Shown: positions 1 through 64,000 of the stretch, one piece after another | How positions within the stretch are numbered: the stretch's first letter is position 1 | Layout of the letters: the number at the start of each line of letters is the position of its first letter | UHGV virus genome: UHGV-0218015 | Origin: a virus | Reading direction: 5' to 3' (one strand) | DNA length: 64,000 bases | The notes under the pieces: model-generated | The model's input: only the letters and a program-made list of their open reading frames with translations | Told to the model about the DNA's origin: nothing | Databases searched by the model: none | Translations under genes and position numbers: made by a program

Positions 1-13
1 CTTTTGCGACCAA

Positions 14-742
14 TTGAAAGAAAAAGGGGAGGTGACGTTAGAGTATGCAGTAAACGATGTTGGTGCGTTGCTGCGAGGAGATTTGGTTGTACTAAAGCAG
101 TTAGGCTTTGCTTTCTCAACAACACCAATACGCTTAGATAGTAAACCCCCGACCACGCGCCCTGGAGGTGAGCGCACTGAATTTACATTGGGTGTTGTTG
201 TTGTGCAGCGCTACGATGAGCCTGACAACTATCGGTGGCTACGTTTCTACGGCACGAAAATGAAAATCGAGCCAATAACGTCTCGCTATTATGAACCAGG
301 CGTTTACATGATAATAGGAGGTGGTACGAGGGTGGAAGGGAGTCGTATGATTCATTTTGAATTTGACGACATTACTTCACCATTTAGATTATTTAAGGAT
401 GAGGCAGCGGCGGACGCGTTTCGATGGCAAGAAGCAGTTCCCGGTCTCTTTGAGATTAAGCAACGTTTAGAGGAGCAGTACAAAGAAAAATTAGAAAGCT
501 TGGATTCGGCAAAAGACAAGCTAGAATTGGAACACAAGAAACAACTACAGAGCATGGCTTTAGAAAAGGAGCGATTGACTTTAGCATTCAAACAACAGGA
601 ATTGGAAGCGAAGTCACGGGCTGAGGCGCGTAAAGAATTCTACGAGACGCGTTCTTACATTCGTAAGGACGGCTCAGACCTATTTAAATCTGTCCCTGCG
701 TATTTGGCGGCGGGTGTCGCATTTATAGGGATGCTAACGTAA
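14..742 (+). CDS. hypothetical protein, possibly 5'-partial
   Basis: ORF track; track start is TTG and the frame stays open to nt 2, so the gene may begin upstream of the window. Charged coiled-coil-like middle, hydrophobic C-terminus. Confidence 0.45.
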   Translation: MKEKGEVTLEYAVNDVGALLRGDLVVLKQLGFAFSTTPIRLDSKPPTTRPGGERTEFTLGVVVVQRYDEPDNYRWLRFYGTKMKIEPITSRYYEPGVYMIIGGGTRVEGSRMIHFEFDDITSPFRLFKDEAAADAFRWQEAVPGLFEIKQRLEEQYKEKLESLDSAKDKLELEHKKQLQSMALEKERLTLAFKQQELEAKSRAEARKEFYETRSYIRKDGSDLFKSVPAYLAAGVAFIGMLT

Positions 743-752
743 GGAGCATGGC

Positions 753-2528
753 GTGTTTAAAGATGCAATCAAAAAGCTTAAAGAGAGTGGTAAAATAGTA
801 CCCTTTAACCGCGCGATTGCGGAAGGAGTCGGATATACACAAGCCAAAGATGGTATTCACGATCGTGTGCATCGTATCTTGAAACGTGAGCTAGATTACC
901 ATCCTGTAGAGAATCCGCGTGTTCCTGAAGGCTTGGCTGTATTGGGTGTTCGTTTAATGTCGCCGTTCGAAACTTTTATCTACAAGTTGTCTCGCTCAGA
1001 GAGCAGCAGAATGGATAAACGTCGTGGGGTGATGTCTATAGCGAATACCGATGCGTATATGGTCATGTCGTCGTTCCGTATTCCTGGCGACTCAAGGCCG
1101 ATCTCAAGACCGATTAACTTGCCATTCATTCGTCGTGGTGGGTTGATGAACTATTACGGGACAACGTACCACGTTGCGCCTGTTATTCATCAGCCGGGTA
1201 TCTGTCGTGAGCATGGTGGGGTGTTTGTTAATTTTGACTTTAAACGTAAAGCGTCACTAAAATTCTGTAAGCACCCGGTACGTATTTTAGTGAATGGGAA
1301 GAAAGAAGAGTTGTTCTTGCCCGGAACAAACAATTTGTTTAAAGCCAAAAACGCCACACATCCTGATACGGACGAGAAACCGTTAATGTACTGGTTATTC
1401 GGACGTTATGGATTTAAGGAAGCCATCAAACGTTATACTGGTGTGGATGTAGAGATATATCCTGCATTCAAAGTACCTGAAATCGATCTCGATAAAAAAG
1501 TAGTAATCGGTTCAGGTGAACCTAAGCATAATCGGGCGATTATGTACGTAGTGACGGTTCCTGCAGAGGCTTTACCGAATCTCGATAAAGCGGGATGGGA
1601 TCAAAACGAACACTTATTACTCGTAGCGATTTCTGCATTCTTTAAAGCAGCGCACTATTATTGCGGAAAACAAGCGATTAAAAACGGCAACGTTGTTCCT
1701 TTACCGCCGTTGTTTACCGCTATTAATGAACTTGCAATGGAGGACGATGTTGTAAACCTGAATTCCTCCGCAATTTGGCGGGAGATTTTGGGGAGAAGTA
1801 TTGTTGGACTTAAACCGTCTGATATTGAACTGGCACACAGCATGACGAAACACTATACGGAGTGTGAACGCTACGTTAACTCAACATTCCGTGGCGAGTT
1901 AATGATGTCAGATCCCGATATCCCGGACGATATGGATATGTTTGATTTCTTCTGGTACGCGACGAAGTTGATGGTGAGAACGCGCCTCACGAAACAAGGC
2001 GATATTCCGTCAATGTATGGAAAACGTCTGACCGTAACAGATTACCTGTTATTAGGTGAGCGTGGTTTTACACCTACCATTGCTGCGATTCGTTTTCACT
2101 TGGGACAAACGGAGAATAGAACACCGGAGTCTTGTGCGAACATGATACGCAGTGCGTTGAATAAAGACATTGTAACCAGCCTGGTATTGCGGAACATTAC
2201 CGGTAACGGCGGTGTAAGTTATTTCAACGCTTCTACAGAGTCTATGGTGCTGGGGGTTTCAACCCATGCTATCAGCCAGACAGAAACAGAATCAAAACGT
2301 AGCAGCAAGGGCGGTAAGACGGTTAACCTTAACGACCGGACAAAACATGCCTCTGCATCTCATCTGGAATGTGGTAACGTGTATTACATTCCGAAATCAT
2401 CACCGTTCAAATCGGGCATTCTCAATCCGTATATGAAGACGAATACCCAACTGGTGATGGTACGTAATCCAAAACTCAACGACTTGATCCAAGCAACCGA
2501 AGAAGACATTGCGAAGATTGGCCGTTAA
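753..2528 (+). CDS. hypothetical protein (591 aa)
   Basis: Long ORF in co-directional block, GTG start just after upstream stop; no recognisable motif. Confidence 0.55.
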   Translation: MFKDAIKKLKESGKIVPFNRAIAEGVGYTQAKDGIHDRVHRILKRELDYHPVENPRVPEGLAVLGVRLMSPFETFIYKLSRSESSRMDKRRGVMSIANTDAYMVMSSFRIPGDSRPISRPINLPFIRRGGLMNYYGTTYHVAPVIHQPGICREHGGVFVNFDFKRKASLKFCKHPVRILVNGKKEELFLPGTNNLFKAKNATHPDTDEKPLMYWLFGRYGFKEAIKRYTGVDVEIYPAFKVPEIDLDKKVVIGSGEPKHNRAIMYVVTVPAEALPNLDKAGWDQNEHLLLVAISAFFKAAHYYCGKQAIKNGNVVPLPPLFTAINELAMEDDVVNLNSSAIWREILGRSIVGLKPSDIELAHSMTKHYTECERYVNSTFRGELMMSDPDIPDDMDMFDFFWYATKLMVRTRLTKQGDIPSMYGKRLTVTDYLLLGERGFTPTIAAIRFHLGQTENRTPESCANMIRSALNKDIVTSLVLRNITGNGGVSYFNASTESMVLGVSTHAISQTETESKRSSKGGKTVNLNDRTKHASASHLECGNVYYIPKSSPFKSGILNPYMKTNTQLVMVRNPKLNDLIQATEEDIAKIGR

Positions 2529-2567
2529 CGAATTAAATTATAGAAAAGACGTAACAGGAGTATAATA

Positions 2568-4208
2568 ATGGCAACTGTCAATAAAGACGCAATTCGTAAC
2601 CACATCTATAGCACAATCTCTAGTGGCCGCGACGAACTTTTATCATACCTTTGTAATCAAGCACGTGCTGCCGGAATGAATGACGACAAATACATGGATA
2701 ATGCTGTTACCGTCGCCACGTGGTTTGTATACAACCGTCGTCCAGATAACGAAACTGCATCGGCGATTCTGGCAACATTTAAATCGACGCTGTATAGTGA
2801 CTTACTGGGGCGTGGTATGCAGCCATTGGACCCGCGTATTCACAGCCAGCTGGAACAGGAATTCCGTACGGCGAATCAGTATGCGGTACAAGCTAAACAG
2901 CTTATGGGACATTCGAGCTCTTTCGCTGGCCCAACAATGCCCGCTTCGCCGAGCTTAGCGATGCCCGCGTCTAGCTTTACAGGCAGTGGCCACGGTAGCC
3001 CACGACCAGCAACAGCGGTAGAAGGGGGTTCTATCCCAATGTCAACTTACGATCCGCGCACAGCGGAACAGAAGCAAACAGCGCAACCGCAAGGTAACTT
3101 CGGTCAGCCTGCACAACAACCAGTGCAACAGGCACAGCTACAACCGACTGTTTCGCACTCTATGGTGGAAGCTAACAAGCCGCGTGAGCTCGACGAGAAA
3201 ACCATCGAAGAACTTGTCGAACGTTACAATAAACCTATCATCGATCATTTCCGGGTAGAAATTGTGGAAGACTATTTAGATCACGAACTTAGAGAACAGA
3301 TTAAGAAAAACATTCTTACGCCAAAAGAACTCAACGAACGCATCAAAAATTCACCGTATTCAAGCCACCGCAATTGGTCTGAAAAGGTTGACGAAATCAT
3401 CGATAATAAAGACATCGATTATTGCGTCTATGATGAAGCGGACGTGATGGTGAAAACCGAAAGCGAGTATAAATTGTTCCCGATGGTAAGTACGGACTCG
3501 AGCAAAACTTACCTTCAAGAATTTTATACCGCCACCCGTCAGGCAATTGATGGTATTGAAGACATTCGCGATATTGACGATCCGGAAGAGATGCTGAAGA
3601 ATACTATCGAAATGGTGTTCCACATCCGTAAAATGTCTGAATGCCTACTGCAATATTTCAATAGCCAGGCTGAGGAGCCAGAAACGTTGAAACAAAGCTG
3701 TGTGGAGTTCTGTCAGCAGTTTAACGCAACACTCACTGTTTTGGTTCACAACGCTATTTCTGTTGCGACAAACTACGGTAAAGGTATCCCAGGTACGAAA
3801 TTTGTGCAATTCGATTGCAACTTAAGCGATCTCGAATATTTCCGTGACACTCTGTTCCCGCGCACCATCGGTGAAAATGGCGTAACCACGGCTGCGGATT
3901 TCTTCCGCGAACTGTGCTTGCTGGTCGCACGTTCTGTTCGTAAGCTACATTTCCGTCTGAAATCTAACGATCATGCTATTGAAATTTGCCGCGTAACGTA
4001 CACCATTCAGCTGCCTGCGGATTATCCGTCTGCGAAAGGACGCAATATCGTAGAGATTTCCTCATTCGGTAATGCGTTTGAACCTATCGTCGGTATCTAT
4101 GAAGCAATTAACCAACGCGCACCTGAAGCTATTGTGAAGCTGGCTACGCCGTCGGCATCGTACACGCTGCTTAGCAATGGTGAAATTACCGCGCCGGTGC
4201 GTTACTAA
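2568..4208 (+). CDS. hypothetical protein (546 aa) with Q/P-rich linker
   Basis: ATG preceded by AGGAG-like SD; followed by a GC hairpin. Confidence 0.6.
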   Translation: MATVNKDAIRNHIYSTISSGRDELLSYLCNQARAAGMNDDKYMDNAVTVATWFVYNRRPDNETASAILATFKSTLYSDLLGRGMQPLDPRIHSQLEQEFRTANQYAVQAKQLMGHSSSFAGPTMPASPSLAMPASSFTGSGHGSPRPATAVEGGSIPMSTYDPRTAEQKQTAQPQGNFGQPAQQPVQQAQLQPTVSHSMVEANKPRELDEKTIEELVERYNKPIIDHFRVEIVEDYLDHELREQIKKNILTPKELNERIKNSPYSSHRNWSEKVDEIIDNKDIDYCVYDEADVMVKTESEYKLFPMVSTDSSKTYLQEFYTATRQAIDGIEDIRDIDDPEEMLKNTIEMVFHIRKMSECLLQYFNSQAEEPETLKQSCVEFCQQFNATLTVLVHNAISVATNYGKGIPGTKFVQFDCNLSDLEYFRDTLFPRTIGENGVTTAADFFRELCLLVARSVRKLHFRLKSNDHAIEICRVTYTIQLPADYPSAKGRNIVEISSFGNAFEPIVGIYEAINQRAPEAIVKLATPSASYTLLSNGEITAPVRY

Positions 4209-4223
4209 GGGGCTTCGTGCCCC
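4209..4223 (+). terminator. GC stem-loop after 2568..4208 (weak terminator candidate)
   Basis: ggggc-ttcgt-gcccc directly after stop; no clear T-run. Confidence 0.3.
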
Positions 4224-4252
4224 CTAATCTATAGACACCACAGGACAGTATC

Positions 4253-4501
4253 ATGGCAGCCTATGTTGATTATAGTAAAACAAAAATTGAGTTAAAGGAG
4301 ATTGATACCGCCGCTCGTTTAAAACAACAACTTAATCTGGAGTTATACCAACTCCAAGTTCGGATACATGAACGCGAACAGCTCATTGAAAAACGCCCAA
4401 TTTTCATTGACGAACGCCAAGTGAAACTGATCACTGCGGAACTGGAGGTAATGGCCGCAGAGAAATTGTTGTTAGAAGAACGCATTGCCGCTATTGTTTA
4501 A
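4253..4501 (+). CDS. small coiled-coil protein
   Basis: 82-aa ORF, heptad-like charged sequence, followed by a strong terminator. Confidence 0.45.
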   Translation: MAAYVDYSKTKIELKEIDTAARLKQQLNLELYQLQVRIHEREQLIEKRPIFIDERQVKLITAELEVMAAEKLLLEERIAAIV

Positions 4502-4512
4502 TCGCCCCCACA

Positions 4513-4545
4513 GGAGAGCTTCGGCTCTCCTCCTTTATTTTTATT
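4513..4545 (+). terminator. rho-independent terminator
   Basis: ggagagc-ttcg-gctctcc followed by tcctttatttttatt. Confidence 0.7.
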
Positions 4546-4589
4546 CCCCAATTTATTATAGCCGCCCACTATAGTGAGGGAATGAGGAA

Positions 4590-4889
4590 ATGATTAAATA
4601 TGTTGTTATTAATGTAAACTACGAACGTAGTCCACGTTTTCGCTTCGAATTACCTGAAACCGAAGCAACCATGGAGTTTAATCGCTATTTATTAGAACAT
4701 TCAAACACCAAAATCAATCACGGTAGATACTGGCTTATCTACTACAATGCCCGTAATGAATTACTGAAAGCAGTTGAGAAATCAGGTCAGTCGGAGCTGT
4801 TAGCGAAACTGATGGCGTACGATAACGATCCCTTAGCAATAGGAGTTATGTTAGACCTTGTTATTAAGAAAGATGAAATAGCGTGGTGA
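4590..4889 (+). CDS. hypothetical protein (99 aa)
   Basis: ATG with GAGG SD; ends at a bidirectional terminator. Confidence 0.45.
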   Translation: MIKYVVINVNYERSPRFRFELPETEATMEFNRYLLEHSNTKINHGRYWLIYYNARNELLKAVEKSGQSELLAKLMAYDNDPLAIGVMLDLVIKKDEIAW

Positions 4890-4903
4890 AAAAAGAAAAG
4901 CTA

Positions 4904-4948
4904 CTCCGACCCCAGAAGGGTCGGAGTAAGCTCGAATTATTTTTTTTT
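4904..4948. terminator. bidirectional terminator between convergent genes
   Basis: ctccgaccc-cagaa-gggtcggag with A-run upstream and T-run downstream. Confidence 0.7.
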
Positions 4949-4953
4949 GCTAT

Positions 4954-7671
4954 TTAGAGAGTTTCGTCGGTGTTGTCGTCTGTACCGGTATCCGTCTCGT
5001 CCGTGTCTTCAGCAGAAACGTCTTCTTCCGATGTCGTATCGGTTTCCGTCGTTTCTTCATCAGACATGTCCAAGTCTTCATCACCACCCAGATCGTCACC
5101 ACCTAAGTCCTCATCACCACCTAAGCCGCCGTCGTCTTCAGACCCGCCACCAAAGTCGCTACCCCCGCCGAAGTTATTGGCGTCCTCAGGATTCAAATCA
5201 GCCGCTTTTGCTAAGGTTTCAACTTTACCTGTTGCACGCTTAGCTAACTGAATCAACGTTTTAGATGCTGATGCGATTTCATCAGAAATCATCTTGACGT
5301 TTTCGCCACGTTTATCTTCGTCGTAGATCAAATCAAACAGATCGGTTTCTATGCCCTGATTGCGTAGCCAGTTACGCGTATAGAACGATTTAATCATCGT
5401 CTTGAGATCATCAGGCTGCATTTCGATACCTTCATTCTGAAGCATATTTGAAATGTCGTCGGTAACAACCAGATCCGCCAGTTTCTCAATGAACTCATAG
5501 CGTTTGTCGAACAGATCCGCTTGTGAAGAAGAAGCTGATGTGTCTGGTGGTGGTAAGGTGACTTTCATGCCATTGATGAACTTCGCCAGATACTCTGACG
5601 TTTGCTTGGTCAAGTCTTCACTTGTTACGTTAGGATTTTGATTGCGAATATATTCAACGATAATACGAATCAATTCTGCTTGTAACTTAGGAGAGGCTTG
5701 CAAACTGTTTGTCACGTAGCGTGTTAACGGCGTAGACAGGATTTCTTGTTTCTTCACGATTTGCTGAGTCACCAGCAGTGACTTGGAATAAATCTGCGAA
5801 GCAAATTCCAGGTTTTCTGGTGTCAAAACAAGATCCGGGTCTACACACGCGATGTGGCAAGTACGACGGAGTAAGTTTTCATCGATTTGCTGATCGGGCA
5901 CTTTATACTCAGGCGTTGTGTCCGAAACTGACACTTTATGACTGGCGTAGTATTCGTTACCCGTCACGTTAAATGCAATCCCGGCATTAGCCCCCATTGA
6001 CCAGGCATCGTTGATATCGCCCCACATCGGTAAACGACGATTATAGGAGTTGAGGATATCCGATTTAACTTGGTCAACTGTTTTCTGACCGTTCATATCG
6101 TCCGGCGATAACTCAATGTCATATTGCATGTGACGCGCTGAGTTCAACACTGAAGAGTTCATTGTTGCGAACAACAGCGCCATCCTGACCGTGGAGATGA
6201 TAAAGGAACGTTCGGTAATAGACACCCCGATACCATCTTCGTTAAAGTCGGTTGCAAAGTAGCATAAGTTATTAACCGGGATATAGACAACCTGTGTGTG
6301 ACGTTTTGCGAGGTGACGTGCCAGTAGAATACGACCGAAGGTTTCGGTAATTTTCATGCTGATTTCGGCACCACCCAACGCTTGACTTAAAGCGCGGGTA
6401 AATTCGTTCTCAGCAATCTCGCTGCAACGTGCACTTAAACGGTTGGCGATTTCAGGCGTTATACGAGAGGTATTACCCAAGCCTAAATTAGAGCGGTTGA
6501 TAATACTGTCTGTCATGCCGTCGTTATTAAGGTAGTTCATAAAGTTCGCGTCCCCGTAAAGTGAGGAACGTGAGTTGATGAAGTTACCCATATCGTCAAT
6601 AATGGTCAGAAACCCAATAGGGTTACGAACGTCGTCACCAATAACCAACGGGGCGGTAGACTCAGCAGGGAGTAAACATTCGAAATAGTCGATCTGGTTG
6701 TTTTCATCCATCGAAATAATCGGGATGTTACCATAAAGCTGAGTTTTTGGTGTACTTTTGTACGCTTCGTTCAGATCACCTAAGTTGATGAAGCCTTTTT
6801 CAGCTGCATCACGCTGACGATCGTTAAACTGTTGATTAACTTCATACGGCGCAGCACCTGTCGGTGTGGCAGGCTTTTCATATGCGGCTTGCTCTAATTG
6901 GCCGTAGAGACCAGTACGAGCGTTCTCATGCGCGATTCGACGATAAGCATGGGGCAGTAACGTGATACGTGGGTTGTCGGTAATCGAGATGTCCATTTCG
7001 AACTTATCTGAGAACATCTTATCATGGTTACTGAAATTGATTTTCAGTGATTGTGGTCCTTTAACAGGTCCACGGACACGACTCAGAATAGATTCCACAC
7101 CTACGCGTTGCCCGTCATCTTGCGAGTTGATTGGGCCGAGAATACCGAGTTGTTCTTCGAAATACGCGGCTTGAGAACGACGCATGGATTCGGTAGCGAT
7201 TTTGGTGTCTAAACCGAACAGCTGGTCAAATCCATTGTCCGAGATTATCATCACTGGACTTGCGCCTTTTGTTTTTAACGCGTCGTAAATCCACTGATAT
7301 AATTTCTTAGGTAATTGACGTACGTTATCATGATAATCACGCGTTGGTGTCAGTAAGTCATTACGTAAGTCAATTGGAATGTCTGCGATGTTGTCGTAAA
7401 TCAACGTGGTGTTGATTAAGTCTTTTGTCGACAGCAAGCTCGAAGTTGCAATGGTAACAATCGTTTCGAGTTCAGGTAACGCATCAAAGATACGTTCCGC
7501 ATTTTTGATAGTACGAATACGCGAACTTACAATTCCTGCAAGTTCCTGACGTGTTGGCGTAGAACCACCCTCGCTACGCGTACCGCGTTGTTGCTGGGGT
7601 GCTGGGCCCGTAGTTTTACGAAGAATTGCAGCTACGGCGGGGTCGCCCGTTAATTTACTAATATCGTCCAT
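4954..7671 (-). CDS. large hypothetical protein (905 aa) with poly-acidic C-terminal tail
   Basis: Only long minus-strand ORF in the first 49 kb; C-terminal ~60 aa are D/E-rich with GG(D/E) repeats; convergent terminator downstream. Confidence 0.6.
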   Translation of the reverse strand: MDDISKLTGDPAVAAILRKTTGPAPQQQRGTRSEGGSTPTRQELAGIVSSRIRTIKNAERIFDALPELETIVTIATSSLLSTKDLINTTLIYDNIADIPIDLRNDLLTPTRDYHDNVRQLPKKLYQWIYDALKTKGASPVMIISDNGFDQLFGLDTKIATESMRRSQAAYFEEQLGILGPINSQDDGQRVGVESILSRVRGPVKGPQSLKINFSNHDKMFSDKFEMDISITDNPRITLLPHAYRRIAHENARTGLYGQLEQAAYEKPATPTGAAPYEVNQQFNDRQRDAAEKGFINLGDLNEAYKSTPKTQLYGNIPIISMDENNQIDYFECLLPAESTAPLVIGDDVRNPIGFLTIIDDMGNFINSRSSLYGDANFMNYLNNDGMTDSIINRSNLGLGNTSRITPEIANRLSARCSEIAENEFTRALSQALGGAEISMKITETFGRILLARHLAKRHTQVVYIPVNNLCYFATDFNEDGIGVSITERSFIISTVRMALLFATMNSSVLNSARHMQYDIELSPDDMNGQKTVDQVKSDILNSYNRRLPMWGDINDAWSMGANAGIAFNVTGNEYYASHKVSVSDTTPEYKVPDQQIDENLLRRTCHIACVDPDLVLTPENLEFASQIYSKSLLVTQQIVKKQEILSTPLTRYVTNSLQASPKLQAELIRIIVEYIRNQNPNVTSEDLTKQTSEYLAKFINGMKVTLPPPDTSASSSQADLFDKRYEFIEKLADLVVTDDISNMLQNEGIEMQPDDLKTMIKSFYTRNWLRNQGIETDLFDLIYDEDKRGENVKMISDEIASASKTLIQLAKRATGKVETLAKAADLNPEDANNFGGGSDFGGGSEDDGGLGGDEDLGGDDLGGDEDLDMSDEETTETDTTSEEDVSAEDTDETDTGTDDNTDETL

Positions 7672-9866
7672 TGGGGTCTCCGATGCAGAGATTTAACATA
7701 TTTCGTGATCAGAACATCACGTTGGCGAAATCGCTGATTATTAAATCAGAATCAATCGCACAACAGATGAATCTGGCAATAACCGAGAACGGCGGTTTCG
7801 TTTCCGATAACCGTAGTACGTGGCGATACTACCTGCATTTAGCAGGACAACGTCACGAAATGGATAAACCCATTTACATAACGTCGCTCGACACGCAAGA
7901 GCAGATAGAATTAACGACAGCCAACCTGTCCCGTCATAAAAAGACCTCTAACGTTTTTCGTTCGAATGCTGAGTACATCGAGGCGTTGATCGCAAGTTAT
8001 CCCGAATACGCGATTTATATTCGCGGCGTCTTTACGCCAATCGATTTAAAATACGCTTTACGTGTAGACGATTGTTCTATTTTGTATTACGACAGCTCGT
8101 TAGTAGAATCGCAAGAGACGTCATTGATTAGCCGACTGGAAGCGAGAATTCGTGCGGCACATGTCCGTTACATGGCTGAGGGTTGGAAGGTCCACAACGA
8201 TGCGTTTGTGTTAGCTTTCTATTGCATGTTGTTTCCTCAGTTACCAGGCATAATTGGTTATATACGTTCTTCTTTACAGCATACGACAGAAACGCACTCT
8301 TTCTTCGTTACCGAATTTTTAGCTTCGCATCAGGAACTGCATGAGTTTATGCCGTATCTGACTCAGAAACAAAAATTCATTCTTTATCGGAATATCCGAT
8401 ACTGGGAACGCAATTCAGGGAAAGAGGAGATCTTCGATTGGCAAATCGATGCGCTATTGACAGGTTGGGGAATGCCTGCGGTTGGGTATAATGTTGCACA
8501 GCAGATTCACGAACCGAAAGATAACGATGATAATTCCTTAACACCGTTACCTATCGGCTATCAGCAATCTTTAAACTACACAGAGAAAGACTCTGGACGC
8601 GATTTGGATATTGTTGCCACTACGGACATAATCCAAAAAGAGGTGGGGTTAGCGTATAATAACCCGGCGTACGAACCGGAGTATCAAGAAGACTTAGACA
8701 CCCGACTGAGTCTGACACAATACCCCAACTTAACGACGAAACTCGTAGAAGTCACCGCTGTTGACCCAGAAGCTATTGAGCGTTTTGAATACACACATAA
8801 CCTCTTTAATGAATGGGTGCATTTGGTCGCGAAGGGAAAATACAGCATCTACCACGAGATTCTTAACCCGACCAACGGCGACACGTTAAAAATGAGTTCG
8901 AAAGAGCTGTTGGCGTTGTTTTTGTACGCGGCGTATAAAGGCTACTCTGATGTCGCTCTTGAAGAAATCCCGGTATTTAACGTTTTTGATGTTTTGATTA
9001 AACGATGGGTTTCGTTCGATGAAATGGAACAACATCTTATCCCGAGTTGGGAACACCGTTTCGACGCACTGATTAACTACTACACCGATACCCACACCGA
9101 GGTAGTCGGAACCATTCTCAGTGCCGATGAACTTTACGATACGGTTAATGAAATTATTTTGCAGAAGCGCCGTCGTTGGCGTTACAGCCAAAACCGCCGT
9201 AAAATTCCCGACCGTGCAGCGGGCCTAATGTTGTTCGATTACCATTATCGCGATTACCGATGTGATTTAAAGTTAAAGTATCGTAACTACGATGAGTTCT
9301 TTAAGACCTTCGGTTTAGACTACACACTGGTCTCCGCAGAGACGTGGCAAGATATCGCAACTGATGCATTGAACACCGCAACAAACCTCGAAACGCGTGC
9401 AACTATTTCGCAATCTGAAATACAGCGTGCGATGGTTCGATTGATGACCAAGCTTTCGTCGTATACCGTACATTTTGCTGCGCGGATGGGGTCAGATTCT
9501 TACGACGTTATGGACCCGCTTTGTCCAATCTTAGGGGATATCCCTATGAGTGGGGAGGGTACAGTTACCATCATTGAACCTCTCTTAGGCGTACAGTCAG
9601 TTACGCGACATCAACACATGACGACGGACAAAGTGCTTCCCGCAGCGCCGGTGATTAAAGAGCTGTCCATGCCGCAACACATCAAACTACGGATGAACAT
9701 TTACATGGGTATCCGTGTGAGAGTGAATCAGCAAGTCGTGGTGAATATTAATGAACCGACCACCGGGGTTGTTAAGGTCAAGTCTTCACTTGACGACTGG
9801 GCGTTAAGCGAACAGGTGAAAATTAACGATCTCGAAGGGTTTACGTTAGACCAGCTACCTAAGTGA
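7671..9866 (+). CDS. hypothetical protein (731 aa)
   Basis: Long ORF; track start is TTG, an ATG at 7683 is more likely; no Walker motif seen. Confidence 0.55.
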   Translation: MGSPMQRFNIFRDQNITLAKSLIIKSESIAQQMNLAITENGGFVSDNRSTWRYYLHLAGQRHEMDKPIYITSLDTQEQIELTTANLSRHKKTSNVFRSNAEYIEALIASYPEYAIYIRGVFTPIDLKYALRVDDCSILYYDSSLVESQETSLISRLEARIRAAHVRYMAEGWKVHNDAFVLAFYCMLFPQLPGIIGYIRSSLQHTTETHSFFVTEFLASHQELHEFMPYLTQKQKFILYRNIRYWERNSGKEEIFDWQIDALLTGWGMPAVGYNVAQQIHEPKDNDDNSLTPLPIGYQQSLNYTEKDSGRDLDIVATTDIIQKEVGLAYNNPAYEPEYQEDLDTRLSLTQYPNLTTKLVEVTAVDPEAIERFEYTHNLFNEWVHLVAKGKYSIYHEILNPTNGDTLKMSSKELLALFLYAAYKGYSDVALEEIPVFNVFDVLIKRWVSFDEMEQHLIPSWEHRFDALINYYTDTHTEVVGTILSADELYDTVNEIILQKRRRWRYSQNRRKIPDRAAGLMLFDYHYRDYRCDLKLKYRNYDEFFKTFGLDYTLVSAETWQDIATDALNTATNLETRATISQSEIQRAMVRLMTKLSSYTVHFAARMGSDSYDVMDPLCPILGDIPMSGEGTVTIIEPLLGVQSVTRHQHMTTDKVLPAAPVIKELSMPQHIKLRMNIYMGIRVRVNQQVVVNINEPTTGVVKVKSSLDDWALSEQVKINDLEGFTLDQLPK

Positions 9867-9873
9867 GAGAACC

Positions 9874-10401
9874 ATGGCATATCGTGTCGATTTAACGAAA
9901 GCACCTAAACAAATTTTAGTAGACCGGATTAACTACGTATTTAGTCTATCCTATACTGCTGATAACATCGAGTTTAACGCAAACGGCGTTCAACCACTAA
10001 CTTTAGCAGAACGCCAACGTTACGGACTAGAATCAAAGGTTGCTGCCGTCTTCCGTAACGGCGTTGTCGGTAACCAGGAATTCATTTTAACTCGCGTTGA
10101 TTTGGCAACGTTCTTGGCCGATGAACCGGTGAGTGTACCGAAAGGCGCAGTAACGTCCAGCGAAGAGTTGGCTGATTATATCGTCGCACAAACAGGGCTC
10201 GACCTGCGTGCCGACGACATTATGATTGAGCCGATTTCAGAGGAACTGGATTCTTATGATGTTCGTCTCGTCCCGAATCATTTGTCTTTTAAAGGAACGA
10301 TTCCGGTCGTATTTACTGATTCCACTCCACGCAAATTGGCGTCTCTTGTGACGAAATTGGCGTTGGATGGGTTCCGCCCAGGAGAATTAATCAATGTCTA
10401 A
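9874..10401 (+). CDS. hypothetical protein
   Basis: ORF with ATG 8 nt after upstream stop. Confidence 0.5.
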   Translation: MAYRVDLTKAPKQILVDRINYVFSLSYTADNIEFNANGVQPLTLAERQRYGLESKVAAVFRNGVVGNQEFILTRVDLATFLADEPVSVPKGAVTSSEELADYIVAQTGLDLRADDIMIEPISEELDSYDVRLVPNHLSFKGTIPVVFTDSTPRKLASLVTKLALDGFRPGELINV

Positions 10402-11281
10402 TGTCAAAGTTTACGACGGTAAACTCTCGACGGTAACGCTTAATGCGATGCGTTTAGCTACCGCATTAATTACCGGTGCTGACGTGCAATACCCACAAAA
10501 ATCCACACTGAATGAGTTCTATAAACTCATGCAAACGCCAGTGCCGGATGGTAAAGCGCGTCCTCATTTGCAGTACATGGCAATTGGCAACCGTGGTCAT
10601 ATGGTCGACACCTCTGATGTGGTGGCTGACGTTGTACCTGTAGGTAAAGAACCTATTGCTTCCGGGATGTTTTCCCGCGTTCCGTTTGTCCTGCGTACAA
10701 AAGACAATGATCTGTCTGACGAACAGCGTAAGAAATACGCCTTCCGTACTCTGGAAACCATCAATAAACGTCAGTATTGGGCGTATTACTTAAAACGTAT
10801 CGACATGCGTGCTGTAAAAACGTCAGACTACGATATCAAGCGTGAGAACGGCGTTGAGACGGTCGAAGACTTTGTGTACACAGACACGGAATTAAACCCC
10901 GTGCCGAAAGTATTGCCGGATTACGATTACGATGACGATGGTACTGTCGCAATTCCAGACGGACGTTATGTCGAATCTGGTGCTGACCTGGTTATTCCGT
11001 GGACAGACTTTGATGTTCAGGAATACATGCACGTAACGAGCATTATGCGTGGTAGTCCGCGTAGTTCAATTATCTCTGAACTGGCACTCTGTTCTGGGTT
11101 AGACCAGGTAGCGTCCGGGGATTCTGCAGCTGGGTCTAAATTCAGCTATAACGAGGCGATTGGGGTCCAGGCGCTGTACTATATTTCGATGTTTACCAAC
11201 CTGGCACAGACGAATGACAAACTGTCTTTGACCATTCGCATCGGACAACCTGCGCCGTTCTTCCTGGGGACAGCTAACTGA
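10394..11281 (+). CDS. hypothetical protein
   Basis: ORF overlapping neighbours by a few nt (translational coupling). Confidence 0.5.
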   Translation: MSNVKVYDGKLSTVTLNAMRLATALITGADVQYPQKSTLNEFYKLMQTPVPDGKARPHLQYMAIGNRGHMVDTSDVVADVVPVGKEPIASGMFSRVPFVLRTKDNDLSDEQRKKYAFRTLETINKRQYWAYYLKRIDMRAVKTSDYDIKRENGVETVEDFVYTDTELNPVPKVLPDYDYDDDGTVAIPDGRYVESGADLVIPWTDFDVQEYMHVTSIMRGSPRSSIISELALCSGLDQVASGDSAAGSKFSYNEAIGVQALYYISMFTNLAQTNDKLSLTIRIGQPAPFFLGTAN

Positions 11282-11925
11282 TGTTGATACCCGAGCCGAG
11301 ACTTCCAGATAAGATGGTAAGAATCGCGGCAATAGACCCCGGTACGAGCCATCTTGGTATGGCAGTATTGGATTGGGAATACGGCAGCGATCAAGCCGAA
11401 GTGGTTTGGGCTGATACCATGCATGTATTAGACCCAACGCATCCAAATGCGTTCGCAGAGTGTGTCGGTAAACGTGACGATCGTTTAGTTAAGCTCGAAG
11501 CTTGTTACCGTGAATTTCTTCGGATTGCCTGCCCAACTTTCGTTGCAACTGAGACACCGTTCATGCGGAGAGCAAAACTCTCCGCTTATGAATCTGGCGT
11601 CGAACTACAATTAATGTTGCGACGTACTTTGTGGGATATTTACCCGGAGAAAATTTTACACGGCTTCAATCCTATCATTGTAAAATCATTCGTTGGGGTG
11701 GAGGCGAAGGGGACGGATAAAACCGATATGTTTCGGGCCGTGACCAAGCTCTACCATGATCATGCTTTGTTTGATATTACAACGTTAGATGAGCACAGCA
11801 TTGATGCTGTGGCGGTGGGAAATATTTTCGTCAGGGTAAATCTGTTAAACTTAAACAGCTTGCTACCGCCTAAACAAAAGTCGACTAAGACCTCCAGGCG
11901 GAGAAGGCGTCGGAGAAAACGTTAA
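11281..11925 (+). CDS. RuvC-like Holliday junction resolvase (putative)
   Basis: IAAIDPGTSHLGMAVLD resembles the RuvC N-terminal IDPG..G motif; later TETPF and EHSIDAVAVG resemble the catalytic E and D/H regions; basic C-terminal tail. Confidence 0.5.
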   Translation: MLIPEPRLPDKMVRIAAIDPGTSHLGMAVLDWEYGSDQAEVVWADTMHVLDPTHPNAFAECVGKRDDRLVKLEACYREFLRIACPTFVATETPFMRRAKLSAYESGVELQLMLRRTLWDIYPEKILHGFNPIIVKSFVGVEAKGTDKTDMFRAVTKLYHDHALFDITTLDEHSIDAVAVGNIFVRVNLLNLNSLLPPKQKSTKTSRRRRRRRKR

Positions 11926-12503
11926 TGGAACCAAGCACACAAGCACTACCCACTGAAATACTTGACTTGCTGATTCAAGCTGGAAACAAAAAGTTAAGTA
12001 AAGAACAATCTGAACAGTTAACGAAACTCTTGAAAGCGGCGTATGGGGATGAAGTCGATGTTGACGTTACCCGTTCGGGAACAAAGATTCTTTCCGACTT
12101 ACGACCGACGTTAATTGATAATTTAGGCAAACTATCAGAACAATTCCATCAGCAGGCAACTGATGCTGTGGAATCTCTCGGGGATGAGGTTAGTAAAGAA
12201 ACCATGCTAACCTTATGGCCGAAATTAGCCGCTTCCCAGAAGTTCATTATTGCCATTCTGACGTTGGCGACGGTTATTGTAACGGGGTTCCTGGGTTACG
12301 ACACACATCAGCATTTTCCAGAAGACAGTCTAGATGTTCTGATTGTGACGTTGGTACCGTTCTTTGCATTGGTTGTTTTTGCGACTTGGCCGATTAAAAC
12401 GTTGGCTTATAAGTCTCTTGAGATAGCCACAAAAGTTGTTGAGAAGAAGCTTGAGAAATCAGGCCAGCTTAAGTCGAAGACAGAAAGCCCAACAACGAAA
12501 TAA
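11925..12503 (+). CDS. membrane protein (two predicted TM helices)
   Basis: Hydrophobic segments FIIAILTLATVIVTGFLGY and VLIVTLVPFFALVVFATWPI; terminator follows. Confidence 0.5.
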   Translation: MEPSTQALPTEILDLLIQAGNKKLSKEQSEQLTKLLKAAYGDEVDVDVTRSGTKILSDLRPTLIDNLGKLSEQFHQQATDAVESLGDEVSKETMLTLWPKLAASQKFIIAILTLATVIVTGFLGYDTHQHFPEDSLDVLIVTLVPFFALVVFATWPIKTLAYKSLEIATKVVEKKLEKSGQLKSKTESPTTK

Positions 12504-12509
12504 TATTAA

Positions 12510-12545
12510 CCTCTACCTTCGGGTAGAGGTTACTTCTTTTTATTT
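12510..12545 (+). terminator. rho-independent terminator
   Basis: cctctacc-ttcg-ggtagagg then T-rich tail. Confidence 0.7.
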
Positions 12546-12593
12546 TTACAATTTTTAAACATAGTGTGAGACTTAAAAGAAGGAGTGTTAATT

Positions 12594-13247
12594 GTGGAAC
12601 CGTTACGCTTAATGACCAGAACGTTGCTGATACCTATTCAGGAGCTGAAGGTTGGACCGTTGGTCGCCTCTAATGGGGAAATTGTTGATTTCGTTAAAGA
12701 CGAAAAAATTGTTACGACCGCTTTTCAAGAGACGGTCCATCGCTATTATCGTGCAGTGCCTTTATCCGGCAGTTTAGATTGTCCGGGTGTGGAGGGGAGT
12801 ACGTCTGCGTTAATAGCGGAGCACTTAGAAAAGAAAGGGTTTGGGGTTGGGAAGGGACAGGTTTTTGTAGACGCTGTCGAATTGAACGAGTATCAGAACG
12901 ACCTAAGACTTCAGATAAGGAGATTACTCACCCGCTATGGTATTTTCTCGATTAATTGTAAGTTTGACGACGTTCGGATGTTAGACCACGGTTTTACTAC
13001 CGCCCTTAAAATCTGTCGCGGTAAAAGATTCATTCAGTTTGTTTGGTGGGTGCCGACCCTACGTGGTGAGAGAAAAACGGTGGAAGGGTTGTACGGTTGG
13101 GCTTTATGGAGCGAAGTTCCAGTAACGAAACTCGATGCAATTATTCCACAACATCGAAACGTCCCACTTAGCAGTTTATTTACTTCTGGTGGGAACACCA
13201 CGTGGGATGAATTTGTTAAAAATGTTTTATCGATAGGGGAACAATAA
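12594..13247 (+). CDS. hypothetical protein
   Basis: Track start 12585 overlaps the SD; in-frame GTG at 12594 sits 8 nt after AAGGAG. Confidence 0.45.
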   Translation: MEPLRLMTRTLLIPIQELKVGPLVASNGEIVDFVKDEKIVTTAFQETVHRYYRAVPLSGSLDCPGVEGSTSALIAEHLEKKGFGVGKGQVFVDAVELNEYQNDLRLQIRRLLTRYGIFSINCKFDDVRMLDHGFTTALKICRGKRFIQFVWWVPTLRGERKTVEGLYGWALWSEVPVTKLDAIIPQHRNVPLSSLFTSGGNTTWDEFVKNVLSIGEQ

Positions 13248-13723
13248 TGCAACCGTTAAATATTACCGAAGACAAAATCTCTGCTAAATTTCCTGAATTG
13301 TGCGAATATGTGAAAGACTTAAATTCGATTCGTGAAACGCCGGTTAGAATCACTTTGGCCGTTGAAGACGATATTACACATGGGGTTGCAATCTGGGAAC
13401 CGGGGAATCTTATTTATCTGGTGGTGGCCGAGGGTTCTCGTCGCAGTGGTGTAGGTTCCTTTTTACTGAAATATGTTCAACTCAATTCAGATCGTCAAAT
13501 GGTGATGTGTCGTGTTCATCCCTCAAACATCGACGGTCTATGTTTCTTTTCCAAAAAAGGCTTCCAAATAGACCGATGGTTTATTGCCAGTGACTCCCGT
13601 CGGTATTTTCGTATGACGAACAGTAACATTGATTCGTCATACACCCCGCCAGAAGAAGGATATTTGGTGGATTTTATTGAAAACACCCCCATCTTTCTCT
13701 CTGTTGCGGATAAGATTTATTAG
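13247..13723 (+). CDS. GNAT-family acetyltransferase (putative)
   Basis: RRSGVGSFLL matches the GNAT motif A (R/Q-x-x-G-x-G/A). Confidence 0.4.
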   Translation: MQPLNITEDKISAKFPELCEYVKDLNSIRETPVRITLAVEDDITHGVAIWEPGNLIYLVVAEGSRRSGVGSFLLKYVQLNSDRQMVMCRVHPSNIDGLCFFSKKGFQIDRWFIASDSRRYFRMTNSNIDSSYTPPEEGYLVDFIENTPIFLSVADKIY

Positions 13724-13742
13724 AAATGGTTGAGAGCCCAAA

Positions 13743-14219
13743 ATGATTCGTGTCGAATATGAGACGCGGTGCTTGGAAGGCAATAAAGCAAAAGTGTTAC
13801 GTTGCGTTGAAGTTATCCCCGCTCACGAGATTGACTTGCGTACAGGTCGTGTTCGGGGTGTTCCTGTAACGATAATAGAACATAATCCTTGTTCGCAATT
13901 TAAAGAGAAGGCAACTCCAGTAGTACGTTCTCGGCGACGAGAGGACTTTTCTGATCTCCGCAAATCTTTTACACGGCACTACCGACGTAGTAAATGGAAA
14001 GCGCTGGTATTAATTTTAGTGGATGATTTTATTAAAGACTTGGTTTGGGAGGAGGTGCTAAAAGAGCGCGGTTTTACACCCAAGCCATTCTCGTATCACT
14101 GGGAACGTTTCAAAAAGAAATATCGCGAAGCGTTATGGTTTTCGCCGAACACGCGGAACATGATTCCGCGCTTAGAGTCGAAACCATGGCTACGCGAACA
14201 TCTTGATGAGGTATACTGA
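13743..14219 (+). CDS. hypothetical protein
   Basis: ORF in operon context. Confidence 0.45.
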   Translation: MIRVEYETRCLEGNKAKVLRCVEVIPAHEIDLRTGRVRGVPVTIIEHNPCSQFKEKATPVVRSRRREDFSDLRKSFTRHYRRSKWKALVLILVDDFIKDLVWEEVLKERGFTPKPFSYHWERFKKKYREALWFSPNTRNMIPRLESKPWLREHLDEVY

Positions 14220-14611
14220 TGAAAAGATCTGTTATTACCCTTTTTCTAACGTTACTTTCATTTTCCGCGATAGCGGAATTTAAACCGCACGATATTAGTC
14301 GTTTTGAACCTACGGTGCCAGGGGATAAACCTGTCGTATTTAAATCTACCGACCAACCAGTCGTTGCGGTTCAAAACGATGAGTTTGCCACGGTAAATTA
14401 TGGCAAAACCGAACTGTGCCCAGCGGGTGGCTACTATTTGGTAAATATCAAACGACGTACATATCAGTTTGTTGATCCTGGAAGCTGTTCTGCCGGTGTA
14501 AAGGTAATGTTAGAAACTGTACCCTATGTAAATAAAAGTATTAAAATACAACGTTTAACTTTTTATGTCGGTGATGAGATCACCGCACGCTACCCGTTAT
14601 ACGGGTATTAG
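14219..14611 (+). CDS. secreted protein (signal peptide)
   Basis: N-terminus MKRSVITLFLTLLSFSAIAEF looks like a Sec signal peptide. Confidence 0.5.
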   Translation: MKRSVITLFLTLLSFSAIAEFKPHDISRFEPTVPGDKPVVFKSTDQPVVAVQNDEFATVNYGKTELCPAGGYYLVNIKRRTYQFVDPGSCSAGVKVMLETVPYVNKSIKIQRLTFYVGDEITARYPLYGY

Positions 14612-14634
14612 TGATTAACCCCCGCGGAGTTTGT

Positions 14635-15273
14635 ATGTCTTTTGTAATTGATTTTGAAGTTGGTCATAGACAGAACTTACTCAACCTCGTCAGCTACTGT
14701 AATAACGGCAGTGTACGTAAAAAGCTTTCGGCTGAGAAAGTGGATGTTTCTTTAATGGGTGCACCCACACCGGAAGGTCGGTATCGGGTAAAGTTAACTA
14801 ACCGCAACGATATTAACGACGCGGTGATGGTATCTTACACAAAACTTCAACTAAACGACTTTCTTGAGATTCCCGGTAAGTATCTGGATTGGTTCGATTT
14901 CGAAAACGGCCAACCGAAAAATTACGATAAATGGGCAAAGTCCGCGAAAGCGTCAGTAGAGAAGATGTGTCAAGATCGTGGTATGATTTTGTCACGTGCA
15001 TGGGACACTGGCTCGCAGTGCCATGTTGAGTATGATGACGATCTTGAGCGCTATGCGGTAGTTTACGAATGTGATTCGTTTATTTATAGCGCACGAAATC
15101 GTTTTATTCTACCGCTTCATATTGGGCAAATTATTACGAATAAAACCCTTGACGGACTTAACTACAACAACGAACTGGATAAGCGCCCTTTAGCTGACTT
15201 AGATGGTGAGTTGGATGTCTGGATGGGTAAAGCGTTACTCGAAACTGCCGTTTTAAGTAGTTTAGAAGAGTGA
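14635..15273 (+). CDS. hypothetical protein
   Basis: Internal ATG at 14635 with GGAG SD preferred over the track GTG at 14611; terminator follows. Confidence 0.45.
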   Translation: MSFVIDFEVGHRQNLLNLVSYCNNGSVRKKLSAEKVDVSLMGAPTPEGRYRVKLTNRNDINDAVMVSYTKLQLNDFLEIPGKYLDWFDFENGQPKNYDKWAKSAKASVEKMCQDRGMILSRAWDTGSQCHVEYDDDLERYAVVYECDSFIYSARNRFILPLHIGQIITNKTLDGLNYNNELDKRPLADLDGELDVWMGKALLETAVLSSLEE

Positions 15274-15287
15274 TATCGTCAACGATA

Positions 15288-15330
15288 GGAGAGAACCTTT
15301 TCGGGGTTCTCTCCTGCTTTCTTTTTTTTT
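15288..15330 (+). terminator. rho-independent terminator
   Basis: ggagagaacc...ggttctctcc then T9. Confidence 0.75.
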
Positions 15331-15360
15331 CACTTCACAACTTCAGTATGGAGGTGACAA

Positions 15361-15909
15361 ATGTATAAAATCGCTATTATTGGTTCTCGAGAAACGCCCG
15401 AAGACACGATGCAAGAAATGTTGGACGTGTTGCAACGCGGGTTCAAAATTCTTCGTAATAAACAGCACAAAATCGAAACCCGTTCGGGTGGTTGTTATAA
15501 AGGGCCAGACCAATTACAGTTTATGTTAGCGCGTACTGAACCAGGTCCACATATTTGCTATTTGCCCGACGATCGTAAGTTGTGGTTACGTAAGTTACAT
15601 CCGAATGTTGACTTTCGCGTTATCCCTCAAGACATTCGTTATCGTGGGATTGTGGCATCGCTTCACCCTAATCCCGATAAGCTATCGGATATAGCTTGGG
15701 CTTTGCATGGACGAAACTTAAATATTGTATCCGGTGACGCTTTAGACAACCCCGTAGATGCGGTCTATTATTACGCTGAACACGATAAAAAGGGAAATCC
15801 AAAAGGTGGTACAGCAATGGGTGTCCGCTATGCGCAGTCACTGAACATCCCTTGCTATTATCATGTTACGGATGCATCTAAGTGGTTAGAAGACCTACGC
15901 TTATTATGA
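15361..15909 (+). CDS. Rossmann-like SLOG/DprA-like protein (tentative)
   Basis: N-terminal IAIIGSRETP resembles the GSR motif of DprA/SLOG proteins; weak, motif-only call. Confidence 0.3.
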   Translation: MYKIAIIGSRETPEDTMQEMLDVLQRGFKILRNKQHKIETRSGGCYKGPDQLQFMLARTEPGPHICYLPDDRKLWLRKLHPNVDFRVIPQDIRYRGIVASLHPNPDKLSDIAWALHGRNLNIVSGDALDNPVDAVYYYAEHDKKGNPKGGTAMGVRYAQSLNIPCYYHVTDASKWLEDLRLL

Positions 15910-15919
15910 AGTTAGTCAG

Positions 15920-15945
15920 GGCGGGCTTCTCCCCGCTTTAGCTTA
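15920..15945 (+). terminator. weak terminator candidate
   Basis: gcggg-cttctc-cccgc then ttta. Confidence 0.35.
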
Positions 15946-15959
15946 AAATGGGGTAAAGG

Positions 15960-17093
15960 ATGTCAACATTAGATTCCGATTTAGAAGTCCTTTGCGATGA
16001 CTACGATCGATTGGTCGCGTTAGAGTCGCTTAATGTTAAAGACAATTATCCGGCGATTGTCGCTATCCGAAAACGGTGGGTTTTAGACGATGTGCAGGTT
16101 GCGCTAGAGTCTGCAGCGATGATGGAACGCGCGCAATTTGTTGCGGACACTGAGCCTTACGCAGGAGTAGGTAAAGCGGTCGCACGCGCGACCGGCAGAG
16201 CGGTTAAAGGGGCTAGTCGTGTTGCTGGAAAGGCAGCGGTAGCGGGGGCTAAGGCAACTGGAAACTTCGCAGGTAAGCATTCTAAGCAACTTGCGTTACG
16301 TTTTGTCGACTTCGCGGAAGCCGCCGGTAAAGAAGTCATAAAGGAATTAAAAGAAGCGACGTCTAAAGCGACGACTTTAGAACGCAAACTGCAAAAGTTA
16401 ACCGCAAAGCTAAGTTTACTCGGCATCAAGGACACGTTAAAGCCTGTCGACTGCGACACGGGAAGTTGGACAACCAAAGTTTGTTTAGAAGACAAGCCTA
16501 ACGTAAAAGCATGTATTGAATTCAGTAAGAACCTGAGCGCAATGGATGCGATGGTCAACGAGTATACCGTTAAAACACGCACTATTATCGGTAAGAGCAA
16601 GAAAGTTACCGAGAGCGGTTTGGAGAAAGTGGGTCGGTCGACGAACTGGGCGATTAAACGAAGCGCAGGACTGTTCGGTATTATTGATCCGTTTAAAACG
16701 GTGAAAGCGTATCCGTGGCCTGGTAACGTGGTGGTCGTTGAACACGACAACGGTAAGATTGAGTGGGCGATTGCCCGCGATGGTGATTTTGGCCACACAA
16801 TCAAATCTCTGAACTTGCACGAAATCGGTTCAGCTCTAGACGCTGTTAGAAACATTATCCGAGCGTTACGTCAGCGTGGTACGAAACGACGTAGTGTTGG
16901 TTATACCGGTATTTACGATGAAGTTCAGCGAATGAAAAAAGAGCTGAAATCGTTAGATGGCCGTGAGTTACGCGATGCTACTGTCCGGTATAAAAACGCG
17001 CTGCGTTTAGAAGATGCCTTTACTACTTCGTTGGTGCGTGTTGCGGAGGGCTTACTGGAATGGTGCAGGTTGTCGCTGATTGAGGTTAAATAA
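15960..17093 (+). CDS. hypothetical protein (377 aa)
   Basis: ORF with GGTAAAGG SD; Ala/Lys-rich central part. Confidence 0.5.
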   Translation: MSTLDSDLEVLCDDYDRLVALESLNVKDNYPAIVAIRKRWVLDDVQVALESAAMMERAQFVADTEPYAGVGKAVARATGRAVKGASRVAGKAAVAGAKATGNFAGKHSKQLALRFVDFAEAAGKEVIKELKEATSKATTLERKLQKLTAKLSLLGIKDTLKPVDCDTGSWTTKVCLEDKPNVKACIEFSKNLSAMDAMVNEYTVKTRTIIGKSKKVTESGLEKVGRSTNWAIKRSAGLFGIIDPFKTVKAYPWPGNVVVVEHDNGKIEWAIARDGDFGHTIKSLNLHEIGSALDAVRNIIRALRQRGTKRRSVGYTGIYDEVQRMKKELKSLDGRELRDATVRYKNALRLEDAFTTSLVRVAEGLLEWCRLSLIEVK

Positions 17094-17560
17094 TGCGTAT
17101 TACTATTATTCTCAAACCCGACAGTAAATACGGAAAGTTATACGGCGACCAGGTACTCAAACTGCACAACATGCTGTTCGCAGAAGAGAAAGTGCGTATT
17201 AGTCAGTTAACCGGACGTGACACGTTCAACCCCATCGAACGTTTAGAAGAGATTTGGCCTCAAGATTATCTCTGTGCGTGTGCGGTGGACGACAACGAAC
17301 AGCTTCTGGGATTTATGACGTTCTCAATGGGTTCTTGCTCAAAGGACACGTTTGTTTACATCGGGAATTACTATGTGGTTCCTGAAGCACGCTCTCAAGG
17401 GGTAGGCCGTGCGCTTATGGACAAAGTCCGTGAATACGGAAAGTCCAAAGGCTGTGGTTGGATGAGTCTGGATGTGTTAGACAACAACGTTAAAGCTATC
17501 TCCTTGTATGAGAAGATGGGATTCCGTACCGAATGCAGGGAAATGATAAAGGAAATCTAA
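17093..17560 (+). CDS. GNAT-family acetyltransferase
   Basis: ARSQGVGRALMDKV plus a C-terminal SLYEKMGF-type segment typical of GNAT folds. Confidence 0.5.
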   Translation: MRITIILKPDSKYGKLYGDQVLKLHNMLFAEEKVRISQLTGRDTFNPIERLEEIWPQDYLCACAVDDNEQLLGFMTFSMGSCSKDTFVYIGNYYVVPEARSQGVGRALMDKVREYGKSKGCGWMSLDVLDNNVKAISLYEKMGFRTECREMIKEI

Positions 17561-17561
17561 A

Positions 17562-18194
17562 ATGGCTGCAAGATTAGTACCGTTTCATGACGGGTCTAGA
17601 TATACTTTTGGTGTAGAGCGTTACGCTGTGGGTTTTCGTCCTGGTTGGAGAGTGGTACGAATCGATAAAGCGTGTTGGTGTTTACCGACCGGCATTTTTG
17701 ATTACTTTACACCTGAAGCTTTAACGCGGTTTGTTTCTCTGGGTTCACCCACTCAACGTGCGGCGTGGGAAAAGAATATTCGTTGTCGTTATTTGGGTAA
17801 AACACGAAACGCGACAGTCCGTGGCGTTTATCACGTAAGAAGTCGTTGGTTACACGTCGAGCCGACACACCCACGATGTGCAGTCACACCCTTTAATGGG
17901 GAGTATAAAGGTCAGGTATACACAGGATTGCATTTTGCTTTTCCAGACAACCCCGATCTTAATTACTTTTTAGCCACCCAGAAAAACGTTACGTTGTCTA
18001 CGTTCTATAAATACCTTTTGTTCTATCCTGCGTATGTCGTTGCAGAATATGAACACAAAGCATTTCCCCTACCTTACGGTAGAGACAGGAGATTAGCAGG
18101 ATGTTCTATCGAGAACTTCAGCAATACACCGACGCTCTCCGAAAAGCGACCATCGATGCAGACAACAACCTCAGAGATGTCGTTAGCGCTATAG
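17562..18194 (+). CDS. hypothetical protein
   Basis: ORF; its last ~94 nt overlap the next gene. Confidence 0.4.
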   Translation: MAARLVPFHDGSRYTFGVERYAVGFRPGWRVVRIDKACWCLPTGIFDYFTPEALTRFVSLGSPTQRAAWEKNIRCRYLGKTRNATVRGVYHVRSRWLHVEPTHPRCAVTPFNGEYKGQVYTGLHFAFPDNPDLNYFLATQKNVTLSTFYKYLLFYPAYVVAEYEHKAFPLPYGRDRRLAGCSIENFSNTPTLSEKRPSMQTTTSEMSLAL

Positions 18195-18472
18195 AACAGT
18201 GTTCGGATGTATTGTATGCGGAAACGATTGAATCGCCAACTCACGACGGTGTGAAATCGCTCCAGCTACACGTTTGTAGTAAACACGGTAGTCTGTCGTT
18301 AAACTTCCGTGTAGGTTTAGATTATTACATGGTTCGTAAGAGCTATTTAAGTTGTGATGGCGACCTCTATCCGGTTGTCTGGAACAACGATTATTCTAAG
18401 TTTGTTTATCCGCTTGAAGAACACCGACGCACGGTTTACGAATTTGTGAAAGCTGTTCTTGAGGGGTTCTAA
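18101..18472 (+). CDS. hypothetical protein
   Basis: ATG with AGGAG SD upstream. Confidence 0.4.
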   Translation: MFYRELQQYTDALRKATIDADNNLRDVVSAIEQCSDVLYAETIESPTHDGVKSLQLHVCSKHGSLSLNFRVGLDYYMVRKSYLSCDGDLYPVVWNNDYSKFVYPLEEHRRTVYEFVKAVLEGF

Positions 18473-18486
18473 GAGAGGGCCTTGTA

Positions 18487-19092
18487 ATGTCAGAGATGAT
18501 TCTCGATTCATTACTATTGATTACAGTATCGTATATCAACAAAACAGGCAAGTTGCCTAAACGTGGCGTTACTATCGAACGTGACGGGTTTAAACACCGC
18601 TATCCCTTAACGAAAATTTTGGATTTAGCTGCACGTTTAGCCAAGATGCGTCGACCGAATAGCGAAGCGGCTCCGAAATACGTATTGCTGGTTTTACAAC
18701 GCGCGATTTCTGAGGTGCGACGTAAACGTCGCCGTGCTGCGTTTCGATTTTATCCAAACTCGACGCAACAAGTGGTGGGGGAATACAGCAATATGGTCGT
18801 TGATCTTCGTGCAGGTCGGAGTAATGTAACTGGGTTGGCGTATAACCGCCTTAAACGCATTCTGGACGACAGTGATGCTTTAACCACACCGCAAGAGGGG
18901 CAAGCAGCTCTAACGCTTCTACGTGACGCTGAGCTCGTTATTGTGGACACCGCCGTGCAGGCAGCAAGAATGCAACATTATCTTGCTAAACAAGGGTTAG
19001 TCTTGCTGTGCGTAACTTCTGCACAGGCTGCTAACCTCACCTCACCGGAAACGTCAGAAGTGTGGAGTGGTCCGATTGTTGACCACCAATAA
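18487..19092 (+). CDS. hypothetical protein
   Basis: ORF followed by a strong terminator. Confidence 0.45.
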   Translation: MSEMILDSLLLITVSYINKTGKLPKRGVTIERDGFKHRYPLTKILDLAARLAKMRRPNSEAAPKYVLLVLQRAISEVRRKRRRAAFRFYPNSTQQVVGEYSNMVVDLRAGRSNVTGLAYNRLKRILDDSDALTTPQEGQAALTLLRDAELVIVDTAVQAARMQHYLAKQGLVLLCVTSAQAANLTSPETSEVWSGPIVDHQ

Positions 19093-19099
19093 AACCTTA

Positions 19100-19136
19100 C
19101 CCCTACTTAACGGTAGGGGCGGGTTTCTTTTTTATT
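19100..19136 (+). terminator. rho-independent terminator
   Basis: cccctac-ttaacg-gtagggg then tttcttttttatt. Confidence 0.75.
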
Positions 19137-19157
19137 GTAAATTATTACAACTGTTAC

Positions 19158-19186
19158 CCTCATTGTGAGAAGTTTCACTTAACGTG
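19158..19186 (+). promoter_or_regulatory. degenerate variant (inverted repeat plus cacttaac)
   Basis: cattgtgagaagtttcacttaacg upstream of the kinase-like gene. Confidence 0.25.
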
Positions 19187-19206
19187 CGTAAAAAGGTAAA
19201 ACTATA

Positions 19207-19830
19207 ATGCTTAAGACAGTGTCTATTGATGGTCCTGACTTTTCTGGGAAATCAACGTTGTGTAAAATGGTAAAAGCGATGTTGGAATCCGCCGGATTAA
19301 AAGTTTGCGTTCGGAACCATCCGACATCTGAAACCGAGGCGGGCATTCGTGCACGCAGTTTGGTTGTACAGTCTGCTTCGAATACAAAAATTGCTGAAGC
19401 GATGTGTGATGATTTCCTTCACACGTTGGACCACGTTGTTGATGAATACGATGTTGTTATTTTCGATCGCTTCTGTCCTTCAACGATTGTTTATCAGGGG
19501 ACAGATGGTAAGGACGTGGTTTTCCAACGTAAGCTAACTCGTCATTTCCACACTCCTGACCTTTATGTTTGGACAGATGTTGATTACCCAACAGCGTTAG
19601 CGCGATTTAAGAAACGTGTAGAAGAACAAGGTAAGAATTGGGATGATGAGGTACTTACAGTTAAGTATCTAAAGGACAACCAATGTTGGGATGGTTTACG
19701 TGACCATTATCGATTCGCGCACCACATCCTAACAGAAGGCGGTTGTCTTCACACGTTATTACCGGTAACGCAGAATGACGATTACCGTTTGAAAGCCGCA
19801 GAGATTGTTACGCACATTTTAGCGAACTAA
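19207..19830 (+). CDS. thymidylate kinase-like (d)NMP kinase
   Basis: P-loop IDGPDFSGKST and VIFDRFCPSTIVYQG resembling the TMPK DR..S..AYQG region. Confidence 0.5.
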   Translation: MLKTVSIDGPDFSGKSTLCKMVKAMLESAGLKVCVRNHPTSETEAGIRARSLVVQSASNTKIAEAMCDDFLHTLDHVVDEYDVVIFDRFCPSTIVYQGTDGKDVVFQRKLTRHFHTPDLYVWTDVDYPTALARFKKRVEEQGKNWDDEVLTVKYLKDNQCWDGLRDHYRFAHHILTEGGCLHTLLPVTQNDDYRLKAAEIVTHILAN

Positions 19831-19836
19831 CCGCTT

Positions 19837-19875
19837 AGGTACCACCCAACGGTGGTACCTATATTTTATTTTTTC
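19837..19875 (+). terminator. rho-independent terminator
   Basis: aggtaccacc-caac-ggtggtacct then T-rich tail. Confidence 0.75.
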
Positions 19876-19920
19876 TCAGATATATATTACTTAGGTGAGA
19901 GTTACAATTAACTCTTTACA
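19871..19920 (+). promoter_or_regulatory. conserved promoter-like cassette, copy 1
   Basis: ttttctcagatatatattacTtaggtgagagt plus a downstream inverted repeat; ~30 nt near-identical to copies at 38943 and 43316; sits between terminator and SD. Confidence 0.45.
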
Positions 19921-19949
19921 CCGACTTGTTAACCTAAAGGAGTATTACC

Positions 19950-20309
19950 GTGGCTTACAATCACAATTCCATCGTTCTGGCAAAACGTAAATTTGGCCTT
20001 CATTTGTCTTACGTAGTTTGTCATTTGACCACGAAAGACATTACCCAGCGTGAGCTTGCCCAGCTTGCGAAAGTTTCACAACCCGTTATCTCATCTATTA
20101 AGAACGAACGCGTAGAACGTTTAAGCTTGCCGATTATGATGAAAGTTGCTGATGCGATTCGTCTGAAATATCAGATTAGTTTTAATTCCGTTAAGGGTCG
20201 TTGCTCAGTAACCGTTCACGTAGAGTCCGCATTGGACTACGTTGCAAACACGTCCATTAAACGTACCAAGAAGAATGTGCGTTTTATCACTAACACTGTA
20301 ACACACTAA
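19950..20309 (+). CDS. helix-turn-helix DNA-binding protein (putative)
   Basis: ITQRELAQLAKVSQPVISSIKN is HTH-like; GTG start 8 nt after AAGGAG; preceded by promoter cassette. Confidence 0.4.
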   Translation: MAYNHNSIVLAKRKFGLHLSYVVCHLTTKDITQRELAQLAKVSQPVISSIKNERVERLSLPIMMKVADAIRLKYQISFNSVKGRCSVTVHVESALDYVANTSIKRTKKNVRFITNTVTH

Positions 20310-20330
20310 TCAACCTGAAGGAGTAATATC

Positions 20331-20987
20331 ATGGCACCGAAAACTAAAGAAACTGTAAAGAACGAGACTAAAGCCAACGAAGTTCAACCGGCTGCGAAGG
20401 TTGAACTTTTACCCTGCGTTAATGAAATAATTGGGGTGAAATTCTTAACTTTTAATCCGTATACTGACCTGGTTTTCGATTTTTATCAAGACCAGCCTTT
20501 CAACTTATTCACACTTGTCTGCACTTATAATGGCGACATTTTGGCGGTTGCGCCTGGCCTTAATAGAGACAAGTTACTTACAGGTACGGTTATTACTGAA
20601 ATTCTCCTGCGGTTAATGCATAAGTTTGAAGGGCCTGAACTTGACAAAATCGGTGTTAAGTTAGCTGACCTACTAGTCAATGCTGCCGACTGGTTGAGTT
20701 TTAACCCTTCTATCTATTTCCATTTCAATACAAATATTCTTCACGCCGTAACAGACGATGGTAAAAAGTATCGCATCTTAATTAAGGGTGGGGTGCAACA
20801 ACCTTTGTTCTCTAGACAAAACTGCCATATTAAGTTTTCGCCTGACTTGGTAGAAGTTTACGGCCAGCGAGTAGCGACTGGCCACTACGAGGTCCATCTC
20901 AGATTTTTCAATTACCTGTATGAAAAATTAGGGAAAGCTGGCATGACACCCAATCTTGCTTTCACAAGCTCTGCCCCTTTTGCGTGA
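20331..20987 (+). CDS. hypothetical protein
   Basis: ORF with AAGGAG SD; terminator follows. Confidence 0.5.
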   Translation: MAPKTKETVKNETKANEVQPAAKVELLPCVNEIIGVKFLTFNPYTDLVFDFYQDQPFNLFTLVCTYNGDILAVAPGLNRDKLLTGTVITEILLRLMHKFEGPELDKIGVKLADLLVNAADWLSFNPSIYFHFNTNILHAVTDDGKKYRILIKGGVQQPLFSRQNCHIKFSPDLVEVYGQRVATGHYEVHLRFFNYLYEKLGKAGMTPNLAFTSSAPFA

Positions 20988-20999
20988 TGTTTAATAATT

Positions 21000-21035
21000 G
21001 GGGAACTTCGGTTCCCCTTTCTTTTTTGTTTTTAC
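21000..21035 (+). terminator. rho-independent terminator
   Basis: ggggaac-ttcg-gttcccc then tttcttttttgttttt. Confidence 0.75.
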
Positions 21036-21081
21036 AGCTTTAGCGTATTGTTTTGAGACGACCTTTTAAGGAGTAATTAAC

Positions 21082-22080
21082 ATGGCTTTTAGGAAGACTA
21101 TAGAACGTACCGCCACGGATTTAACAGTAGGTCGGTTAGCACGTAGAGATATTCGCAACCCTCAACTTCAGGCTTGTTTATCTGGCCCTAACGGTGCGGT
21201 GATTCGTGAGGCGTTGTGCAATAGTGAACTGAATACGTTCTCTTTACAAAAAGGAAAAACAATTCAAGGGTTTATCATCACAAAACACATTTACGGCGAT
21301 CCAACGTTACACTGCTTGTATATGCATGAAATTGTACCAGGTTGTTTGAACAAACTGAACCTACTACTGGTACTCGACTACACCGGTTTTACGTATCTTA
21401 ATCGAATCGCCAGTGGTGTAGAAGAAATCTCTGAGCTTAATGACTTAGGATTTAGACACACCCACACCACATACCGTTTAGGTACACGCTCGTTATTGGA
21501 TATCGCTCTACCAACGAACGTGAAGAACATCTCTGGTGATTTTTATAAAGAGTTAACCGCTGCACAACGAGAACAGCTTATGTTGCTTTTAGGCGCGAGC
21601 GTAGTTGAAAACATCAACGCTGACCCTGTGGGCCGCTCACGACAAATCATGCCACAAGTCGAAACGTTGGTGGAGTTAGTACGTCACGTCAACCACCACA
21701 CCTATGTTTGGATGGACGGCAACGATGTTGTGGGCGTGGTGCAAGTTAAATTGCGTAATCTTAACGAGTGTGAATTAAAAGCCATTGCGGTAAGTGAAAC
21801 ACATCGGGGGCGTGGTATCGGACGGACTTTGTTATACCGTGCTCTGCAGATTGCATCGACAACAGCGGCACCATTGGAGATAGGGTGTTTCAATAACAAC
21901 CCTGCATTTAGACACCTGGTCGTCGAATTATTTAAATTTCGGTCCTACGAGTACGAATTTGTTTTAGTGCGCGACGATGACGTCGTCAGTTGGGAGCGTC
22001 GGAAAAATCGTGTCGAGCTGGTGTTAGGCGACGAAGTATCATCGTTACAAGGCGGATATAATGCGGAAACCAATTATTAA
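21082..22080 (+). CDS. protein with C-terminal GNAT acetyltransferase domain
   Basis: C-terminal IAVSETHRGRGIGRTLLYRAL matches GNAT motif A. Confidence 0.4.
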   Translation: MAFRKTIERTATDLTVGRLARRDIRNPQLQACLSGPNGAVIREALCNSELNTFSLQKGKTIQGFIITKHIYGDPTLHCLYMHEIVPGCLNKLNLLLVLDYTGFTYLNRIASGVEEISELNDLGFRHTHTTYRLGTRSLLDIALPTNVKNISGDFYKELTAAQREQLMLLLGASVVENINADPVGRSRQIMPQVETLVELVRHVNHHTYVWMDGNDVVGVVQVKLRNLNECELKAIAVSETHRGRGIGRTLLYRALQIASTTAAPLEIGCFNNNPAFRHLVVELFKFRSYEYEFVLVRDDDVVSWERRKNRVELVLGDEVSSLQGGYNAETNY

Positions 22081-22876
22081 GTGGATGGGTGGGAAAACAC
22101 GTGTTTTAGGGGAATTACAAAAGGTCTTGCCTAAACGTACAACCTTTGTAGAACCGTTTGTGGGTGCAGGGTCTGTTTTCCTAAATACGAATTACAGCCG
22201 GTATATTTTATCGGATTCTAACCCTGATTTGATACGCTTACTTTGTGTTGCGCGTGAACAGCCTGAAGAACTGATCGCTGCGTCGCAGCCGTTGTTCTTA
22301 GACGGTAATACTACTGTAAAGTATATGGAGCGTCGTGAGCTGTTTAATAGCGGTAAATCGATGTCAGAAGTTGAGCGTGCTGCGATGTTTTTATACTTAA
22401 TGCGTCACGGTTATAACGGTATGTGTCGCTATAACAGTAGCGGTGGGTTCAATGTTCCGTTTGGACGTTACCCGAATGGGGTTTATTATCCATTAGAAGA
22501 AATTCGTGACTGGGCTAAACGTTGTGCGGAAGTTGATTATCTGGAAATTGTTTGTGAGGACTTTCGTTCTGTATTAGCACGGACACCTGAGGATGCTGTG
22601 ATTTATGCTGATCCTCCGTATATTCCGTTATCGGATACTGCGAAACATGCGCAATACCACCGTAAAGAATTCTCACAAACGGATCATCGTGAATTGGCCA
22701 AGTTACTACAGCAGCAGGTGGAACGTGGCAACAGTGTCGTGTTGTCAAATGCAGACACCCTACTCACCCGAGAAATTTATTACGGTTTTGAGTGGCGCAG
22801 TATTGAGGTTGGTCGCTATATGGGTGCGTCTGGCGCTACTCGGAAAACGGTGACTGAATTACTGGGAGTGCTCTAA
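22061..22876 (+). CDS. dam: DNA adenine methyltransferase (Dam family)
   Basis: KWMGGK, FVEPFVGAGSVFLNTNYSRYILSD, YNGMCRYN and DPPY, in the same order and spacing as E. coli Dam. Confidence 0.85.
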   Translation: MRKPIIKWMGGKTRVLGELQKVLPKRTTFVEPFVGAGSVFLNTNYSRYILSDSNPDLIRLLCVAREQPEELIAASQPLFLDGNTTVKYMERRELFNSGKSMSEVERAAMFLYLMRHGYNGMCRYNSSGGFNVPFGRYPNGVYYPLEEIRDWAKRCAEVDYLEIVCEDFRSVLARTPEDAVIYADPPYIPLSDTAKHAQYHRKEFSQTDHRELAKLLQQQVERGNSVVLSNADTLLTREIYYGFEWRSIEVGRYMGASGATRKTVTELLGVL

Positions 22877-23649
22877 TGCGTATAGTGGATATTGACGATT
22901 ATCGTAATGACCATTTAGCAATTGGTGTGGGTGGTAGAATAGTTTCGCTAACCCGTCTACGAAAAGGGTTGATAGAAAAAGACATCATTCGCGAATCTGA
23001 AGATCCGACCTTTATCATTCTTTCGAACACGAATCAGCTGCAATGTGTCTTCTCCGGTCGCGCCGATGGTAAGATTTTCTACATGTCGGCAATCGTTGTG
23101 TTTGCGAAGAAGAAAATTAATTTCGCACAACTCAAACGTTTGTTAAATGTAGAGGTGTTTGATGTCACATACCCTGCCAATGACCTAAAACGTCGCGATC
23201 AGTTAATGGCGTTCTTGCGTATGCAGCCGTCGTTCATCGATTATGAGCTGACGTTTACTGAAAAACCTGAAGTTCGCACCGATTTGCCTGATGTAGATGA
23301 TATTGAATCTCTAACGTTAGAAGAAACGTTTACGATCACTAAGGTGGTTAATGTCAGCTTGGATACGCGCTGCCTGGAATTGTTAGCGATTGGTGCAGCA
23401 GAAGGTTTGTGCTGCCGTAAAGATGGTAAAGTTGAAGGTATCTTAGTCTATTCGAAAATCAACGAAAAGACGTTTGCCACCGAAGGTTTCTTCTATAACG
23501 ATTGTACTTACGGGAATGCGCTCTTGACCACGTACTACCGTATTGCGTATTTAAAGGGCGCAACCGTGCGTCTTACTTTTCCATATTCAGCACCTCCATC
23601 GATGCCTGGTGTTGAGGCAGAAGCATTAACTGGTCATTTTATCTTTTAA
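22876..23649 (+). CDS. hypothetical protein
   Basis: ATG overlapping dam stop (ATGA-type coupling). Confidence 0.5.
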   Translation: MRIVDIDDYRNDHLAIGVGGRIVSLTRLRKGLIEKDIIRESEDPTFIILSNTNQLQCVFSGRADGKIFYMSAIVVFAKKKINFAQLKRLLNVEVFDVTYPANDLKRRDQLMAFLRMQPSFIDYELTFTEKPEVRTDLPDVDDIESLTLEETFTITKVVNVSLDTRCLELLAIGAAEGLCCRKDGKVEGILVYSKINEKTFATEGFFYNDCTYGNALLTTYYRIAYLKGATVRLTFPYSAPPSMPGVEAEALTGHFIF

Positions 23650-23658
23650 GGACATTGA

Positions 23659-23886
23659 ATGGAAATCAAACGTATTGTAACCAAAGACAAAAAGATTGCT
23701 TATGTTGCAGGTGATAACGAGTTCTCGGCGGTTATTAATGCTGAGAACGTGCTGATTATCGGTTATCCAGGTAAAGATATTACTCGCAGTCATCAACGTG
23801 TGATTGACAAACTTATCGCCAAAGCAAAAGCGCGTGATGGTGTTGGTTCAGCACAAACCCATACCGGGTTAACGTTGGTACTCTAG
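23659..23886 (+). CDS. small hypothetical protein
   Basis: 75-aa ORF. Confidence 0.4.
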   Translation: MEIKRIVTKDKKIAYVAGDNEFSAVINAENVLIIGYPGKDITRSHQRVIDKLIAKAKARDGVGSAQTHTGLTLVL

Positions 23887-23924
23887 CCAGCAGGTAATAT
23901 GACCTCTTAACTGGAGACTTAGAG

Positions 23925-24431
23925 ATGAAAGAGACTCTGGATTTTAATCAGCTGGAGCAGCACGATTTTGATCTCGGTGTTCGCGACTTAGAAGCTGACT
24001 ACGAAACACGTTGTAAAGAATTCTTTAATCGCTACGGGCAATTGATTACCGGGGCATCTGAAGACACAGAATTCTCGTTAGACGATTTCGAAAAGATTCT
24101 GTCTTGCTTTATCACAGACAGCTTAGCGAAACAGGCATTGCTGGTAGAACAGAACCTGCAAATGGTGGAGCCTACAGATGCTCACGCTGTGCTAAAAGAA
24201 TCCATTATTCCGAACGACGAAATTATGGATGCGGTAGCAGGTATTCGTGGTACGTTCGACGCAGCCGTGGAAGACTATGCCGAACAGCTTCGTGAGTCTG
24301 GGCTAACGTTGTGTGCGCCTGCGGGCGAACAGTTACCTTCTGAAGAAGAAACGGAAGAAGCACGTAATCGCTTAGCGCGTTATGTGATTACTTCTGTGTT
24401 AGTAGACGATCGCGAAGAAAACGTACTGTAA
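23925..24431 (+). CDS. acidic hypothetical protein
   Basis: ORF; terminator follows. Confidence 0.45.
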   Translation: MKETLDFNQLEQHDFDLGVRDLEADYETRCKEFFNRYGQLITGASEDTEFSLDDFEKILSCFITDSLAKQALLVEQNLQMVEPTDAHAVLKESIIPNDEIMDAVAGIRGTFDAAVEDYAEQLRESGLTLCAPAGEQLPSEEETEEARNRLARYVITSVLVDDREENVL

Positions 24432-24436
24432 ACCTT

Positions 24437-24475
24437 CCCTCTCTCCGTTTGGAGAGAGGGAGTATTTATTTTTAC
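24437..24475 (+). terminator. rho-independent terminator
   Basis: ccctctctcc-gttt-ggagagaggg then T-rich tail. Confidence 0.75.
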
Positions 24476-24529
24476 GCTTTCGTGTCTAATTATGCACACG
24501 TAAACAAAATTAATTGAGGAACAGCTTAA

Positions 24530-24847
24530 ATGTGGTTAAGTGCGATTCACCGTGATTTACCAAAACAAGAAATGGTATTTACCGTTGGGGAACCAGCAAC
24601 TGTAGTAGGTGTTGCTAAGTTCGAAAGGGTGGAAGAAGGTCAATTCGTCGTAGTAGACGACAACGAGAACGAATTCATGTTGTTCCACCCTGAGGTCGAT
24701 ACCTCTGAAATCTGTGAGGGTTCTCTTTTGTTATCCTGGCAAATCCCTGAAACTAAAGAATGGAAATGGTGTGTTGCTAAACCGACAAATGAAGCCGGAA
24801 CCGCATACGTGTTTGGGGAAATCTATGTCGAACCAAAACCACACTAA
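24530..24847 (+). CDS. hypothetical protein
   Basis: ORF with GAGGAA SD. Confidence 0.45.
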   Translation: MWLSAIHRDLPKQEMVFTVGEPATVVGVAKFERVEEGQFVVVDDNENEFMLFHPEVDTSEICEGSLLLSWQIPETKEWKWCVAKPTNEAGTAYVFGEIYVEPKPH

Positions 24848-25133
24848 TACCGACGAAACGAATTTACAGCGCTTGCAACGGACACTAACTGCACCGCTAG
24901 GTGGTGAGGTTCACGAACGTTGGGTAATTGGGAGGGTGGTAGAAATTGACTATCCTCAGGATCAGTTACTGTTAAAAAACTGCTCAACGAACGTGCCTTT
25001 CACGTTACCGCGCACTGTGTTCCGCCTTACACCCAACGTTGATGAAATACTGACTATTGACAGGAAACTTCTATCGATAGAACTTCAGCATTTCCCGCTG
25101 CCTGGTAAGTCGGTTAATATTGCGCTATGTTAA
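24825..25133 (+). CDS. hypothetical protein
   Basis: Internal ATG at 24825 preferred over track start 24714, which lies inside the previous gene. Confidence 0.4.
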   Translation: MSNQNHTNTDETNLQRLQRTLTAPLGGEVHERWVIGRVVEIDYPQDQLLLKNCSTNVPFTLPRTVFRLTPNVDEILTIDRKLLSIELQHFPLPGKSVNIALC

Positions 25134-25147
25134 TGGCTGTCTAAAAA

Positions 25148-25190
25148 ATTTAAGATATATTTCATCTATGTGAGAATTCTCACTTAACTA
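25148..25190 (+). promoter_or_regulatory. degenerate variant of the cassette
   Basis: tttaagatatatttcatctatgtgagaattctcacttaac; palindrome gtgagaattctcac. Confidence 0.3.
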
Positions 25191-25206
25191 AATGGAGTAA
25201 TCTAAA

Positions 25207-25476
25207 ATGGCTAAGATCTATATTGTTGAAAAACGTGCAGGTAATGTACTTTCTTATTACGAAGAAGGTAAACCTGAGAAAATCAAAACACTCAAACTCG
25301 ACGGTTTCAATGTGAAGAGTTTACGTAAGGGCGTGAAGATTACCTTTAAAGGTCTGGTTCGCGCAGGTAACTTACAGATTGTTAAGGACGATGGTACGAT
25401 GGTTGCATTAGCACCTGTCAGTGCTGCGAAAACGACAGCAGGTCGTGGCTGCTACGGTAGCAGTCGTAAGATTTAA
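25207..25476 (+). CDS. hypothetical protein
   Basis: ATG with GGAG SD, preceded by promoter-like variant; terminator follows. Confidence 0.45.
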   Translation: MAKIYIVEKRAGNVLSYYEEGKPEKIKTLKLDGFNVKSLRKGVKITFKGLVRAGNLQIVKDDGTMVALAPVSAAKTTAGRGCYGSSRKI

Positions 25477-25483
25477 GCAGTGC

Positions 25484-25520
25484 CCCTCTCTCCTAACGGA
25501 GAGAGGGTACTTTTATTTTT
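25484..25520 (+). terminator. rho-independent terminator (same stem as 24437)
   Basis: ccctctctcc-taac-ggagagaggg then T-rich tail. Confidence 0.75.
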
Positions 25521-25534
25521 CTTCGAGGTGTATG

Positions 25535-26023
25535 ATGACAACAGTTTTAGTAACAAACGATTACATTTTAGCTGACCGACTTGTGGATTATGGTGGCACG
25601 GTTAAAGAATTGCCCAAACTGCACAAACACAAAAACAAGTTTGTTTTCTACACGGGAGAACTTGTACTGGACACCGAATTTTGGAAAATATCGATTACCG
25701 CTGCTATAGAAGAATATTTAGACGAGGATAAACGTCAGAAAGTTGAGCCCTTGCTTGCAGATCTTTTCGAAAAAGAGCGAATATTCGATCAAATAGTCAT
25801 TTTTACGGTTAGAGAAACACATTGGCTGACATTAGTGGCAGATAAGTTTAAAACGTTTGTGATAAATAAAAATGCGGTTTGGGCAACGGGTTCTGGTGGA
25901 GGATTTGCGCGGGCTGCTTGGGCAACTGGAATATCAGAAAAGAAAATTATGCCATTGGTAGGTTCTATTGATCCGTCTAGCTCGACCACTTACGACTTGT
26001 TTTACAGGAAGGGTTTACGATGA
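25535..26023 (+). CDS. HslV/proteasome-beta-like Ntn-hydrolase (putative)
   Basis: Start must follow the terminator at 25484-25520; N-terminus M-TTVLV and internal ATGSGGGFARAAWATG resemble HslV TTIV... and GSGG..A.AAA; size ~160 aa. Confidence 0.4.
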   Translation: MTTVLVTNDYILADRLVDYGGTVKELPKLHKHKNKFVFYTGELVLDTEFWKISITAAIEEYLDEDKRQKVEPLLADLFEKERIFDQIVIFTVRETHWLTLVADKFKTFVINKNAVWATGSGGGFARAAWATGISEKKIMPLVGSIDPSSSTTYDLFYRKGLR

Positions 26024-26541
26024 AGATAAATGCGGTTTTAATCGGCGATGAAATATTCGTGAATACAAAAACACAATATTTGTATTACGAAGGTATTACC
26101 GTAATAGACGATTATTACGGTAAGTACGGTTGGTGGATTCCGTCCCCTAACTCTTTACGATTAGAAGATGCATTAACCGCCGAAAAGAACAAATTGGATA
26201 CCGATTGGACTTATATCAGTTCCGTAATTGACGCCAGTGGCCGAATTAAAGATGTCTACTGGACTAAGGAGTCAGGTTGGCGCGTTACGCTACATCATCC
26301 CGCACCGGTAAGACTGCTGTACGACCACTCGGACAGTTCTGAATTAGCGTTTACCATTGAGACGCTCTCGCTACGTAAAGATTTAGATAACGTGGGTAAA
26401 GGGAAGTGGTCGATTGAACGTGTAGAGGAAATTCTTAGTCACTTTAAAGCCAACAACAAATTTAAACGTTGGTGTACATTACCTGAGCTAGTAGAGGAGT
26501 TGAAAAAGCGGGACTGCAAGCCGTTACCTTTTAACCCGTAG
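26020..26541 (+). CDS. hypothetical protein
   Basis: ORF coupled to upstream gene. Confidence 0.45.
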   Translation: MKINAVLIGDEIFVNTKTQYLYYEGITVIDDYYGKYGWWIPSPNSLRLEDALTAEKNKLDTDWTYISSVIDASGRIKDVYWTKESGWRVTLHHPAPVRLLYDHSDSSELAFTIETLSLRKDLDNVGKGKWSIERVEEILSHFKANNKFKRWCTLPELVEELKKRDCKPLPFNP

Positions 26542-26586
26542 TCTTTTTTACAACTGTGGCTATTTTAATGATTAGGAGAAAAGAAA

Positions 26587-27051
26587 ATGAAATGTTTTGA
26601 ATCTAAAGAAATTGTTGAGTTGTTTAAGCAGCGTGAGAAAACCGCTTTCCGTGACCTGTACGATTCTGACTATCGTCCTCTGTTTGCGGTATTAATGCGA
26701 CTGGATAAAGAACCCGAAGTCGCGTTAGCAGAAGTCCAACACCACCACGTCAGTTTCGTATTAACCGAAAACATGAGCCGGTGGGTAGATGCTATGCTGA
26801 TCCGTATTGGGCTCTTGGAAACGCCACACCGTTGGGAAGTGGTTATTCAGAAATCATTATTCCCACGGGAAGACATTTTCAACAAATATCGTCCGAAACA
26901 GTATTACAACCACGACGGGTCGCCGAAACGTGCTTTCCTGGCACCGCAACACTTCGTAACCTATGTAACGTTGCGTTACAAAGACACCGTGGTGCCGTTT
27001 GACACCTACCTGGAGATGCGTGAGATAATTTTAGGGAAGAATCCGATATGA
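26587..27051 (+). CDS. hypothetical protein
   Basis: ORF with AGGAG SD. Confidence 0.45.
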   Translation: MKCFESKEIVELFKQREKTAFRDLYDSDYRPLFAVLMRLDKEPEVALAEVQHHHVSFVLTENMSRWVDAMLIRIGLLETPHRWEVVIQKSLFPREDIFNKYRPKQYYNHDGSPKRAFLAPQHFVTYVTLRYKDTVVPFDTYLEMREIILGKNPI

Positions 27052-27530
27052 TTCAATTTTCTGTTGACGCAGAAAGATTGGCGTCATTTAAAGACCGTGC
27101 TCAGTTTGCAGTTAAAAACGGCTATATTGAAAAAGGTGTTCGTGATACCTGTAAACTAATCAACGACCATCCGCATCTGGCGACAATGTGGAGTTGTGAA
27201 GGCCACGGTATGTATTCTAAATCGCCAGGAAACTTGCATATTGTTTTTGCAACAGATGGTATCGGAAGCCAGCTTCCAATGCAGGTTATGTCCGAACTTG
27301 CAAAGTCGGATTTACCTAATTTTTGGAATCTTAGTTTGTGTCGTCTTTATATACCGGACGCATACACGGATTTGGTATATCTTGAACCTGATTACGGGCT
27401 AAACACCGACGACACGTCTTACTGGTCTTGGAAAATCGGATACATGTGCTTGATTAATCGTCCAGTATTAATTGAGGCACGACAGGCTCTTTATAAAGCA
27501 TTTCACACAGTATTAGTTGAGAATAAATAA
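27048..27530 (+). CDS. hypothetical protein
   Basis: ORF overlapping neighbours by 4 nt. Confidence 0.45.
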   Translation: MIQFSVDAERLASFKDRAQFAVKNGYIEKGVRDTCKLINDHPHLATMWSCEGHGMYSKSPGNLHIVFATDGIGSQLPMQVMSELAKSDLPNFWNLSLCRLYIPDAYTDLVYLEPDYGLNTDDTSYWSWKIGYMCLINRPVLIEARQALYKAFHTVLVENK

Positions 27531-28222
27531 TGGCTACCAAACAAAAGAAACCTCGTAACAAAAAGTATAACCCGAAAGCGGCTGCTAACCGTACCGCGCA
27601 CACCATTGCTGAAAATGCGTTAAACCGCATTACTTTCGTCGGTAGCTCTATTCGTCCTATCGGCCCGTACGCGGGCCGTGGTTTCCAGTTTACAACGTCA
27701 CCGCGTATGCGCATGGCAGCGACTGATATGTTAATCGGTGGTTTGTTTGACGAACCGCGTAACTGGAAACTTTGGGTTGCGCATCTGTACGAAACAGATA
27801 ACGGTGTACAAGCAGAAACCATCGTTGCAACGCTTGACGACTACACGTTAAGTGATTTCTGCCAACATGGTGACAAAATCATTAAATCGCTACGTGAGAC
27901 AGAAGAAAACTACTTCGGTTATGCTTTTGTTGCTGCACCTAACGAACGTTATGATTTCGACCAGGGAGAAGAACGCTTACTGGAAAACTTCATGCATTCT
28001 GGGCTGTTAGACAAATCCCTACACCTACCTGAAGAAGAACTGATGGTTACGCGTAAGGATATGGTAACGTTGCTGTTAGCCGATCGTGGTCGTTTTGATG
28101 TTACCGAATCCCATGTACGTAAAGTGCAGAAACTTGTGGATAAGGTAGACGAAACTGATCTGGACACTAACGAAGTCGCAACCCGTATTCAATCGGTGGT
28201 CAATCAGGAAGAGGATTACTAA
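27530..28222 (+). CDS. hypothetical protein with basic N-terminus
   Basis: ORF; N-terminus KQKKPRNKKYNPK is Lys/Arg-rich. Confidence 0.5.
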   Translation: MATKQKKPRNKKYNPKAAANRTAHTIAENALNRITFVGSSIRPIGPYAGRGFQFTTSPRMRMAATDMLIGGLFDEPRNWKLWVAHLYETDNGVQAETIVATLDDYTLSDFCQHGDKIIKSLRETEENYFGYAFVAAPNERYDFDQGEERLLENFMHSGLLDKSLHLPEEELMVTRKDMVTLLLADRGRFDVTESHVRKVQKLVDKVDETDLDTNEVATRIQSVVNQEEDY

Positions 28223-28224
28223 AC

Positions 28225-28755
28225 GTGATAGCGCGACTTGTGAGTTGGTTTAAGCAACGTCGTGCAAAGGCGGTCGAATGGCCGCCTATTACGCATGACG
28301 AGAAAGTGGCTCTTTTTTTGGGATATAACAAAGACTTGGGGAGATTAGGCGAGTTAATGCACTTAACGGAACGCCAGGTTTTTGCTAAGATTTCGAGCAC
28401 CGAGTTGCGTAAAGAAGTAATTCCCCACCTATCCTTTTTAGGGCAGGTTTATGCAAAGACGACAGAGGAATTTTTATCAACCCAAGGTAGCGAACGGCCA
28501 CATATTCGGTTTTCCGTCGTAGGTGAACCTGATACGGTAGGTGAAATCGATTTTAAGATGCTGTATCGCAGAATAAAAGATGATGGGTTTATACATGTTA
28601 AACGATTATCAAAAACTTCTGTGGTGATTTATCATCGCGCTGATCAGGATTTGTTAGGGTGTGTTATAAGGCTAACAAATTTACATAGTTTTTACGTTGA
28701 CTTACTTACAGAGTTTTATCCAGAACCTTGGTGTTTTATAGATGAAAATAAATGA
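28225..28755 (+). CDS. hypothetical protein
   Basis: ORF in operon context. Confidence 0.45.
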   Translation: MIARLVSWFKQRRAKAVEWPPITHDEKVALFLGYNKDLGRLGELMHLTERQVFAKISSTELRKEVIPHLSFLGQVYAKTTEEFLSTQGSERPHIRFSVVGEPDTVGEIDFKMLYRRIKDDGFIHVKRLSKTSVVIYHRADQDLLGCVIRLTNLHSFYVDLLTEFYPEPWCFIDENK

Positions 28756-28954
28756 CGGATATATCATATCAGCAATTGTTTCGACTACACTGATTGTAGC
28801 GATGTTGATGTTCTACGTTAAGACGTCTGACGAATCACGTAGAGACTCCCTTTATCGTGAATGTATGTCAGACACTACTGTAGATAATCCACGTTACGCT
28901 GAATTAGTAATGGCGTGTACGGAATACGCTAATCGAATGGGAGGAGGGAAATGA
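28742..28954 (+). CDS. small membrane-anchored protein (paralog A)
   Basis: N-terminal hydrophobic helix IISAIVSTTLIVAMLMF then a soluble part with two Cys. Confidence 0.4.
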   Translation: MKINDGYIISAIVSTTLIVAMLMFYVKTSDESRRDSLYRECMSDTTVDNPRYAELVMACTEYANRMGGGK

Positions 28955-29148
28955 AAATTTGGTTACCGATTCTAGTATTTATCCTTATCGCAGGGGCACT
29001 CGCAAGTGCTGAGTTAGACAACCGTACTTTAGAAACGAAACGTGAGTTGTATCAGGACTGTATAAAGGATTATACTCCAGGTACAGAGCTTCATGCACAG
29101 GCTGTAAGAAGCTGTGCGTTGATGGCTGAAACGCAGACTCGTTCCTAA
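28951..29148 (+). CDS. small membrane-anchored protein (paralog B)
   Basis: N-terminal signal/TM WLPILVFILIAGALASA; similar size and Cys pattern to the preceding gene. Confidence 0.4.
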   Translation: MKIWLPILVFILIAGALASAELDNRTLETKRELYQDCIKDYTPGTELHAQAVRSCALMAETQTRS

Positions 29149-29522
29149 TGCGTATCTGGACGCTACAACTCGCTAAGTGGCGGTTAGCTAAGCAGAAAGG
29201 ATTTCACGCGGTGGATATCACCGTGAAGTCAGGGCGAAAGGAACTCGCCCCCGACTGGGATTTCCTAATGGCGTATAAAAATTCTGCCCAAGACGCTGCC
29301 GCTGAGCGTGAATACACGATAAAGTATTTGTACAAACTCGAACGACTGTTAGATGCCGATGCCGAAGTTTTAGTGTCGTTACTCAGACACGAAGACCTGG
29401 TTTTGATGTGTTATTGTCCTGCAGGTAAGTTTTGTCATCGTCACCTACTGGCGAACAAACTTCAAGAAGTGGGAATGACGTTCGGTATCGATGTTGAGTT
29501 ATGTGGAGAACTAACGGTCTGA
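29148..29522 (+). CDS. hypothetical protein
   Basis: ORF; terminator follows. Confidence 0.4.
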   Translation: MRIWTLQLAKWRLAKQKGFHAVDITVKSGRKELAPDWDFLMAYKNSAQDAAAEREYTIKYLYKLERLLDADAEVLVSLLRHEDLVLMCYCPAGKFCHRHLLANKLQEVGMTFGIDVELCGELTV

Positions 29523-29549
29523 TTTGATATTTAGCTGTAAAATGACTGT

Positions 29550-29598
29550 CTACCGCCCGATTCTATGGGCGGTAGATGTTTTTTATTTTTTTTTGATC
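29550..29598 (+). terminator. rho-independent terminator
   Basis: ctaccgccc...gggcggtag then long T-run. Confidence 0.75.
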
Positions 29599-29610
29599 TG
29601 GGAGGCTATA

Positions 29611-30171
29611 GTGGCCACATACGTACCTGATTTAAGTCTGTCCTCAGCCGAATTGGTGGTCGCTTTAATCAACCACGATAACGGTTCACGGTTGTCTCTA
29701 AGCGAAATTCGTATTAGCAACACTATGGCAAACCTGTCCCCGACTACGTCGCGTCGTAACACACTGACAGAGATTACAAAAATCAGGAAACCTGATGGTG
29801 CTTCTGTAGTTGTTTATTACGACCGCTTGGATGCGGACAAAGTGTTAGCGTCCGAACCTATTTTGATTTCGTTAGATGGTACCGAAGACAACCTTCGTGA
29901 CATTTTAGGTGTTGTAAATGAATTCTGCGGAACGAACTTACAACCCGAGGATTTACATGCTTCAGATATCACTTTAGGTAACGATCCTATTGCTGTCAAC
30001 GTTGCTGACGATTCTCCAGCGTGGGTGAATGCGTTTATGGTGACGTTATTTGATAAAACTGAACGGGCATTAGCAAACGAAGAAGATGCAATCTTCTGTA
30101 TTGGTGACGATGCTGTTCTTACATTTGAGGTTCCAGATGGAGACTCCGCTGAAGAAAACCCGGCTACATGA
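29611..30171 (+). CDS. RBP-module accessory protein (paralog of 36262..36774)
   Basis: Track start 29524 lies inside terminator 29550-29598; GTG at 29611 after GGAGG is consistent with the paralog N-terminus (TYVPDLSLSS vs KFTPDLSLTS). Confidence 0.45.
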   Translation: MATYVPDLSLSSAELVVALINHDNGSRLSLSEIRISNTMANLSPTTSRRNTLTEITKIRKPDGASVVVYYDRLDADKVLASEPILISLDGTEDNLRDILGVVNEFCGTNLQPEDLHASDITLGNDPIAVNVADDSPAWVNAFMVTLFDKTERALANEEDAIFCIGDDAVLTFEVPDGDSAEENPAT

Positions 30172-30376
30172 ACTTGACGGTTTTTCTGGTAATGGAGGCC
30201 AAAGCAAACGTTTATCAAGACTTAGTAAACCCAGATCATGAGAACGCGGAGTTGGGCATCACTTTCACGTTAGAAGATGATGGATTAAAACCAGTATAAT
30301 AATCCGCTTATAAAAATGTTGGGGGAGGTGTTTTACCTTCCCAGATCTTTTAGCTCCAGATAGAGAATTAAATATC

Positions 30377-33300
30377 ATGGCTAAAGCGGTAAAGAAAATA
30401 CGTTTACACGACTTACATCCGTACACCGGGGATATCGGTGAAGGCGTTTTACTTTTTTCGAAAGACGAAAAAGATTATAAGTTACCAGTCCGCGAGATCG
30501 TTGCGGACATTGACACCGTCAGAAGTGCGGTTGCTGATGCACAAACGGCTGCGGCCAAATCACAACAGTCCGCAACAGAAGCTACGAAAGCTAAAGATTT
30601 AGCAGAAACAGCGAAGCAACAGACCACCACTTTAGCTTCCACAGTTAATGAGCAAGCGGGAACCGTCGCCACTAAAACTGCGGAGGTTAACAAAAAACAC
30701 GCTGAAGTTTTAGCAGCGAAAACTGCCGTAGATACTGTTTCACAATCAGTAAATGAGAAGGCTCAAGCTGTCGCCGCAAGCGAACAATCTGTGACAGCTG
30801 TAGCGGCTGATGTAACTAAGAAAGCAGAAACGGTTACGCAACGGGCCGGACAGGTTCAACAGACCGCTACCAGTATCGCAAATACTGCGGCTTCAATTGA
30901 GGCCAGTAAGGGCGCGGTGGAGAAGGTTGCTGCGCAGGTTACGAAAGATAAAGAAAGCTCAGAAGGCGCAGCTACACGCTCGGAGTCAGCCGCTCTGCGT
31001 GCGGAGAAAATCGCTGCACAGGGTTTAGTTGACGCTAGTACGACCGGTAAAGGTATCGTTAAACTTAACAATACCCTGACTAGCGAATCCGTGACGGAGG
31101 CTGCCACACCGTCCACGGTTAAACAGCTGAACGACGAATTACAGTTAAAAGCCGATAAACATTCGCCGAATTTTACGGGTAACCCGACATCACCAACGCC
31201 TCCAAAGGACTCGAATGACACGAGCATCTCCACAACGGCCTGGGTGCGTGCTGCTATCGCGGAATTGGTTGGTTCTTCACCTGAGACGTTAGATACCTTA
31301 GCGGAATTAGCTACGGCGTTAGGTAATGACCCTAACTTCGCAACAACGATTACTGAGAAACTTGCACAGAAGCAACCTATCAGTCCACTACTTACTGCTA
31401 TTGCCGCAGTCACAACCGCAGCAAACAAGCTCCCTTATTTCACTGGCACTAATAAAGTCGGGTTAACTGACTTTACAGAAACCGCCAGAACCTTGTTAGC
31501 AAAAGGGACAACTGCGGATATCATCAATTTCTTGGGATTAAAAGCCACTGTAGATAAAGCGAACTCTGCGTTACAGAAAAACTCTAACGGTGCTGATATC
31601 CCCAATAAAGAAACCTTTGCTCGCAATATTGGTCTATCTCCTGATACCTATCTGCGTTTCCGTGGTGAAATGCCCGCAGATGCTGATATTAACACATTTG
31701 CTCCAGATGCCAATTACACAGGAACATGGTCCAAGTCGACATCAACAAACGCATCGATAGCAAAACACTTCCCGGAAGACGGTGCGGTAGGTTATCTAGA
31801 AGTGTATAAAGCGGGCAACTACAGTGGAGCGCAACGTTTTACCTGCCGTAATGGTAACGTGTACAACCGCATGTTGTCAGCCGCGTGGAACGGAACTAAT
31901 GGCCCGTGGTCACCGTGGAGAATGGTAACTACAGGTGTACGCCCGTTATCTACATCGATCGATCTGAACTCCTTAGGCGGCGCTGAGCACATGGGTAACT
32001 GGCGTAACTCGTCCAGTTCGTTAGCGGTGTTCGACAGACATTATCCTGAAGAGGGCGGTAATGCGCAAGGCGTATTAGAAGTCATGGAAGGCGGTCTTTA
32101 TGGACGTTTACAACGTTACACCACTCGTCGTGGTACGATGTATGTCCGTGGTTTGACTGCGACTTGGGATTCGTCTAATCCGCAGTGGGAAGATTGGATT
32201 CAGGTTGGGTATCAGGTAGACGGTGCCTACTATAAGGGTAGCTTTAACGACTTAACTAAACCGGGTCGCTTTAGTGTTACCGGCGAGGCTACAGACGGTC
32301 CGTTAACAGACTCTGCTGGCGCAACCTTGCTAGGCGTTTGCGAAGTTACCTTACGCTTAGACGGTTCAGGTGTTGAACAAAATTATACCACATACGGTAC
32401 AGGCGCAACTTCGAAAGGTCGCAAGTTCCAACGAATTCGTACAGGAAATGCCTGGAGCGAATGGCGAGAGATTTTCACATCCTATTCACTCCCGTTGGCT
32501 TTAGGGATCGGTGGGGTTGCTGCTAAGGTAGATCCGTTAGACTGGCAAACCTTCGACTTCGTTCCTGGCCAGATGATAAGTACACCATTGAATACCATGA
32601 AAAACATTCCTGCGGGAATGGATTGGGGTGTTATCGACGGTAACTTGGTTACTATTCTTGTAGGGGCGTCGGAGGACACCGGTACTGGCCGGAGTATGTT
32701 GGTCTGGCGTGGTACAGTGTCTACTGCTAACTATCGCTTCTTTGCTGTTCGCGTCGCTGGTGAAAAGGGTAAACGTACTATTACTAGCCGCCAGATGCCC
32801 GTATTGAATGCAGCGCATACGTGGGCAGAAAAACAGACCTTTGCAAAAGGGTTATCAGGTGAGTTAACAGGCAATGCTGCTACGGCAACGAAACTGAAAA
32901 CAGCCCGTTTAATCGGCGGTGTAAGTTTCGACGGTAGCGGAGACATTAGCCTCCCTGGTGTAAACCAACAGGGTAATCAAAACACCTCTGGGAACGCGGG
33001 AACCGCAACCAAATTACAAACGGCTCGAAACATCAACGGTGTGAAATTTGATGGGTCTAGAGACATCAATATCAACACGTTGGTAGGACGTGGACGTGTT
33101 ACTGCACTGACTGGATCAAACAAAGGTACACCCGGTATTCAGATGTACGAAGTTTACAATAACGGTTATCCAACCGCTTATGGTAACTTACTGCATTTGG
33201 GCGGTTCTGCTGCGCTAGGCGAAGGGGAACTGTTAATCGGATGGTCGGGGACGAGCGGTGCGCACGCACCCGTTTATATTCGTAGTCGACGTGATACTGC

Positions 33301-34816
33301 TGATGCGCCGTGGTCAGATTGGGCACAAGTTTATACTGCCCGTGATAGCATTCCTGGTGTAAATGCCACAGGTAATCAGGATACTACCGGCAACGCCGCT
33401 ACCGCGACGAAACTGAAAACCGCTCGCAGGATCGGAGGCGTTAGCTTTGACGGTACAGGTGATATCAATTTACCGGGCGTTAACCAGCAAGGCAACCAGA
33501 ATACGACAGGTAATGCAGCGACCGCTACTAAGTTACAAACCGCACGTAAGATCGGCGGTGTGGTGTTCGATGGGACAAAAGACGTTAATCTTCCTGGTGT
33601 AAACCAAACCGGTAACCAATCGACTACGGGGAATGCGGCGACAGCGACTAAGCTACAGACTGCTCGAAATATAGGTGGCGTAGCTTTTGATGGTACTAAA
33701 GACATCAGTTTACCTGGAGTAAACCAAACAGGGAATCAGTCGACCACCGGAAACGCAGCCACGGCAACAAAGTTGCAAACCGCAAGAACCATCAATGGTA
33801 TTGCGTTTGATGGCACTAGAAATATATCGTTAGGGCCAGCCGAAATAGGTTGTCCGGCATCACCTAGTGGTTGGTTAGAAACTGGCGCTAATGGCGGTGC
33901 AATAACTACAGCACAGCTAGTGACGTTATTGAAAAATAACGGCGCATTTACCACAAGATCGTGGGTTGCTCGCTGTGCGTGGGCTTATGCCGCCAGTGCG
34001 TCCATACCTCACAGCGAGACGGGTTGTGGTGTCATTCCGTTAGCTGGGGCCGTTATAGAAGTCATTAGTAACGGCAACAGCACAAACAACTACACGATCC
34101 GTATAACGACCGCCACAACGACGAGCGTCGGCGGAGCACTCACTAATGCGGAGTTTATCTACGTATTTAACGGCGATGGATACTCACCAGGCTGGCGTCG
34201 TGCTTACAATACGAGAAACAAGCCAACTGCTGCGGAAGTGGGCGCGTTACCGTCAGGGGGCGGTACTGTAGGCGGTGATTTAACCGTTAATGGTAAATTG
34301 GCCACTAAATACCCTGATTTTCGAATCGCTTACGGTACCTACGGTTTTATTTTACGTAACGACGGTGCCAATACCTATTTCTTAGTAACCGACGCCGGAC
34401 AAGCCGCAGCGGGTTCCTGGAACGGATTACGCCCGTTGTCTTTTAATAATTCTAACGGCCAAGTAAACTTTGGACATAACGTTACTGGCAACGGTAACGG
34501 TTCGTTTAACGACGTACAGATTCGTTCTGACCGTCGTAACAAACGTAATCTGGTGAAGCTGGATAAAGCTTTGGATCGGTTAGAGTTACTAACCGGTTAT
34601 TTGTACGAAATTCAGCATCCTGATGACGGTTGGCAGACTTCTGTAGGTCTAATTGCTCAGGACGCATTAGAAGCGTTACCTGAACTTGTGTCAGAGGACG
34701 ACGATGCCATTTCAGGCGAAAAACGTTTACGTCTAAATTACAATGGCGTTATTGCGCTGTTAGTAGAGGGTATGAAGTCTCTTCGCCGAGAGCTTAAAGA
34801 ACTCAAGGGGAATTAA
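30377..34816 (+). CDS. tail fibre protein with C-terminal S74-type intramolecular chaperone
   Basis: 1479 aa; Ala-rich N-terminal region, TLDTLAELATALGNDPNF tail-fibre motif, six ~40-aa repeats (GNAATATKLQTAR..GGV.FDG), C-terminal SDRRNKRNLVKLDKALDRL...YNGVIALLVEGMKSL matching the autoproteolytic chaperone. Confidence 0.8.
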   Translation: MAKAVKKIRLHDLHPYTGDIGEGVLLFSKDEKDYKLPVREIVADIDTVRSAVADAQTAAAKSQQSATEATKAKDLAETAKQQTTTLASTVNEQAGTVATKTAEVNKKHAEVLAAKTAVDTVSQSVNEKAQAVAASEQSVTAVAADVTKKAETVTQRAGQVQQTATSIANTAASIEASKGAVEKVAAQVTKDKESSEGAATRSESAALRAEKIAAQGLVDASTTGKGIVKLNNTLTSESVTEAATPSTVKQLNDELQLKADKHSPNFTGNPTSPTPPKDSNDTSISTTAWVRAAIAELVGSSPETLDTLAELATALGNDPNFATTITEKLAQKQPISPLLTAIAAVTTAANKLPYFTGTNKVGLTDFTETARTLLAKGTTADIINFLGLKATVDKANSALQKNSNGADIPNKETFARNIGLSPDTYLRFRGEMPADADINTFAPDANYTGTWSKSTSTNASIAKHFPEDGAVGYLEVYKAGNYSGAQRFTCRNGNVYNRMLSAAWNGTNGPWSPWRMVTTGVRPLSTSIDLNSLGGAEHMGNWRNSSSSLAVFDRHYPEEGGNAQGVLEVMEGGLYGRLQRYTTRRGTMYVRGLTATWDSSNPQWEDWIQVGYQVDGAYYKGSFNDLTKPGRFSVTGEATDGPLTDSAGATLLGVCEVTLRLDGSGVEQNYTTYGTGATSKGRKFQRIRTGNAWSEWREIFTSYSLPLALGIGGVAAKVDPLDWQTFDFVPGQMISTPLNTMKNIPAGMDWGVIDGNLVTILVGASEDTGTGRSMLVWRGTVSTANYRFFAVRVAGEKGKRTITSRQMPVLNAAHTWAEKQTFAKGLSGELTGNAATATKLKTARLIGGVSFDGSGDISLPGVNQQGNQNTSGNAGTATKLQTARNINGVKFDGSRDININTLVGRGRVTALTGSNKGTPGIQMYEVYNNGYPTAYGNLLHLGGSAALGEGELLIGWSGTSGAHAPVYIRSRRDTADAPWSDWAQVYTARDSIPGVNATGNQDTTGNAATATKLKTARRIGGVSFDGTGDINLPGVNQQGNQNTTGNAATATKLQTARKIGGVVFDGTKDVNLPGVNQTGNQSTTGNAATATKLQTARNIGGVAFDGTKDISLPGVNQTGNQSTTGNAATATKLQTARTINGIAFDGTRNISLGPAEIGCPASPSGWLETGANGGAITTAQLVTLLKNNGAFTTRSWVARCAWAYAASASIPHSETGCGVIPLAGAVIEVISNGNSTNNYTIRITTATTTSVGGALTNAEFIYVFNGDGYSPGWRRAYNTRNKPTAAEVGALPSGGGTVGGDLTVNGKLATKYPDFRIAYGTYGFILRNDGANTYFLVTDAGQAAAGSWNGLRPLSFNNSNGQVNFGHNVTGNGNGSFNDVQIRSDRRNKRNLVKLDKALDRLELLTGYLYEIQHPDDGWQTSVGLIAQDALEALPELVSEDDDAISGEKRLRLNYNGVIALLVEGMKSLRRELKELKGN
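32833..33072 (+). repeat. in-frame 120-bp coding repeats, copies 1-2 (tail fibre)
   Basis: Units begin cctggtgtaaacc; encode GNAATATKL.TAR..GGV.FDG. Confidence 0.6.
33353..33832 (+). repeat. four tandem 120-bp coding repeats (tail fibre)
   Basis: Unit starts at 33353, 33473, 33593, 33713; protein-level conservation with synonymous divergence. Confidence 0.7.
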
Positions 34817-34821
34817 AGATA

Positions 34822-34848
34822 GGGGGAGTAATCCCCCTAATTTAGTTT
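34822..34848 (+). terminator. terminator candidate after tail fibre gene
   Basis: aggggg-agtaat-ccccct then aatttagttt. Confidence 0.4.
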
Positions 34849-34857
34849 GGAGGATTT

Positions 34858-35403
34858 ATGGGGGTAGCATCCGGCTGGGTTGGAAGCTCAGCAAAGGCAG
34901 TAACCGGTCAGGAGTGGATGAGTGTGGCAGGTAATAAGCTTAAACTGAGCACGCCATTTAACATGTCGCAGATGGTCGGGCGTAGCGTAGAGGATCTTAA
35001 ACTCGTTGTAGGCCGATCAACCTATGTTGTTTTGGTGCAGGCTACGAACACGCAGTGGGTTCCTATTACAAATACGTATGGGGGGTATTCGAACAACTCT
35101 ACAACAACGGGTGCTGGTTCTACAGTATCGAATCGTGTGCAAACACAAAATGCGGCCGGTTCGGTGTCAGGTTCGATCTTGGGTTGTAGCGTCACACATC
35201 TTAGCCAAGTACAAAATACTGGTATTATCTACATGGCCCTAACCAATGGACCAAATCAGAATATTACGCTTTCGTTTAACGGAACGAAGATTACTTTTCT
35301 ACCGTACTCCTACAGTAACGGCGTCCGGCGCTATGAGGCTAAGACGGCAACCAACTGGTTATTTAATCAGAACGGTGCAACAATTTCAATAAGTGTAGTC
35401 TAA
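34858..35403 (+). CDS. tail-fibre-associated protein (paralog of 35657..36163)
   Basis: N-terminus MGVASGWVGSSAKAVTGQEWMS matches the paralog; sits immediately after the fibre gene. Confidence 0.45.
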   Translation: MGVASGWVGSSAKAVTGQEWMSVAGNKLKLSTPFNMSQMVGRSVEDLKLVVGRSTYVVLVQATNTQWVPITNTYGGYSNNSTTTGAGSTVSNRVQTQNAAGSVSGSILGCSVTHLSQVQNTGIIYMALTNGPNQNITLSFNGTKITFLPYSYSNGVRRYEAKTATNWLFNQNGATISISVV

Positions 35404-35413
35404 GGACAGAAAG

Positions 35414-35644
35414 ATGTTAAGAAAAGTTTTACTGGGTTTCGCATTGCTTACAGTAAGTGGATGTCAACAACTACCCGAACCTGTATGTTACGGCACAGCT
35501 AAGCTGGGTAATGAAGAGACTACGATCAATATTTTCGACGTAAAAAAGCAGGGCAGATACACACTTTATAAAGCTGATCATCATTATAATTGGCGTTGGG
35601 TTGGGCGTGGTGCTTTCGATTCAATAACATGTAGAAAATCTTAA
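35414..35644 (+). CDS. small lipoprotein
   Basis: Signal peptide with lipobox LTVSGC; 76 aa. Confidence 0.5.
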   Translation: MLRKVLLGFALLTVSGCQQLPEPVCYGTAKLGNEETTINIFDVKKQGRYTLYKADHHYNWRWVGRGAFDSITCRKS

Positions 35645-35656
35645 CAGGAGATCGCG

Positions 35657-36163
35657 ATGGGGGGGGTAACCGGTTCGTGGGTCGGTTCTTCGGCCAAGAA
35701 CGAAACGGGCGAACAATGGATGAGCGCTGCTGGTAGTAAATTAGGATTGGGTAGACCTTTTATGATGAGTCAAATGGTGGGACGATCTATGGGCTGTAAA
35801 ATTGCAACCGCTGCATATAGCGATTCTTTAGGTAAGAAATGGGGCGCAGTAGGACCAAGCTGGCCGTTAAACCAGAAAAATCAGGGAACCATTCAAAACG
35901 CGGGTAACTGCGGGGTGGGAACTTTAGTAGGTATTGAGTTACAGTTAACGACGATAGTTGCCAACGCAAAGCCTACTTTAGCGGTTTACTTACAAGGAGG
36001 CAGAGCCTCTAACATTACCGTAAATTTAGGTGGTAACACCTGCGCGCTGGCCTATCAGCAGGTTATTAACGGACAGCATTATTACTGGACTAATAACATC
36101 AGCGCTGCGTTCCAAAACGTGATGAAATCGACAGGCGCACTGCGTGATTTGAGAATTAGCTAA
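35657..36163 (+). CDS. tail-fibre-associated protein (paralog), G8 tract at codons 1-4
   Basis: ATG GGG GGG GTA start; N-terminus matches 34858 gene. Confidence 0.45.
   Translation: MGGVTGSWVGSSAKNETGEQWMSAAGSKLGLGRPFMMSQMVGRSMGCKIATAAYSDSLGKKWGAVGPSWPLNQKNQGTIQNAGNCGVGTLVGIELQLTTIVANAKPTLAVYLQGGRASNITVNLGGNTCALAYQQVINGQHYYWTNNISAAFQNVMKSTGALRDLRIS
35659..35666 (+). repeat. G8 homopolymer at codons 1-4 of the 35657 gene
   Basis: atgggggggggta; the paralog at 34858 has only G5 here. Confidence 0.7.
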
Positions 36164-36197
36164 TTATTTTCAACTGAAAGCGGTTGAAAATAATCGT

Positions 36198-36207
36198 GGG
36201 GGGGGGG
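36198..36207 (+). repeat. G10 homopolymer in 5' region of the 36262 gene
   Basis: Preceded by AT-rich hairpin ttttcaac...gttgaaaa (36167-36190). Confidence 0.7.
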
Positions 36208-36261
36208 TGAATGTTTTTTAGTCAATATTTTATGACCCCCAACCGTAGGAGGTAAACATAC

Positions 36262-36774
36262 GTGGAAAAATTCACACCAGATTTATCACTAACTTCACTT
36301 AACATGGTTATTTCACTGGTTAACCATGACCTCCAACTTGACTTGCAAGAGAACGAGGTTGAAGTCAGTGACGTAAAAACCAGTGATGAAATGGATCGTG
36401 ACTCCACTGCCATTGTAAAGATTAAACGTCCTGGAAACAGAACGTTGCAAATCTACTACAACCGTTTAACCGCAGAGCGGTGGTTAAACCAACAACCTAT
36501 TCTGGTAAAAGTAAGAGGTGAAGGGTTTAATGCACACGATCTTATCGAATCCGTCAATGCCGTTTGTGGTGCTAACTTACAAACCGACGATTTAACCGAC
36601 CAGTCGTTCACGGTAGGTAAAGACGCGGTAACGCTTAGCATCGCTCCGAATTCCATCGCTTATAAAGGACAGTTCTCCGTGGTGGTTTTCGGCCCAGATG
36701 AAACACCGTGTGGCATCGGTGATGATTCTGTCGTGTTGACGTTTGACAATAAAATCTTAACTTTTGGAGAGTAG
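36262..36774 (+). CDS. RBP-module accessory protein (paralog of 29611..30171)
   Basis: GTG start after AGGAGG; sits directly upstream of the second RBP gene. Confidence 0.45.
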   Translation: MEKFTPDLSLTSLNMVISLVNHDLQLDLQENEVEVSDVKTSDEMDRDSTAIVKIKRPGNRTLQIYYNRLTAERWLNQQPILVKVRGEGFNAHDLIESVNAVCGANLQTDDLTDQSFTVGKDAVTLSIAPNSIAYKGQFSVVVFGPDETPCGIGDDSVVLTFDNKILTFGE

Positions 36775-36777
36775 TAG

Positions 36778-38898
36778 ATGAGTCAGCCAATTGGAAAGAA
36801 ACGTATCCATGAACTCGACAATTTCTCTGGCGATCTCAAAGGTGCGTTAGTTCTTCTTTCTAAGGAAGAAAAAGAATATAAAATTGATATTGCAAAACTT
36901 CAGGGCACGACGGAGCCGGAGTATTACTTCGTGATTCCTATAGCCGGGCAATCTAATGCGATGAGTTATGGTGAAGGGTTGCCTCTACCGGCGACGTTGG
37001 ACGCTCCCGATCCGCGAATTAAACAGATGGCGCGCCGTGCGAAGGTAACGCCTAATGGGGCTGATTGTAAATATAACGACGTCATTCCAGCGGATCACTG
37101 TCTGCACGACGTGCAAGATATGTCCAAATACTCGCATCCCAATGCCAATTTGAGCAAAGGTGAATACGGATGTGTGGGTCAAGGTCTACATATCGCGAAG
37201 CGTCTTCTCCCGTATATTCCTAAGAACGCCGGTATCTTACTAGTACCCTGCGCACGCGGCGGTTCTGCTTTCACGGGTGGTGCAGAAGGTACCTTCGATG
37301 AAGCCACAGGAGCCACTGAGTCGTCAATGCTATGGGGGGTGGAGAAACCGCTTTATAAAGATTTAGTTAGCCGGACCAAAAAAGCTCTAGAAGTTAATCC
37401 TAAAAATAAACTCTTGGCTGTAGTGTGGATGCAGGGAGAGTATGATCTGACTAAAGTACAATACGCACAACAACCAGCGTTATTTAACGCAATGGTAGAG
37501 CGTTTCCGAACTGATCTCTCTGACCATCTCTCTCAGATGCCCGAGTACGACACCGCCGAAGTACCATGGATCTGCGGGGACACTACCTATTATTGGAAGG
37601 AAAAATATCCTGCCCAATATGAAACCGTATACGGTAATTATCGTAACAATGAACAAAAAAATATCTTTTTTGTTCCATTCATGTACGACGATAATGGCCA
37701 ACGTGTACCGACTAATGATCCCACTGACGATCCTGATATCACTGGTGCGGCCTATTACGGTGCTGCCTCCCGTACTGTTAAAAACTGGACGTCTGAAACA
37801 AGGAATAGCCATTTCAGTTCTTGGGCACGACGCGGTATTATCTCAGAGAGAATAGCTGCCGAGATATTATCAAGAACAGCGATTGGTGCAATGTTCCTGA
37901 CGAAGAACGACACTAAGAGCTCCAAAGACAATAAGAATGTGGTAAGAAGCTATACCCCATTAGTAGAGTCTGTGGGTTATAACGGACGTCGTGGGGATGG
38001 TTCCCTGAAAGGGCAAGGTTGGAACAATATCGTTGATTGTAACGTAACCGTGCAAGATTCTGAGGATGGAAACGGGCATTTCGTCGAATTAAGAAAGGCT
38101 GTAAAGATGAAACCTTGGAATGTAACTAAGTCAATGACATCTGCTGCGGACATGATACGTTACGGTGGACGTCTGACCGTTACTTTTAGACTAAAAGGTG
38201 ATTTAGCAGCAGATCGTTTCGGATTAGGACTTTATTGGCGTATTTCCGCGTCCGACCTACCTTCTGGTACTACATTTGCTGACGCTGGTGTGGCTGAGAC
38301 GAACCCGTACCTAATGTCTTTTTTCTTACAGACCGACGCTACGAATCTTAATCTGATGCATCATAAAAAGCAAAATGCGAAATTAGGAACTTTTGGTGCG
38401 TACGATAATAACTGGCATACGCTTGAAATCATTTATCCTGGTGCCAATAAAACCACAGTCACACCTGTGCTGGACGGTACGAATGGTACTCCATTTGATC
38501 TGGCGAACAGTCCAGCTAAGACCGATTTGAACGAATTGGTTCTGACGGATATTACGAAAGTTACTGCCTATGATATCGATATTTCTAAGTTTGAGATCTC
38601 GGTCAATCGTGATTCTGGTAGCATAGTGTTATCTGAGGAAGATGTGTCGTCTTATGTGTATTTCCCACCCACCAACCGTGGCGGCCAACTTACTATTCCT
38701 GATCTAGAATATAGTGTGGGCAGAAATATTCAGATCGTGGCAAATAAGGCTGGTAAGATCACCGTTAAACCGGAAAATTCAAACGTTCTCATCACTCCAA
38801 AGAGTGGGACAGAAGGTCTTGCCAAACCCATTGATACCAATGAAAGTATTACGCTAATGCAGATTGGTTCCGATGGTAAAAGCTGGGTAGTTATTTAA
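36778..38898 (+). CDS. tailspike/RBP with SGNH (SASA-type) esterase domain
   Basis: N-terminal ~35 aa shared with the fibre at 30377; then IPIAGQSNAMSYGEG resembling the GQSN block of sialate O-acetylesterase/SGNH hydrolases. Confidence 0.55.
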   Translation: MSQPIGKKRIHELDNFSGDLKGALVLLSKEEKEYKIDIAKLQGTTEPEYYFVIPIAGQSNAMSYGEGLPLPATLDAPDPRIKQMARRAKVTPNGADCKYNDVIPADHCLHDVQDMSKYSHPNANLSKGEYGCVGQGLHIAKRLLPYIPKNAGILLVPCARGGSAFTGGAEGTFDEATGATESSMLWGVEKPLYKDLVSRTKKALEVNPKNKLLAVVWMQGEYDLTKVQYAQQPALFNAMVERFRTDLSDHLSQMPEYDTAEVPWICGDTTYYWKEKYPAQYETVYGNYRNNEQKNIFFVPFMYDDNGQRVPTNDPTDDPDITGAAYYGAASRTVKNWTSETRNSHFSSWARRGIISERIAAEILSRTAIGAMFLTKNDTKSSKDNKNVVRSYTPLVESVGYNGRRGDGSLKGQGWNNIVDCNVTVQDSEDGNGHFVELRKAVKMKPWNVTKSMTSAADMIRYGGRLTVTFRLKGDLAADRFGLGLYWRISASDLPSGTTFADAGVAETNPYLMSFFLQTDATNLNLMHHKKQNAKLGTFGAYDNNWHTLEIIYPGANKTTVTPVLDGTNGTPFDLANSPAKTDLNELVLTDITKVTAYDIDISKFEISVNRDSGSIVLSEEDVSSYVYFPPTNRGGQLTIPDLEYSVGRNIQIVANKAGKITVKPENSNVLITPKSGTEGLAKPIDTNESITLMQIGSDGKSWVVI

Positions 38899-38904
38899 TT
38901 TAAA

Positions 38905-38945
38905 CCGTAGGATGGACTTAGTCCATCCTACGGTTTTTATATTTT
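38905..38945 (+). terminator. rho-independent terminator after tailspike gene
   Basis: 13-bp stem ccgtaggatggac / gtccatcctacgg then T-run. Confidence 0.8.
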
Positions 38946-38995
38946 TTCTCAGATATATATTACCTAGGAGAGAGTGAAATTTACGTTCACTCCAT
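38943..38995 (+). promoter_or_regulatory. conserved promoter-like cassette, copy 2
   Basis: ttttctcagatatatattacctaggagagagt plus inverted repeat gagtgaa/ttcactc. Confidence 0.45.
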
Positions 38996-39021
38996 TAGTT
39001 ATAGCCGAAAAGGAGGATTAG

Positions 39022-39873
39022 ATGTCACACCCGTATTATCTCCCGCGCATTCTAGCAAATAGGGACCCCAGTTATTACTACGAACAAACAAAGGGATTTG
39101 TTGAACGACTTTATATTCGTGAATTTAATACCGATGAAATGACAGATGGCCAGTATCTAGAGTATCTAAAAGACCTTTACGCTTTTTCAAAATCGAATAA
39201 AGGTAGGTTTGGACGTTACTCAGTCATTAGAGATGATGAATATCGTCATTTAGCTAAGCCTGTTACTTACCCTATTGTTACACGCGCCTATACATCGGAT
39301 AGGCAATATATCGCTGAGCTAAAATTTCCATTGCGGATAGACGGGCCCCAAATTAGCGCTATAGAAGTAGAGATTCAACCAATTGCTGAAGACTATATTG
39401 AAGACTACTTCAAGAAAGCTAAAGACGTACTCGAGGAGGGTTTAAGCTACTCTGAAGAAGGAACGATCTGTCTTCTCTCGTTACTCACGAAGACTTATAT
39501 CACAGCAAATTTCCGTATCTCCGATTCCAGTAACTACAATACACTTACCCCCTCTAAAACAAAACCTGTTTATTGGGACGATCGGCTAGTCGACAGACAA
39601 CGCTGGCTTACTATCTTAGATAGAGTAAAATTCGAGCCACCTAAACACACCGAAGACGATTTTATTTTATTGCACAACTTCGAACCAATTTATATTCCAA
39701 CGCATTTTGATCAAGCCTTACGTCATCGGTTGAAGTATGTGTTGGAATTACGGTACGGGAAGATAAATGGGCTGACCTGTTCTGGTGAATTGGGTGAAGA
39801 AGAACGCGAGAAGATAAAAATCGTGTATGATAAGTTGGTTGAAGATTACATTAAGAAGGAAGGGCAATTATGA
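39022..39873 (+). CDS. hypothetical protein
   Basis: ATG after AAGGAGG; preceded by promoter cassette. Confidence 0.5.
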   Translation: MSHPYYLPRILANRDPSYYYEQTKGFVERLYIREFNTDEMTDGQYLEYLKDLYAFSKSNKGRFGRYSVIRDDEYRHLAKPVTYPIVTRAYTSDRQYIAELKFPLRIDGPQISAIEVEIQPIAEDYIEDYFKKAKDVLEEGLSYSEEGTICLLSLLTKTYITANFRISDSSNYNTLTPSKTKPVYWDDRLVDRQRWLTILDRVKFEPPKHTEDDFILLHNFEPIYIPTHFDQALRHRLKYVLELRYGKINGLTCSGELGEEEREKIKIVYDKLVEDYIKKEGQL

Positions 39874-40313
39874 AACCAAATACTACTAATGGCATTATGT
39901 TGCTTTGTGATTCTGAAACGTTAGCAAACCGTATTCGTGGTTTGATGCAAGTACGTTGGCAGCAGAAAGTTCTCGTGGATTACGATGCACCGTTTGTTCA
40001 CATTACCTGGTTGCCAGAAGCTAGTGATTTCAAAGAACGTATAACCACGAGAAGAATTAAAGAATGGTTATCGGCAATCATTAATAAACAGATTACCGTT
40101 ATCAATTTCCAACTTTTCGGTACCGCTGAAGAACATGAAATCTTGAAACAGTGTTTAAGAGACTTGGGTCTTTCCTCTTCTGTTCGTGGTAGCTGCTATA
40201 CGGCTTACTTTATCGGTTCACTTGAACTGTTTAAGAATACACTAATGCTTCAACTAAAAGACGACTACAAACTTTTAGATAAAATCGATTTCGAATTCCC
40301 AGGCATGATTTAA
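39870..40313 (+). CDS. hypothetical protein
   Basis: ORF coupled by ATGA overlap. Confidence 0.45.
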   Translation: MKPNTTNGIMLLCDSETLANRIRGLMQVRWQQKVLVDYDAPFVHITWLPEASDFKERITTRRIKEWLSAIINKQITVINFQLFGTAEEHEILKQCLRDLGLSSSVRGSCYTAYFIGSLELFKNTLMLQLKDDYKLLDKIDFEFPGMI

Positions 40314-40324
40314 GGAACTATAAC

Positions 40325-41167
40325 ATGTTACGGTTCGAACTCACCGAAGAAGAAAAAGTCATCAGCAGGTTTAAGATCTCCCCTATCCCCACTGAAGAAC
40401 AAATTAAGGAAATCGCTGAGTTACAAAAAACGTACACCTTTTACTATAAAGTTAAATCGGAATCGTTTAACATTTTCTGGGTAGAAGGTGATGTCGATTT
40501 TCCTAACAAACTCATTAGTGCGATTACGGATATTTTAGTACGATCTGTTGAGGTGTCTAAAGATCCAGAATTACACGATCAAATGACTTGTGGGCTAAAG
40601 GACAAGCCAACTACGAAAGGCAACGCTTACTACACAAAGGAGTTCCCACTTACCCCCAAACAAGCAGATAAAATTGGACCAATACTATACCATTTTTTCA
40701 GCGATAAATTCACGTATGTGATTGAAGACAACATGCTTAAAGTGAGCTATGAATATACTGCTTATCGATCTCCTATAAATCAACTATTGAAAGATATAGA
40801 GGGCGAAAATATTCTGCTATTTACCGTTGAAAACATTACAGAAGCCGGTGCTGATGAGCTTATCAGTGTTGTGAAAGGTGAATACAAGCTCGCCGAAATA
40901 ATGATTTATCAAAGCAGATATCTTAAAGGTGACTTGCATCTCCTGATCAAAAACGAACCACGACTTCTTAAAACTTTGGAAACCCATGCGAAGAAAATTA
41001 AGAGAGACAGTGAATCTTTTAAACACGTTCTCGAGAAATACGAGAAAGAAGTCAGCGAACGCCTTTCACGCCACCTTTTTGGGGAGTTCGAAAATCACAT
41101 TGACAAATACGCCCAGTTGTTTGATAAGTTTTGTAACGAGATGAGAGAAATTCGAAATCTCAAATAA
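40325..41167 (+). CDS. hypothetical protein
   Basis: ORF with AAGGAA SD. Confidence 0.5.
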   Translation: MLRFELTEEEKVISRFKISPIPTEEQIKEIAELQKTYTFYYKVKSESFNIFWVEGDVDFPNKLISAITDILVRSVEVSKDPELHDQMTCGLKDKPTTKGNAYYTKEFPLTPKQADKIGPILYHFFSDKFTYVIEDNMLKVSYEYTAYRSPINQLLKDIEGENILLFTVENITEAGADELISVVKGEYKLAEIMIYQSRYLKGDLHLLIKNEPRLLKTLETHAKKIKRDSESFKHVLEKYEKEVSERLSRHLFGEFENHIDKYAQLFDKFCNEMREIRNLK

Positions 41168-41209
41168 CGAAGGCTTAATCACACCACCATTTACCTAAAG
41201 GAGCATTAA

Positions 41210-41725
41210 ATGTCAGTAAATATTAACATGAATCTTTATACTAAACGTGAACGTCAGATTCTGGCGAATCAACCTGGTGTTACGACTATCGACGGTAAAC
41301 CTATTGACCGTTTAAAAGTTATCGTTGCGCGAAATTGTCATGAACACGATTGGGACATCACTTACTTCCGTTGTTGTTCGGTCGCAAACGCGCTTACTCA
41401 ACTCTCTAACTACCACTCAGGACCGCTATTAAAAGACTGGGTTTGGTTAGTGCCTAGAACACCCTCAGCAATTGAGTATCCCGCTGGACTAGTTTATATT
41501 CGACCTGTCGCTTATCCAGAGCGTCTGAAAGAATATCTTGAAGTTATCTGGAACCGTCCTCGTAAAGAGCTGGTGACGATTATTAATTTACTGCAGCAGA
41601 TCGAAATCCCTGGCGTTTCGAATTTGAAACTCACGTCTCGCGATATTAACCAGGCTTACTGGGAACTGGAGTGGACAGAACCGAAATTCGAAAACACTAA
41701 CCGTATTTTCTTGCACCGGGGGTAA
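41210..41725 (+). CDS. hypothetical protein
   Basis: ORF with AAGGAG SD. Confidence 0.5.
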   Translation: MSVNINMNLYTKRERQILANQPGVTTIDGKPIDRLKVIVARNCHEHDWDITYFRCCSVANALTQLSNYHSGPLLKDWVWLVPRTPSAIEYPAGLVYIRPVAYPERLKEYLEVIWNRPRKELVTIINLLQQIEIPGVSNLKLTSRDINQAYWELEWTEPKFENTNRIFLHRG

Positions 41726-41727
41726 AA

Positions 41728-42009
41728 ATGTTAGATTGGTTGTTGGGTTTAATTAACTCACGTCAACAGGAGCTTTATAAAGAAAACACGCGATTACGGC
41801 AGGAGCTTAGTAACAATCGTCAAACCAAACGACAATTAATTCGGGTGGTAAAACAACAGGCGCGTTGTATACGTGATATCGATTATCAGTATCACCGTCT
41901 GAATACCTTAGACCCAACAACAAAAGCCCTCGGTGGAACAATCGGACACGCACGGAAAGTCAGTCACGATGCGTTAGTTCGATTAGATACAATAGAAGAG
42001 AAACTGTGA
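41728..42009 (+). CDS. small coiled-coil protein
   Basis: 93-aa ORF; GC stem-loop follows. Confidence 0.4.
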   Translation: MLDWLLGLINSRQQELYKENTRLRQELSNNRQTKRQLIRVVKQQARCIRDIDYQYHRLNTLDPTTKALGGTIGHARKVSHDALVRLDTIEEKL

Positions 42010-42015
42010 TTAGCT

Positions 42016-42038
42016 CTCCCTCGGGAACACCGAGGGAG
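42016..42038 (+). terminator. GC stem-loop (terminator or RNA structure)
   Basis: ctccctcgg...ccgagggag; no T-run. Confidence 0.3.
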
Positions 42039-42043
42039 ATAAG

Positions 42044-42442
42044 GTGATTTACATGATACGTTTATTTTACTTAAAAAGGCGTTTGTCATTAAAAGCCCAA
42101 CTGTTTGTTAACGAGAAAGTTAAAAACTGGCTGTGCGGTAAAAGGGTACAATATGTCGTTAAAGAAGGCGACTGGTATACGGAGGTTGTGACTTCCCCTA
42201 ACGGTGAACTTATAAACGTTACTATTCGTGACGTTATGGTTAAGGTTGGTAGGGGTGGCGGTCGGTTGTTTGAATCGGAAACTATAAGAGTCGCTGCTAA
42301 ACAATTGAAAGATGGTCGAGTTTTATTCAATGTTACCGCCCAGAAATACTACGACAATTTATTCGAGTGTCAACGAGCAATGGACAGAATGACCCGTGAG
42401 ATGCGAAGAATGCACATTACGGAGATCACAATAGGAGTTTAA
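42044..42442 (+). CDS. hypothetical protein
   Basis: ORF; GTG at 42044 or ATG at 42053. Confidence 0.4.
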   Translation: MIYMIRLFYLKRRLSLKAQLFVNEKVKNWLCGKRVQYVVKEGDWYTEVVTSPNGELINVTIRDVMVKVGRGGGRLFESETIRVAAKQLKDGRVLFNVTAQKYYDNLFECQRAMDRMTREMRRMHITEITIGV

Positions 42443-42753
42443 TGATGGAAAATAAAATCGCGAACACATCGGCACCTGAGAACATTGTCAATTATATTCT
42501 CAGTGGCGGGTTATTAGAAGACAACAAAGAAACGTGCGATAAACTCGTTTCTCAACTACTGCCTATTCGTTCAGAATACTGCGAAATCGTTATCTTAGGT
42601 TCCGAGTATTGTGTACGCTCTTACTGCCGACGTTTCGAAGCTTTACGCGTTCCACGTACGTTAGGCGGCGTAATACTTTTAGTCTCTAACTTCCACAGTG
42701 CACACGTTCGTGTTGCAACCTGGATTGCAAACGGTGGCGATAATGGTTTTTAA
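42442..42753 (+). CDS. hypothetical protein
   Basis: ORF coupled to upstream gene. Confidence 0.4.
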   Translation: MMENKIANTSAPENIVNYILSGGLLEDNKETCDKLVSQLLPIRSEYCEIVILGSEYCVRSYCRRFEALRVPRTLGGVILLVSNFHSAHVRVATWIANGGDNGF

Positions 42754-43039
42754 ACTAATTCGACTATTTAAACGTAAGAAATGTCCTGTCTGCGAAATTA
42801 ATGAAAAGATTATTGCTAAGCAAGACGAGCTAATCAAGCAACAAGATAAGTTGCTCACTGAAATGGGCGAACGCTATTTTAAACTTTGTGCTATTACCGA
42901 ACTGATTAGTGAAGGTGTGTTAACGAAAGACGGTGGGTTAGAGTTGGTCAAGAAGGCAACGATTCACTGTCGCCCTGAAGTAGAAAAATATAAACTTGAA
43001 GTGAAACGTGAAATGTGGGAGATCATTAATGAAGCGTGA
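42743..43039 (+). CDS. small CxxC protein
   Basis: Internal ATG at 42743 preferred over track 42698; contains CPVCE. Confidence 0.4.
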   Translation: MVFKLIRLFKRKKCPVCEINEKIIAKQDELIKQQDKLLTEMGERYFKLCAITELISEGVLTKDGGLELVKKATIHCRPEVEKYKLEVKREMWEIINEA

Positions 43040-43310
43040 AACGGTTGTATTTCGTAGTAATGGTGATGTGGTTTTGTATCGTGGTAAGAAACGTATTCGT
43101 ACGTTAGAATACCGAGAAGCAAAACGTTTCGTTGAAGAGTGTGCGTGGTTAATGCATTACGAAGGGAACTATCGCGCCATCTTAGAAGCACCGCGTTTAG
43201 AACGTGCAGTTGCGCAGATGGCAATAGGTAATCCTAAGAACTGTTACCTGGCCCGTAAGCCCAAATACCTACAGCGTGTCTCGCTAGGCAGTTTTATTGC
43301 GGGTTTTTAA
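43029..43310 (+). CDS. hypothetical protein
   Basis: ATG at 43029 overlapping upstream stop. Confidence 0.4.
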   Translation: MKRETVVFRSNGDVVLYRGKKRIRTLEYREAKRFVEECAWLMHYEGNYRAILEAPRLERAVAQMAIGNPKNCYLARKPKYLQRVSLGSFIAGF

Positions 43311-43315
43311 TAAAA

Positions 43316-43365
43316 ATATTTTCAGATATATATTACCTAGGTGAGAGTTCAGTTACTCTCACTTA
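43316..43365 (+). promoter_or_regulatory. conserved promoter-like cassette, copy 3
   Basis: tttcagatatatattacctaggtgagagt plus inverted repeat gtgagagt/actctcac, then cttaac. Confidence 0.45.
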
Positions 43366-43391
43366 ACGAAACCATTTTAGGAGAATATACC

Positions 43392-43886
43392 ATGAACTTC
43401 ACTAGACTTGATTACACTAACGAATTAGTCGACAAAGAAAAATACAAATTCACGATTGACTTGGGTTACGGGCTGTGGGACGTAGAAAAAGATATTCTAC
43501 ACAAAGAATTCCGTGAGCAATTCGGTGCATTATTCTGCGCAGGATTCCGTAGAAATTCTATTGATATCGGTTATGGTGCAACACCGTATAGCGACGAAGA
43601 AATGTTTAAGCTGATAACACAGATTATCGGAACTCGTGTGGCTAAACGTTTTAATTATTCTAACGAACTTGTTTCGAAAGAACATTACAAGTTCACTGTT
43701 AGACTACCTGTTCCTCTCTTTAAAGAAGATAAGAATAGACTCTATAAAGCCCTACAAACCGAATTCGGTAAAACGCTCAAAGTAGGGTTCCGCAGTCGTA
43801 GTATCGATATCGGAATTAGCGTAGACGTGTGCAGTGACGATGACCTTTACGAATTAGTTTCGGAAGTTATCGGAAAACACCTCTAA
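43392..43886 (+). CDS. protein with internal tandem domain duplication
   Basis: ATG at 43392 after AGGAG; two ~80-aa halves share FTRLDYTNELVDKEKYKFT / FNYSNELVSKEHYKFT and GFRRNSIDIGYG / GFRSRSIDIGIS. Confidence 0.5.
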   Translation: MNFTRLDYTNELVDKEKYKFTIDLGYGLWDVEKDILHKEFREQFGALFCAGFRRNSIDIGYGATPYSDEEMFKLITQIIGTRVAKRFNYSNELVSKEHYKFTVRLPVPLFKEDKNRLYKALQTEFGKTLKVGFRSRSIDIGISVDVCSDDDLYELVSEVIGKHL

Positions 43887-43930
43887 GCGTAAATTAACGC
43901 TTCAGCTTGTAAAACCAAAAGGAAAATAAA

Positions 43931-44707
43931 ATGAAAACTATCGAGTTTAAGAATAGTAGTCTTTGGGCATACACGCACATCATTACGAGTTTCCTGAAAA
44001 ACGTTACTCCACATCTTGCTTATCAGATTTATGGGAATGAGCTCACTATCGGTGGTTTTAACGAGGATGAATTAAAACGAGCAAAAGAGTTCATTGACGA
44101 TGTTCTTCGTGGTGAAGCAACGTGTTTAGTTGCATGTTACGTTGCTAAAGACAAAGGAAGATTAAACGTCATGGCAATTTTCAGATCGTTCTCCGAAAAA
44201 GTATACGAAGTTGAGAAGATTAGTCATACCGTTTATATTGTTTACTTTAAACGTTCGGCGGAGAAAAACGCTGATAAAATTCTGGAGTATTTCGACTGTA
44301 ACCCGGGGGAAGGTATGGATGTCTATACGCTCGGTTACGATGGGGTACCTCACCGGAATAACCTTATTCGCATTGACGAACCTTTTTCAGTCAATGACGA
44401 TTCCTCGCCTATAGAGATGGTTCTGGTACACAAAGATCGATTCGCGCATTACGATTCTGATACTATTCAACGTGTCCTGAACAACGTTAATATTCAGTTT
44501 TCACAAACCGAGCACTTAGTACGTGCATGTCTTAGGTCTAATGGCACAACATCATTTTTCTTCGAACGTCAAACTGTTTGGCATACTTATCTGGCTCTGA
44601 TGGAAGAACTTGATAGGATCGAGCCAGTTCAGGTTGGTGCAAATTGCTTATATTGGATAAAAACAAAAGGGTTCATGAATGAAAACGCTCAATTCAGATT
44701 TGCGTGA
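43931..44707 (+). CDS. hypothetical protein
   Basis: ORF with AAGGAA SD. Confidence 0.5.
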   Translation: MKTIEFKNSSLWAYTHIITSFLKNVTPHLAYQIYGNELTIGGFNEDELKRAKEFIDDVLRGEATCLVACYVAKDKGRLNVMAIFRSFSEKVYEVEKISHTVYIVYFKRSAEKNADKILEYFDCNPGEGMDVYTLGYDGVPHRNNLIRIDEPFSVNDDSSPIEMVLVHKDRFAHYDSDTIQRVLNNVNIQFSQTEHLVRACLRSNGTTSFFFERQTVWHTYLALMEELDRIEPVQVGANCLYWIKTKGFMNENAQFRFA

Positions 44708-45107
44708 TTACATCCGTCAGTACCCAGCCAGTATTCCTGTACTGGCGTCGCTTACGCTTTCAGGTACTGACGTTAACATCTTAACGGTGGAACAGTTCCA
44801 CGAGATAATAAAAACCGCTTATAACTCCATTACCGCAACGTCAGTACGTAAACGTTGCGATTATCCCGACGGGGATTTCGGCACCGAGATGTTTACAGAT
44901 TATGCGGTTGCGTTTCTGTTAGGGCGACACTGCCTCGATAAACTTAACACTGCTGTAGAAGGGGAAACAGTGACGGAAATAGTCAACGCTTGGCAGCAAC
45001 GTATTCTGAGCGACGCTTACTGCCGACAGGCGTTAAAACGAATGTCCACAACGGCGATTACAAACGACCAGCGTGCTTTAGAGTTCTTTAAGCACAATTA
45101 CAGCTAA
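44679..45107 (+). CDS. hypothetical protein (paralog of 45968..46399)
   Basis: DLRDYIRQYPASIPVLASL vs EIRNYIRNNPIALGVLAGF; same length. Confidence 0.45.
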   Translation: MKTLNSDLRDYIRQYPASIPVLASLTLSGTDVNILTVEQFHEIIKTAYNSITATSVRKRCDYPDGDFGTEMFTDYAVAFLLGRHCLDKLNTAVEGETVTEIVNAWQQRILSDAYCRQALKRMSTTAITNDQRALEFFKHNYS

Positions 45108-45129
45108 TTTACCAAAAGGAAAAAATGAC

Positions 45130-45891
45130 ATGTTTAATATCGAAATTACCCCGCTCGTTAAAACTGAAATCCGTCCGGTTCCTGAAGCACAGTTACTCGA
45201 TCAACTTTATCGCATATTCCTGGATAAAGGTGTACATTTCCGTGTAGAGCAGGTCAACGATGAAAGCATCGTATTCTACTGGACTCACTGCAACGATTAT
45301 CTTTGCGACACTATTGCGAAAGAAATCGGTGAGTTACTCAACTCAGCAGAAGGTACCACGAACACTCGGGTGGAAACGACCGAGACTGAACAACCGAAAG
45401 TAGAAGAACAGCAGAAAGACGAACCACACGTCCTCTGGTACGAAGGTAAGAAGATTAAGGAAATTAAAGAAGCGTTAGAGACCCTCTATCCCGACGATTT
45501 AGGCATTTATTCGGATAACGATAAGATCGTCGTTCGATTGAAGAAAGACGATCGTAATCTCATGGAAGAAATTAGTTCTATCGCTGAGCTGATCGATAAC
45601 GATGCCGTTCGACTTATTTCGATTCACGGTATCGGAAAAGATACCGCTGATGAACTCATGCGTGTGGCTGTGCACGAACACAAGGAGAAAATTCGTCAAT
45701 CCGTTTACAAAGGTGAAACACTCACCGTTTTGATCGACAACGATGTTGAGGTTTTCAAATCATTAACGAACTTTTTGCGAATTGTTTCAACGGATTCTTA
45801 TATCGAAAAAGCACGTGCCTTGGTTCTCGAAAAGCTTTTTAATATTTACAACAAAGATTGCGATTGTCCTAATTGTCAAAAACGTCGTTAA
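45130..45891 (+). CDS. hypothetical protein with C-terminal CxCxxC
   Basis: ORF ending CDCPNCQKRR; terminator follows. Confidence 0.5.
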   Translation: MFNIEITPLVKTEIRPVPEAQLLDQLYRIFLDKGVHFRVEQVNDESIVFYWTHCNDYLCDTIAKEIGELLNSAEGTTNTRVETTETEQPKVEEQQKDEPHVLWYEGKKIKEIKEALETLYPDDLGIYSDNDKIVVRLKKDDRNLMEEISSIAELIDNDAVRLISIHGIGKDTADELMRVAVHEHKEKIRQSVYKGETLTVLIDNDVEVFKSLTNFLRIVSTDSYIEKARALVLEKLFNIYNKDCDCPNCQKRR

Positions 45892-45916
45892 TTAACGATA
45901 TTCTAAATTCAACCAA

Positions 45917-45948
45917 GGGGTGGATTACCACCCCTCTATTATTGTATT
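45917..45948 (+). terminator. terminator candidate
   Basis: ggggtgg-atta-ccacccc then T-rich. Confidence 0.55.
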
Positions 45949-45967
45949 TACCTAAAGGAGTATTAAA

Positions 45968-46399
45968 ATGTTTTTCGTATTAAATGATGAAATCCGTAAC
46001 TACATTCGTAACAATCCGATTGCTTTGGGCGTTCTAGCAGGTTTCTGTCGTCCAAATACTGACTTCGATTTAGTTAAGTTAGAAGAATATCAGGAAATTG
46101 TGAATACTAACTACATGCACATCTGTAGCTGGGGTAAACGTCCTCGCGAAGAGTACCCTGTAGGTGAGTTAGGTGACACTATGCATCGTGACCAGAATCT
46201 GATGCACGAATTCGTTGAATACACACTGGAAAATCTTAACTATCCGCTTCTTGTCGACACTGTACCAGAAATGGTTGACGAATGGTTAAGTCGTGTTTAC
46301 AATGACCCTACTGCCAACAAGTTACTGAGTCAGATGTCACAAACTTCTCGTGACATCGACACTCGTACGCTGATGTACTTAGCACACAACGTTCGCTAA
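45968..46399 (+). CDS. hypothetical protein (paralog of 44679..45107)
   Basis: AAGGAG SD; see paralog. Confidence 0.45.
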   Translation: MFFVLNDEIRNYIRNNPIALGVLAGFCRPNTDFDLVKLEEYQEIVNTNYMHICSWGKRPREEYPVGELGDTMHRDQNLMHEFVEYTLENLNYPLLVDTVPEMVDEWLSRVYNDPTANKLLSQMSQTSRDIDTRTLMYLAHNVR

Positions 46400-46406
46400 C
46401 CTTACT

Positions 46407-46460
46407 CCGCTATAGGCTTCGGTCTATAGCGGAATTAATTTTCTTTCCCTTTTCTTTTTT
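46407..46460 (+). terminator. rho-independent terminator
   Basis: ccgctatag...ctatagcgg then T-rich tract. Confidence 0.7.
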
Positions 46461-46566
46461 GTTATTTTGACGCTGCTTTACTTACCTTCTACTCGACTAT
46501 TCCTATGCTGGCTGAGGGATGTAAAACGACCTCTTAAACCTTTTTTACTTATTGTGAGTTAACGCG

Positions 46567-47415
46567 ATGTCTCTTACGTCAAAACAGAAACTGCTAAAAC
46601 TCATCAACACTGAAAACAATATTGTTCCGCCATTGACCTTCAGTGATGTTGATATCGGCGAACCTACTGGTACTGGGGTTGATACCCAGGTGGTTCTGAC
46701 TTCTAAACTCAAAGGCGATGAGTCTACTACTTTAACGGTGACTTACCATCGTCGTAATTTGCCCGAATACCTAACAGGTGAGTTGGTATTCGGTAACGAC
46801 GGTGTTGTAACCGCCTCAGATTTGCTTAACGCAATCAACGCAAAATACGATTTAAATATTCTGCCATCGGATATCGTTGATGCGAAAGTTGAAGGTAAAA
46901 CCCACCAACTTACCGCTAACGAGAAATCTTACGAGTGGTGTGGCGAAGTGACGCTTACGCTACGCGATCCTATTGATCTGGCTAAATTGCTACCTGTTAC
47001 TCAATTAGAAAACCTGGTAGAGTATCCGTCCACTAAGAAAGGTAACGCTGCGGTTTATTCTTACCCAATTGACTTCACCGCAGAAAAAGATTACCTTGAT
47101 CCAATTACCATCAACGGCACCGTAGACTTAGTAGAGTTAGCTACTAAACTGACTAACGTTGTTGATGAGAAATGGGTAAGCGTACCTAAGAACGCTGCTA
47201 ATAACTTGTTCGGTGCTAAGGTTATCTACGATGGCCCTACCGCAGGTTTCGAAGGCGCAAATGCGAAGTACACGCGTGTGCTGGTACTCGCCCTAAGCGG
47301 TATGTGTTCTAACCTGACCGGTAAACTGTTAATTCACTTTAACGGAACCGATCGTCCGAAGTCGAAGATTGAATTAGCCAAGACTAATTCGGTCTTACCG
47401 GGATTCTTAGATTAA
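46567..47415 (+). CDS. hypothetical protein, member of a four-gene family
   Basis: N-terminus KQKLLKLINTENN..FSDVDIGEP resembles 47429, 50573 and 51171 gene products. Confidence 0.5.
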   Translation: MSLTSKQKLLKLINTENNIVPPLTFSDVDIGEPTGTGVDTQVVLTSKLKGDESTTLTVTYHRRNLPEYLTGELVFGNDGVVTASDLLNAINAKYDLNILPSDIVDAKVEGKTHQLTANEKSYEWCGEVTLTLRDPIDLAKLLPVTQLENLVEYPSTKKGNAAVYSYPIDFTAEKDYLDPITINGTVDLVELATKLTNVVDEKWVSVPKNAANNLFGAKVIYDGPTAGFEGANAKYTRVLVLALSGMCSNLTGKLLIHFNGTDRPKSKIELAKTNSVLPGFLD

Positions 47416-47428
47416 GAGGATTACAGTA

Positions 47429-47905
47429 ATGACCAGTCAAGAAACTATTTTCGACCTTATTAAAAAGGCTAACCCAGACGCCGAGCTCGACACCGCCAAA
47501 GTCACATTGGGTGAGCCCGTCGTAAGTACCGGTACGTACAACACCGAAATTACGGTTGTGCCGGTTAAAAATCTCGGTTATGTTAATAAGCAAACGTTCC
47601 AGTATAACCGCATTGATGCAGGTTTGTATTTCCTCAACGTATTGCCGAAACTGTTAGTTGAGACAGCAACCACGACTGCGGACCTGCTGCCTGTAATTAA
47701 CGAGCAGTATGGCTTAACCCTTACCGAAGACGATGTGTGGGTAGAGCAGGTTGGTGCGTTGCCGCTAGACGGCAGTGCAATCGAGCACGGTATTTTCTTC
47801 CGCCCCGAGTGTCTAACCTGGGTCGGTGGTTTTACAGTGCGTGTTGCGCGTAAACCGTCTGTCGAGACACCGCCAGCTAAGCCATCGCGCGCTAAGAAGA
47901 AATAA
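47429..47905 (+). CDS. hypothetical protein, family member
   Basis: TIFDLIKKANPDAELDTAKVTLGEP; basic C-terminal tail; terminator follows. Confidence 0.5.
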   Translation: MTSQETIFDLIKKANPDAELDTAKVTLGEPVVSTGTYNTEITVVPVKNLGYVNKQTFQYNRIDAGLYFLNVLPKLLVETATTTADLLPVINEQYGLTLTEDDVWVEQVGALPLDGSAIEHGIFFRPECLTWVGGFTVRVARKPSVETPPAKPSRAKKK

Positions 47906-47910
47906 CTACA

Positions 47911-47945
47911 GGGTGGGGTAATCCCACCCTCTTTTCTTTTTTTGT
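47911..47945 (+). terminator. rho-independent terminator
   Basis: gggtggg-gtaat-cccaccc then tcttttctttttttt. Confidence 0.7.
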
Positions 47946-47967
47946 GTAAAAAGAGGAGTTAAAGAAA

Positions 47968-48558
47968 ATGGCCGAACGTTGGACTAAAGAAGGTATTATT
48001 GAATCAAAAACAGATTTAGAGGGTGGGTACGTCAATGACCCTGACGATAAAGGTGGGGAAACCTGTCACGGGGTAACACTGACAACTGCACGCGAATACG
48101 GGTACAAAGGAAGAATGAAAGATCTGACCCGTGCGCAAGCGTTTGATATTTACGATCGTGGTTGGTGGAAGAAACTTAAACTCGATGAGATTTTCGCTAT
48201 CTCGCCGATACTCGCCGACAGGATGTTTGATTTTGGTATTAACTCTGGTCGTGTTAACTGTGTGAAATCGTTACAACGTATTCTCAACGTTTTAAATAAC
48301 GAAGGGAAACTTTACGCAGATATTGACACCGATGGTGGTATGGGACCTAAAACACTAGGTGCTCTGAATGCTTATCTGAATTACCGTAAAGGCGAGGGAT
48401 TAGGCATCTTAATCTTTGCGTTAATCTCACATCAGGTAACCTACTACACGGAAATCTCCGAAAAGCGTAAGAAGAATGAAAAATTCGCTTACGGCTGGTA
48501 CGGACGCGTGTACAGGGAAATGCCGGATTATGTAGTGAAGGCGGGGTTAGTAAAATGA
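47968..48558 (+). CDS. GH108-family muramidase (endolysin candidate)
   Basis: N-terminal EGGYVNDPDDKGGETCHGVT matches the GH108 EGGY..D..D.GG.T..G signature. Confidence 0.6.
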   Translation: MAERWTKEGIIESKTDLEGGYVNDPDDKGGETCHGVTLTTAREYGYKGRMKDLTRAQAFDIYDRGWWKKLKLDEIFAISPILADRMFDFGINSGRVNCVKSLQRILNVLNNEGKLYADIDTDGGMGPKTLGALNAYLNYRKGEGLGILIFALISHQVTYYTEISEKRKKNEKFAYGWYGRVYREMPDYVVKAGLVK

Positions 48559-48659
48559 ATTGGTTTGCTAAACTCTTAGCACTATTGTGGAAAGCGTTAA
48601 CGTCTGGACGGAAACGTAAAGACGAAAAGCGTGGGTACGAATTTTTCTGGTTTCTATAA
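48555..48659 (+). CDS. small amphipathic peptide (34 aa), lysis-associated?
   Basis: ATG overlaps the endolysin stop; encodes MNWFAKLLALLWKALTSGRKRKDEKRGYEFFWFL. Not in ORF track; speculative. Confidence 0.2.
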   Translation: MNWFAKLLALLWKALTSGRKRKDEKRGYEFFWFL

Positions 48660-48674
48660 GGGAAGGTGTGGGTA

Positions 48675-49340
48675 ATGGAGAAGCTTCAATATAAACGTTT
48701 AGACAATAAGTGGTTTGTATTAACGGAGGATTACCATTATCCGTTTACGTTACGCGAGATTTATCACGACCACGTACACTTAGACCGTGCGGTTTATTTA
48801 ACGGGTGTATTGCCTGACACGCAACTGTGGTTAACAGCACCGAAAGGGTTCGTTACCGATTTAGCGTCAATTCCTGATCACCTCCAGGGAATTTTCCATC
48901 CTGACGGACCGTGGGCACCTGCGGCCTGTATTCACGACTTACTCTATCAAAAATGCAACACGGAGCGTAGCTATCCCATGACACCGGGTGGTAACGTTTC
49001 GCGTTTCATCGATAAAGAGTTCTCTGACTTAACTTTCCTGCGTATTATGCAGTCGTTGGAAATCTCGCCTTATATCTGCCAAACATTTTATAAGGCCGTT
49101 GTTGAATTCGGCTGGGATGCCTACGTAGATCCTAATGCAAAGCCATCCTACAGCACTAACGCGTTTCGTACGTTAGATTACAATCGAAACTATTTATTCG
49201 TTCGCGAGTTTAAGGAACCTGCAATCCCTGACCACGAACGTATTGATATCACCACAGATTGTCCCGTTAATGTCAAATACCTGAACATCAAACGGGCTTT
49301 TCTGTCTGGGAGGGAAGATGTTTCATCCAAATCCGAGTAA
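48675..49340 (+). CDS. DUF1353-like protein (tentative)
   Basis: ATG at 48675 after GGAAGGTG; GFVTDLASIP resembles a phage-associated domain signature; weak. Confidence 0.35.
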   Translation: MEKLQYKRLDNKWFVLTEDYHYPFTLREIYHDHVHLDRAVYLTGVLPDTQLWLTAPKGFVTDLASIPDHLQGIFHPDGPWAPAACIHDLLYQKCNTERSYPMTPGGNVSRFIDKEFSDLTFLRIMQSLEISPYICQTFYKAVVEFGWDAYVDPNAKPSYSTNAFRTLDYNRNYLFVREFKEPAIPDHERIDITTDCPVNVKYLNIKRAFLSGREDVSSKSE

Positions 49341-49833
49341 CTTTAAACTCAGAGAGTTAGTACCACAGTCCTATATTGCCAAATACGGCGATTCCGCAAT
49401 TCGGTTTATGAATCCGTTGTTAATGATCTCCCTACAACAGATTCGTAATCGTTTCGGCAGAATGGTGATTAACTCAACTGCCGCACAACAGCGCGGACTA
49501 AGAACCTTAGATTTCTTTATTAATCAAGAAAAGCCTAAGGGTGGTAGTTATAAACAACGTGCGTTGCAGCTTTACGCCGATTCAGGAAGTCAACACAAAT
49601 TCGGTAACGCCATTGATGCAACGTTGTTGGATAGCACCGTAAAACAGGTTCACGACTATATCGCTGCTAACCCTGACGAGTTTCCGTTCATTCACTTTAT
49701 TGAATGTGACATCAGTTGGTTGCACATTGACGTTCGTAACCAGCCTAACATTACTTTCTGGTCACCAAATCGTGGTACTGTGAAAGTTGTTAAGCAAAAA
49801 CCAATCGATTGGAGCGCCTTAGTCGAGATTTAA
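49318..49833 (+). CDS. peptidase M15-like peptidoglycan peptidase
   Basis: SQHKFGNAIDAT fits the S-x-H-x-x-G-x-A-x-D zinc-site block of M15/VanY-type peptidases (as in L-alanyl-D-glutamate endolysins). Confidence 0.5.
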   Translation: MFHPNPSNFKLRELVPQSYIAKYGDSAIRFMNPLLMISLQQIRNRFGRMVINSTAAQQRGLRTLDFFINQEKPKGGSYKQRALQLYADSGSQHKFGNAIDATLLDSTVKQVHDYIAANPDEFPFIHFIECDISWLHIDVRNQPNITFWSPNRGTVKVVKQKPIDWSALVEI

Positions 49834-49918
49834 CTATTTCTAAGGTGTTTATACCTTATTTTGTATAAAGACGCTCAGAATGCGTTTTACGCACGATTTG
49901 GCGGTTAAAATGAATATA

Positions 49919-49950
49919 CCCTACTCCCGATAAGGAGTAGGGTAGTTTTT
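49919..49950. terminator. bidirectional terminator (+ block end / minus lipoprotein gene end)
   Basis: ccctactcc-cgataa-ggagtaggg with T-run downstream. Confidence 0.6.
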
Positions 49951-50431
49951 ATTGTTCCGCAGGATGGAGCATTGTTCCAGTGTCAGACGCTACACCTTCT
50001 TTACAGTGGAAGAAAGTAATGCCTTTACCATCACCCGTTTTATATTCTAAAGTAGAATACGCAAACGTTGGCGTTTTTGAAAGTAAGCCATTTACACGAT
50101 AGTAACGTTGTCCTGTGATAGGATCAATATTCCCATTAACTTTACCTAATAAATCTTTATAAAGTTGCGGCGACTCAATCTTGCCGTTTGGCCAAGTGGC
50201 TACCCAGTTAGCACCAGTATCGAGTACAGTTACTGACCCTAGCATTATATTAGTCGAGCTGACGACAGGTTTGTAATTTGCAAAATCTTGCTCTGCACCC
50301 ATACAGGTGTAAATAACCATATCATGTGGCTCCACCGGCACAGTCGAGAATTGGCCGTTACCATTCGGTTGTAAGGCACATCCTGCCAATGAAAAAACAC
50401 CAACCATAACGATAAGAAAACGTTTTATCAT
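49949..50431 (-). CDS. lipoprotein
   Basis: Isolated minus-strand gene; ATG at 50431 after AAGGTG; signal peptide with lipobox LAGC; flanked by terminators. Confidence 0.55.
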   Translation of the reverse strand: MIKRFLIVMVGVFSLAGCALQPNGNGQFSTVPVEPHDMVIYTCMGAEQDFANYKPVVSSTNIMLGSVTVLDTGANWVATWPNGKIESPQLYKDLLGKVNGNIDPITGQRYYRVNGLLSKTPTFAYSTLEYKTGDGKGITFFHCKEGVASDTGTMLHPAEQ

Positions 50432-50572
50432 ACTCTTCACCTTTTATAAAAAAGTTAAAGTTAATTAATTTTACAAGCAACCCTTCTGCCGCCTGTCATA
50501 ACTATTAACACCGCTTCTATAATCCGAACAATACTATGCAAACCACCCATACTACTTACGAGGTAAAAAACA

Positions 50573-51103
50573 ATGGCTAAAACTTTTCAACAGCAGCTTA
50601 TCGAACTTATTAACACTAAAAACAGCTCTCTGAGCTCCGCTCTCACCGTAGCTGATGTTGACTTTAGTGCTGTCGCTGACTTCACCGGAGAAGCTGGCCG
50701 CAACACTAAAATTACTCTGACCGCCAAGGCAGAAAGCCAGAACTTCAAAGGCGAGAAAGAATTCCACTATACTCGTCTTTCCTGCGACATCGTTGGTGAA
50801 GTTGAAGTAACTGCACCTACTACCGATTTCGATTCACCAACGAAAATCCTGGCAAAAGTTAACGCAGCCATGGCTGAGAAAGGGTACACCGATGACGAGT
50901 TCGGTGAAAACGACCTGCAAACTATTTCCCGTGAAGAAGAAGGCAAAACCATTTACGTAGTAACTGTTGTGGCTGGACACCTGAAGTTCCTGCCAGGTAC
51001 TGTTGCAACGTATAAAGTTACTCCTCCGGCTATTGAGAAAGTAGTATTGAACGGTTTGGAAGGTGAACTGGATGGCTTCACCGCACCAGCGCCTAAAGAG
51101 TAA
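50573..51103 (+). CDS. hypothetical protein, four-gene family member
   Basis: AGGTAAAAAACA-ATG; QQQLIELINTKN...; C-terminal GELDGFTA shared with next gene. Confidence 0.5.
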   Translation: MAKTFQQQLIELINTKNSSLSSALTVADVDFSAVADFTGEAGRNTKITLTAKAESQNFKGEKEFHYTRLSCDIVGEVEVTAPTTDFDSPTKILAKVNAAMAEKGYTDDEFGENDLQTISREEEGKTIYVVTVVAGHLKFLPGTVATYKVTPPAIEKVVLNGLEGELDGFTAPAPKE

Positions 51104-51110
51104 TTGATTC

Positions 51111-51119
51111 GGGGGGGGG
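51111..51119 (+). repeat. G9 homopolymer in intergenic hairpin
   Basis: Between the two four-gene-family members. Confidence 0.7.
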
Positions 51120-51150
51120 TGGTAACCTCCCCCGATATTTCTTTAACTTT
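51111..51150 (+). terminator. G-tract hairpin terminator candidate
   Basis: G9 followed by tggtaacctccccc and a T-rich tail; imperfect stem. Confidence 0.4.
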
Positions 51151-51170
51151 CATTTTAAGGATTTAAGATA

Positions 51171-51701
51171 ATGGCAGCTACTAACCAGATGATGTTAGTT
51201 GCGCTTTATAATGCTGCTAACACAGAGCTACCGCATCAGGTCACTGATAAAGAGGTAACTTTTGGTCAACCTGTCGCTCTTGAAAAGGGCGATAAAAATA
51301 CCAAAGTTACCATGACCGCACGTACAGAGTCTGAAAATTTTAAAGGCGCAATCGAACTGCATTACGATCGTCTGGAACCTGGCGTTATCGGACGCATTGA
51401 GGTAACGGACGATTTGGCTCTCTGGACTGGAGAAAACGAACTACGCGACCGATTACAGTTCTACATCAATAAAGTAAAACCTGACGACTCTATCGCGCCT
51501 GGTGACGTTGAGTACACCACCGAAGACCAGAAAGACGAACACGATAGCGTCACTCTGCGTACGGTAACTTGTACCGTTACTGAAAAGAACCTCCGTTATA
51601 AACCGGGTGTAATGGCAACTTTCGTAATTACGCCGAAAGTTGTTGATAATCGTATTGACCTGGCCACCACCGACGGTGAACTTGACGGCTTTACTGCTTA
51701 A
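51171..51701 (+). CDS. hypothetical protein, four-gene family member
   Basis: Paralog of 50573 (ENFKGA.ELHYDRL, GELDGFTA); bidirectional terminator follows. Confidence 0.5.
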   Translation: MAATNQMMLVALYNAANTELPHQVTDKEVTFGQPVALEKGDKNTKVTMTARTESENFKGAIELHYDRLEPGVIGRIEVTDDLALWTGENELRDRLQFYINKVKPDDSIAPGDVEYTTEDQKDEHDSVTLRTVTCTVTEKNLRYKPGVMATFVITPKVVDNRIDLATTDGELDGFTA

Positions 51702-51739
51702 TCGCTAAGTCAACTACTACAACAAAAAATAATAAGTTT

Positions 51740-51780
51740 ACCTACCTCCTTTACGGAGGTAGGTACTTTTTTATTTTATC
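51740..51780. terminator. bidirectional terminator between convergent blocks
   Basis: 11-bp stem tacctacctcc / ggaggtaggta, A-run upstream, T-run downstream. Confidence 0.75.
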
Positions 51781-52445
51781 CCCATTTCCAAAGCGTACGC
51801 TCGGATGGTATCATAATCACGCCGCTCGGCTAAAAGCCGAAGCTCTTTTTTCTGCTCGGTTTTCTGCCCATGCAATTTCTGATCACGTTTCACAATCGCT
51901 GCCATCAGTTCTTTGCATTGTTCCAACGTGAACGGTTCTATTCGTGCATTCGACGTATCCAACCAATATTCCGGGGCGGTTTCAGACTGAATATACTGAC
52001 TTAACATCTGTCGCGATGCGTCGTCTGTTTGGAAATAACACCCATTTAACTTAATGGGTGCATAACGCTGTTCCTCATAAAGACGTTCCATCTCTATCAT
52101 GATTTTCTGAACATCTTGATAGATATAACGTGCAGTTGATCGAACGTTGTTTCGTATTTCTTCTAAATCAATCTCAAGAACATCAGCGATAAATTCTTTC
52201 GCTTTCTGTAGAGTGAAATTAGCCTCAATCTCCGACATATCGTAACTACGCATCTGTTCGATTGCGGCCTTATCTTCCAACCCATCGATTAATTTGTAGT
52301 GTAGAAGCGCACAAAAACCCGCACGACCACGATCCTCGTTGCCAATTCGTTCCATGTAATTACCGTGGCGATCGATTGGAAGCCCTCGTGAGAAATAACG
52401 TTGACGTATTTCCTCTTTCGTTAAGCCTTCGTCAATAACAGACAT
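51771..52445 (-). CDS. hypothetical protein
   Basis: Last gene of the minus-strand block. Confidence 0.45.
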   Translation of the reverse strand: MSVIDEGLTKEEIRQRYFSRGLPIDRHGNYMERIGNEDRGRAGFCALLHYKLIDGLEDKAAIEQMRSYDMSEIEANFTLQKAKEFIADVLEIDLEEIRNNVRSTARYIYQDVQKIMIEMERLYEEQRYAPIKLNGCYFQTDDASRQMLSQYIQSETAPEYWLDTSNARIEPFTLEQCKELMAAIVKRDQKLHGQKTEQKKELRLLAERRDYDTIRAYALEMGIK

Positions 52446-52993
52446 TCATCTTCTCCTTTAACTAAACCTAGCTCAATTAACAATTCAAAATCGATTTGGC
52501 GAAATTTGTTATCAAAACCAGAATCCCAATCGATGTGTAATCCTTGTCGTTCTTCATCGGTAAGTTCAGGATAAATTAAATCATGGAACGCTTCACGTTC
52601 CTCGTAAAATCCATCGATAGTAGAATCTGGATTCCGCATTGCGTAAATCGTGATGCCCGGAAAGGATAATCCTAATGCTGTTATAGATTCGACGCTTGGT
52701 TCTTGCAAGGCCCTGCGTAATAGCACGATTTTATGTCGTGGAAAATCTAGTACACGTTGTTCAAACCCAGGATTCCGTTTCTCAATTTCTGTAACTGAAA
52801 GATCGGTGAGTTCTGTGCAATACATTGGGATAACTACAGTTACTCCGTGGCGAATTAATAATCGTTTAACATCGTCAGTGAAGTCTTCACCATTAATTTG
52901 CACATAACAACCAAACAATTTTGTAGTTTCTAAAAATTTTTCCAGAAAACGGAATTTACGCTTCGTAATATTGTGGATCAGAATTGGCTTCAT
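52421..52993 (-). CDS. hypothetical protein
   Basis: ORF overlapping both neighbours. Confidence 0.45.
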   Translation of the reverse strand: MKPILIHNITKRKFRFLEKFLETTKLFGCYVQINGEDFTDDVKRLLIRHGVTVVIPMYCTELTDLSVTEIEKRNPGFEQRVLDFPRHKIVLLRRALQEPSVESITALGLSFPGITIYAMRNPDSTIDGFYEEREAFHDLIYPELTDEERQGLHIDWDSGFDNKFRQIDFELLIELGLVKGEDECLLLTKA

Positions 52994-54278
52994 CTTTGGT
53001 TTCTCTCAATTGTTTTTCTTTCTGGGTACGTTCACGTACGCAACGAGGGCAATAACACATGCTATTGTCATGAAAATCTTTCACTGACGTCGTGCCCATT
53101 TTCTGTTTCCAATATTCCGCAACCATCAACTTTGCAGTTGTCCAGCCGCATTGACGGCGTTCAGCGTGATAAGCTTTGCGATCTTCTAGCGTCCCTTCTC
53201 CATTCTCGTAAGATGCAGCCGCACAACTACCACAAGCGTGCTTCATTGGACAACCTAAACAGGTTTCAGGATAGTTGGTGTATTGCGTCTGAATCTCTTC
53301 CAGCAATTTCCCGTCATCTAAGCTAACGAATTCCCGGCCAACTAATTCAAATACGGCAGAACGTGATGTTACGGTTGACATGAAACGGTTACAACCGAAG
53401 ATCTTACGATCAAATCCTAAGCAGGTCATGTGTGTTAACGTACCGCAGAACGGGCGTAAACGTTCTGGATTCAAACGTACAGTATCGTTATACAATAACT
53501 GATCACGCCAGTTTGGTTCCCAGATAGTATCAAAATCTAACCCGTCTGGAATGATGTGCGACAAAGTGTTACGTGGGTTGGTGTGTAAGCCCTTCTCAAC
53601 CCAATAATCAACCACGTCCATCATCTGCAATGCGATTGAAGTAGCCATGCTCCGTGGCATAATGTCTTCGAAGGTTACGTTGCCAGAAATAGTTCCGCCG
53701 CCAGTAATATCAATTAATGATTTCATTCCAGCAGCATAGAACGGTAACGTTTCCAACGTAAAGGTCGCTTTTACACCAAGTTCTGCAATACCGACTTCTT
53801 TTAAGTAGTTATAGCCCCGCACAGCGGCCTCGTAAGATCCTTCACGAGTTGTTGTAAAAATCCGGTACTTATCGTGCGATTCGGGCAATCCATCAATAGA
53901 CACGCCGATAGAAAGCCTGTCTTTCCAACGTTCAATAATTTCTCTATTCAAAGGTCTATCTAACAACGTTCCGTTAGTAGAGATGCTAAACATAAACGGC
54001 CGATTATGTTTTTCGCATAACTCTTCTGCGGTTTCAAATGCCGCCTTTAATAGTTTAGGCTGCATAAACGGCTCACCACCGATGATATCGATAACGACCT
54101 CGATGTTTGTCAGATCTTTATCTCGTTCAAAACAAGCGTGTAGAAAATCAACAATATCCGCCGCTTTGTTATTACGGGGATACTTACGTTCGTAACAATA
54201 CTCACAGTCCAAGTTACACGATAAATTTGTAACAATTTGATAAGTCAGTTGTTTTGGATAACTATTTTCTTGACTCAT
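52956..54278 (-). CDS. radical SAM enzyme with SPASM-type C-terminal domain (anSME-like peptide maturase candidate)
   Basis: N-terminal CNLDCEYCYE (CxxxCxxC), GGEP; C-terminal Cys clusters CLGCPMKHACGSC and CYCPRC typical of SPASM/twitch domains. Confidence 0.75.
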   Translation of the reverse strand: MSQENSYPKQLTYQIVTNLSCNLDCEYCYERKYPRNNKAADIVDFLHACFERDKDLTNIEVVIDIIGGEPFMQPKLLKAAFETAEELCEKHNRPFMFSISTNGTLLDRPLNREIIERWKDRLSIGVSIDGLPESHDKYRIFTTTREGSYEAAVRGYNYLKEVGIAELGVKATFTLETLPFYAAGMKSLIDITGGGTISGNVTFEDIMPRSMATSIALQMMDVVDYWVEKGLHTNPRNTLSHIIPDGLDFDTIWEPNWRDQLLYNDTVRLNPERLRPFCGTLTHMTCLGFDRKIFGCNRFMSTVTSRSAVFELVGREFVSLDDGKLLEEIQTQYTNYPETCLGCPMKHACGSCAAASYENGEGTLEDRKAYHAERRQCGWTTAKLMVAEYWKQKMGTTSVKDFHDNSMCYCPRCVRERTQKEKQLRETKDEANSDPQYYEA

Positions 54279-55200
54279 TTTCCGCCCCTCTATTACGCTC
54301 TGCCATCACTACACGACGAATGTACTCGTAAGCTTCTACACCTATTGAGGAGGCTAGTTGGTTACACCCTGCTTTTGTAGTTATTGGTACATTTTTAAGT
54401 TGGTTTTCTTCCCCGTCCGCGTCTATCCTGAGACTTTCGCTACAGACATTACAAGCATGATCGAAGAATCTGTTTACAATAAAACCGCAGTCTCTAGAAT
54501 TTAGAACGTTTAATCTTTCTATATTCTCCTGAATTCTAAAATACCCGTAAATAAAGTTCATAACGTGATCGGGAGATAACGGTTTTGGCATGTTTTTATC
54601 TAGTAATAAGGACATGGAACGAAAACCGTAATGATAGATAGCAGTATGTAATTGAATGATATCTTCATGCCATCTTTTGTTGGATAAATTCTCCCTCGTA
54701 ACAACAGCCCAAGTGTTAACATTATTCAAGCTGTAAATTACTTCTAACGCTTCATGACAATTATCATCAATAAAGCGCTTAAAAGGCCGTTCGGAAAGAT
54801 TAAACCCATCGATGCTAACATATATAGCATCGAATTGTTTTAACAACGGTAGATGCGATTTACGCATTTTTAAACCGTTCGTGAACATCTGGTGTTTGAG
54901 TTCAGGACGGATCGTTTTTAATTCGTCGACAAACGCCTCAATCTTTCGAGTTGCCAGTAGCGGTTCACCGCCAGTCCACTGAATTTCAGTAATGGTTGGG
55001 TTAGACGCCAACGCTTTCAAAATTCGTTCACGTTGAAACTCTCGCGGAGAATCTTCACGATGCATGTAATAGGCTCCGCCGCAGAAGCTACAGTCCAGAT
55101 TACATTTGGATGTAGCAACTACGGACAATACGGTGGGTTTATTGTATAAACGATTCGATAACCTTGGCTCTACGTCGGTTGTCATTGCAGGTGAGTCCAT
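54262..55200 (-). CDS. radical SAM enzyme (paralog B)
   Basis: TSKCNLDCSFCGG and GGEPLL; paralog of 57235..58149 with identical DNA blocks. Confidence 0.7.
   Translation of the reverse strand: MDSPAMTTDVEPRLSNRLYNKPTVLSVVATSKCNLDCSFCGGAYYMHREDSPREFQRERILKALASNPTITEIQWTGGEPLLATRKIEAFVDELKTIRPELKHQMFTNGLKMRKSHLPLLKQFDAIYVSIDGFNLSERPFKRFIDDNCHEALEVIYSLNNVNTWAVVTRENLSNKRWHEDIIQLHTAIYHYGFRSMSLLLDKNMPKPLSPDHVMNFIYGYFRIQENIERLNVLNSRDCGFIVNRFFDHACNVCSESLRIDADGEENQLKNVPITTKAGCNQLASSIGVEAYEYIRRVVMAERNRGAENESRK
54514..54597. repeat. 84-bp block identical to 57478..57561
   Basis: Identical string inside radical SAM paralogs B and A; two more shared blocks of ~38 and ~54 bp near 54838/57813 and 55081/58025. 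Confidence 0.7.
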
Positions 55201-55207
55201 CTATTTT

Positions 55208-56095
55208 TTAAATATAGCCAATGGATAACAAAGGATCGTCGTAAGCGTTAACTCCAGGTTTTAATACAAACGGTGAATTGTAAGCCTCAATAATACGATT
55301 AAGGTCTTTATAACGCACGTTTAAACGTTCTAGATCCGCTAACGTTACGTTACGTTCCAATACCGCCGACACTGCCGCTTTTTCTTCATCAGTTAACGTG
55401 ACTTTCGTCATTAAGAAACTAACAAGTTTCGCTAAATCTGCTTCCGATGACGGATGTTCACCAATACGTGTTTGAATTAAATGCTGCATCCATGGTTTAC
55501 GAATACGTTTTGTGATTTCATGTTCATCTGTAAGGGCAACCCATACTGAACGTTCACGATCCCACATAAATTTGTAACTGTACGCCATCAGATCTGCTAA
55601 ACAGTTGATGCCAAGTTCCTCGTAACCTTCTATTTCAATATACGGTTCAGTATCAACATAGTTTTTTGTTTCTACAGGAACCAGGGCATAAAAGTACGGG
55701 AATGAACCAAGATAGTCTGGAGACCACCAACGTCGTGCTACAGGCTTCGCATTCAACTCTTTAAATGGCGTAAAGAACAATTCCAAATCTACAGAATTAT
55801 TCAGAATACCGTCACTAAAGAAATATTTACCGTCAACCAATTTACCGCGTAAATCTGAATCACCGGTAAACACCACTACGCTTTCTGCTGTCAGATCGCG
55901 TATTTTAAAAGTGTTTTCTACTGAATAGTTATTGCGATCGGTAAAAAAACGACCACGCACTTTGGGCCATTCGCCAGGTAACTGGGTTAACAAACGAACT
56001 TTATCTTCCAAATGAGCGCGTATTGAATCGGGGGAAGAAATATGAAGTGGGTGGTTGAAAATTGTTTTATAGGCTAAATGCAAATCGTTTTTCAT
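55208..56095 (-). CDS. hypothetical protein (295 aa)
   Basis: ORF between peptide genes and radical SAM genes. Confidence 0.45.
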   Translation of the reverse strand: MKNDLHLAYKTIFNHPLHISSPDSIRAHLEDKVRLLTQLPGEWPKVRGRFFTDRNNYSVENTFKIRDLTAESVVVFTGDSDLRGKLVDGKYFFSDGILNNSVDLELFFTPFKELNAKPVARRWWSPDYLGSFPYFYALVPVETKNYVDTEPYIEIEGYEELGINCLADLMAYSYKFMWDRERSVWVALTDEHEITKRIRKPWMQHLIQTRIGEHPSSEADLAKLVSFLMTKVTLTDEEKAAVSAVLERNVTLADLERLNVRYKDLNRIIEAYNSPFVLKPGVNAYDDPLLSIGYI

Positions 56096-56107
56096 TGATT
56101 ACTCCAA

Positions 56108-56626
56108 TTATTTTACGGTCAATCTGACGTTCAAGGTATAGAACCCGCCACGCCATTGCCTGCCGGTAACTTCAAATTCTGCAGTAAAGCCGTTTGATTT
56201 ACTCGGTTGCTGCTTAATCGCCATGCTTCCGCCGGAATTACTTAATACTTCTAATGAGATAGAAGCAGAAGATGCATTACCGATAGAGTCTATCTTAAAA
56301 CTAGCCGCGTCTGTAAAATTAACAGTGATACCATTACCCATTGCAACTTGAGGGTAGGCGTAGGACTTTCCAGACAGTAACGATTTAAAGACCCTTATCG
56401 GTTTCTCTCTACCGGTTGACGTTACGCATTGAATAAAGACAGCCCCAGTAGAGAAATTGATACGAACAGTATCTTTAGCGTGTAGCTTAGACTCAACATA
56501 AACAACGGCTTTGTTGTCGTAGGTTGGTCTTGAAGGGGTTGGCGTAGAACCACCGCTAGAGGGCTTACTTACCCCCCCCCGCCCCCTTACTACAGCTACC
56601 GCTGCACGACCAACTACATCCGCCAT
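56108..56626 (-). CDS. beta-rich domain protein, possibly expressed as a fusion to peptide P3
   Basis: Annotated ATG lies inside the P3 coding region; body is +1 relative to P3 across a G9 tract; Pro/Ser/Thr/Gly linker then beta-rich sequence. Confidence 0.4.
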   Translation of the reverse strand: MADVVGRAAVAVVRGRGGVSKPSSGGSTPTPSRPTYDNKAVVYVESKLHAKDTVRINFSTGAVFIQCVTSTGREKPIRVFKSLLSGKSYAYPQVAMGNGITVNFTDAASFKIDSIGNASSASISLEVLSNSGGSMAIKQQPSKSNGFTAEFEVTGRQWRGGFYTLNVRLTVK

Positions 56627-56774
56627 TACAATTATAATGACTTAAAGGTAATCCTGCGAGATTGTTGGTTGAGGAAACCGTTCCTTGGTTTGCAATATAG
56701 TTGTTTGCATTAGCGGTGGTGATATATCCCTCCGCCGTTACTAATCTGTCGCGTATGTTTTTAAGACTTATCAT
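56565..56774 (-). CDS. Cys-rich precursor-like peptide P3 (69 aa)
   Basis: Leader ISLKNIRDRL and core NCNGGCSWSCSGSCS similar to P1/P2; ends in the G9 tract. Confidence 0.55.
   Translation of the reverse strand: MISLKNIRDRLVTAEGYITTANANNYIANQGTVSSTNNLAGLPLSHYNCNGGCSWSCSGSCSKGAGGGK
56572..56580 (-). repeat. G9 homopolymer on the coding strand at the P3 / beta-domain junction
   Basis: Minus-strand reading aag ggg gcg ggg ggg ggt aag taa; a G5 run lies just 5' of it. Confidence 0.7.
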
Positions 56775-56777
56775 TTC

Positions 56778-57176
56778 TTATCTTCCAGTACACGATTGCT
56801 GACATCCGCCTCGACATGAACCTGAACATGTTCCGGTGCAACTACTTGAACAACCGCCCGAGCAATTACCTGTGCACCCTCCTGAGCAGGTACTGCTACA
56901 ACCTGTGCAACCTGTACTACATCCTGAAACACAGTTCGCTGAACAGGAAGAACCGCAGCCGCCGGAGGCGTTGCCGGTACAGCCGCCCGAACAACTTGAG
57001 CACGTCCAGCTACAGCTACCTCCACAGTCATAGTGATTTCTCGGCTGTCCTCCAAACAGATCGCTATTATTAGTGGCTTTACCACGAATATAGTTCTGCA
57101 CCGCACCTGTATTTTTTAATGCAGTAGAGTCTATGTTATCTAGCCGGGCCTTTAAAGAAGATAAACCAATCGCCAT
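56778..57176 (-). CDS. Cys-rich precursor-like peptide P2 (132 aa)
   Basis: Leader LSSLKARLDNIDST; core DCGGSCSWTCS followed by ~20 Cys spaced every 3-4 residues among G/S/T. Confidence 0.6.
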   Translation of the reverse strand: MAIGLSSLKARLDNIDSTALKNTGAVQNYIRGKATNNSDLFGGQPRNHYDCGGSCSWTCSSCSGGCTGNASGGCGSSCSANCVSGCSTGCTGCSSTCSGGCTGNCSGGCSSSCTGTCSGSCRGGCQQSCTGR

Positions 57177-57234
57177 TTTAATACCTACTGGTTTAGTGCC
57201 CCCTAGGACACATTATAATTCACTTTCTGTAAAA

Positions 57235-58149
57235 TTATCGTAGTTTTTCTGAGACTCTATTCTTAGCCCCTACCACACGACGTATATAGTCGTAAGCATC
57301 TAATCCAACCTTTCTGGCCAAGTCACTACAGCCGTGTTGCGTTACGATTTCAACGTTCTTTACTTGGTTCTGGGCACCGTCAGACTCAATGCGAAAACAA
57401 CGACTACATGTGTTACAGGGTTCATCAAATAACGCATTTAGCGTAAACGCACATTCACTTCGATTGGACGAATTCAGTCTTTCTATATTCTCCTGAATTC
57501 TAAAATACCCGTAAATAAAGTTCATAACGTGATCGGGAGATAACGGTTTTGGCATGTTTTTGTCCAAAACCAGCGACATCTCACAAAAACCATAATGGTA
57601 AATGTGGTTATGTAACGCAATTATATCTTCGTACCAACGTTTATCCCCAATACGCTCGCGTGTCAAAACCGCCCAAGTACGAATATTTTTCAATTCGTAA
57701 ATTGTCTCCAAAACCTCGTATTGTTTTTCTTCGATAATCCGCATGAACGGACGCTCTGATTCTTTGAATCCATCCATGCTAAAAAAGATACTATCAAAAC
57801 CCTTTAACAACGGTAGATGCGATTTACGCATTTTTAAACCATTGGTATACAGGTAATGTTCGCAACGAGGATACTTCTCCCTTATCTCTTCTATAAGGGT
57901 ATCAATTTTACGCGTGGCAAGTAATGGTTCGCCCCCTGACCATTGGATATTTGTGATAGTCGGGTTATTTTCCAGCGCCTCGATAATACTTTCCTTTTGT
58001 ACTTCTGCGGTTGTATCCTCTCTATGCATGTAATAGGCTCCGCCGCAGAAGCTACAGTCCAGATTACATTTGGATGTTGTAATCACGTTTAACGTTCTCG
58101 GATTACTGTAAAGCTTATCGGATACCGTCGGTCTAGTAAGTTCTTCCAT
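57235..58149 (-). CDS. radical SAM enzyme (paralog A)
   Basis: TSKCNLDCSFCGG and GGEPLL; C-terminal CNTCSRC. Confidence 0.7.
   Translation of the reverse strand: MEELTRPTVSDKLYSNPRTLNVITTSKCNLDCSFCGGAYYMHREDTTAEVQKESIIEALENNPTITNIQWSGGEPLLATRKIDTLIEEIREKYPRCEHYLYTNGLKMRKSHLPLLKGFDSIFFSMDGFKESERPFMRIIEEKQYEVLETIYELKNIRTWAVLTRERIGDKRWYEDIIALHNHIYHYGFCEMSLVLDKNMPKPLSPDHVMNFIYGYFRIQENIERLNSSNRSECAFTLNALFDEPCNTCSRCFRIESDGAQNQVKNVEIVTQHGCSDLARKVGLDAYDYIRRVVGAKNRVSEKLR
57478..57561. repeat. 84-bp block identical to 54514..54597
   Basis: See partner copy. Confidence 0.7.
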
Positions 58150-58168
58150 TCGAATTGATCCTTATTTT

Positions 58169-58564
58169 TTATGGGTTAGAACAACCACCTGCACAAGAAC
58201 CACTACACCCCGAGGAACAACGTCCAGCACATCCCCCACTACAAGTCCCACTACATCCTGAACAACCACCCGAACACGTTCCGCTACAACCACTGCATTG
58301 ATTACCACACGCAGAGGAACAGCTTCCTACGCACACCGATGTACATGTACCTGAACAACTCGTACAACCATGCGTACAACCGTTTGAGCATGTCCAGCTA
58401 CAGCTACCTCCACAATCTAATCGACCGGGTGTCCAACCTGAAAATGAATCAGCAGCGTTATGTGCTTTCGACGCAACTTGCGGATCAACACGTGGGCCAG
58501 TTGCCATTTGGTTCTCTACGTTGGTGATTCGGTCACGCACATTTTTAACACTGATCGCCATCAC
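58169..58564 (-). CDS. Cys-rich precursor-like peptide P1 (131 aa)
   Basis: Leader ISVKNVRDRITNVEN; core DCGGSCSWTCS plus ~20 Cys in CSG-type repeats. Confidence 0.6.
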   Translation of the reverse strand: MMAISVKNVRDRITNVENQMATGPRVDPQVASKAHNAADSFSGWTPGRLDCGGSCSWTCSNGCTHGCTSCSGTCTSVCVGSCSSACGNQCSGCSGTCSGGCSGCSGTCSGGCAGRCSSGCSGSCAGGCSNP

Positions 58565-58587
58565 GTATCCTTAAAATAAAAAAGAAT

Positions 58588-58612
58588 GGAGGACTACGTC
58601 CATAAACATAGT
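58588..58612 (-). terminator. weak terminator candidate between fibre-like gene and P1
   Basis: Short palindrome ggactacgtcc followed on the minus strand by a T-run, then the P1 SD. Confidence 0.3.
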
Positions 58613-58628
58613 TCCTCCTGTAATTAAA

Positions 58629-59828
58629 TTATTTCGTACCTGCTTCTGCCTGAACGTCATCACGGGACGTCAGGTTAGCGTTAACGTGTACTGAAGCCTG
58701 AACCACACCACCGTATTTCTTGTGGAGATAACCTGTGTGTGGGTTATCTGCCGCAATATGGTTTTGTAGGTTCTGATTCGCCTGACTGATTGCGTTCGTG
58801 TTATTCGCAACCTGTTGTTTAAGCGCATCCAAGTTTTGTTGCAGATTATCAATTTTCTGATCGGTCTCATTACCCCGCTGTTCTAACGCAGCAATGCGCT
58901 GAATCGCTTGGTTGAGTTTGGTGTTCAGATCGTTGATATTTTTCTGTAACTGTAACACTAACGAGTTTAGGTTCGCCAGCGCCAGTGCCATTTTCTGATA
59001 GTTTTGTGCAACGACGTTAAGTTGGTCGTTCCACGCTTCCAGAGATTTGACAACAGCATCAATACGTTTTCCTAACGCTTCGTCCGCTTTCTTCAATGCA
59101 TTGATATCGGCAATCGTTGCATCAATGGCTGTCTGAACACTGCGAATTAAAGCGCGGATCTCCGTTTCCGTTAACCCGTTAACCTGATGAATATCCAGAT
59201 GGTGGACATTACCAGTAGAGTTAATGTGCGCGTTCAGCGCGTCCAGGAAATCGTTTTTCAGGCTATCGAGAATCGCTTTGATGTTCTCAAGCTGTACAGC
59301 ATCACCCGCAGTTATCGCATCTTTAATGCCAGCGAGCACTGTAATGATATATTCGAAGCCGTAAATATCACCGACGTCTTTATACGTTGGTGCTGAAGGA
59401 AACGTGTCCGGCACATTTCGCAAGTCTTTAAAGCCAACAGTTCGATTATCGAGTTTCAACTCGGCAATCGCTTGCTCAATCGCGGTCACATTTGCAGACT
59501 GAGGACCACCAACTACTTGCGCCGATACCGTGATATCGGTCGGAATCGCGGTGTTCGTTACAACAACCGCCATTACCACTTCCCGGTTCTTCGTCAATTT
59601 CTCATAAGCCGGGTGTGCAAAAATCAGTTCATAGTCCGTTCCACGCTCATATGTCGCTCCAGGTCGATTGGCAACCCGCAAGCGGAACGTATCGGCATAA
59701 AACGGACCATCAGGGAAAGCAAACGCACGGTTAACTTTGCCTGTACCTAACGTAATCTGACGCTCCACGGCGTTAGAGGTTAGGGTTCCCGTTAAATCTA
59801 AAGGGTATTGGTATACAATGGAGGCCAT
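58629..59828 (-). CDS. coiled-coil fibrous protein (tail fibre/whisker-like)
   Basis: ATG at 59828 after AAGGAGAG (track start 59954 lies inside upstream gene); long heptad-like Q/N/L-rich central region. Confidence 0.5.
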   Translation of the reverse strand: MASIVYQYPLDLTGTLTSNAVERQITLGTGKVNRAFAFPDGPFYADTFRLRVANRPGATYERGTDYELIFAHPAYEKLTKNREVVMAVVVTNTAIPTDITVSAQVVGGPQSANVTAIEQAIAELKLDNRTVGFKDLRNVPDTFPSAPTYKDVGDIYGFEYIITVLAGIKDAITAGDAVQLENIKAILDSLKNDFLDALNAHINSTGNVHHLDIHQVNGLTETEIRALIRSVQTAIDATIADINALKKADEALGKRIDAVVKSLEAWNDQLNVVAQNYQKMALALANLNSLVLQLQKNINDLNTKLNQAIQRIAALEQRGNETDQKIDNLQQNLDALKQQVANNTNAISQANQNLQNHIAADNPHTGYLHKKYGGVVQASVHVNANLTSRDDVQAEAGTK

Positions 59829-59868
59829 GGCCACTCTCCTTAATCCGAGACGTCCTTGTCTCGTGGCG

Positions 59869-62800
59869 TTAAGATGTAAACATAAGATTGAACTGGAGTT
59901 TATCGATATCGCGAGTTTGTGCTGGGTTAACCGCATCGTACGTGGTTGCCACATAGACCGTTAACGTGCCGTCAGAATACGCGGTTTTCACCGGTGGTGT
60001 AGTCCCTGTCTGTCCATCAGTTACAATGACGACAGGTTGAGCCGGGAGTTGACGAAACTGACTCTTAACCGCTTTATAGACCAAACCAGATTGTGCCGCT
60101 TGCTCTGTGGCGGTGTACACGATAAACGGTGTGTCGATATCTGTCTGTTTAATGACAGTGTTCGTCTCAACGTCAATCAGCTGAACAGCACCAAATTTGG
60201 TCCGGTAACTATCGTATTCATTTTTTGGAATGACAAACGTAGCATGAAGGCGGACTTCGGCGGCTGGCTTAAATCCCGCGTGTTCTTTTTCCAGGTAACT
60301 GTTAGCAGTTAGCGTTACTGTCTGTTCAGTCATCGTACCGCCAGACTGATTTAGCCCGTAACGAACTTGAGTTATACCTGTCGGGGCCGCAAGCCTGATT
60401 TTCAGTCTACGATTAGCAGTACCAGGATCGCCAGGTACTTTAACACGCAGACTCAATGCCAGATATGCATACTCGCCAGTAGTCGGTTTCGTATACGCGC
60501 CCAACCACTTCATGTTCGCGGTTGCTGCTTGTTTGTTCTCAGAAGCAGTAGCCGCTGCAACGTTCGCAGCAACCGCTTTCTGCCAGAACTGGTCAGCGCA
60601 GTTCTCATACGCCACCCTGCTGATACTTTTATAACCTGAATAGGTTTCCTGTACCGGCAACCTGGAACGTGTTGTAATCCCGGACAACGTATTCCATTTC
60701 TGACCATCGACATACCCAGCACCCTTGCTCGCAGATGCTGTAACGACTTTAACGGGTTTATTAACCAGCGTTAATAGTGGGCCAGTTTTCCTGTCGAATG
60801 CCTGCGCCACATCGTGTTGATCAACAATCGATGCATGATTTTCCAGCTCTTTTACGCGACCTAACCGTTTTACTTTATCGATACTGATATCCGTAATACG
60901 GTTCGAATCAGTGGTTACAGTCCCAACAAACAGTCTCGACGAGGTATCAGCTAACTGCTCTAAACCGATGCGGTATTGGGCAGTAGAACCGACCACTTCA
61001 GCATAAACGTAGAACGTCTGGTTAGCATGATTAGTCGGGAATTCATCGCTTAAATCAACGGACCATCTTGGAACGGTATATCTTTTATTTCCAAAACTTA
61101 ACTCGGTTTCCTCCGTCAGATAGAAATTCCAACCGCTCTGTGTTTGTACGCCGCCAATAATAATCTTATCGATAACAGTATATTTTTTGTTAAACAAATC
61201 AGAGATTCTATACTGTTCGCCACCGAGATACAACTCGTTTAAATCTTCCGAGTTACAAGTCAATAGCGCGATGCCCGAGAGATCGGGTATATAGACTTCA
61301 GATGTATTATTCAGCTTATACGTATAGCCCCACGCCCGATGAATTTCGCCGGTAAACCATTCGCCTTTTTTAGTCAAGTTTATCCCAAAAGCAAAAGAAA
61401 TCTCTGATCCTACAAGATTCCCACCAACCAGGTTATGTATTGAGAATCTGAACTTTTGTCCGTCTTGCGAATAAAGGAAAACTTGACCGGAGCGTTGTTT
61501 AAGTTCACCATTAAAAGCTGTGGGTGAGAGATTAATGGCGTTACTGGCCACTTTTTCCCTGAACGTCATCATTCTCGCTTCCGAACTAACGAACCTTATG
61601 ACCCCGTTGGTTATAGTCGGTTTTACCTGAAAGAAGTAAAAAGCAAACTTATTTACCCCGTCAGTGTCTTTATAGATAAGACTCACTATCGCGATACAAA
61701 GCGGACCACCAGACATCGTTTGACCAAGCACCCAAAAGGACAAACTGTAGTTGTTCTTTTTGGTCTTAGCTACGCTAATCCGCTCATAGGCGTTGCCGTT
61801 AGATGCCCCGGAGAACTGGCTGGACTGAACAATATTAGTCAGCTTCGCCCATTCTGCCGCATCGATAGACAACCGATCACTACCCACCGTAGTGGTACCG
61901 TAAACAACTGTACACGGTTTACTTTCGGCACCGATAAAATAAGCCCCTTCTAGTAGGCCGTTCGGTATTTCTGGCGTAACAACCAGCGGTATATTTGTCA
62001 ATATGCCGTATTCGTTCGCTGTTTTTTCAACACGGCGGGATGTTGGTCCAAAACCACCGTATCCAGGATAACCATAGGTCGTATTTTTATCATATTCGGC
62101 TTCAATGAAATAAGCCGATTTTTGATGTTTAAGCCATACTTTGTTTGTTCCTGGGAAGAACAATGGGAAGGTCATAGACGGTTTCCACACCGAACCCACC
62201 ACAGGGTTTATCCGATTTTCAAACGTAGATTGCCCCTCATACCCCACACTCAACTTAACATAGTCCAGATAACTAACTCCTTCTGGGAGTTTCTGGTAAT
62301 GGAGAGATGGTGCGAGTTGTTTTTCTGTCGAACAGCAGCAAGAATAAACCATATCACCGACACAGATTCTATTGTCGGCCATATAGCCAGAACTTCGAGT
62401 AGCCCATTTCCATTTCAGCTCTATTTTTGTTCCGTCTTTTAAGTAACAACCTGTAGTATCGATTTTGATTGGGAAGACGTTAGTTGTCTCTAACCCAACC
62501 TCCCCGGTTAATAGGTCAAGACGATAAGCACCATTCCATGGCCCGAATGTGGTACCTTTCGTTGAAGAAAAACCAAGACAAACACCAGACACGCCGACGG
62601 TTAACAAGTGACCGTCCTTAACAACGGGCGTTATCCATCTTGACGACCCTCTAGTTAATTGTAAGTTCACTGTCCACAACGCTTTGCCTTCCGCAGTGAA
62701 GTAGGCAAGACGCTTCGTATTCGGATTATCTACATCGAACGCGCCAGGTTCAACCAAATCGGCACACTTACCGATTTTTCGTGTAGACCTTAAATCAACC

Positions 62801-64000
62801 TGTTCAAACCGATCGGTTTTATTAAGCCGCAATAAGCCAACACGGAACATGGGTTGTGGGGTATCCTTAATGTAGTCCACCAGAGTATTGTTTTTCAGAT
62901 CGGCCATTAGCATCGTACGCAAAACATAGACGCCGTTATCGGCTATGACCACACGATCCATGAACATATTCGGCACAAATTCCCATGTTGTTTCTGAAAC
63001 AAATTCTGAGAAAGTTACCAACCTGACATCGGTATGTTTGGTGTAATCCATTGAACCGTTCAGTTTAACTAAATAATAATTATTGTCGCTGCCCTTCGCT
63101 ATAAATGCTTCGGTACCAGTAACGGTAATTTCTTTTAGTTCCACCCCCGGATAATTCGTCTCTAACCCTTTCGGCTTATAACGGAAAGTTGTTTTGTAAA
63201 TTTCACCGAGACTTTTGTCGTTTTTTAACCCAGCAACAGCGTAATAAATACCCTCAGTTCCCGGAAGGGCGGATTTAGAGCTAATTAAAGCATAAAGCTT
63301 ACCTTGTTGTACCCCTATAACCATCTGGAGCGCATCCATGTTTTTACCATAACCTTCGTAATTACCCATCGACAAGATCGGCAATATCGAATTGTTGGTA
63401 TATTTGCTCCCGGCCGTTGTCCATGAGGGCAAGAGGGTATTCAGTTTATCAGAGACCTTCTTAATCTCTTTTGCGAACAGCCACCCTTGGCGTGATGTGA
63501 CGGCTTTATCATTCGTGGTATCAATCGCATCCCACAGCTGTAAGATACCGTCCACTGTTGCGCTACCAATCGGGACATTATCCAAATCAGCGGTAGTGTG
63601 CGTGTGTACCTTCAAACTTTTATTTTTCAGCACGTTCGCTAATGCTTTTGTTACCGGTTTAGCGATGGGTGTGGTGTTATTCATCTTATCGATACCGAAA
63701 TCGGCCTTCGTTAAGGTTAACACCATGTTGTCGCCTGTCTTAACAAACCCTTTACCGTTAACCGTGTAGTCGTCGTCAACGTACAAGTCCAACCGGTTTT
63801 TTAACTCGGTCACAGCCTTTTGGGAAATAGCAGTGCCTAGCGCTACAGAGGTTGCGATATTCGTAATCGAAAACACCCCATAAACCGACTCGGTTGCTGT
63901 GGGAATATTCGCGTTCAACGTTAGTGGGTTAGACTGCTTCGCTGTACCGTACGGTTTTACGGTATCTGACGATTTGAAATAGGCATTCGCTTCAAGTAAC
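59869..64000 (-). CDS. very large structural-like protein, 5'-partial
   Basis: Minus-strand ORF; frame stays open from the track TTG at 63918 to the window edge, so the N-terminus is probably outside the window. Confidence 0.55.
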   Translation of the reverse strand, partial: LLEANAYFKSSDTVKPYGTAKQSNPLTLNANIPTATESVYGVFSITNIATSVALGTAISQKAVTELKNRLDLYVDDDYTVNGKGFVKTGDNMVLTLTKADFGIDKMNNTTPIAKPVTKALANVLKNKSLKVHTHTTADLDNVPIGSATVDGILQLWDAIDTTNDKAVTSRQGWLFAKEIKKVSDKLNTLLPSWTTAGSKYTNNSILPILSMGNYEGYGKNMDALQMVIGVQQGKLYALISSKSALPGTEGIYYAVAGLKNDKSLGEIYKTTFRYKPKGLETNYPGVELKEITVTGTEAFIAKGSDNNYYLVKLNGSMDYTKHTDVRLVTFSEFVSETTWEFVPNMFMDRVVIADNGVYVLRTMLMADLKNNTLVDYIKDTPQPMFRVGLLRLNKTDRFEQVDLRSTRKIGKCADLVEPGAFDVDNPNTKRLAYFTAEGKALWTVNLQLTRGSSRWITPVVKDGHLLTVGVSGVCLGFSSTKGTTFGPWNGAYRLDLLTGEVGLETTNVFPIKIDTTGCYLKDGTKIELKWKWATRSSGYMADNRICVGDMVYSCCCSTEKQLAPSLHYQKLPEGVSYLDYVKLSVGYEGQSTFENRINPVVGSVWKPSMTFPLFFPGTNKVWLKHQKSAYFIEAEYDKNTTYGYPGYGGFGPTSRRVEKTANEYGILTNIPLVVTPEIPNGLLEGAYFIGAESKPCTVVYGTTTVGSDRLSIDAAEWAKLTNIVQSSQFSGASNGNAYERISVAKTKKNNYSLSFWVLGQTMSGGPLCIAIVSLIYKDTDGVNKFAFYFFQVKPTITNGVIRFVSSEARMMTFREKVASNAINLSPTAFNGELKQRSGQVFLYSQDGQKFRFSIHNLVGGNLVGSEISFAFGINLTKKGEWFTGEIHRAWGYTYKLNNTSEVYIPDLSGIALLTCNSEDLNELYLGGEQYRISDLFNKKYTVIDKIIIGGVQTQSGWNFYLTEETELSFGNKRYTVPRWSVDLSDEFPTNHANQTFYVYAEVVGSTAQYRIGLEQLADTSSRLFVGTVTTDSNRITDISIDKVKRLGRVKELENHASIVDQHDVAQAFDRKTGPLLTLVNKPVKVVTASASKGAGYVDGQKWNTLSGITTRSRLPVQETYSGYKSISRVAYENCADQFWQKAVAANVAAATASENKQAATANMKWLGAYTKPTTGEYAYLALSLRVKVPGDPGTANRRLKIRLAAPTGITQVRYGLNQSGGTMTEQTVTLTANSYLEKEHAGFKPAAEVRLHATFVIPKNEYDSYRTKFGAVQLIDVETNTVIKQTDIDTPFIVYTATEQAAQSGLVYKAVKSQFRQLPAQPVVIVTDGQTGTTPPVKTAYSDGTLTVYVATTYDAVNPAQTRDIDKLQFNLMFTS

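What the first reader, a model, noticed from the sequence alone, without database searches (positions are those of the whole stretch)
49949..50431. Isolated opposite-strand lipoprotein gene
This is a single minus-strand gene with its own flanking terminators inside an otherwise + strand region, encoding a lipobox protein (LAGC). The layout is typical of an independently expressed accessory gene, for example superinfection exclusion or an outer-membrane spanin.
Basis: partly seen in the sequence, partly recalled or inferred. Interest (0 to 1): 0.35.

Follow-up and report, generated by a model that had tools for sequence, protein, structure and literature searches.

The report
Conserved jumbo-phage outer-membrane lipoprotein gene
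This is a real, separately transcribed gene for an outer-membrane lipoprotein found in SPN3US-like and Goslar-like jumbo phages; it always sits beside the host-recognition fibre genes, its role is untested, and it most likely alters the infected cell's envelope rather than building the virus particle.

Summary
Window 49949..50431 (-) encodes a 160-aa precursor with a textbook lipoprotein signal (MIKRFLIVMVGVFSLAG|C, Ala at +2). It is the only minus-strand gene in a ~44-kb plus-strand run. A conserved bidirectional hairpin (49917-49944) follows it, but there is no second, upstream terminator.

The window is an SPN3US-like chimallivirus. The gene is the ortholog of SPN3US gp159 and a distant homolog of Goslar gp88 (PHROG 9559; no Pfam, NCBIfam or PADLOC family). 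The lipobox Cys and two further Cys are present in all 27 homologs, down to 29% identity. AlphaFold gives a confident small all-beta barrel on a flexible tether, with no significant structural match.

The gene is syntenic and antiparallel to its neighbours across Seoulvirus, Erskinevirus and Wellingtonvirus. It is absent from Derbicusvirus. In Goslar-like phages it lies on the same strand, directly after the tail fibre and its assembly protein. It always adjoins DUF7941 fibre genes.

SPN3US proteomics classes gp159 as non-virion. A 2026 preprint finds about 740 copies of Goslar gp88 per virion, in a sample also rich in host porins.

An o-spanin is unlikely. Receptor masking or exclusion is the best guess (about 0.4) and is unproven.

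The parts
49949..50431 (-). CDS, 160-aa lipoprotein precursor (ortholog of SPN3US gp159; PHROG 9559)
50381..50431 (-). Type II signal peptide, residues 1-17 (MIKRFLIVMVGVFSLAG). The lipobox is L15-A16-G17-C18.
   Evidence: read directly from the sequence
50378..50380 (-). Codon of Cys18, the predicted lipidated N-terminus of the mature protein. The next residue is Ala, so there is no Asp inner-membrane retention signal.
   Evidence: Invariant in alignments A1-A3; 27/27 homologs
49997..50350 (-). All-beta barrel domain (precursor residues about 28-145), with invariant Cys43 and Cys143 (probable disulfide) and the conserved ESPQLYKDLLGK motif
   Evidence: AF2 model m0641ea2d03a0, pLDDT 85, pTM 0.78; alignments
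50437..50443 (-). Shine-Dalgarno-like AAGGTGA, 5 nt before the ATG
50493..50500 (-). TATGACAG. The TATGAC core is invariant 55-69 nt upstream of the start in 7 phages. Candidate promoter core; this is an inference.
   Evidence: compare the phiKZ late TATG motif in PMC7598289
50535..50540 (+). TATGCA, conserved on the opposite strand 38 nt before the divergent DUF7941 gene. Candidate promoter core of that gene.
49917..49944 (.). Bidirectional hairpin terminator shared with the convergent M15-like gene
   Evidence: conserved in SPN3US and Asesino
49318..49833 (+). Convergent neighbour: M15-type zinc peptidase-like protein (SPN3US gp158 homolog; PHROG 894 'endolysin')
50573..51103 (+). Divergent neighbour: small DUF7941 fibre-family protein (homolog of SPN3US gp160, an abundant virion protein)
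51171..51701 (+). Second small DUF7941 paralog. Copy number of these paralogs varies from 1 to 4 among relatives.

Best explanation
SHOWN OR STRONGLY INFERRED
- The gene encodes a Sec/LspA-type lipoprotein.
- With Ala at +2 it would be sorted by Lol to the outer membrane of an enterobacterial host.
- It would hang there by a roughly 10-residue flexible tether, carrying a disulfide-stapled all-beta barrel of about 115 aa.
- It has its own start signals in a divergent intergenic region and its own hairpin terminator.
- It belongs to a family restricted to enterobacterial chimalliviruses (SPN3US gp159, Goslar gp88).
- The family is under purifying selection and is made as protein during infection.

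INFERRED MECHANISM
- It is a non-structural accessory protein that conditions the envelope of the infected cell with respect to the phage's own host-recognition machinery.
- By binding an outer-membrane or periplasmic target, it would stop superinfecting virions from productively engaging the infected cell.
- It would likewise stop newly released virions, which carry tail fibres and a sticky DUF7941 'fibre cloud', from engaging the cell's debris.
- This is the logic of T5 Llp and phi80 Cor, carried out by an unrelated, larger protein.
For: Lipoprotein identity:
- The signal and lipobox are present in 27/27 homologs, Asp at +2 is never seen, and each homolog has the same two further conserved mature-domain Cys (invariant alignment columns C43, C143).
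- AF2 gives a compact beta barrel with a disordered N-terminal tether (pLDDT 85).
- No catalytic family matches: Pfam, NCBIfam and PADLOC give nothing. This fits a binding protein.

Link to host-recognition genes:
- In the window and all SPN3US-like relatives the gene is divergent from small DUF7941 genes.
- In Goslar-like phages it directly follows the tail fibre and its Caudo_TAP assembly protein, and precedes DUF7941-tailspike or LRR proteins.
- DUF7941 proteins are proposed baseplate-anchored host-recognition filaments (bioRxiv 10.64898/2026.04.21.720040).

Non-virion status in SPN3US:
- gp159 is absent from the virion table.
- It gives 0-3 spectra and is labelled 'Non-virion', against about 580 spectra for gp160.
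- It is seen (8 and 13 spectra) in only two of nine preparations.

Other points:
- Expressed abundantly in Goslar: 209 spectra.
- Present or absent between genera, consistent with an accessory role.
- Purifying selection, dN/dS 0.065.
Against: - No exclusion or adsorption phenotype exists for any family member.
- There is no sequence or fold relation to Cor or Llp.
- The window already carries a bona fide Cor homolog at 35414..35644, so a second exclusion lipoprotein is not obviously needed.
- The protein is well conserved across phages of Salmonella, Erwinia, E. coli and Proteus. Receptor-masking proteins usually co-vary with the receptor-binding protein.
- A periplasm-facing lipoprotein cannot mask surface glycans, which is what DUF7941-associated domains are predicted to bind.
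- SPN3US is, from my own recollection of the literature (not checked here), flagellum-dependent.
- Goslar gp88 is about 4-6 times more abundant in purified virions than the known contaminants PhuZ and chimallin. This could mean true virion association.
- Expression timing is unknown.
Confidence: 0.4

Rival explanations
1. Virion- or fibre-associated protein. The protein is a genuine high-copy component of chimallivirus particles. For example, after lysis it might bind the DUF7941 fibre cloud or the peripheral baseplate, or reach the virion by a non-canonical route.
For: - Goslar gp88 is estimated at about 740 copies per virion (range 491-1158), with 20 peptides and 209 spectra, in PEG/CsCl-purified virions.
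- It ranks above the DUF7941 protein gp22.
- The gene is embedded in fibre gene clusters.
Against: - It was not modelled in any cryoEM map.
- The same sample contains many host OmpA, OmpC and OmpF peptides with areas of 1e5-2e5, against 5e5 for the best gp88 peptide. It also holds non-virion PhuZ and chimallin at 126-170 'copies'.
- The reported coverage of 77.84% equals exactly residues 32-167 minus FYR/MNK. Nothing comes from the signal peptide or the Cys20 peptide, as expected for an exported, lipidated protein.
- The closer ortholog SPN3US gp159 is scored non-virion.
- A Sec-exported, disulfide-bonded lipoprotein cannot join particles that assemble in the cytoplasm.
Confidence: 0.18
2. Lysis-cassette accessory. 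The protein would be an outer-membrane lysis factor (o-spanin-like or another OM-destabilising lipoprotein) or a regulator of lysis, acting with the neighbouring GH108 endolysin, the 34-aa peptide, DUF1353 and the M15 peptidase.
For: - In SPN3US-like phages the gene is convergent with the operon endolysin / 34-aa peptide / DUF1353 / (M15).
- It moves with that operon as one inverted block in Wellington.
- It is an OM lipoprotein, abundant by the end of infection.
Against: - There is no i-spanin gene next to it, and the flanking genes are on the other strand.
- The mature protein is 142 aa and confidently folded, not short and proline-rich.
- It gives no spanin PHROG hit.
- SPN3US has a separate adjacent pair with spanin-like architecture: an N-terminal TMD protein at 180017..180487 and an LLTGC lipoprotein at 180497..180976.
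- In Goslar-like phages the gene is not near an endolysin.
- Asesino keeps the lipoprotein but lacks the M15 gene.
Confidence: 0.12
3. Periplasmic inhibitor of a peptidoglycan hydrolase. It would work like MliC/PliC or T4 Spackle, protecting the infected cell from lysis-from-without or from premature action of the phage's own GH108 or M15 enzymes.
For: - The architecture matches MliC: lipobox, short linker, small beta barrel, and one Cys near the first strand and one near the last.
- A Foldseek viral hit (E 5e-4, TM 0.50) is to an RB49 protein annotated with a LprI-like lysozyme-inhibitor N-domain.
- The gene lies next to two PG hydrolase genes.
Against: - hhalign of the family profile against E. 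coli MliC aligns only the signal peptide and first Cys (probability 38%).
- MliC and PliC structures are not among the top 50 PDB Foldseek hits, where the best TM is about 0.4 with E > 0.01.
- The Goslar-like context has no hydrolase neighbour.
Confidence: 0.1

Closest known systems
SPN3US gp159 (SPN3US_0159) / Goslar gp88 / PHROG 9559: uncharacterised chimallivirus protein family
   Same: - Direct homology: PHROG E 1.5e-65; 48% identity to SPN3US gp159; 33.5% identity (E 1e-15) to Goslar gp88.
- Same lipobox and the same three Cys.
- Same neighbourhood of DUF7941 and fibre genes.
   Different: No difference of kind; the window gene is an ortholog. No one has assigned the family a function. 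The Goslar preprint lists gp88 as an unknown high-copy virion protein and does not mention its lipoprotein signal.
Cor (phi80/N15/T1; PHROG 1119) and T5 Llp: receptor-blocking superinfection-exclusion lipoproteins
   Same: - Phage-encoded outer-membrane lipoprotein.
- The gene lies beside receptor-binding or fibre genes; in Goslar it sits directly after the tail fibre and Tfa, the position Cor occupies in siphophages (my knowledge).
- Transcribed independently of its neighbours, as T5 llp is (my knowledge).
   Different: - No sequence similarity. Only PHROG 9559 is hit, whereas the window's other lipoprotein at 35414..35644 hits Cor at E 1.3e-25.
- More than twice the size (142 aa mature, against about 60).
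- Different predicted fold.
- No phenotype known.
Rz1-type o-spanins
   Same: A phage-encoded OM lipoprotein with Cys residues in the mature part.
   Different: - No partner i-spanin gene.
- Large folded beta barrel.
- Not embedded in or adjacent to a TMD-protein gene.
- A better spanin-like pair exists elsewhere in SPN3US.
MliC/PliC lysozyme-inhibitor lipoproteins and small lipoprotein beta barrels (NHBA C-domain, lipocalins)
   Same: Lipid-anchored small up-and-down beta barrel with a terminal disulfide. These give weak Foldseek resemblance (TM 0.37-0.43).
   Different: - E-values are above 0.01.
- No MliC motifs.
- hhalign is not significant.

Membership tests
Bacterial-type (SPase II) lipoprotein | Positively charged n-region, hydrophobic h-region, and a lipobox [LVI][ASTVI][GAS]C within the first ~35 residues | tested here: met
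   M-I-K-R, then FLIVMVGVFSL, then L-A-G-C18. It is one of only two real genes in the window passing a PROSITE-like rule.
Bacterial-type (SPase II) lipoprotein | The lipobox Cys is conserved in homologs | tested here: met
   27/27 homologs, down to 29% identity
Bacterial-type (SPase II) lipoprotein | Outer-membrane sorting: no Asp at +2 (enterobacterial Lol rule) | tested here: met
   The +2 residue is Ala in the window gene; among the 27 homologs +2 is A 19, S 2, V 2, T/Q/K/M 1 each, never D
Bacterial-type (SPase II) lipoprotein | Actual lipidation and LspA cleavage | not testable with these tools
   Only indirect evidence: Goslar MS coverage equals residues 32-167 minus two tripeptides, and no peptide starting at Cys20 or Ala21 appears in the stored part of the table.
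o-spanin (Rz1-like) | An i-spanin gene (N-terminal TMD, periplasmic coiled coil) adjacent, overlapping or embedding it on the same strand | tested here: not met
   Both flanking genes are on the opposite strand. They are an M15-like and a DUF7941 protein.
o-spanin (Rz1-like) | Short, proline-rich, largely unstructured mature peptide | tested here: not met
   142 aa mature; a confident beta barrel (pLDDT 85)
Cor / Llp superinfection-exclusion lipoproteins | Sequence membership (PHROG 1119 or equivalent) | tested here: not met
   Only phrog_9559 is hit at E <= 0.01. Cor is hit by a different window gene.
Cor / Llp superinfection-exclusion lipoproteins | Gene adjacent to receptor-binding or tail-fibre genes | tested here: met
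   Adjacent to DUF7941 fibre genes in all loci, and directly after the tail fibre and Caudo_TAP in Goslar-like loci
Cor / Llp superinfection-exclusion lipoproteins | Blocks adsorption or DNA entry of the cognate phage when expressed | not testable with these tools
   No experimental data found
MliC/PliC lysozyme inhibitors | Profile or sequence similarity to the MliC domain | tested here: not met
   hhalign probability 38%, covering only the signal peptide region. No Pfam hit in 28 members.
MliC/PliC lysozyme inhibitors | Eight-stranded beta-barrel fold match | tested here: inconclusive
   Generic small-barrel hits only (TM about 0.4, E > 0.01). MliC is not in the top 50.
Virion structural protein | Reproducibly present in purified virions and located in the particle | tested here: inconclusive
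   SPN3US gp159: 0-3 spectra, 'Non-virion'. Goslar gp88: about 740 copies by MS, but unmodelled and accompanied by host porins.
PHROG 9559 (SPN3US gp159 / Goslar gp88 family) | Full-length profile match | tested here: met
   E 1.5e-65, residues 2-152 against profile positions 2-154 of 166

The most novel reading that the evidence does not exclude
The family is a phage-made, lipid-anchored partner of the chimallivirus DUF7941 'fibre cloud'. It would be exported to the outer membrane, then bind the fibres or baseplate of released virions. Particles would then leave the cell carrying hundreds of copies of a lipoprotein, or patches of outer membrane. Alternatively the protein would act as a decoy that keeps the micron-long fibres inert until release. 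This would explain why Goslar gp88 is one of the most abundant 'virion' proteins although it carries a lipoprotein export signal.
Probability: 0.12. Interest if true: 0.7.

Novelty: new variant of a known kind. Interest (0 to 1): 0.42.

Why it matters
Phage-encoded outer-membrane lipoproteins such as Llp, Cor and Rz1 are classic tools of exclusion and lysis. None has been described for nucleus-forming jumbo phages.

This family is conserved in the two best-studied enterobacterial chimallivirus models, SPN3US and Goslar. It sits in their host-recognition gene clusters. In Goslar it was recently listed, unrecognised as a lipoprotein, among the most abundant unexplained 'virion' proteins.

Knowing that it carries an export and lipidation signal changes how that proteomic result should be read: either envelope carry-over or post-lysis binding. 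It also gives a short list of cheap experiments.

If it is an exclusion or receptor-masking factor, it is relevant to phage-cocktail design with these broad-host-range therapeutic candidates.

Tried and rejected
- Pfam, NCBIfam and PADLOC scans of the protein and of 28 family members gave no family. The 'DUF2846' label on one GenBank ortholog was not reproduced.
- A profile search of PDB sequences returned only chance hits such as P5C reductase.
- The first AF2 model, from 9 sequences, was poor (pLDDT 66) and its Foldseek hits were meaningless. I replaced it with a 28-sequence model.
- A 5404-aa hit (P0017) in the representative search is a eukaryote-like FN3 repeat protein that accumulated 17 weak repeat matches. 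It is not a homolog.
- P0014 and P0021 are scrambled translations, and several SPFM records give fragmented matches. These are probably assembly errors.
- The idea that the gene evolves unusually fast (70% identity against 91-96% for its left neighbours) was rejected. Synonymous divergence jumps at the same point (pS 0.81 against 0.19-0.55), so this is a recombination boundary. dN/dS of the mature part is 0.065.
- The TATG 'late promoter' idea was tested for enrichment. TATG, TATGAC and TATGCA are not enriched in intergenic DNA of the window. Only the cross-phage conservation of TATGAC upstream of this gene remains.
- The candidate early-type motif AGATATATATTAC is absent upstream of the gene.
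- No sigma-70-like promoter was found on the gene's strand. Such a promoter would not be expected to matter if, as reported for phiKZ (PMC7598289), transcription in this phage group relies on the phage's own RNA polymerases.
- The Weintraub 2019 infection proteome of SPN3US could not be read.

Full report
**1. What is at the coordinates**

- A minus-strand ORF ends at 49949 and can start at GTG 50440 or ATG 50431.
- The ATG is preceded by AAGGTGA with a 5-nt spacing. It is the position where all homologs start, and it is invariant in a six-phage DNA alignment in which the GTG is not conserved. The finding's coordinates are therefore right.
- The product begins MIKRFLIVMVGVFSLAG-C-ALQ. This has two basic residues, an 11-residue hydrophobic core and the lipobox LAGC.
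- A PROSITE-like lipobox rule run over all six frames of the window picks only two genes that are real. One is this gene. The other is a 76-aa ORF at 35414..35644.
- A hairpin with 12 pairs (6 of them G-C) followed by a T-run lies at 49917-49944 and is called on both strands. It serves this gene and the convergent gene 49318..49833.
- No terminator lies in the 141-bp upstream gap, so 'flanking terminators' is only half right.
- The gene is the only minus-strand gene between 7671 and 51701, but a long minus-strand block begins at 51771.
- GC content is 0.40 against 0.42-0.45 nearby, which gives no compositional sign of recent import.

**2. What phage this is and how the gene is distributed**

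- The DNA has no close match among deposited phages.
- tblastn with the protein at E<=10 matches 65 phage records; about 50 near-full-length matches are in SPN3US-like jumbo phages of Salmonella, Erwinia, E. coli and Proteus, two are the more distant E. coli phage Goslar (33.5% identity, E 1e-15), and the rest are fragmentary SPFM matches or chance hits (E 0.2-8).
- In GenBank numbering the SPN3US ortholog is SPN3US_0159, that is gp159.
- The only family hit is PHROG 9559, 'unknown function', at E 1.5e-65. Pfam, NCBIfam and PADLOC give nothing for this protein or for 28 relatives.
- An exhaustive HMMER search of 1.84 billion representatives found 14 proteins. A word-indexed profile search found 28. 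All come from phage-like contigs.
- Every homolog has a lipobox Cys, none has Asp at +2, and each has the same two further conserved mature-domain Cys (the invariant alignment columns C43 and C143).

**3. Gene neighbourhood**

- In SPN3US, SPAsTU, Asesino and six metagenomic or assembly contigs, the plus-strand order is GH108 endolysin, a 34-aa peptide, DUF1353 and (usually) an M15-like peptidase.
- The lipoprotein gene follows, convergent on the other strand.
- Then come one to four small DUF7941 genes, divergent from it. After these lies the minus-strand block of DUF4376, a 190-aa protein and two radical-SAM enzymes.
- In Wellington the unit from endolysin to the DUF7941 gene is inverted as a block. 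The gene stays convergent with DUF1353 and divergent from DUF7941.
- Derbicusvirus phages (CR5, Phobos, Derbicus) have the same radical-SAM marker. Their DUF1353, M15 and small DUF7941 genes are contiguous on one strand, and there is no lipoprotein and no GH108 at the locus.
- The gene is therefore an old, clade-level insertion with its own signals. It is not a sporadic moron.
- In Goslar and three Goslar-like contigs the homolog lies on the same strand as its neighbours. It comes directly after a P1 S-like tail fibre and its Caudo_TAP assembly protein. It is followed by DUF7941 proteins fused to tailspike, LRR or DUF285 domains.
- The one constant across about 30% sequence identity is adjacency to DUF7941 or fibre genes.
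- A 2026 preprint proposes that DUF7941 proteins form long filaments anchored at the peripheral baseplate and mediate host recognition (bioRxiv 10.64898/2026.04.21.720040).
- The window has five DUF7941 paralogs, a 1479-aa T4-like tail fibre, two Gp38-type adhesins and an esterase-type spike.

**4. Structure**

- With a 28-sequence alignment, AlphaFold2 gives pLDDT 85 and pTM 0.78.
- The first 8 and last 12 mature residues are disordered. Between them are eleven strands with no helices.
- Foldseek against the PDB finds nothing at E < 0.01. The best hits are small lipoprotein or ligand-binding barrels (NHBA C-domain, lipocalins) at TM about 0.4.
- Against viral models, only orthologs are strong. 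The next hits are uncharacterised phage proteins and an RB49 protein annotated with a LprI-like domain (E 5e-4, TM 0.5).
- The architecture of lipobox, linker, barrel and terminal Cys pair recalls MliC. However, hhalign against E. coli MliC aligns only the signal region (probability 38%).

**5. Is it structural?**

SPN3US:
- gp159 is missing from the 2017 virion table.
- A 2023 high-sensitivity data set gives 0, 0 and 3 spectra in one set of triplicates and 0, 0 and 0 in the other, and labels it 'Non-virion'. The neighbouring gp160 has about 580 spectra.
- In a 2020 data set it appears (8 and 13 spectra) in only two of nine preparations. From the order of the sample key these are probably the debris-rich protease-mutant samples, but I did not verify the columns.
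- The protein is therefore made during infection but is not part of the SPN3US particle.

Goslar:
- Table S4 of the preprint lists YP_009820773.1 (HOV27_gp088, the same protein as).
- It has 20 peptides, 209 spectra and 77.84% coverage, with an estimated 491-1158 copies per virion. It does not appear in any cryoEM model.
- 130 of 167 residues is exactly residues 32-167 minus the tripeptides FYR and MNK.
- No peptide containing ATLEGLPNLDK was recorded in the stored part of the table, which is cut and holds roughly the peptides beginning A to E; the next tryptic peptide is present.
- This is what an exported, N-terminally lipidated protein would give. An undetectable uncleaved peptide cannot be excluded.
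- The same sample contains many host peptides, including OmpA, OmpC and OmpF with areas of 1e5-2e5 against 5e5 for the best gp88 peptide. It also holds PhuZ and chimallin at 126-170 'copies'.
- Outer-membrane carry-over is therefore a sufficient explanation. True binding to virions is not excluded.
- The preprint's main text contains no occurrence of 'lipoprotein' or 'signal peptide'.

**6. Expression signals**

- The upstream region has three conserved islands on the gene's strand: TGCATA, ATAG...TATGAC, and CTGT(A/T)AA.
- TGCATA reads TATGCA on the other strand, 38 nt before the DUF7941 start.
- TATGAC recurs 55 nt upstream of the gene in Wellington.
- phiKZ late promoters are defined by TATG at the start site (PMC7598289), so a late, non-virion-RNAP promoter is a reasonable inference.
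- However, TATG-type words are not enriched in the window's intergenic DNA, so this rests on conservation alone.
- A different repeated motif, AGATATATATTAC, occurs exactly three times in the window and several times in SPN3US. It is a candidate early-type promoter. It is not upstream of this gene.
- Timing remains open.

**7. Evolution**

- Against the closest relative, the mature part has dN/dS 0.065, like its neighbours.
- Against the next relative, the gene and everything to its right are synonymously saturated (pS about 0.8), while the left neighbours are not (0.19-0.55). A mosaic boundary therefore falls at the convergent terminator.
- There is no sign of diversifying selection.

**8. 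Function**

- An o-spanin is unlikely for four reasons. There is no i-spanin partner. The protein is a large folded domain. There is no spanin family hit. SPN3US also has a separate adjacent pair with spanin architecture, a TMD protein at 180017..180487 and an LLTGC lipoprotein at 180497..180976.
- A peptidoglycan-hydrolase inhibitor is possible, but only weak architectural resemblance supports it.
- The reading I prefer is an abundant, non-structural outer-membrane lipoprotein that binds an envelope target and neutralises the phage's own adsorption or entry machinery on infected cells and debris. This uses Llp/Cor logic. It rests on localisation signals, the binding-type fold, the constant linkage to fibre genes, the Cor-like position in Goslar, and the non-virion status in SPN3US.
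- Four points weigh against it. There is no phenotype. The target is not obvious, because glycan-binding fibres cannot be blocked from the periplasm. A true Cor homolog is already present in the window. The abundance in Goslar is unexplained.
- I put the preferred reading at about 0.4.

**9. Novelty**

- The gene is an ortholog of annotated hypothetical proteins, so its existence is not new.
- What is new is the recognition that this chimallivirus family, including one of Goslar's most abundant unexplained 'virion' proteins, consists of conserved lipoproteins that are linked to the fibre genes and unrelated to Cor, Llp and Rz1.
- I class it as a new variant of a known kind, of moderate interest.

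Noticed in passing
window 35414..35644 (+): A second lipoprotein gene (76 aa, MLRKVLLGFALLTVSGC...). It matches PHROG 1119 'Cor superinfection exclusion protein' at E 1.3e-25. It lies between two Gp38_N-type tail-fibre adhesin genes (34858..35403, 35657..36163), downstream of a 1479-aa T4 gp34/37-like fibre with an S74 chaperone domain (30377..34816). A Cor-type exclusion gene in a jumbo phage fibre module looks worth its own study.
   Followed up: partly
window 48555..48659 (+): A 34-aa ORF (MNWFAKLLALLWKALTSGRKRKDEKRGYEFFWFL) overlaps the endolysin stop by 4 nt. Genes of the same length are called at this position in six related contigs, and there are short ORFs there in Asesino and Wellington. 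It is amphipathic and cationic, so it could be a membrane-active lysis peptide.
   Followed up: partly
SPN3US NC_027402.1 180017..180487 and 180497..180976 (L011:30017-30976): Two adjacent same-strand genes: one for a protein with an N-terminal TMD and a proline-rich C-terminus, one for a lipoprotein (LLTGC). This has the architecture of a separated i-/o-spanin pair. Both are annotated as hypothetical (PHROGs 8719 and 8165, unknown function).
   Followed up: partly
window 19878, 38951, 43324 (+): Three exact copies of AGATATATATTAC; two lie about 70 nt upstream of the next ORF start and one 17 nt upstream. The same word and a variant (AGATAGATATTATC) recur 6-7 times in SPN3US. This is a candidate vRNAP early-promoter motif for this phage group.
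   Followed up: partly
window 30377..34816 vs L007:4025-7543: The tail fibre shares 72% amino-acid identity over 285 residues with the fibre of a Goslar-like contig that is otherwise unrelated to the window. This suggests horizontal exchange of a fibre module between chimallivirus lineages.
   Followed up: no
window 49833/49949 boundary and 51701/51771 boundary: Synonymous divergence from close relatives jumps sharply at these intergenic points (for example pS 0.19-0.55 to the left and about 0.8 to the right). Recombination breakpoints coincide with the convergent terminator and with the strand switch.
   Followed up: yes
window 50573..51701 and equivalent loci L001-L003, L013-L018: The number of small (~176-aa) DUF7941 paralogs next to the lipoprotein gene varies from 1 (SPN3US) to 4 (SPAsTU). 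This is a tandem array that expands and contracts.
   Followed up: partly
L018 (GCA_008917135.1, Salmonella Agona assembly, 224,834-bp contig); L014, L015: Near-complete jumbo-phage genomes of about 220 kb, related to the window, occur as single contigs in assemblies deposited as bacterial genomes. This suggests a carrier state or contamination of the sequenced cultures.
   Followed up: no
window 51771..55200 (-): A conserved minus-strand block of a DUF4376 protein, a 190-aa protein and two radical-SAM enzymes (one 440 aa with a Cys-rich C-terminus). It is present in all 62 SPN3US-like records, sits next to the fibre genes, and has unknown function.
   Followed up: no
phage records LR535905-LR535917 (SPFM6, 8, 9, 20 and others); proteins P0014, P0021: The ortholog appears fragmented or with its segments in scrambled order in several SPFM genomes and in two database proteins. 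These are most likely assembly or consensus errors in those records.
   Followed up: no

What the first reader, a model, noticed from the sequence alone, without database searches (positions are those of the whole stretch)
51111..51119. Third long G tract (G9) in an intergenic hairpin
Between two paralogous highly expressed genes lies G9 followed by tggtaacctccccc and a T-rich tail. Together with the tracts at 35659, 36198 and 56572 this makes four runs of 8 or more G within about 21 kb, far more than I would expect by chance in a genome of this apparent composition; I did not compute an expectation.
Basis: seen in the sequence. Interest (0 to 1): 0.35.

Follow-up and report, generated by a model that had tools for sequence, protein, structure and literature searches.

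The report
Slippery poly-G arm of a terminator hairpin
The G9 run is the left arm of a conserved terminator-like RNA hairpin between two duplicated virion-protein genes of a roughly 225 kb gut jumbo phage; its length drifts between 8 and 12 in nature, apparently harmlessly, while two sister G runs nearby switch a tail-fibre adhesin and a peptide-domain fusion on and off.

Summary
**Observation: confirmed.** G9 sits at 51111-51119, 7 nt after the stop codon of one DUF7941 gene and 51 nt before the start of its paralog. The window holds four G/C runs of 8 or more against 0.2-0.6 expected (P about 1e-4 to 3e-3). The run at 56572 is poly-C on the + strand, so it is G on its gene's sense strand.

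**What it is.** The run pairs with CCUCCCCC to form a 10-bp hairpin followed by a U-rich tail.
- Machinavirus relatives carry a canonical terminator at the same position.
- About 25 related metagenomic contigs keep a pure G8-G12 run there.
- Predicted stability is flat from G8 upward.
- So this tract is best read as a structural stem arm that slips, not as a switch.

**The wider set.**
- All four runs vary in length between contigs whose flanks are identical. T9 terminator tails vary too, so the instability comes from run length, not from G.
- Two runs are coding. One lies at codons 2-4 of a gp38-like adhesin, in frame in 4 of 15 samples. The other ends a Cys-rich peptide gene and fuses it to a 153-aa domain only at G11.

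These coding runs resemble the poly-G contingency loci known in Campylobacter phages. Verdict: a new member of a known kind, of moderate interest.

The parts
51111..51119 (+). T3: the G9 run of the finding. It is the 5' arm of the hairpin and is G8-G12 in related contigs.
   Evidence: Length distribution over 25 pure-run contigs: one at 8, six at 9, thirteen at 10, three at 11, two at 12. One contig has the interrupted form GGGTGGGG.
51109..51135 (+). Terminator-like hairpin: UC-G8 pairs with CCUCCCCC-GA (10 bp including one G-U pair), with loop GUGGUAA.
   Evidence: Top-ranked terminator-like site in the scan. MFE -22.7 kcal/mol, z = -2.7. Consensus structure over 7 relatives has 11 pairs, all conserved, with no covariation available. 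Stability plateau for G8 and above.
51136..51156 (+). U-rich tail after the hairpin (TATTTCTTTAACTTTCATTTT). The block CCTCCCCCGATATTTCT(C/T)TAA is invariant across relatives.
50573..51103 (+). Upstream DUF7941 paralog (176 aa). It is an allelically variable cassette: 35-89% aa identity in relatives.
   Evidence: Homolog of SPN3US gp160.
51171..51701 (+). Downstream DUF7941 paralog (176 aa), with RBS AAGGA at 51157-51161. Its 5' end is nearly identical in all relatives.
51739..51765 (.). Bidirectional terminator that closes the paralog pair.
   Evidence: Equivalent hairpins occur in JN03 and in Machinavirus phages.
35659..35666 (+). T1: G8 at codons 2-4 of the gp38-like adhesin B (ORF 35657..36163). 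It is G7-G11 in other samples and in frame only at G8 or G11.
   Evidence: The E. coli phage CMS-2020a homolog starts ATGGGGGTA, i.e. G5. A different adhesin allele in L066 also has ATG followed by G8.
36198..36240 (+). T2: G10 (G9-G12 elsewhere) as the 5' arm of a long conserved hairpin that closes on CCCCC at 36236-36240. It lies about 20 nt upstream of the RBS of DUF7941 gene 36262..36774.
56572..56580 (-). T4: G9 on the minus strand at the end of a 69-aa Cys-rich peptide ORF (56774..56565). G9 and G10 give the short peptide; G11 fuses it to a 153-aa domain, giving 222 aa (56774..56108).
   Evidence: Relatives end the peptide at GAGGSK* or GAGNR* with no run.
30321..30346 (+). Related G-arm hairpin GGGGGAGGTG-TTTTA-CCTTCCC upstream of the 1479-aa fibre gene. 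In relative L068 it is a pure G10.

Best explanation
**What it is.** The G9 run is the 5' arm of a factor-independent terminator (attenuator) hairpin.
- The hairpin sits between two tandem genes for gp160-like virion proteins (DUF7941) in a phiKZ/SPN3US-like jumbo phage of about 225 kb.
- In the transcript, eight G's pair with CCUCCCCC, with one G-U wobble. UC/GA closes the base of the stem, and a U-rich tail follows.

**Why the run exists and why it varies.**
- Pairing requires about eight consecutive purines. A G-U wobble tolerates G where A would be the Watson-Crick partner, so the arm can be, and is, a pure homopolymer.
- A pure run of 8 or more slips during replication. Extra G's simply enlarge the loop, so lengths of 8-12 coexist in nature with almost no predicted cost.
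- Lengths below 8 would weaken the stem, and none were seen.
- This tract is therefore structural and passively hypermutable, not a switch.

**What is shown and what is inferred.**
- Shown: the sequence anatomy, the conservation, the length polymorphism, the predicted energetics, and the positional equivalence to canonical terminators.
- Inferred: that the hairpin actually terminates or attenuates transcription, and that the length variation comes from replication slippage.

**The sister tracts.** The same slippage process acts on three other runs in the module.
- Two are coding: T1 at the adhesin start and T4 at the end of the Cys-rich peptide gene. There a length change does alter the product, in the manner of a contingency locus.
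For: **Anatomy**
- The scan ranks 51109-51135 plus its tail as the best terminator-like site in 44-58 kb.
- MFE is -22.7 kcal/mol, z = -2.7.
- The hairpin starts 5 nt after the stop codon of the upstream gene (the G run itself 7 nt after), on the same strand.

**Family resemblance**
- Other terminators of this phage on the + strand share the G-rich 5' arm and C-rich 3' arm, at 4209, 21000, 34822, 45917 and 47910.

**Positional homology**
- Erwinia phage pEa_SNUABM_4 and Salmonella phage pSal-SNUABM-04 have canonical GC-stem plus T-run terminators between their tandem paralogs.

**Conservation**
- Relatives with 75-90% nt identity keep the G run, a 3-6 nt loop that varies (TAA, TGA, TGT, TGGTAA), and an invariant CCTCCCCCGATATTTCT.
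- In those relatives' 24-kb loci it is the only G/C run of 7 or more.

**Buffering of length**
- Hairpin free energy is -20 to -22.5 kcal/mol for G8-G14, -18.4 for G7 and -15 for G5-6.
- All 25 observed pure alleles are 8 or longer.

**Slippage is generic in this phage**
- Every run of 8 or more, whether T or G, varies between strains. Runs of 5-7 mostly do not.
Against: - No transcript data exist. Termination by the phage's own RNA polymerases (phiKZ-type phages encode their own) is assumed, not shown.
- The U tract is mediocre: 5 T of 8, interrupted by C and A.
- No compensatory base changes support the stem, because both arms are invariant. Structure is therefore supported by conservation and energetics only.
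- The invariant block after the hairpin could be a promoter or a processing signal rather than a terminator tail.
- A pure run persisting across about 20% nt divergence could reflect selection for mutability rather than for pairing.
- Part of the length differences among assemblies could come from consensus calling in mixed populations.
Confidence: 0.62

Rival explanations
1. Phase-variable regulatory tract. The G-run length tunes terminator read-through, or translation initiation 36 nt downstream. Expression of the second paralog would then vary stochastically among progeny, as part of a multi-locus bet-hedging system together with T1, T2 and T4.
For: - The tract is hypervariable between contigs with near-identical flanks.
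- It is retained as a pure run in diverged relatives.
- Two sister tracts do toggle coding frames.
- T2 and T3 both lie about 50 nt upstream of DUF7941 start codons.
- Phage poly-G contingency loci are documented in the literature (Sorensen 2021, cited; preprint read).
Against: - Predicted hairpin energy changes by 2 kcal/mol or less across G8-G14.
- The tract lies outside any ORF, and no sigma-70-like promoter spans it.
- T9 terminator tails vary just as readily, so variability alone does not imply a switch.
- The allele distribution is unimodal around 10, with no sign of discrete states.
Confidence: 0.15
2. An RNA processing or stability element rather than a terminator. The hairpin would be a 3' stabiliser of the abundant upstream mRNA, or an RNase III/E site that separates the two cistrons.
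For: - The U tract is weak.
- The sister hairpin T2 has no U tract at all and sits directly before an RBS.
- The sequence between the hairpin and the RBS is strongly conserved.
Against: - Relatives have textbook terminators at the same position.
- The hairpin meets the terminator scan criteria.
- There is no Rfam match of any kind.
Confidence: 0.15
3. A conserved intergenic linker that serves as a recombination boundary for swapping the variable upstream paralog cassette. The G/C runs would be short shared homologies between modules.
For: - The upstream paralog is 35-89% identical among relatives, while the sequence from the hairpin onward is nearly identical.
- Similar G-arm/C-arm hairpins flank the fibre, adhesin and DUF7941 modules.
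Against: - The shared homology is only about 20-25 nt.
- No breakpoint analysis was done.
- This reading is compatible with, and secondary to, a terminator function.
Confidence: 0.06
4. A chance homopolymer, or a sequencing/assembly artefact.
For: - Homopolymers are error-prone in sequencing.
- One Logan contig (L006) ends 4 nt after the run.
Against: - Four runs are observed against an expectation of 0.2-0.6.
- The run appears in more than 25 independent assemblies from several projects and pipelines, always at 8 or more.
- Length differences of up to 4 nt are too large for consensus error.
- Interrupted natural variants exist (GGGTGGGG in L033; GGGGAGGGGG at T4 in L016).
Confidence: 0.02

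Closest known systems
Rho-independent (intrinsic) transcription terminators, including the canonical ones between the tandem gp160-like paralogs of Machinavirus phages (pEa_SNUABM_4, pSal-SNUABM-04)
   Same: - GC-rich stem-loop immediately after a stop codon, followed by a U-rich tract.
- Same intergenic position between homologous genes.
   Different: - The 5' arm is a pure G homopolymer longer than the 3' arm requires.
- The arm pairs through a G-U wobble.
- The U tract is interrupted.
- Length is polymorphic (8-12).
Hypermutable poly-G tracts of Campylobacter Fletchervirus phages (Sorensen et al. 2021, Cell Rep 35:109214; cited in PMC10877375 and in bioRxiv 10.1101/2025.10.21.683753)
   Same: - G runs of about 7-11 in a phage, concentrated in receptor-binding functions.
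- Length variation that turns ORFs on and off. This applies to T1 in the gp38-like adhesin and plausibly to T4.
   Different: - The tract of this finding is non-coding.
- The host is enterobacterial, and the phage is a phiKZ/SPN3US-like jumbo phage.
- The evidence here is between-sample metagenomic polymorphism, not measured switching or phenotype.
- Details of the Fletchervirus work beyond the cited sentences rest on my memory, because the paper itself is not held.
Phage contingency loci in T2/T4 (Gomez, Barrick and Waters, bioRxiv 10.1101/2025.10.21.683753)
   Same: - Homopolymer SSRs that slip during replication and generate reversible frameshifts.
- A minority of them lie in intergenic regions.
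   Different: - Those are mostly A runs of 6-9 in AT-rich genomes, with mutant frequencies around 1e-3.
- That study found SSRs under-represented in tail-fibre genes of coliphages, whereas here the long runs cluster in the host-recognition module.
- Here the consensus length itself differs between samples.
Bacterial phase-variable poly-G/C tracts (Campylobacter, Neisseria, Haemophilus contingency loci)
   Same: Slipped-strand mispairing at G/C runs of 8 or more, placed early in an ORF (as T1 is at codons 2-4) so that two of three lengths abolish the product.
   Different: - This is a viral genome replicated by a phage polymerase.
- For T3 no promoter spacer or ORF is involved.

Membership tests
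Intrinsic (Rho-independent) terminator | Stable GC-rich stem-loop in the transcript | tested here: met
   10-bp stem with 8 G-C pairs. MFE -22.7 kcal/mol, z = -2.7. Conserved in 7 relatives.
Intrinsic (Rho-independent) terminator | U-rich tract immediately 3' of the stem | tested here: met
   TATTTCTTTA meets the scan's criterion of at least 5 T in 8, but the tract is interrupted and so is weak.
Intrinsic (Rho-independent) terminator | Located just downstream of a stop codon on the transcribed strand, at a position where relatives have terminators | tested here: met
   The hairpin begins 5 nt after the TAA at 51101-51103. Machinavirus relatives have canonical terminators at the same position.
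Intrinsic (Rho-independent) terminator | Transcripts actually end there | not testable with these tools
   No RNA data are available.
Contingency locus / phase-variable SSR | Homopolymer above the slippage threshold (about 7-8 or more) | tested here: met
   G9 in the window; G8-G12 in relatives.
Contingency locus / phase-variable SSR | Length polymorphism among otherwise near-identical genomes | tested here: met
   - T3 is 9, 10 or 12 among contigs that differ by 19-50 SNPs over 6.5 kb.
- T1 and T2 differ between contigs with 0 SNPs over 5.1 kb.
-.
Contingency locus / phase-variable SSR | A length change shifts a reading frame | tested here: not met
   - T3 lies in a 67-nt intergenic gap, with no ORF across it.
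- The feature is met for T1 (168/169 aa against truncated) and for T4 (68/69 aa against 222 aa).
Contingency locus / phase-variable SSR | A length change alters expression through a promoter or terminator | tested here: inconclusive
   - Predicted hairpin energy is flat for G8-G14.
- No sigma-70-like promoter spans the run.
- The phage polymerase's promoters are unknown, and no expression data exist.
Contingency locus / phase-variable SSR | High-rate, reversible switching within a clonal population, with a phenotypic consequence | not testable with these tools
   This needs read-level allele spectra or an isolated phage.
Fletchervirus-type poly-G receptor-binding-protein tracts | Poly-G inside a receptor-binding protein ORF | tested here: not met
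   - T3 is non-coding, and its flanking genes are gp160-like family B virion proteins.
- T1 does meet this feature: it lies in a Gp38_N adhesin.

The most novel reading that the evidence does not exclude
The G-arm hairpins and the coding runs together form a lineage-specific, multi-locus poly-G diversification system in the virion-surface module of a human-gut jumbo phage.
- The hairpins are T3, T2, the hairpin at 30321 and the poly-C site at about 41184 seen in other strains. The coding runs are T1 and T4.
- Replication slippage would stochastically set which gp38-like adhesin caps the fibre.
- It would also set whether a radical-SAM-associated Cys-rich peptide is made alone or fused to an extra domain.
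- Through variable terminator or 5'-UTR hairpins, it would set the dosage of individual members of the large gp160/DUF7941 paralog family.

This would be combinatorial bet-hedging of virion surface composition.
Probability: 0.15. Interest if true: 0.65.

Novelty: new member of a known kind. Interest (0 to 1): 0.4.

Why it matters
**For the tract itself.** It is a worked example of how a functional RNA stem can turn into a hypermutable homopolymer. G-U wobble lets an arm become pure G, and slippage then follows. It also cautions against reading every variable poly-G as a switch.

**For the set of tracts.**
- It extends phage poly-G contingency loci, so far established in Campylobacter Fletchervirus and recently argued for T-even phages, to an uncultured phiKZ-like jumbo phage that is widespread in human-associated metagenomes.
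- A clear testable target emerges: an adhesin whose start-proximal G run is out of frame in about three-quarters of natural samples while the rest of the ORF stays intact.
- This bears on host-range prediction from metagenomic phage genomes. Gene callers silently drop such ORFs.
- It also bears on engineering or isolating jumbo coliphages.

Tried and rejected
- **Near-identity DNA search.** The region has no match in the INPHARED phage collection, and a 25-kb query gave only short patches. No annotated close relative exists there.
- **First IMG/VR search.** An exact flank-pattern search found nothing. Relatives were found later through proteins.
- **Rfam and tRNA.** An Rfam scan of 29-58.5 kb at E of 1 or less gave no family. 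There are no tRNAs in the window.
- **Sigma-70 promoter scan.** Fewer sites were found than in shuffles (19 against 27), and none spans the run. The phase-variable promoter-spacer model was rejected for lack of evidence.
- **G-quadruplex.** Rejected by inspection: there is a single G run, not four, and its partner is a C run that forms a duplex stem.
- **Covariation test of the hairpin.** Uninformative, because both arms are invariant. The T2 hairpin shows only one-sided changes.
- **G-specific hypermutation.** Rejected, because T9 and T6 terminator tails vary too.
- **Adhesin B as a decaying pseudogene.** Not supported. Once the run is normalised, the ORF body is intact in all 17 contigs checked besides the window, with 0-6 nt and 0-1 aa differences. 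The low divergence limits the power of this test.
- **Technical failures.**
  - A Markov simulation of expectations timed out and was replaced by analytic expectations.
  - The look-up for window 58629-59954 found no record.
  - The Cell Reports 2021 paper is not held.
- **PDB sequence searches.** Nothing useful for the paralog or for adhesin B.

Full report
**1. The observation**

The sequence is as described...TAA TTGATTC GGGGGGGGG TGGTAACCTCCCCC GATATTTCTTTAACTTTCATTTTAAGGATTTAAGATA ATG. G9 occupies 51111-51119, in the 67-nt gap between ORFs 50573..51103 and 51171..51701.

- The two ORFs are paralogs: 34% identity, E = 1e-26. Both belong to DUF7941 / phrog_4862, and other PHROG matches are annotated 'virion structural protein'.
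- The window has exactly four G/C runs of 8 or more: G8 at 35659, G10 at 36198, G9 at 51111, and a 9-mer at 56572.
- The run at 56572 is poly-C on the + strand. It reads as G9 on the sense strand of the minus-strand gene there.
- Markov models of order 0-4 predict 0.20-0.58 such runs, against 4 observed (P = 6e-5 to 3e-3). For runs of 9 or more they predict 0.04-0.14, against 3 observed.
- The run-length spectrum is bimodal: 30 runs of 5, 2 of 6, none of 7, then four of 8-10.

The excess is real.

**2. What genome this is**

- No near-identical DNA exists in the phage collection.
- Proteins match SPN3US-like (Seoulvirus) and Erwinia Machinavirus jumbo phages at about 35-50% aa identity.
- A phiKZ-type major capsid gene lies 1.2 kb upstream of the window.
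- Exact-protein look-ups place the window in scaffolds of about 225 kb, assembled independently from dozens of metagenome samples (ENA VATA22-2, DAVI22-1, VALL22-1, YERS23-1; Logan SRR18173xxx, ERR6013125, ERR14095620). These are 97.6-99.7% identical to the window.
- IMG/VR and other metagenome contigs of 220-225 kb are 75-90% identical in this region.

**3. The tract is the arm of a conserved terminator-like hairpin**

- The terminator scan ranks TCGGGGGGGGGTGGTAACCTCCCCCGA followed by TATTTCTTTA first in 44-58 kb: 10 pairs, 8 of them G-C.
- The RNA folds at -22.7 kcal/mol, z = -2.7. Eight G's pair with CCUCCCCC through one G-U wobble, and UC/GA closes the stem.
- The same architecture, a G-rich 5' arm and a C-rich 3' arm, recurs at this phage's other + strand terminators at 4209, 21000, 34822, 45917 and 47910.
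- In Machinavirus relatives the gap between the tandem paralogs holds textbook terminators: AAGGGAGC-TGTG-GCTCCCTT followed by ATTTATTTTTT, and AGGGGGC-TTCG-GCTCCCT followed by GTTTTATTTTTTT.
- In closer relatives the element is retained as a pure G run, a variable loop (TAA, TGA, TGT, TGGTAA) and an invariant CCTCCCCCGATATTTCT(C/T)TAA.
- One strain has the interrupted arm GGGTGGGG (L033). One relative has an unrelated hairpin, AAGGCGG-TAAAT-CCGCCTT.
- In the 24-kb loci of four diverged relatives this is the only G/C run of 7 or more.
- Both arms are invariant, so there is no covariation evidence. The structure rests on energetics, position and conservation.

**4. Length polymorphism and its likely meaning at this site**

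- Across 25 contigs with a pure run, the lengths are 8 (one), 9 (six), 10 (thirteen), 11 (three) and 12 (two).
- Predicted hairpin energy is -15 kcal/mol for G5-6 and -18.4 for G7. It then plateaus at -20 to -22.5 for G8-G14, because surplus G's only enlarge the loop.
- Every observed allele lies on the plateau.
- This is what a stem under pairing constraint would show: at least 8 G's needed, with length above that nearly neutral. A switch would show discrete states.
- I infer that the arm became a pure homopolymer because G-U wobble tolerates G opposite the U of CCUCCCCC. The perfect complement would be GGGGGAGG. Relatives of the sister hairpins do show such A-containing arms: GGAGGGGG at T2 in L067 and GGGGGAGGTG at 30321. 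Once pure and 8 or longer, the run slips.

**5. The instability is generic, not G-specific**

- In 42 kb aligned among close strains, every indel is either a homopolymer length change or part of a recombinant patch.
- All runs of 8 or more vary:
  - T9 at 15322: 7-9
  - T9 at 29586: 9-10
  - G8 at T1: 7-11
  - G10 at T2: 9-11
  - G9 at T3: 9-11
- Only 6 of 149 A/T runs of 5-6 vary. None of the 14 G/C runs of 5-6 varies, and none of the three A/T runs of 7.
- The tracts change faster than point mutations. The window and L009 have 0 SNPs in 5.1 kb but differ at T1 (8 against 10) and at T2 (10 against 9). L011, L012 and L014 are identical in their flanks but read 11/10, 9/9 and 9/10. L015 and L017 differ by 1 SNP and read G10 against G9 at T4.

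**6. The sister tracts**

*T1* (35659-35666)

- It follows the ATG of the second of two gp38-like adhesin genes. The gene has a Gp38_N domain and an AGGAG RBS.
- Only G8 or G11 keeps the 168/169-aa ORF.
- Over 15 samples the lengths are 7 (one), 8 (two), 9 (four), 10 (six) and 11 (two). That is 4 of 15 in frame, close to the one-third expected without selection on frame.
- Yet the ORF body is intact in all 17 contigs checked besides the window, with 0-6 nt and 0-1 aa differences.
- The homolog in E. coli phage CMS-2020a starts ATGGGGGTA, a G5. A different adhesin allele in relative L066 independently carries ATG followed by G8.

*T2* (36198-36207)

- It is the 5' arm of a long conserved hairpin: an outer G:C helix and an inner A-U helix, with no U tail. 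The hairpin sits just before the RBS of a DUF7941 gene.
- The arm is G9-G12 in this lineage, GGAGGGGG in L067 and GGGG in L034.

*T4* (56572-56580, minus strand)

- It encodes the Gly-rich end of a 69-aa peptide carrying CNGGCSWSCSGSCSKG, set among three radical-SAM genes.
- The sequence TAAGTAAG after the run gives stops in two frames. G9 and G10 therefore yield the short peptide, as in relatives that end it GAGGSK* or GAGNR* without a run.
- G11 fuses the peptide to a lineage-specific 153-aa domain, giving 222 aa. This was seen in 1 of 11 samples.

*Other sites*

- Other strains carry a fifth run, C8-C11, at about 41184, 30 nt before the ATG at 41210.
- Relative L068 has G10 at the hairpin equivalent to 30321.

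**7. Module bias**

- In this lineage no G/C run of 7 or more occurs in window 1-35.6 kb, in 56.6-64 kb, or in the 9 kb upstream of the window.
- None occurs in 20 kb further upstream in relatives.
- The homologous 41 kb of Salmonella phage JN03 has none.
- All sites fall between about 30 and 57 kb. That stretch holds the 1479-aa fibre, two gp38-like adhesins, a SASA-esterase protein, DUF1353 and DUF4376 assembly-like proteins, and several DUF7941 paralogs.
- However, the genes flanking T3 are homologs of SPN3US gp160. [quoted passage not shown]
- 'Tail genes' is therefore only partly right, and about two-thirds of the genome was not examined.

**8. Comparison with known systems**

- Hypermutable poly-G tracts that switch receptor-binding proteins are established for Campylobacter Fletchervirus phages (Sorensen et al. 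2021, cited).
- Homopolymer contingency loci have recently been demonstrated in T2 and T4 and surveyed in coliphages. That survey found SSRs under-represented in tail-fibre genes.
- T1, and arguably T4, fit that kind in a new host range and a new phage group.
- T3 fails the defining feature of a contingency locus: its length change has no demonstrable or predicted effect on a product. It passes the testable features of an intrinsic terminator.

**9. Verdict**

- This particular tract is an ordinary functional element, a terminator stem arm, with an unusual hypermutable composition.
- The cluster it belongs to includes two credible phage contingency loci.
- Novelty: a new member of a known kind.
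- Interest: moderate (0.4). It rests mainly on the adhesin switch and on the population-scale evidence, not on the intergenic run itself.

Noticed in passing
window 56108-56774 (minus strand), with 52956-55200 and 57235-58149: A 68-69 aa peptide carries the Cys-rich motif CNGGCSWSCSGSCSKG and lies among three radical-SAM genes. It looks like a RiPP precursor. It is conserved, and unannotated, in Salmonella phage JN03 and in IMG/VR relatives. Only in this lineage is it followed by an extra 153-aa domain, which is fused to it when the G run is 11.
   Followed up: partly
window 34858-36163: A phiKZ-like jumbo phage carries two gp38-like adhesin genes (Gp38_N domain). Between them is a 76-aa Cor-like lipoprotein gene (phrog_1119, with a lipobox). 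The start of adhesin B is 96% identical in DNA to E. coli phage CMS-2020a. Strain L034 instead has a full 260-aa T2-type gp38.
   Followed up: partly
window about 41184 (intergenic, 41168-41209): Strains L025, L028, L029, L032 and L033 carry a C8-C11 run here, 30 nt before the ATG at 41210. The window has CACACCACC at this point, so poly-G/C sites are gained and lost between strains.
   Followed up: partly
window 15322-15330, 21022-21027, 29586-29594: The T-run tails of canonical terminators are also length-polymorphic between strains: T7-9, T6-8 and T9-10.
   Followed up: yes
window 42795-43370: A recombinant patch where strains fall into two sequence types with several small indels. Logan contigs tend to break near here, at about 43355.
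   Followed up: no
window 61163-63418 (inside the 1349-aa ORF 59869..63918, minus strand): The central part of this large protein finds no DNA alignment in relatives, although its flanks are 79-96% identical. It is a hypervariable domain and a possible additional host-range determinant.
   Followed up: no
window 9874-10401, 29611-30171, 36262-36774, 46567-47415, 47429-47905, 50573-51103, 51171-51701: At least seven DUF7941 (SPN3US paralog family B / gp160-like) genes lie in the window. Several sit immediately upstream of fibre or esterase genes. Their role, in head or in fibre attachment, is unresolved.
   Followed up: partly
window about 57561: Three independent 225-kb scaffolds (ERZ28648449, ERZ28647575, ERZ28646898) end at the same position, inside the radical-SAM gene 57235..58149. 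This may be a genome terminus or a recurrent assembly break.
   Followed up: no
L016 (T4 equivalent) and L013 (T2 equivalent): Natural interrupted alleles occur: GGGGAGGGGG at T4 and GAGGGGGGGGGG at T2. These would stabilise the tract length.
   Followed up: no

What the first reader, a model, noticed from the sequence alone, without database searches (positions are those of the whole stretch)
52956..58564. Radical-SAM / Cys-rich peptide cluster embedded in the tail module: candidate phage RiPP-like system
Three small genes (P1 58169-58564, P2 56778-57176, P3 56565-56774) encode peptides with a shared N-terminal leader (ISVKNVRDRIT / LSSLKARLDNI / ISLKNIRDRLV) and a shared core entry (D/N-C-G/N-G-S/G-C-S-W-T/S-C-S). 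P1 and P2 then carry about 20 Cys each (counted by eye) spaced every 3-4 residues among Gly/Ser/Thr. They are interleaved with three radical-SAM enzymes, all with CNLDC(S/E)(F/Y)C: two ~300-aa paralogs and a 440-aa enzyme with SPASM-like C-terminal Cys clusters, the architecture of thioether-forming RiPP maturases and anSME. Two unknown proteins (295 and 172 aa) sit inside the cluster. The whole locus lies between tail-fibre-like genes on the same strand, so the modified peptides could be virion components rather than secreted products. I do not recall a described phage tail locus of this kind.
Basis: partly seen in the sequence, partly recalled or inferred. Interest (0 to 1): 0.9.

Follow-up and report, generated by a model that had tools for sequence, protein, structure and literature searches.

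The report
Radical-SAM module for cysteine-rich tail-fibre proteins
A giant Salmonella/Erwinia-type phage carries three radical-SAM enzymes next to three small proteins made of Cys-X-X-X repeats, and in unrelated phages the same repeats form the end of true tail fibres, so the enzymes most likely modify a virion fibre part chemically, which has not been described for a phage.

Summary
P1 has 21 Cys and P2 has 20, spaced 3-4 residues apart, and these are the only such tracts in any frame of the 64-kb window. All three enzymes pass the Pfam Radical_SAM cut-off. The 440-aa enzyme has seven invariant C-terminal Cys and a near-threshold SPASM match. Its best family match is the NCBIfam 'CXXX-repeat target' maturase, TIGR04115, below cut-off.

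The window is a relative of the SPN3US-like jumbo phages, and about 60 phage records carry P1 homologues. In SPN3US and JN03, P1-P3 are not annotated and a wrong-frame ORF is annotated over P2. The Cys frame is under purifying selection (pN/pS 0.02-0.36); the other frames give values of 0.8 or more, above 1 in 26 of 28 comparisons.

In prophages and phage contigs from at least four other lineages, the same enzyme pair and a homologous accessory protein follow a tail fibre. In four of them the fibre's C-terminus is the Cys-rich tract, with the same junction motif as P1-P3.

I read the cluster as a fibre-maturation module that probably makes thioether cross-links. The chemistry and virion incorporation are untested. 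I found no paper describing it.

The parts
58169..58561 (-). P1: a 130-aa protein with an N-terminal helix (MAISVKNVRDRITNVE), a fibre-type junction (SKAHNAADSFSGWTPGRLD) and a CXXX-repeat region of 21 Cys
   Evidence: TIGR04114 scores 20.1 bits (cut-off 20) and phrog_6085 gives 3e-40. pN/pS is 0.16-0.32 in this frame and 0.9 or more in the other two. Homologues occur in 60 phage records.
57235..58149 (-). rSAM-B2: a 304-aa radical-SAM enzyme, the second copy of the small enzyme, with CX3CX2C and conserved C-terminal Cys at C245 and C274
   Evidence: Pfam PF04055 scores 52.6 bits. Alignment A3. The copy is present in L017 but absent from JN03, SPN3US, pEa_SNUABM_6 and L089.
56778..57176 (-). 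P2: a 132-aa paralogue of P1 (45% identity) with 20 Cys
   Evidence: TIGR04114 scores 22.3 bits. pN/pS is 0.02-0.36 in this frame.
56565..56774 (-). P3: a 69-aa short paralogue with the same N-terminus and junction but only the first four Cys (CNGGCSWSCSGSC)
   Evidence: phrog_6085 gives 8e-25. It is 94% identical to its L017 orthologue, where third-codon-position identity is only 0.47.
56572..56580 (-). G9 homopolymer two codons before the P3 stop. Losing one G, or a +1 slip, would fuse P3 to the 172-aa ORF.
   Evidence: An independent phage contig (L089) has a G10 tract with the same out-of-frame arrangement.
56108..56626 (-). 172-aa ORF in the +1 frame relative to P3, with a Gly/Ser/Pro/Thr linker and a domain of about 150 aa. 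Its only in-frame start before about residue 95 is an ATG buried inside P3. It is a lineage-specific insertion.
   Evidence: It is absent from L017, JN03 and pEa_SNUABM_6. Only three homologous clusters exist in 5.8 billion proteins. No Pfam, NCBIfam or PHROG hit.
55208..56095 (-). 295-aa accessory protein (phrog_8030), a conserved member of the module that always follows the Cys-rich protein
54262..55200 (-). rSAM-B1: a 312-aa radical-SAM enzyme, the ancestral copy of the small enzyme
   Evidence: Pfam PF04055 scores 50.0 bits. Orthologues are SPN3US gp164 and JN03 'radical SAM superfamily protein 2'. Counterparts occur in L005, L007, L021, L171 and L172.
52956..54278 (-). rSAM-A: a 440-aa radical-SAM/SPASM-type enzyme, the presumed cross-linking maturase
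   Evidence: PF04055 scores 56.7 bits. TIGR04115 scores 118.9 bits over its full length, PapB 116 bits and TIGR04085 25.6 bits. Invariant Cys are C21, C25 and C28 plus C278, C296, C340, C343, C349, C352 and C377. The closest solved structure is CteB, 5wgg.
52421..52993 (-). 190-aa unknown (phrog_7988). It overlaps the end of rSAM-A by 38 nt and is conserved in the jumbo-phage relatives only.
51771..52445 (-). 224-aa DUF4376 protein, the last gene of the - strand unit. The same domain recurs next to the module in L172.
   Evidence: PF14301 scores 37.9 bits. Weak match to phrog_1141 'tail fiber protein'. L172.
51739..51765 (.). Bidirectional terminator-like hairpin (11-bp stem) that closes the - strand fibre/maturation unit
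58629..59954 (-). Virion structural protein with a coiled-coil region, the homologue of SPN3US gp167, immediately upstream of P1. From the orthologues, the start is probably MAMASIVYQ, giving about 401 aa.
   Evidence: phrog_2163 gives 8e-104. gp167 was detected in SPN3US virions (PMC5694885 supplement).
59869..63918 (-). Large fibre or baseplate protein of the SPN3US gp168 family. The window holds only its C-terminal portion (1349 aa of a family about 1700 aa long).
   Evidence: phrog_7449 gives 2e-292, matching profile positions 375-1708. PMC5694885 calls gp168 a 'baseplate/tail fiber candidate' found in virions.

Best explanation
The cluster is a tail-fibre maturation module, not a secreted-peptide pathway.

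P1, P2 and P3 are small fibre-type structural proteins. Each has a short N-terminal helix, the junction sequence that precedes the Cys tract in long fibres of other phages, and a Cys-X-X-X repeat region rich in Gly, Ser and Thr.

Inferred mechanism: in the infected cell the SPASM-type enzyme rSAM-A uses its radical-SAM cluster and two auxiliary Fe-S clusters to turn the Cys thiols of the repeats into covalent cross-links. Cys-to-carbon thioethers, as made by its nearest characterised relatives PapB and CteB, are the most likely product. The smaller enzyme rSAM-B, duplicated here as B1 and B2, adds a second, unknown radical modification. The 295-aa accessory protein, which always follows the substrate gene, presents or chaperones the substrate. 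In the Campylobacter P2-like prophage it sits where a fibre-assembly chaperone gene sits in P2. The modified, covalently braced rods are then built into the tail-fibre or baseplate apparatus.

A rationale for the chemistry (inference): disulfides cannot form in the reducing cytoplasm where phage tails assemble, whereas radical-made thioethers can, and they are insensitive to redox state.

Shown here: the gene content, the enzyme families, selection on the Cys frame, and the conserved linkage to fibres, including physical fusion. Inferred: the type of chemistry, the roles of rSAM-B and the accessory protein, and incorporation into virions.
For: 1. Enzyme identity. All three enzymes exceed the Pfam Radical_SAM cut-off. 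rSAM-A matches TIGR04115 'CXXX-repeat target' maturase (E 3e-34, full length), PapB (2e-33) and CteB 5wgg. It has seven invariant C-terminal Cys and a TIGR04085 score of 25.6 against a cut-off of 27.

2. Substrate linkage. 76 of 79 viral loci with a related enzyme carry a same-strand CXXX-run ORF within 3.5 kb, and none carries one elsewhere in the locus. P1 and P2 pass the TIGR04114 cut-off.

3. Fibre linkage in unrelated phages:
- A Campylobacter P2-like prophage has a PF12571 tail fibre (E 2e-40) ending in a CXXX tract, followed by a 250-aa accessory, rSAM-A and rSAM-B, all lying between the baseplate genes and the sheath gene.
- A Deferribacter GpJ-type prophage and contig L171 have fibres of 302 and 258 aa ending 'KATNADQLGGQAGSYYRCSDCSWTCS...' and 'AANASKLAGQTSGYYRCSGCSWTC...'. 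Compare P2 'KATNNSDLFGGQPRNHYDCGGSCSWTCS'.
- L019 has a 568-aa fibre-like protein with the same junction.
- L038 has the Cys tract inside a 937-aa protein with flanking domains, and L082 has it after an F5/8-type-C-like domain.
- L033 and L055 place the Cys-rich gene beside baseplate-wedge or tail-fibre homologues.

4. The accessory protein is homologous across lineages.

5. P1-P3 are translated and strongly constrained. pN/pS is 0.02-0.36 in the Cys frame. P1-P3 are 88-94% identical to their L017 orthologues while third-position identity is about 0.5.

6. The cluster lies in one - strand unit with virion fibre genes and ends at a terminator. In SPN3US the flanking gp167-171 are virion proteins, whereas the enzymes gp163 and gp164 and the accessory gp165 were not detected in virions, as expected for maturases.
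Against: No experiment shows any modification, and none shows P1-P3 in virions.

The SPN3US virion proteome does not list them. However, they were not in the searched protein set, because the annotated gp166 is in the wrong frame, and their Cys regions have almost no tryptic sites.

rSAM-A scores far below the equivalog cut-offs of TIGR04115 (118.9 vs 350) and PapB (116 vs 340), so the chemistry cannot be transferred with confidence. The PapB acceptor residue, Asp, is nearly absent from P1-P3.

In the jumbo phages the Cys proteins are free-standing and small, so a non-structural role is not excluded.

One related locus (L020/L021) lies next to a helicase and has no long Cys tract.

The AlphaFold2 model of P2 is uninformative (pLDDT 45.6). 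The accessory protein has no recognisable fold relative.
Confidence: 0.6

Rival explanations
1. This is a classical RiPP pathway. P1-P3 are precursors whose roughly 50-aa leaders guide the maturases. The Cys-rich cores are cross-linked, cut off and released as bioactive peptides, for example against competing bacteria or phages or to act on the host. Their place among tail genes is incidental.
For: The enzymes are of the RiPP-maturase kind. P1-P3 share a conserved N-terminal segment and a variable repeat core. Several members are small: 69-132 aa here, 116 aa in L172 and about 75 aa in L170.
Against: Pfam, NCBIfam and PHROGs searches gave no protease, transporter or RRE match for any cluster ORF, and rSAM-A has no N-terminal RRE extension because its CX3CX2C motif starts at residue 21. 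The same Cys tract and junction form the C-terminal domain of long fibres in four other lineages, and an internal segment of a 937-aa multidomain protein. The module keeps its place in tail modules of myovirus-, siphovirus- and T7-tail-type phages. A core of 80 residues with 20 Cys is far larger than known ranthipeptides or sactipeptides (my own knowledge).
Confidence: 0.12
2. The Cys-rich tracts are metal- or Fe-S-binding rods. This would resemble metallothionein, or the iron-binding His motifs in the tip of the T4 long tail fibre. They are not covalently cross-linked. The radical-SAM enzymes then do something else to the fibre, or only chaperone or deliver metal.
For: The composition is one Cys in four with small residues, which is compatible with thiolate-metal clusters. 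Metal ions along fibre axes are known in T4 gp37 (my own knowledge).
Against: The tight, lineage-independent co-occurrence is with a SPASM maturase family whose characterised relatives act on Cys in peptide substrates. All three radical-SAM cluster Cys and seven auxiliary Cys are invariant, which argues for a catalytically active enzyme. The strict 3-4 spacing matches the curated 'radical SAM target' repeat TIGR04114.
Confidence: 0.12
3. rSAM-A acts like an anaerobic sulfatase-maturing enzyme. It oxidises Cys or Ser in the repeats to formylglycine or another non-cross-linking product, creating reactive aldehydes on the fibre.
For: anSME models match rSAM-A (TIGR03942 55 bits) and the relatives in L007 and L005 (79 and 68 bits). 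The repeats are rich in both Cys and Ser.
Against: The anSME matches are weaker than those to the CXXX-repeat and PapB maturases, and none reaches a cut-off. The anSME recognition motif C/S-x-P/A-x-R (my own knowledge) is absent from P1-P3 by inspection of the sequences.
Confidence: 0.06
4. The Cys-rich ORFs are not real genes but low-complexity reading frames, and the enzymes serve an unrelated function.
For: Annotators of SPN3US and JN03 skipped them and called another frame instead.
Against: pN/pS is 0.02-0.36 in the Cys frame, and 0.8 or more in the alternative frames (above 1 in 26 of 28 comparisons). The number and register of the Cys are conserved across about 20 orthologues. The tblastn match of the leader reaches E 1e-25 in 60 phage records. 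PHROGs already holds the family as phrog_6085.
Confidence: 0.02

Closest known systems
NCBIfam TIGR04115 / TIGR04114: radical-SAM peptide maturase of the 'CXXX-repeat target' family and its Cys-rich repeat targets. The pair is defined bioinformatically. I know of no experimental characterisation, and the paper searches found none.
   Same: A SPASM-type radical-SAM enzyme sits next to proteins with tandem Cys-X-X-X repeats. rSAM-A's best match is this model (118.9 bits, full length). P1 and P2 pass the repeat model's cut-off. Some viral relatives are true members: L038 scores 430 bits and L055 391 bits against a cut-off of 350.
   Different: rSAM-A is far below the equivalog cut-off and belongs to a separate clade that also includes the Campylobacter and Deferribacter prophage enzymes. 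That clade has a second, smaller radical-SAM enzyme and a dedicated 250-295-aa accessory protein. Its targets are tail fibres or fibre-type small proteins. The family description does not mention phage fibres.
PapB/PapA (freyrasin) and CteB/CteA (SCIFF, thermocellin): thioether-forming ranthipeptide maturases
   Same: The enzyme architecture is the same: a radical-SAM core plus a SPASM domain with seven Cys. PapB is the second-best model (116 bits) and CteB the only solved structure found (E 1.6e-12). The substrates have repeated Cys.
   Different: Scores are well below the cut-offs. The PapB acceptor residue Asp is almost absent here. The known products are peptides of about 20-50 residues cut from a leader, whereas the targets here are 80-110-residue tracts or domains of 258-937-aa proteins. 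No RRE domain is detectable.
His-Xaa-Ser system (HxsA repeat peptide, HxsB SPASM radical-SAM, HxsC second radical-SAM, HxsD accessory)
   Same: The four-part layout is the same: a short-period repeat substrate, a SPASM enzyme, a second smaller radical-SAM enzyme and an accessory protein. HxsB and HxsC are among the hits of rSAM-A (77.7 bits) and of rSAM-B1 and rSAM-B2 (41.2 and 42.3 bits).
   Different: All scores are far below the cut-offs. The repeat is Cys-based, not His-Xaa-Ser. The accessory protein matches no NCBIfam model.
Phage tail-fibre assembly chaperones (for example P2 gpG, T4 gp38/gp57A) and intramolecular chaperone domains
   Same: Non-virion helper genes sit directly after the fibre gene and are needed to mature its distal end. 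In the Campylobacter P2-like prophage the accessory and radical-SAM genes lie between the fibre gene and the sheath gene, which is where gpG lies in P2 (gene order from my own knowledge).
   Different: Known chaperones assist folding without covalent chemistry. Here the helpers include radical enzymes. There is no sequence or fold similarity to known chaperones.

Membership tests
Radical SAM superfamily (PF04055) | CX3CX2C cluster motif and an HMM score above the Pfam gathering threshold | tested here: met
   All three enzymes carry CNLDC(E/S)(Y/F)C. Scores are 56.7, 50.0 and 52.6 bits against 29.5.
SPASM subgroup (TIGR04085 / PF13186) | A C-terminal domain with seven Cys that bind two auxiliary [4Fe-4S] clusters, and an HMM hit | tested here: inconclusive
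   Seven invariant Cys (C278, C296, C340, C343, C349, C352, C377) in 24 homologues. TIGR04085 scores 25.6 bits against a cut-off of 27, covering profile positions 1-86 of 93. PF13186 gives no hit. The small rSAM-B enzymes have only 2-3 conserved C-terminal Cys and no SPASM or twitch hit.
TIGR04115 rSAM_Cxxx_rpt (equivalog domain) | HMM score of at least 350 bits | tested here: not met
   118.9 bits, E 3.4e-34, full-length alignment. Viral relatives L038 (430.1) and L055 (391.3) do meet it.
TIGR04115 rSAM_Cxxx_rpt (equivalog domain) | Encoded next to a protein with tandem CXXX repeats | tested here: met
   P1, P2 and P3 lie in the same cluster. 76 of 79 related viral loci show the same adjacency.
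TIGR04114 Cys-rich repeat radical-SAM target | HMM score of at least 20 bits for the CXXX repeat | tested here: met
   P2 scores 22.3 bits and P1 20.1 bits. P3 scores 13.7 bits and does not pass.
PapB-type ranthipeptide system | Maturase HMM score of at least 340 bits, and substrate Cys-X3-Asp motifs (Cys-to-Asp beta-thioether) | tested here: not met
   116 bits. Asp does not appear among the eight most common residues of the P1 and P2 Cys regions, where C, G, S and T make up about 85%.
RiPP pathway in the strict sense | A leader recognised by an RRE or maturase and removed by a protease, with the mature peptide released or exported | tested here: not met
   No cluster ORF matches a protease, ABC transporter or RRE/PqqD-like model. 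rSAM-A has no N-terminal extension. The accessory protein's model has no PqqD-like match. Actual leader cleavage cannot be tested with these tools.
RiPP pathway in the strict sense | The substrate is a short, dedicated precursor peptide | tested here: inconclusive
   This holds for P1-P3 (69-132 aa). In related loci, however, the same tract is the C-terminal or internal part of 258-937-aa fibre or adhesin-like proteins.
Phage tail fibre / virion structural protein | Present in purified virions | not testable with these tools
   The published SPN3US virion MS lists gp167-171 but could not have found P1-P3, because they were not annotated.
Phage tail fibre / virion structural protein | Sequence or domain relationship to known fibres | tested here: inconclusive
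   P1-P3 have no Pfam fibre hit. They share the pre-Cys junction and the CSW core with the C-termini of fibres in L007, L171 and L019. The Campylobacter homologue of the module acts on a PF12571 fibre.
HxsB/HxsC paired radical-SAM system | HMM scores above the cut-offs (370 and 268 bits) and a His-Xaa-Ser repeat substrate | tested here: not met
   77.7 bits for rSAM-A, and 41.2 and 42.3 bits for rSAM-B1 and rSAM-B2. The substrate repeat is Cys-based.

The most novel reading that the evidence does not exclude
Tailed phages of several unrelated lineages (SPN3US-like jumbo myoviruses, P2-like, lambda-like, T7-tail-like and gut-virome phages) build part of their tail fibres from a Cys-X-X-X repeat rod. 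A dedicated pair of radical-SAM enzymes staples this rod covalently in the cytoplasm. It would be the first virion structural protein matured by RiPP-type radical chemistry, and a new kind of protein fibre made of tandem thioether rings. In this phage and one relative, a poly-G tract additionally lets the short member P3 acquire a C-terminal domain by slippage.
Probability: 0.45. Interest if true: 0.9.

Novelty: new variant of a known kind. Interest (0 to 1): 0.8.

Why it matters
If the reading holds, radical-SAM 'peptide maturases' are not limited to small secreted natural products. They would also mature large structural proteins of viruses.

It would give a biological role to a bioinformatically defined but unexplained family pair, TIGR04114 and TIGR04115.

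It would add a covalent, redox-independent cross-link to the known ways of stabilising phage fibres. It would also identify three overlooked, strongly conserved genes in the model giant phage SPN3US and about 60 sequenced relatives, some of which are used for phage therapy or biocontrol against Salmonella, E. coli and Erwinia amylovora.

There are practical consequences. Host range or particle stability may depend on the host's Fe-S and SAM supply and on oxygen. Heterologous production of such phages or their fibres would need the enzymes. The repeats offer a genetically encoded way to make hyper-cross-linked protein rods.

The question is directly testable with an existing genetic system, the SPN3US amber mutants, and with existing virion MS data.

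Tried and rejected
1. AlphaFold2 of P2 with a 20-sequence alignment gave pLDDT 45.6. Only the two N-terminal helices reach about 60-65, so nothing can be said about the fold of the Cys rod.

3. phmmer of the Cys regions against PDB sequences found nothing even at E 10. My recalled resemblance to Cys-braced beta-solenoids such as the Tenebrio antifreeze protein therefore stays an untested idea.

4. I tested whether the P1-P3 'leader' is homologous to the N-terminal domain (about 120 aa) of the gut-virome CXXX proteins. hhalign gave a probability of 34%, on the Cys start only, so I dropped the idea of a universal leader.

It returned mostly general SPASM maturases at 25-37% identity and missed the known Campylobacter and Deferribacter loci. 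It says nothing about how common the close clade is.

6. Contigs carrying the 99%-identical enzyme (P0001) extend in the wrong direction and do not cover the poly-G junction.

7. Eight literature searches (SPN3US with radical SAM; phage, radical SAM, tail fiber and thioether; TIGR04115 and CXXX repeat; radical SAM, tail fiber and SPASM; phage RiPP, virion and cysteine-rich; Erwinia phage; ranthipeptide with prophage) found no description of this system. The library lacks most subscription journals, so this is not proof of absence.

8. The promoter scan found fewer sigma-70-like sites than the shuffled controls and was not used.

Full report
**1. What is in the window**

| ORF | Coordinates | Length |
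|---|---|---|
| P1 | 58169-58564 | 130 aa from the ATG at 58561 |
| rSAM-B2 | 57235-58149 | 304 aa |
| P2 | 56778-57176 | 132 aa |
| P3 | 56565-56774 | 69 aa |
| 172-aa ORF | 56108-56626 | 172 aa |
| 295-aa ORF | 55208-56095 | 295 aa |
| rSAM-B1 | 54262-55200 | 312 aa |
| rSAM-A | 52956-54278 | 440 aa |

P1 has 21 Cys and P2 has 20, spaced 3 or 4 residues apart. About a quarter of the Cys region is each of C, G and S. P3 stops after four Cys. Over all six frames of the 64-kb window, only P1 and P2 contain five or more consecutive C-x(2,3) units, so the feature is not a chance product of composition.

The unit continues downstream with a 190-aa unknown that overlaps the end of rSAM-A, and then a DUF4376 protein. 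It ends at an 11-bp-stem bidirectional terminator at 51739-51765. Upstream on the same strand are homologues of SPN3US gp167 and gp168.

**2. Which genome this is, and how well the locus is conserved**

DNA similarity is only 72-75% to Salmonella phage JN03 (Seoulvirus, SPN3US-like) and Erwinia phage pEa_SNUABM_6 (Machinavirus). The window therefore comes from an undescribed relative of these 240-kb jumbo myoviruses. The closest record is IMG/VR contig L017, whose rSAM-A is 96% identical.

Homologues of the P1 N-terminal half are found by tblastn in 60 phage records from Salmonella, Erwinia, Escherichia and Proteus phages. In many of these, including SPN3US, no gene is annotated at that spot. 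In SPN3US and JN03, P1-P3 are not annotated, and a 111-aa 'hypothetical protein' (gp166; QNI20864) is annotated over P2 in the wrong frame.

A Nei-Gojobori count on ungapped orthologue pairs gives pN/pS of 0.02-0.36 in the Cys frame, for both the N-terminal part and the Cys region. The two alternative frames give 0.81-8.6, above 1 in 26 of 28 comparisons. Against L017, third-codon-position identity is only about 0.5, yet P3, P1 and P2 stay 94%, 89% and 88% identical at the protein level. That is more conserved than the accessory protein (69%) or rSAM-B1 (76%). The Cys-rich ORFs are therefore real, strongly constrained genes.

**3. The enzymes**

All three pass the Pfam Radical_SAM threshold.

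- **rSAM-A, family matches.** The best NCBIfam match is TIGR04115, 'radical SAM peptide maturase, CXXX-repeat target family' (118.9 bits, E 3e-34, covering the whole model). Next comes the PapB ranthipeptide maturase (116 bits). Both are far below their equivalog cut-offs of 350 and 340 bits.
- **rSAM-A, structure and SPASM.** The only solved structure found by sequence is CteB, the thioether-forming SCIFF maturase. An alignment of 24 homologues shows the CX3CX2C triad plus seven invariant C-terminal Cys. The isolated C-terminus scores 25.6 bits on the SPASM model TIGR04085 (cut-off 27), while Pfam SPASM gives nothing. I treat it as a diverged SPASM-type enzyme.
- **rSAM-B1 and rSAM-B2.** They are 61% identical. 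Besides the radical-SAM triad they keep only two invariant C-terminal Cys, plus a third in most members. They match no specific family. Weak matches of the A and B enzymes to HxsB and HxsC recall the 'paired radical SAM' layout of the His-Xaa-Ser system.

**4. Evidence from other phages**

Distant homologues of rSAM-A (34-40% identity) lie in phages unrelated to SPN3US, and each time in the tail module.

- **Campylobacter pinnipediorum P2-like prophage.** The gene order is baseplate W, J and I, then a tail fibre (PF12571, E 2e-40), a 250-aa unknown, an rSAM-A homologue, an rSAM-B homologue, a DUF1353 protein, then sheath and tube. The fibre ends in '...GCNGCSGSCSGSCSSGCTACSGCSGSCSGK...'.
- **Deferribacter abyssi GpJ-type prophage and metagenomic contig L171.** Fibre-like proteins of 302 and 258 aa carry 'HDDRYYTE' repeats and end in 100 and 45 residues of CXXX repeats. 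They are followed by a 250-277-aa protein, one or two rSAM-B genes, and rSAM-A.
- **Contig L019 (213 kb).** A 568-aa fibre-like protein ends the same way.
- **The junction is shared.** Compare 'KATNADQLGGQAGSYYRCSDCSWTCS' (Deferribacter), 'NAVTLGGQPPDFYTCGGSCSWSC' (L019) and 'AANASKLAGQTSGYYRCSGCSWTC' (L171) with window P2 'KATNNSDLFGGQPRNHYDCGGSCSWTCS'.
- **The accessory protein is shared.** The protein that follows the substrate is homologous to the window's 295-aa ORF: BLASTP E 2e-10 for L007, and phrog_8030 hits for L007, L171 and L172.
- **Small stand-alone substrates also occur.** L172 has a 116-aa Cys protein, an accessory, rSAM-A, rSAM-B and a DUF4376 protein. L170 has a T7-tail-like fibre, an uncalled Cys-rich ORF, an accessory and rSAM-A.

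The module is thus a Cys-repeat fibre or fibre-type protein, an accessory, rSAM-B and rSAM-A.

A wider set of 79 IMG/VR loci carries related enzymes, down to 23% identity. Some are bona fide TIGR04115 members: L038 scores 430 bits and L055 391 bits. In 76 of the 79 a same-strand CXXX-run ORF lies within 3.5 kb of the enzyme, and no locus has one anywhere else. These ORFs have a median stop-to-stop length of 259 codons and reach 940. In L038 the Cys tract is an internal segment between an N-terminal domain and C-terminal 'WKNYDGTGTGTGPF' repeats. In L082 it follows an F5/8-type-C-like domain. In L033 and L055 the neighbours are baseplate-wedge and tail-fibre homologues. One exception (L020/L021) sits next to a helicase and has no long Cys tract.

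**5. Interpretation**

These data fit poorly with a secreted RiPP. Pfam, NCBIfam and PHROGs searches gave no protease, exporter or RRE match for any cluster ORF. The accessory protein's confident model (pLDDT 91.9) has no PqqD-like or any other informative PDB match. The 'leader' carries a junction that is internal to long fibres elsewhere.

P1-P3 look like stand-alone fibre tips or segments whose CXXX region is the enzymes' substrate.

Published SPN3US virion proteomics agrees as far as it can. The flanking gp160 and gp167-171 are virion proteins. The enzymes gp163 and gp164 and the accessory gp165 were not detected (PMC5694885 supplement). P1-P3 could not be scored because they were not in the database.

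I propose that rSAM-A makes Cys-derived thioether cross-links along the repeats. This rests on the nearest characterised relatives (established for PapB and CteB; from my own knowledge). The acceptor is unknown, because Asp, the PapB acceptor, is nearly absent. rSAM-B and the accessory protein have no assignable chemistry. Radical-made thioethers would give covalent bracing that can be installed in the reducing cytoplasm. That rationale is inference only.

**6. Features specific to this window**

- **Duplication of rSAM-B.** The small enzyme is duplicated, with B2 lying between P1 and P2. L017 shares this. JN03, SPN3US, pEa_SNUABM_6 and L089 do not. L171 has an independent duplication.
- **The 172-aa ORF is an insertion.** It is absent from L017 and the named phages, and only three homologous clusters exist in 5.8 billion proteins.
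- **It may be expressed as a fusion to P3.** It lies in the +1 frame relative to P3. Its only in-frame start before about residue 95 is an ATG buried inside P3, with no Shine-Dalgarno sequence. A G9 run (56572-56580) sits two codons before the P3 stop. Losing one G, or a +1 slip, would join P3 to a Gly/Ser/Pro/Thr linker and a domain of about 150 aa.
- **The arrangement is conserved.** A second phage, in a Salmonella Enteritidis assembly (L089, 90% identical ORF), has the same out-of-frame arrangement with a G10 run and one extra Gly codon. This argues against a simple sequencing error and for slippage or phase variation. That remains unproven.

**7. Comparison with what is known, and novelty**

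The enzyme-substrate pairing belongs to a kind that is catalogued (TIGR04114, TIGR04115, phrog_1802, phrog_6085). As far as eight full-text searches show, it has not been characterised and has not been linked to phage fibres.

The window's system fails the equivalog thresholds. It differs in having a second radical-SAM enzyme, a dedicated accessory protein of unmatched fold, and a fibre context. I therefore rate it a new variant of a known kind.

If the cross-linked-fibre reading is right, the biology would be new: radical-SAM maturation of a virion structural protein.

**8. Confidence**

| Claim | Confidence |
|---|---|
| Observation | confirmed |
| P1-P3 are translated | very high |
| They are the substrates of rSAM-A | high |
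| Fibre or virion role | moderate, about 0.6 |
| Thioether chemistry | about 0.4-0.5 |
| Roles of rSAM-B, the accessory protein and the 190-aa protein | unknown |

Noticed in passing
window 56565-56626 (G9 at 56572-56580); L089 4040-4070: A G9 homopolymer lies two codons before the P3 stop, and the 172-aa ORF follows in the +1 frame with no usable start of its own. A second phage (L089) has a G10 tract and the same out-of-frame layout. A one-base contraction or slip would make a P3 fusion protein of about 220 aa. This could be programmed slippage or phase variation of a fibre component.
   Followed up: partly
L003/L004 (SPN3US, 143409-144223 in the record); L001 12169-13198 (JN03): In SPN3US and JN03, P1, P2 and P3 are not annotated. 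A 111-aa 'hypothetical protein' (gp166; QNI20864) is called in the wrong frame over P2. In pEa_SNUABM_6, P3 is annotated correctly, but a + strand ORF is annotated antisense to P1. Published virion proteomes could therefore not detect these proteins.
   Followed up: yes
window 57235-58149 vs 54262-55200; L171 5306-6992: The small radical-SAM enzyme is duplicated in this phage and in L017 (61% identity between the copies). It is duplicated independently in the siphovirus-like contig L171. Each copy may serve a different substrate paralogue.
   Followed up: partly
L170 4937-5248: An uncalled Cys-rich ORF of about 75 aa ('MSRFFTRPNQQGGGCTGCSNTC...') overlaps the 3' end of a T7-tail-like fibre gene in another frame. 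It lies just before the accessory and rSAM-A homologues. This is another case where gene callers miss the substrate, and possibly another frame-shift junction.
   Followed up: no
window 50573-51103 and 51171-51701 (+ strand): Two tandem 176-aa paralogues (phrog_4862, with weaker matches to virion structural protein families; DUF7941 in the L087 annotation) converge on the cluster's terminator. SPN3US gp160, a similarly sized virion protein abundant in the published MS, is annotated in the equivalent region; the correspondence was not tested.
   Followed up: partly
window 49949-50440 (- strand): A 163-aa ORF has a lipoprotein-type signal peptide (…VFSLAGC) and belongs to phrog_9559 of unknown function. 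It sits between structural genes. I did not investigate it.
   Followed up: no
window 52421-52993: A 190-aa protein (phrog_7988) overlaps the stop of rSAM-A by 38 nt, which suggests translational coupling. It is conserved only in the jumbo-phage version of the module. It has no family or function assigned and could be a partner of the enzymes.
   Followed up: no
L038 1976-4789; L082 4541-5923; L078 7306-10260: Gut-virome relatives carry very large CXXX proteins with up to 78 Cys. These combine the Cys tract with other domains: an F5/8-type-C-like domain, 'GTGTGTGPF' repeats, and two adjacent Cys-rich genes together with four radical-SAM genes in L078. The repeat appears to be used as a modular shaft in varied virion-surface proteins.
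   Followed up: partly
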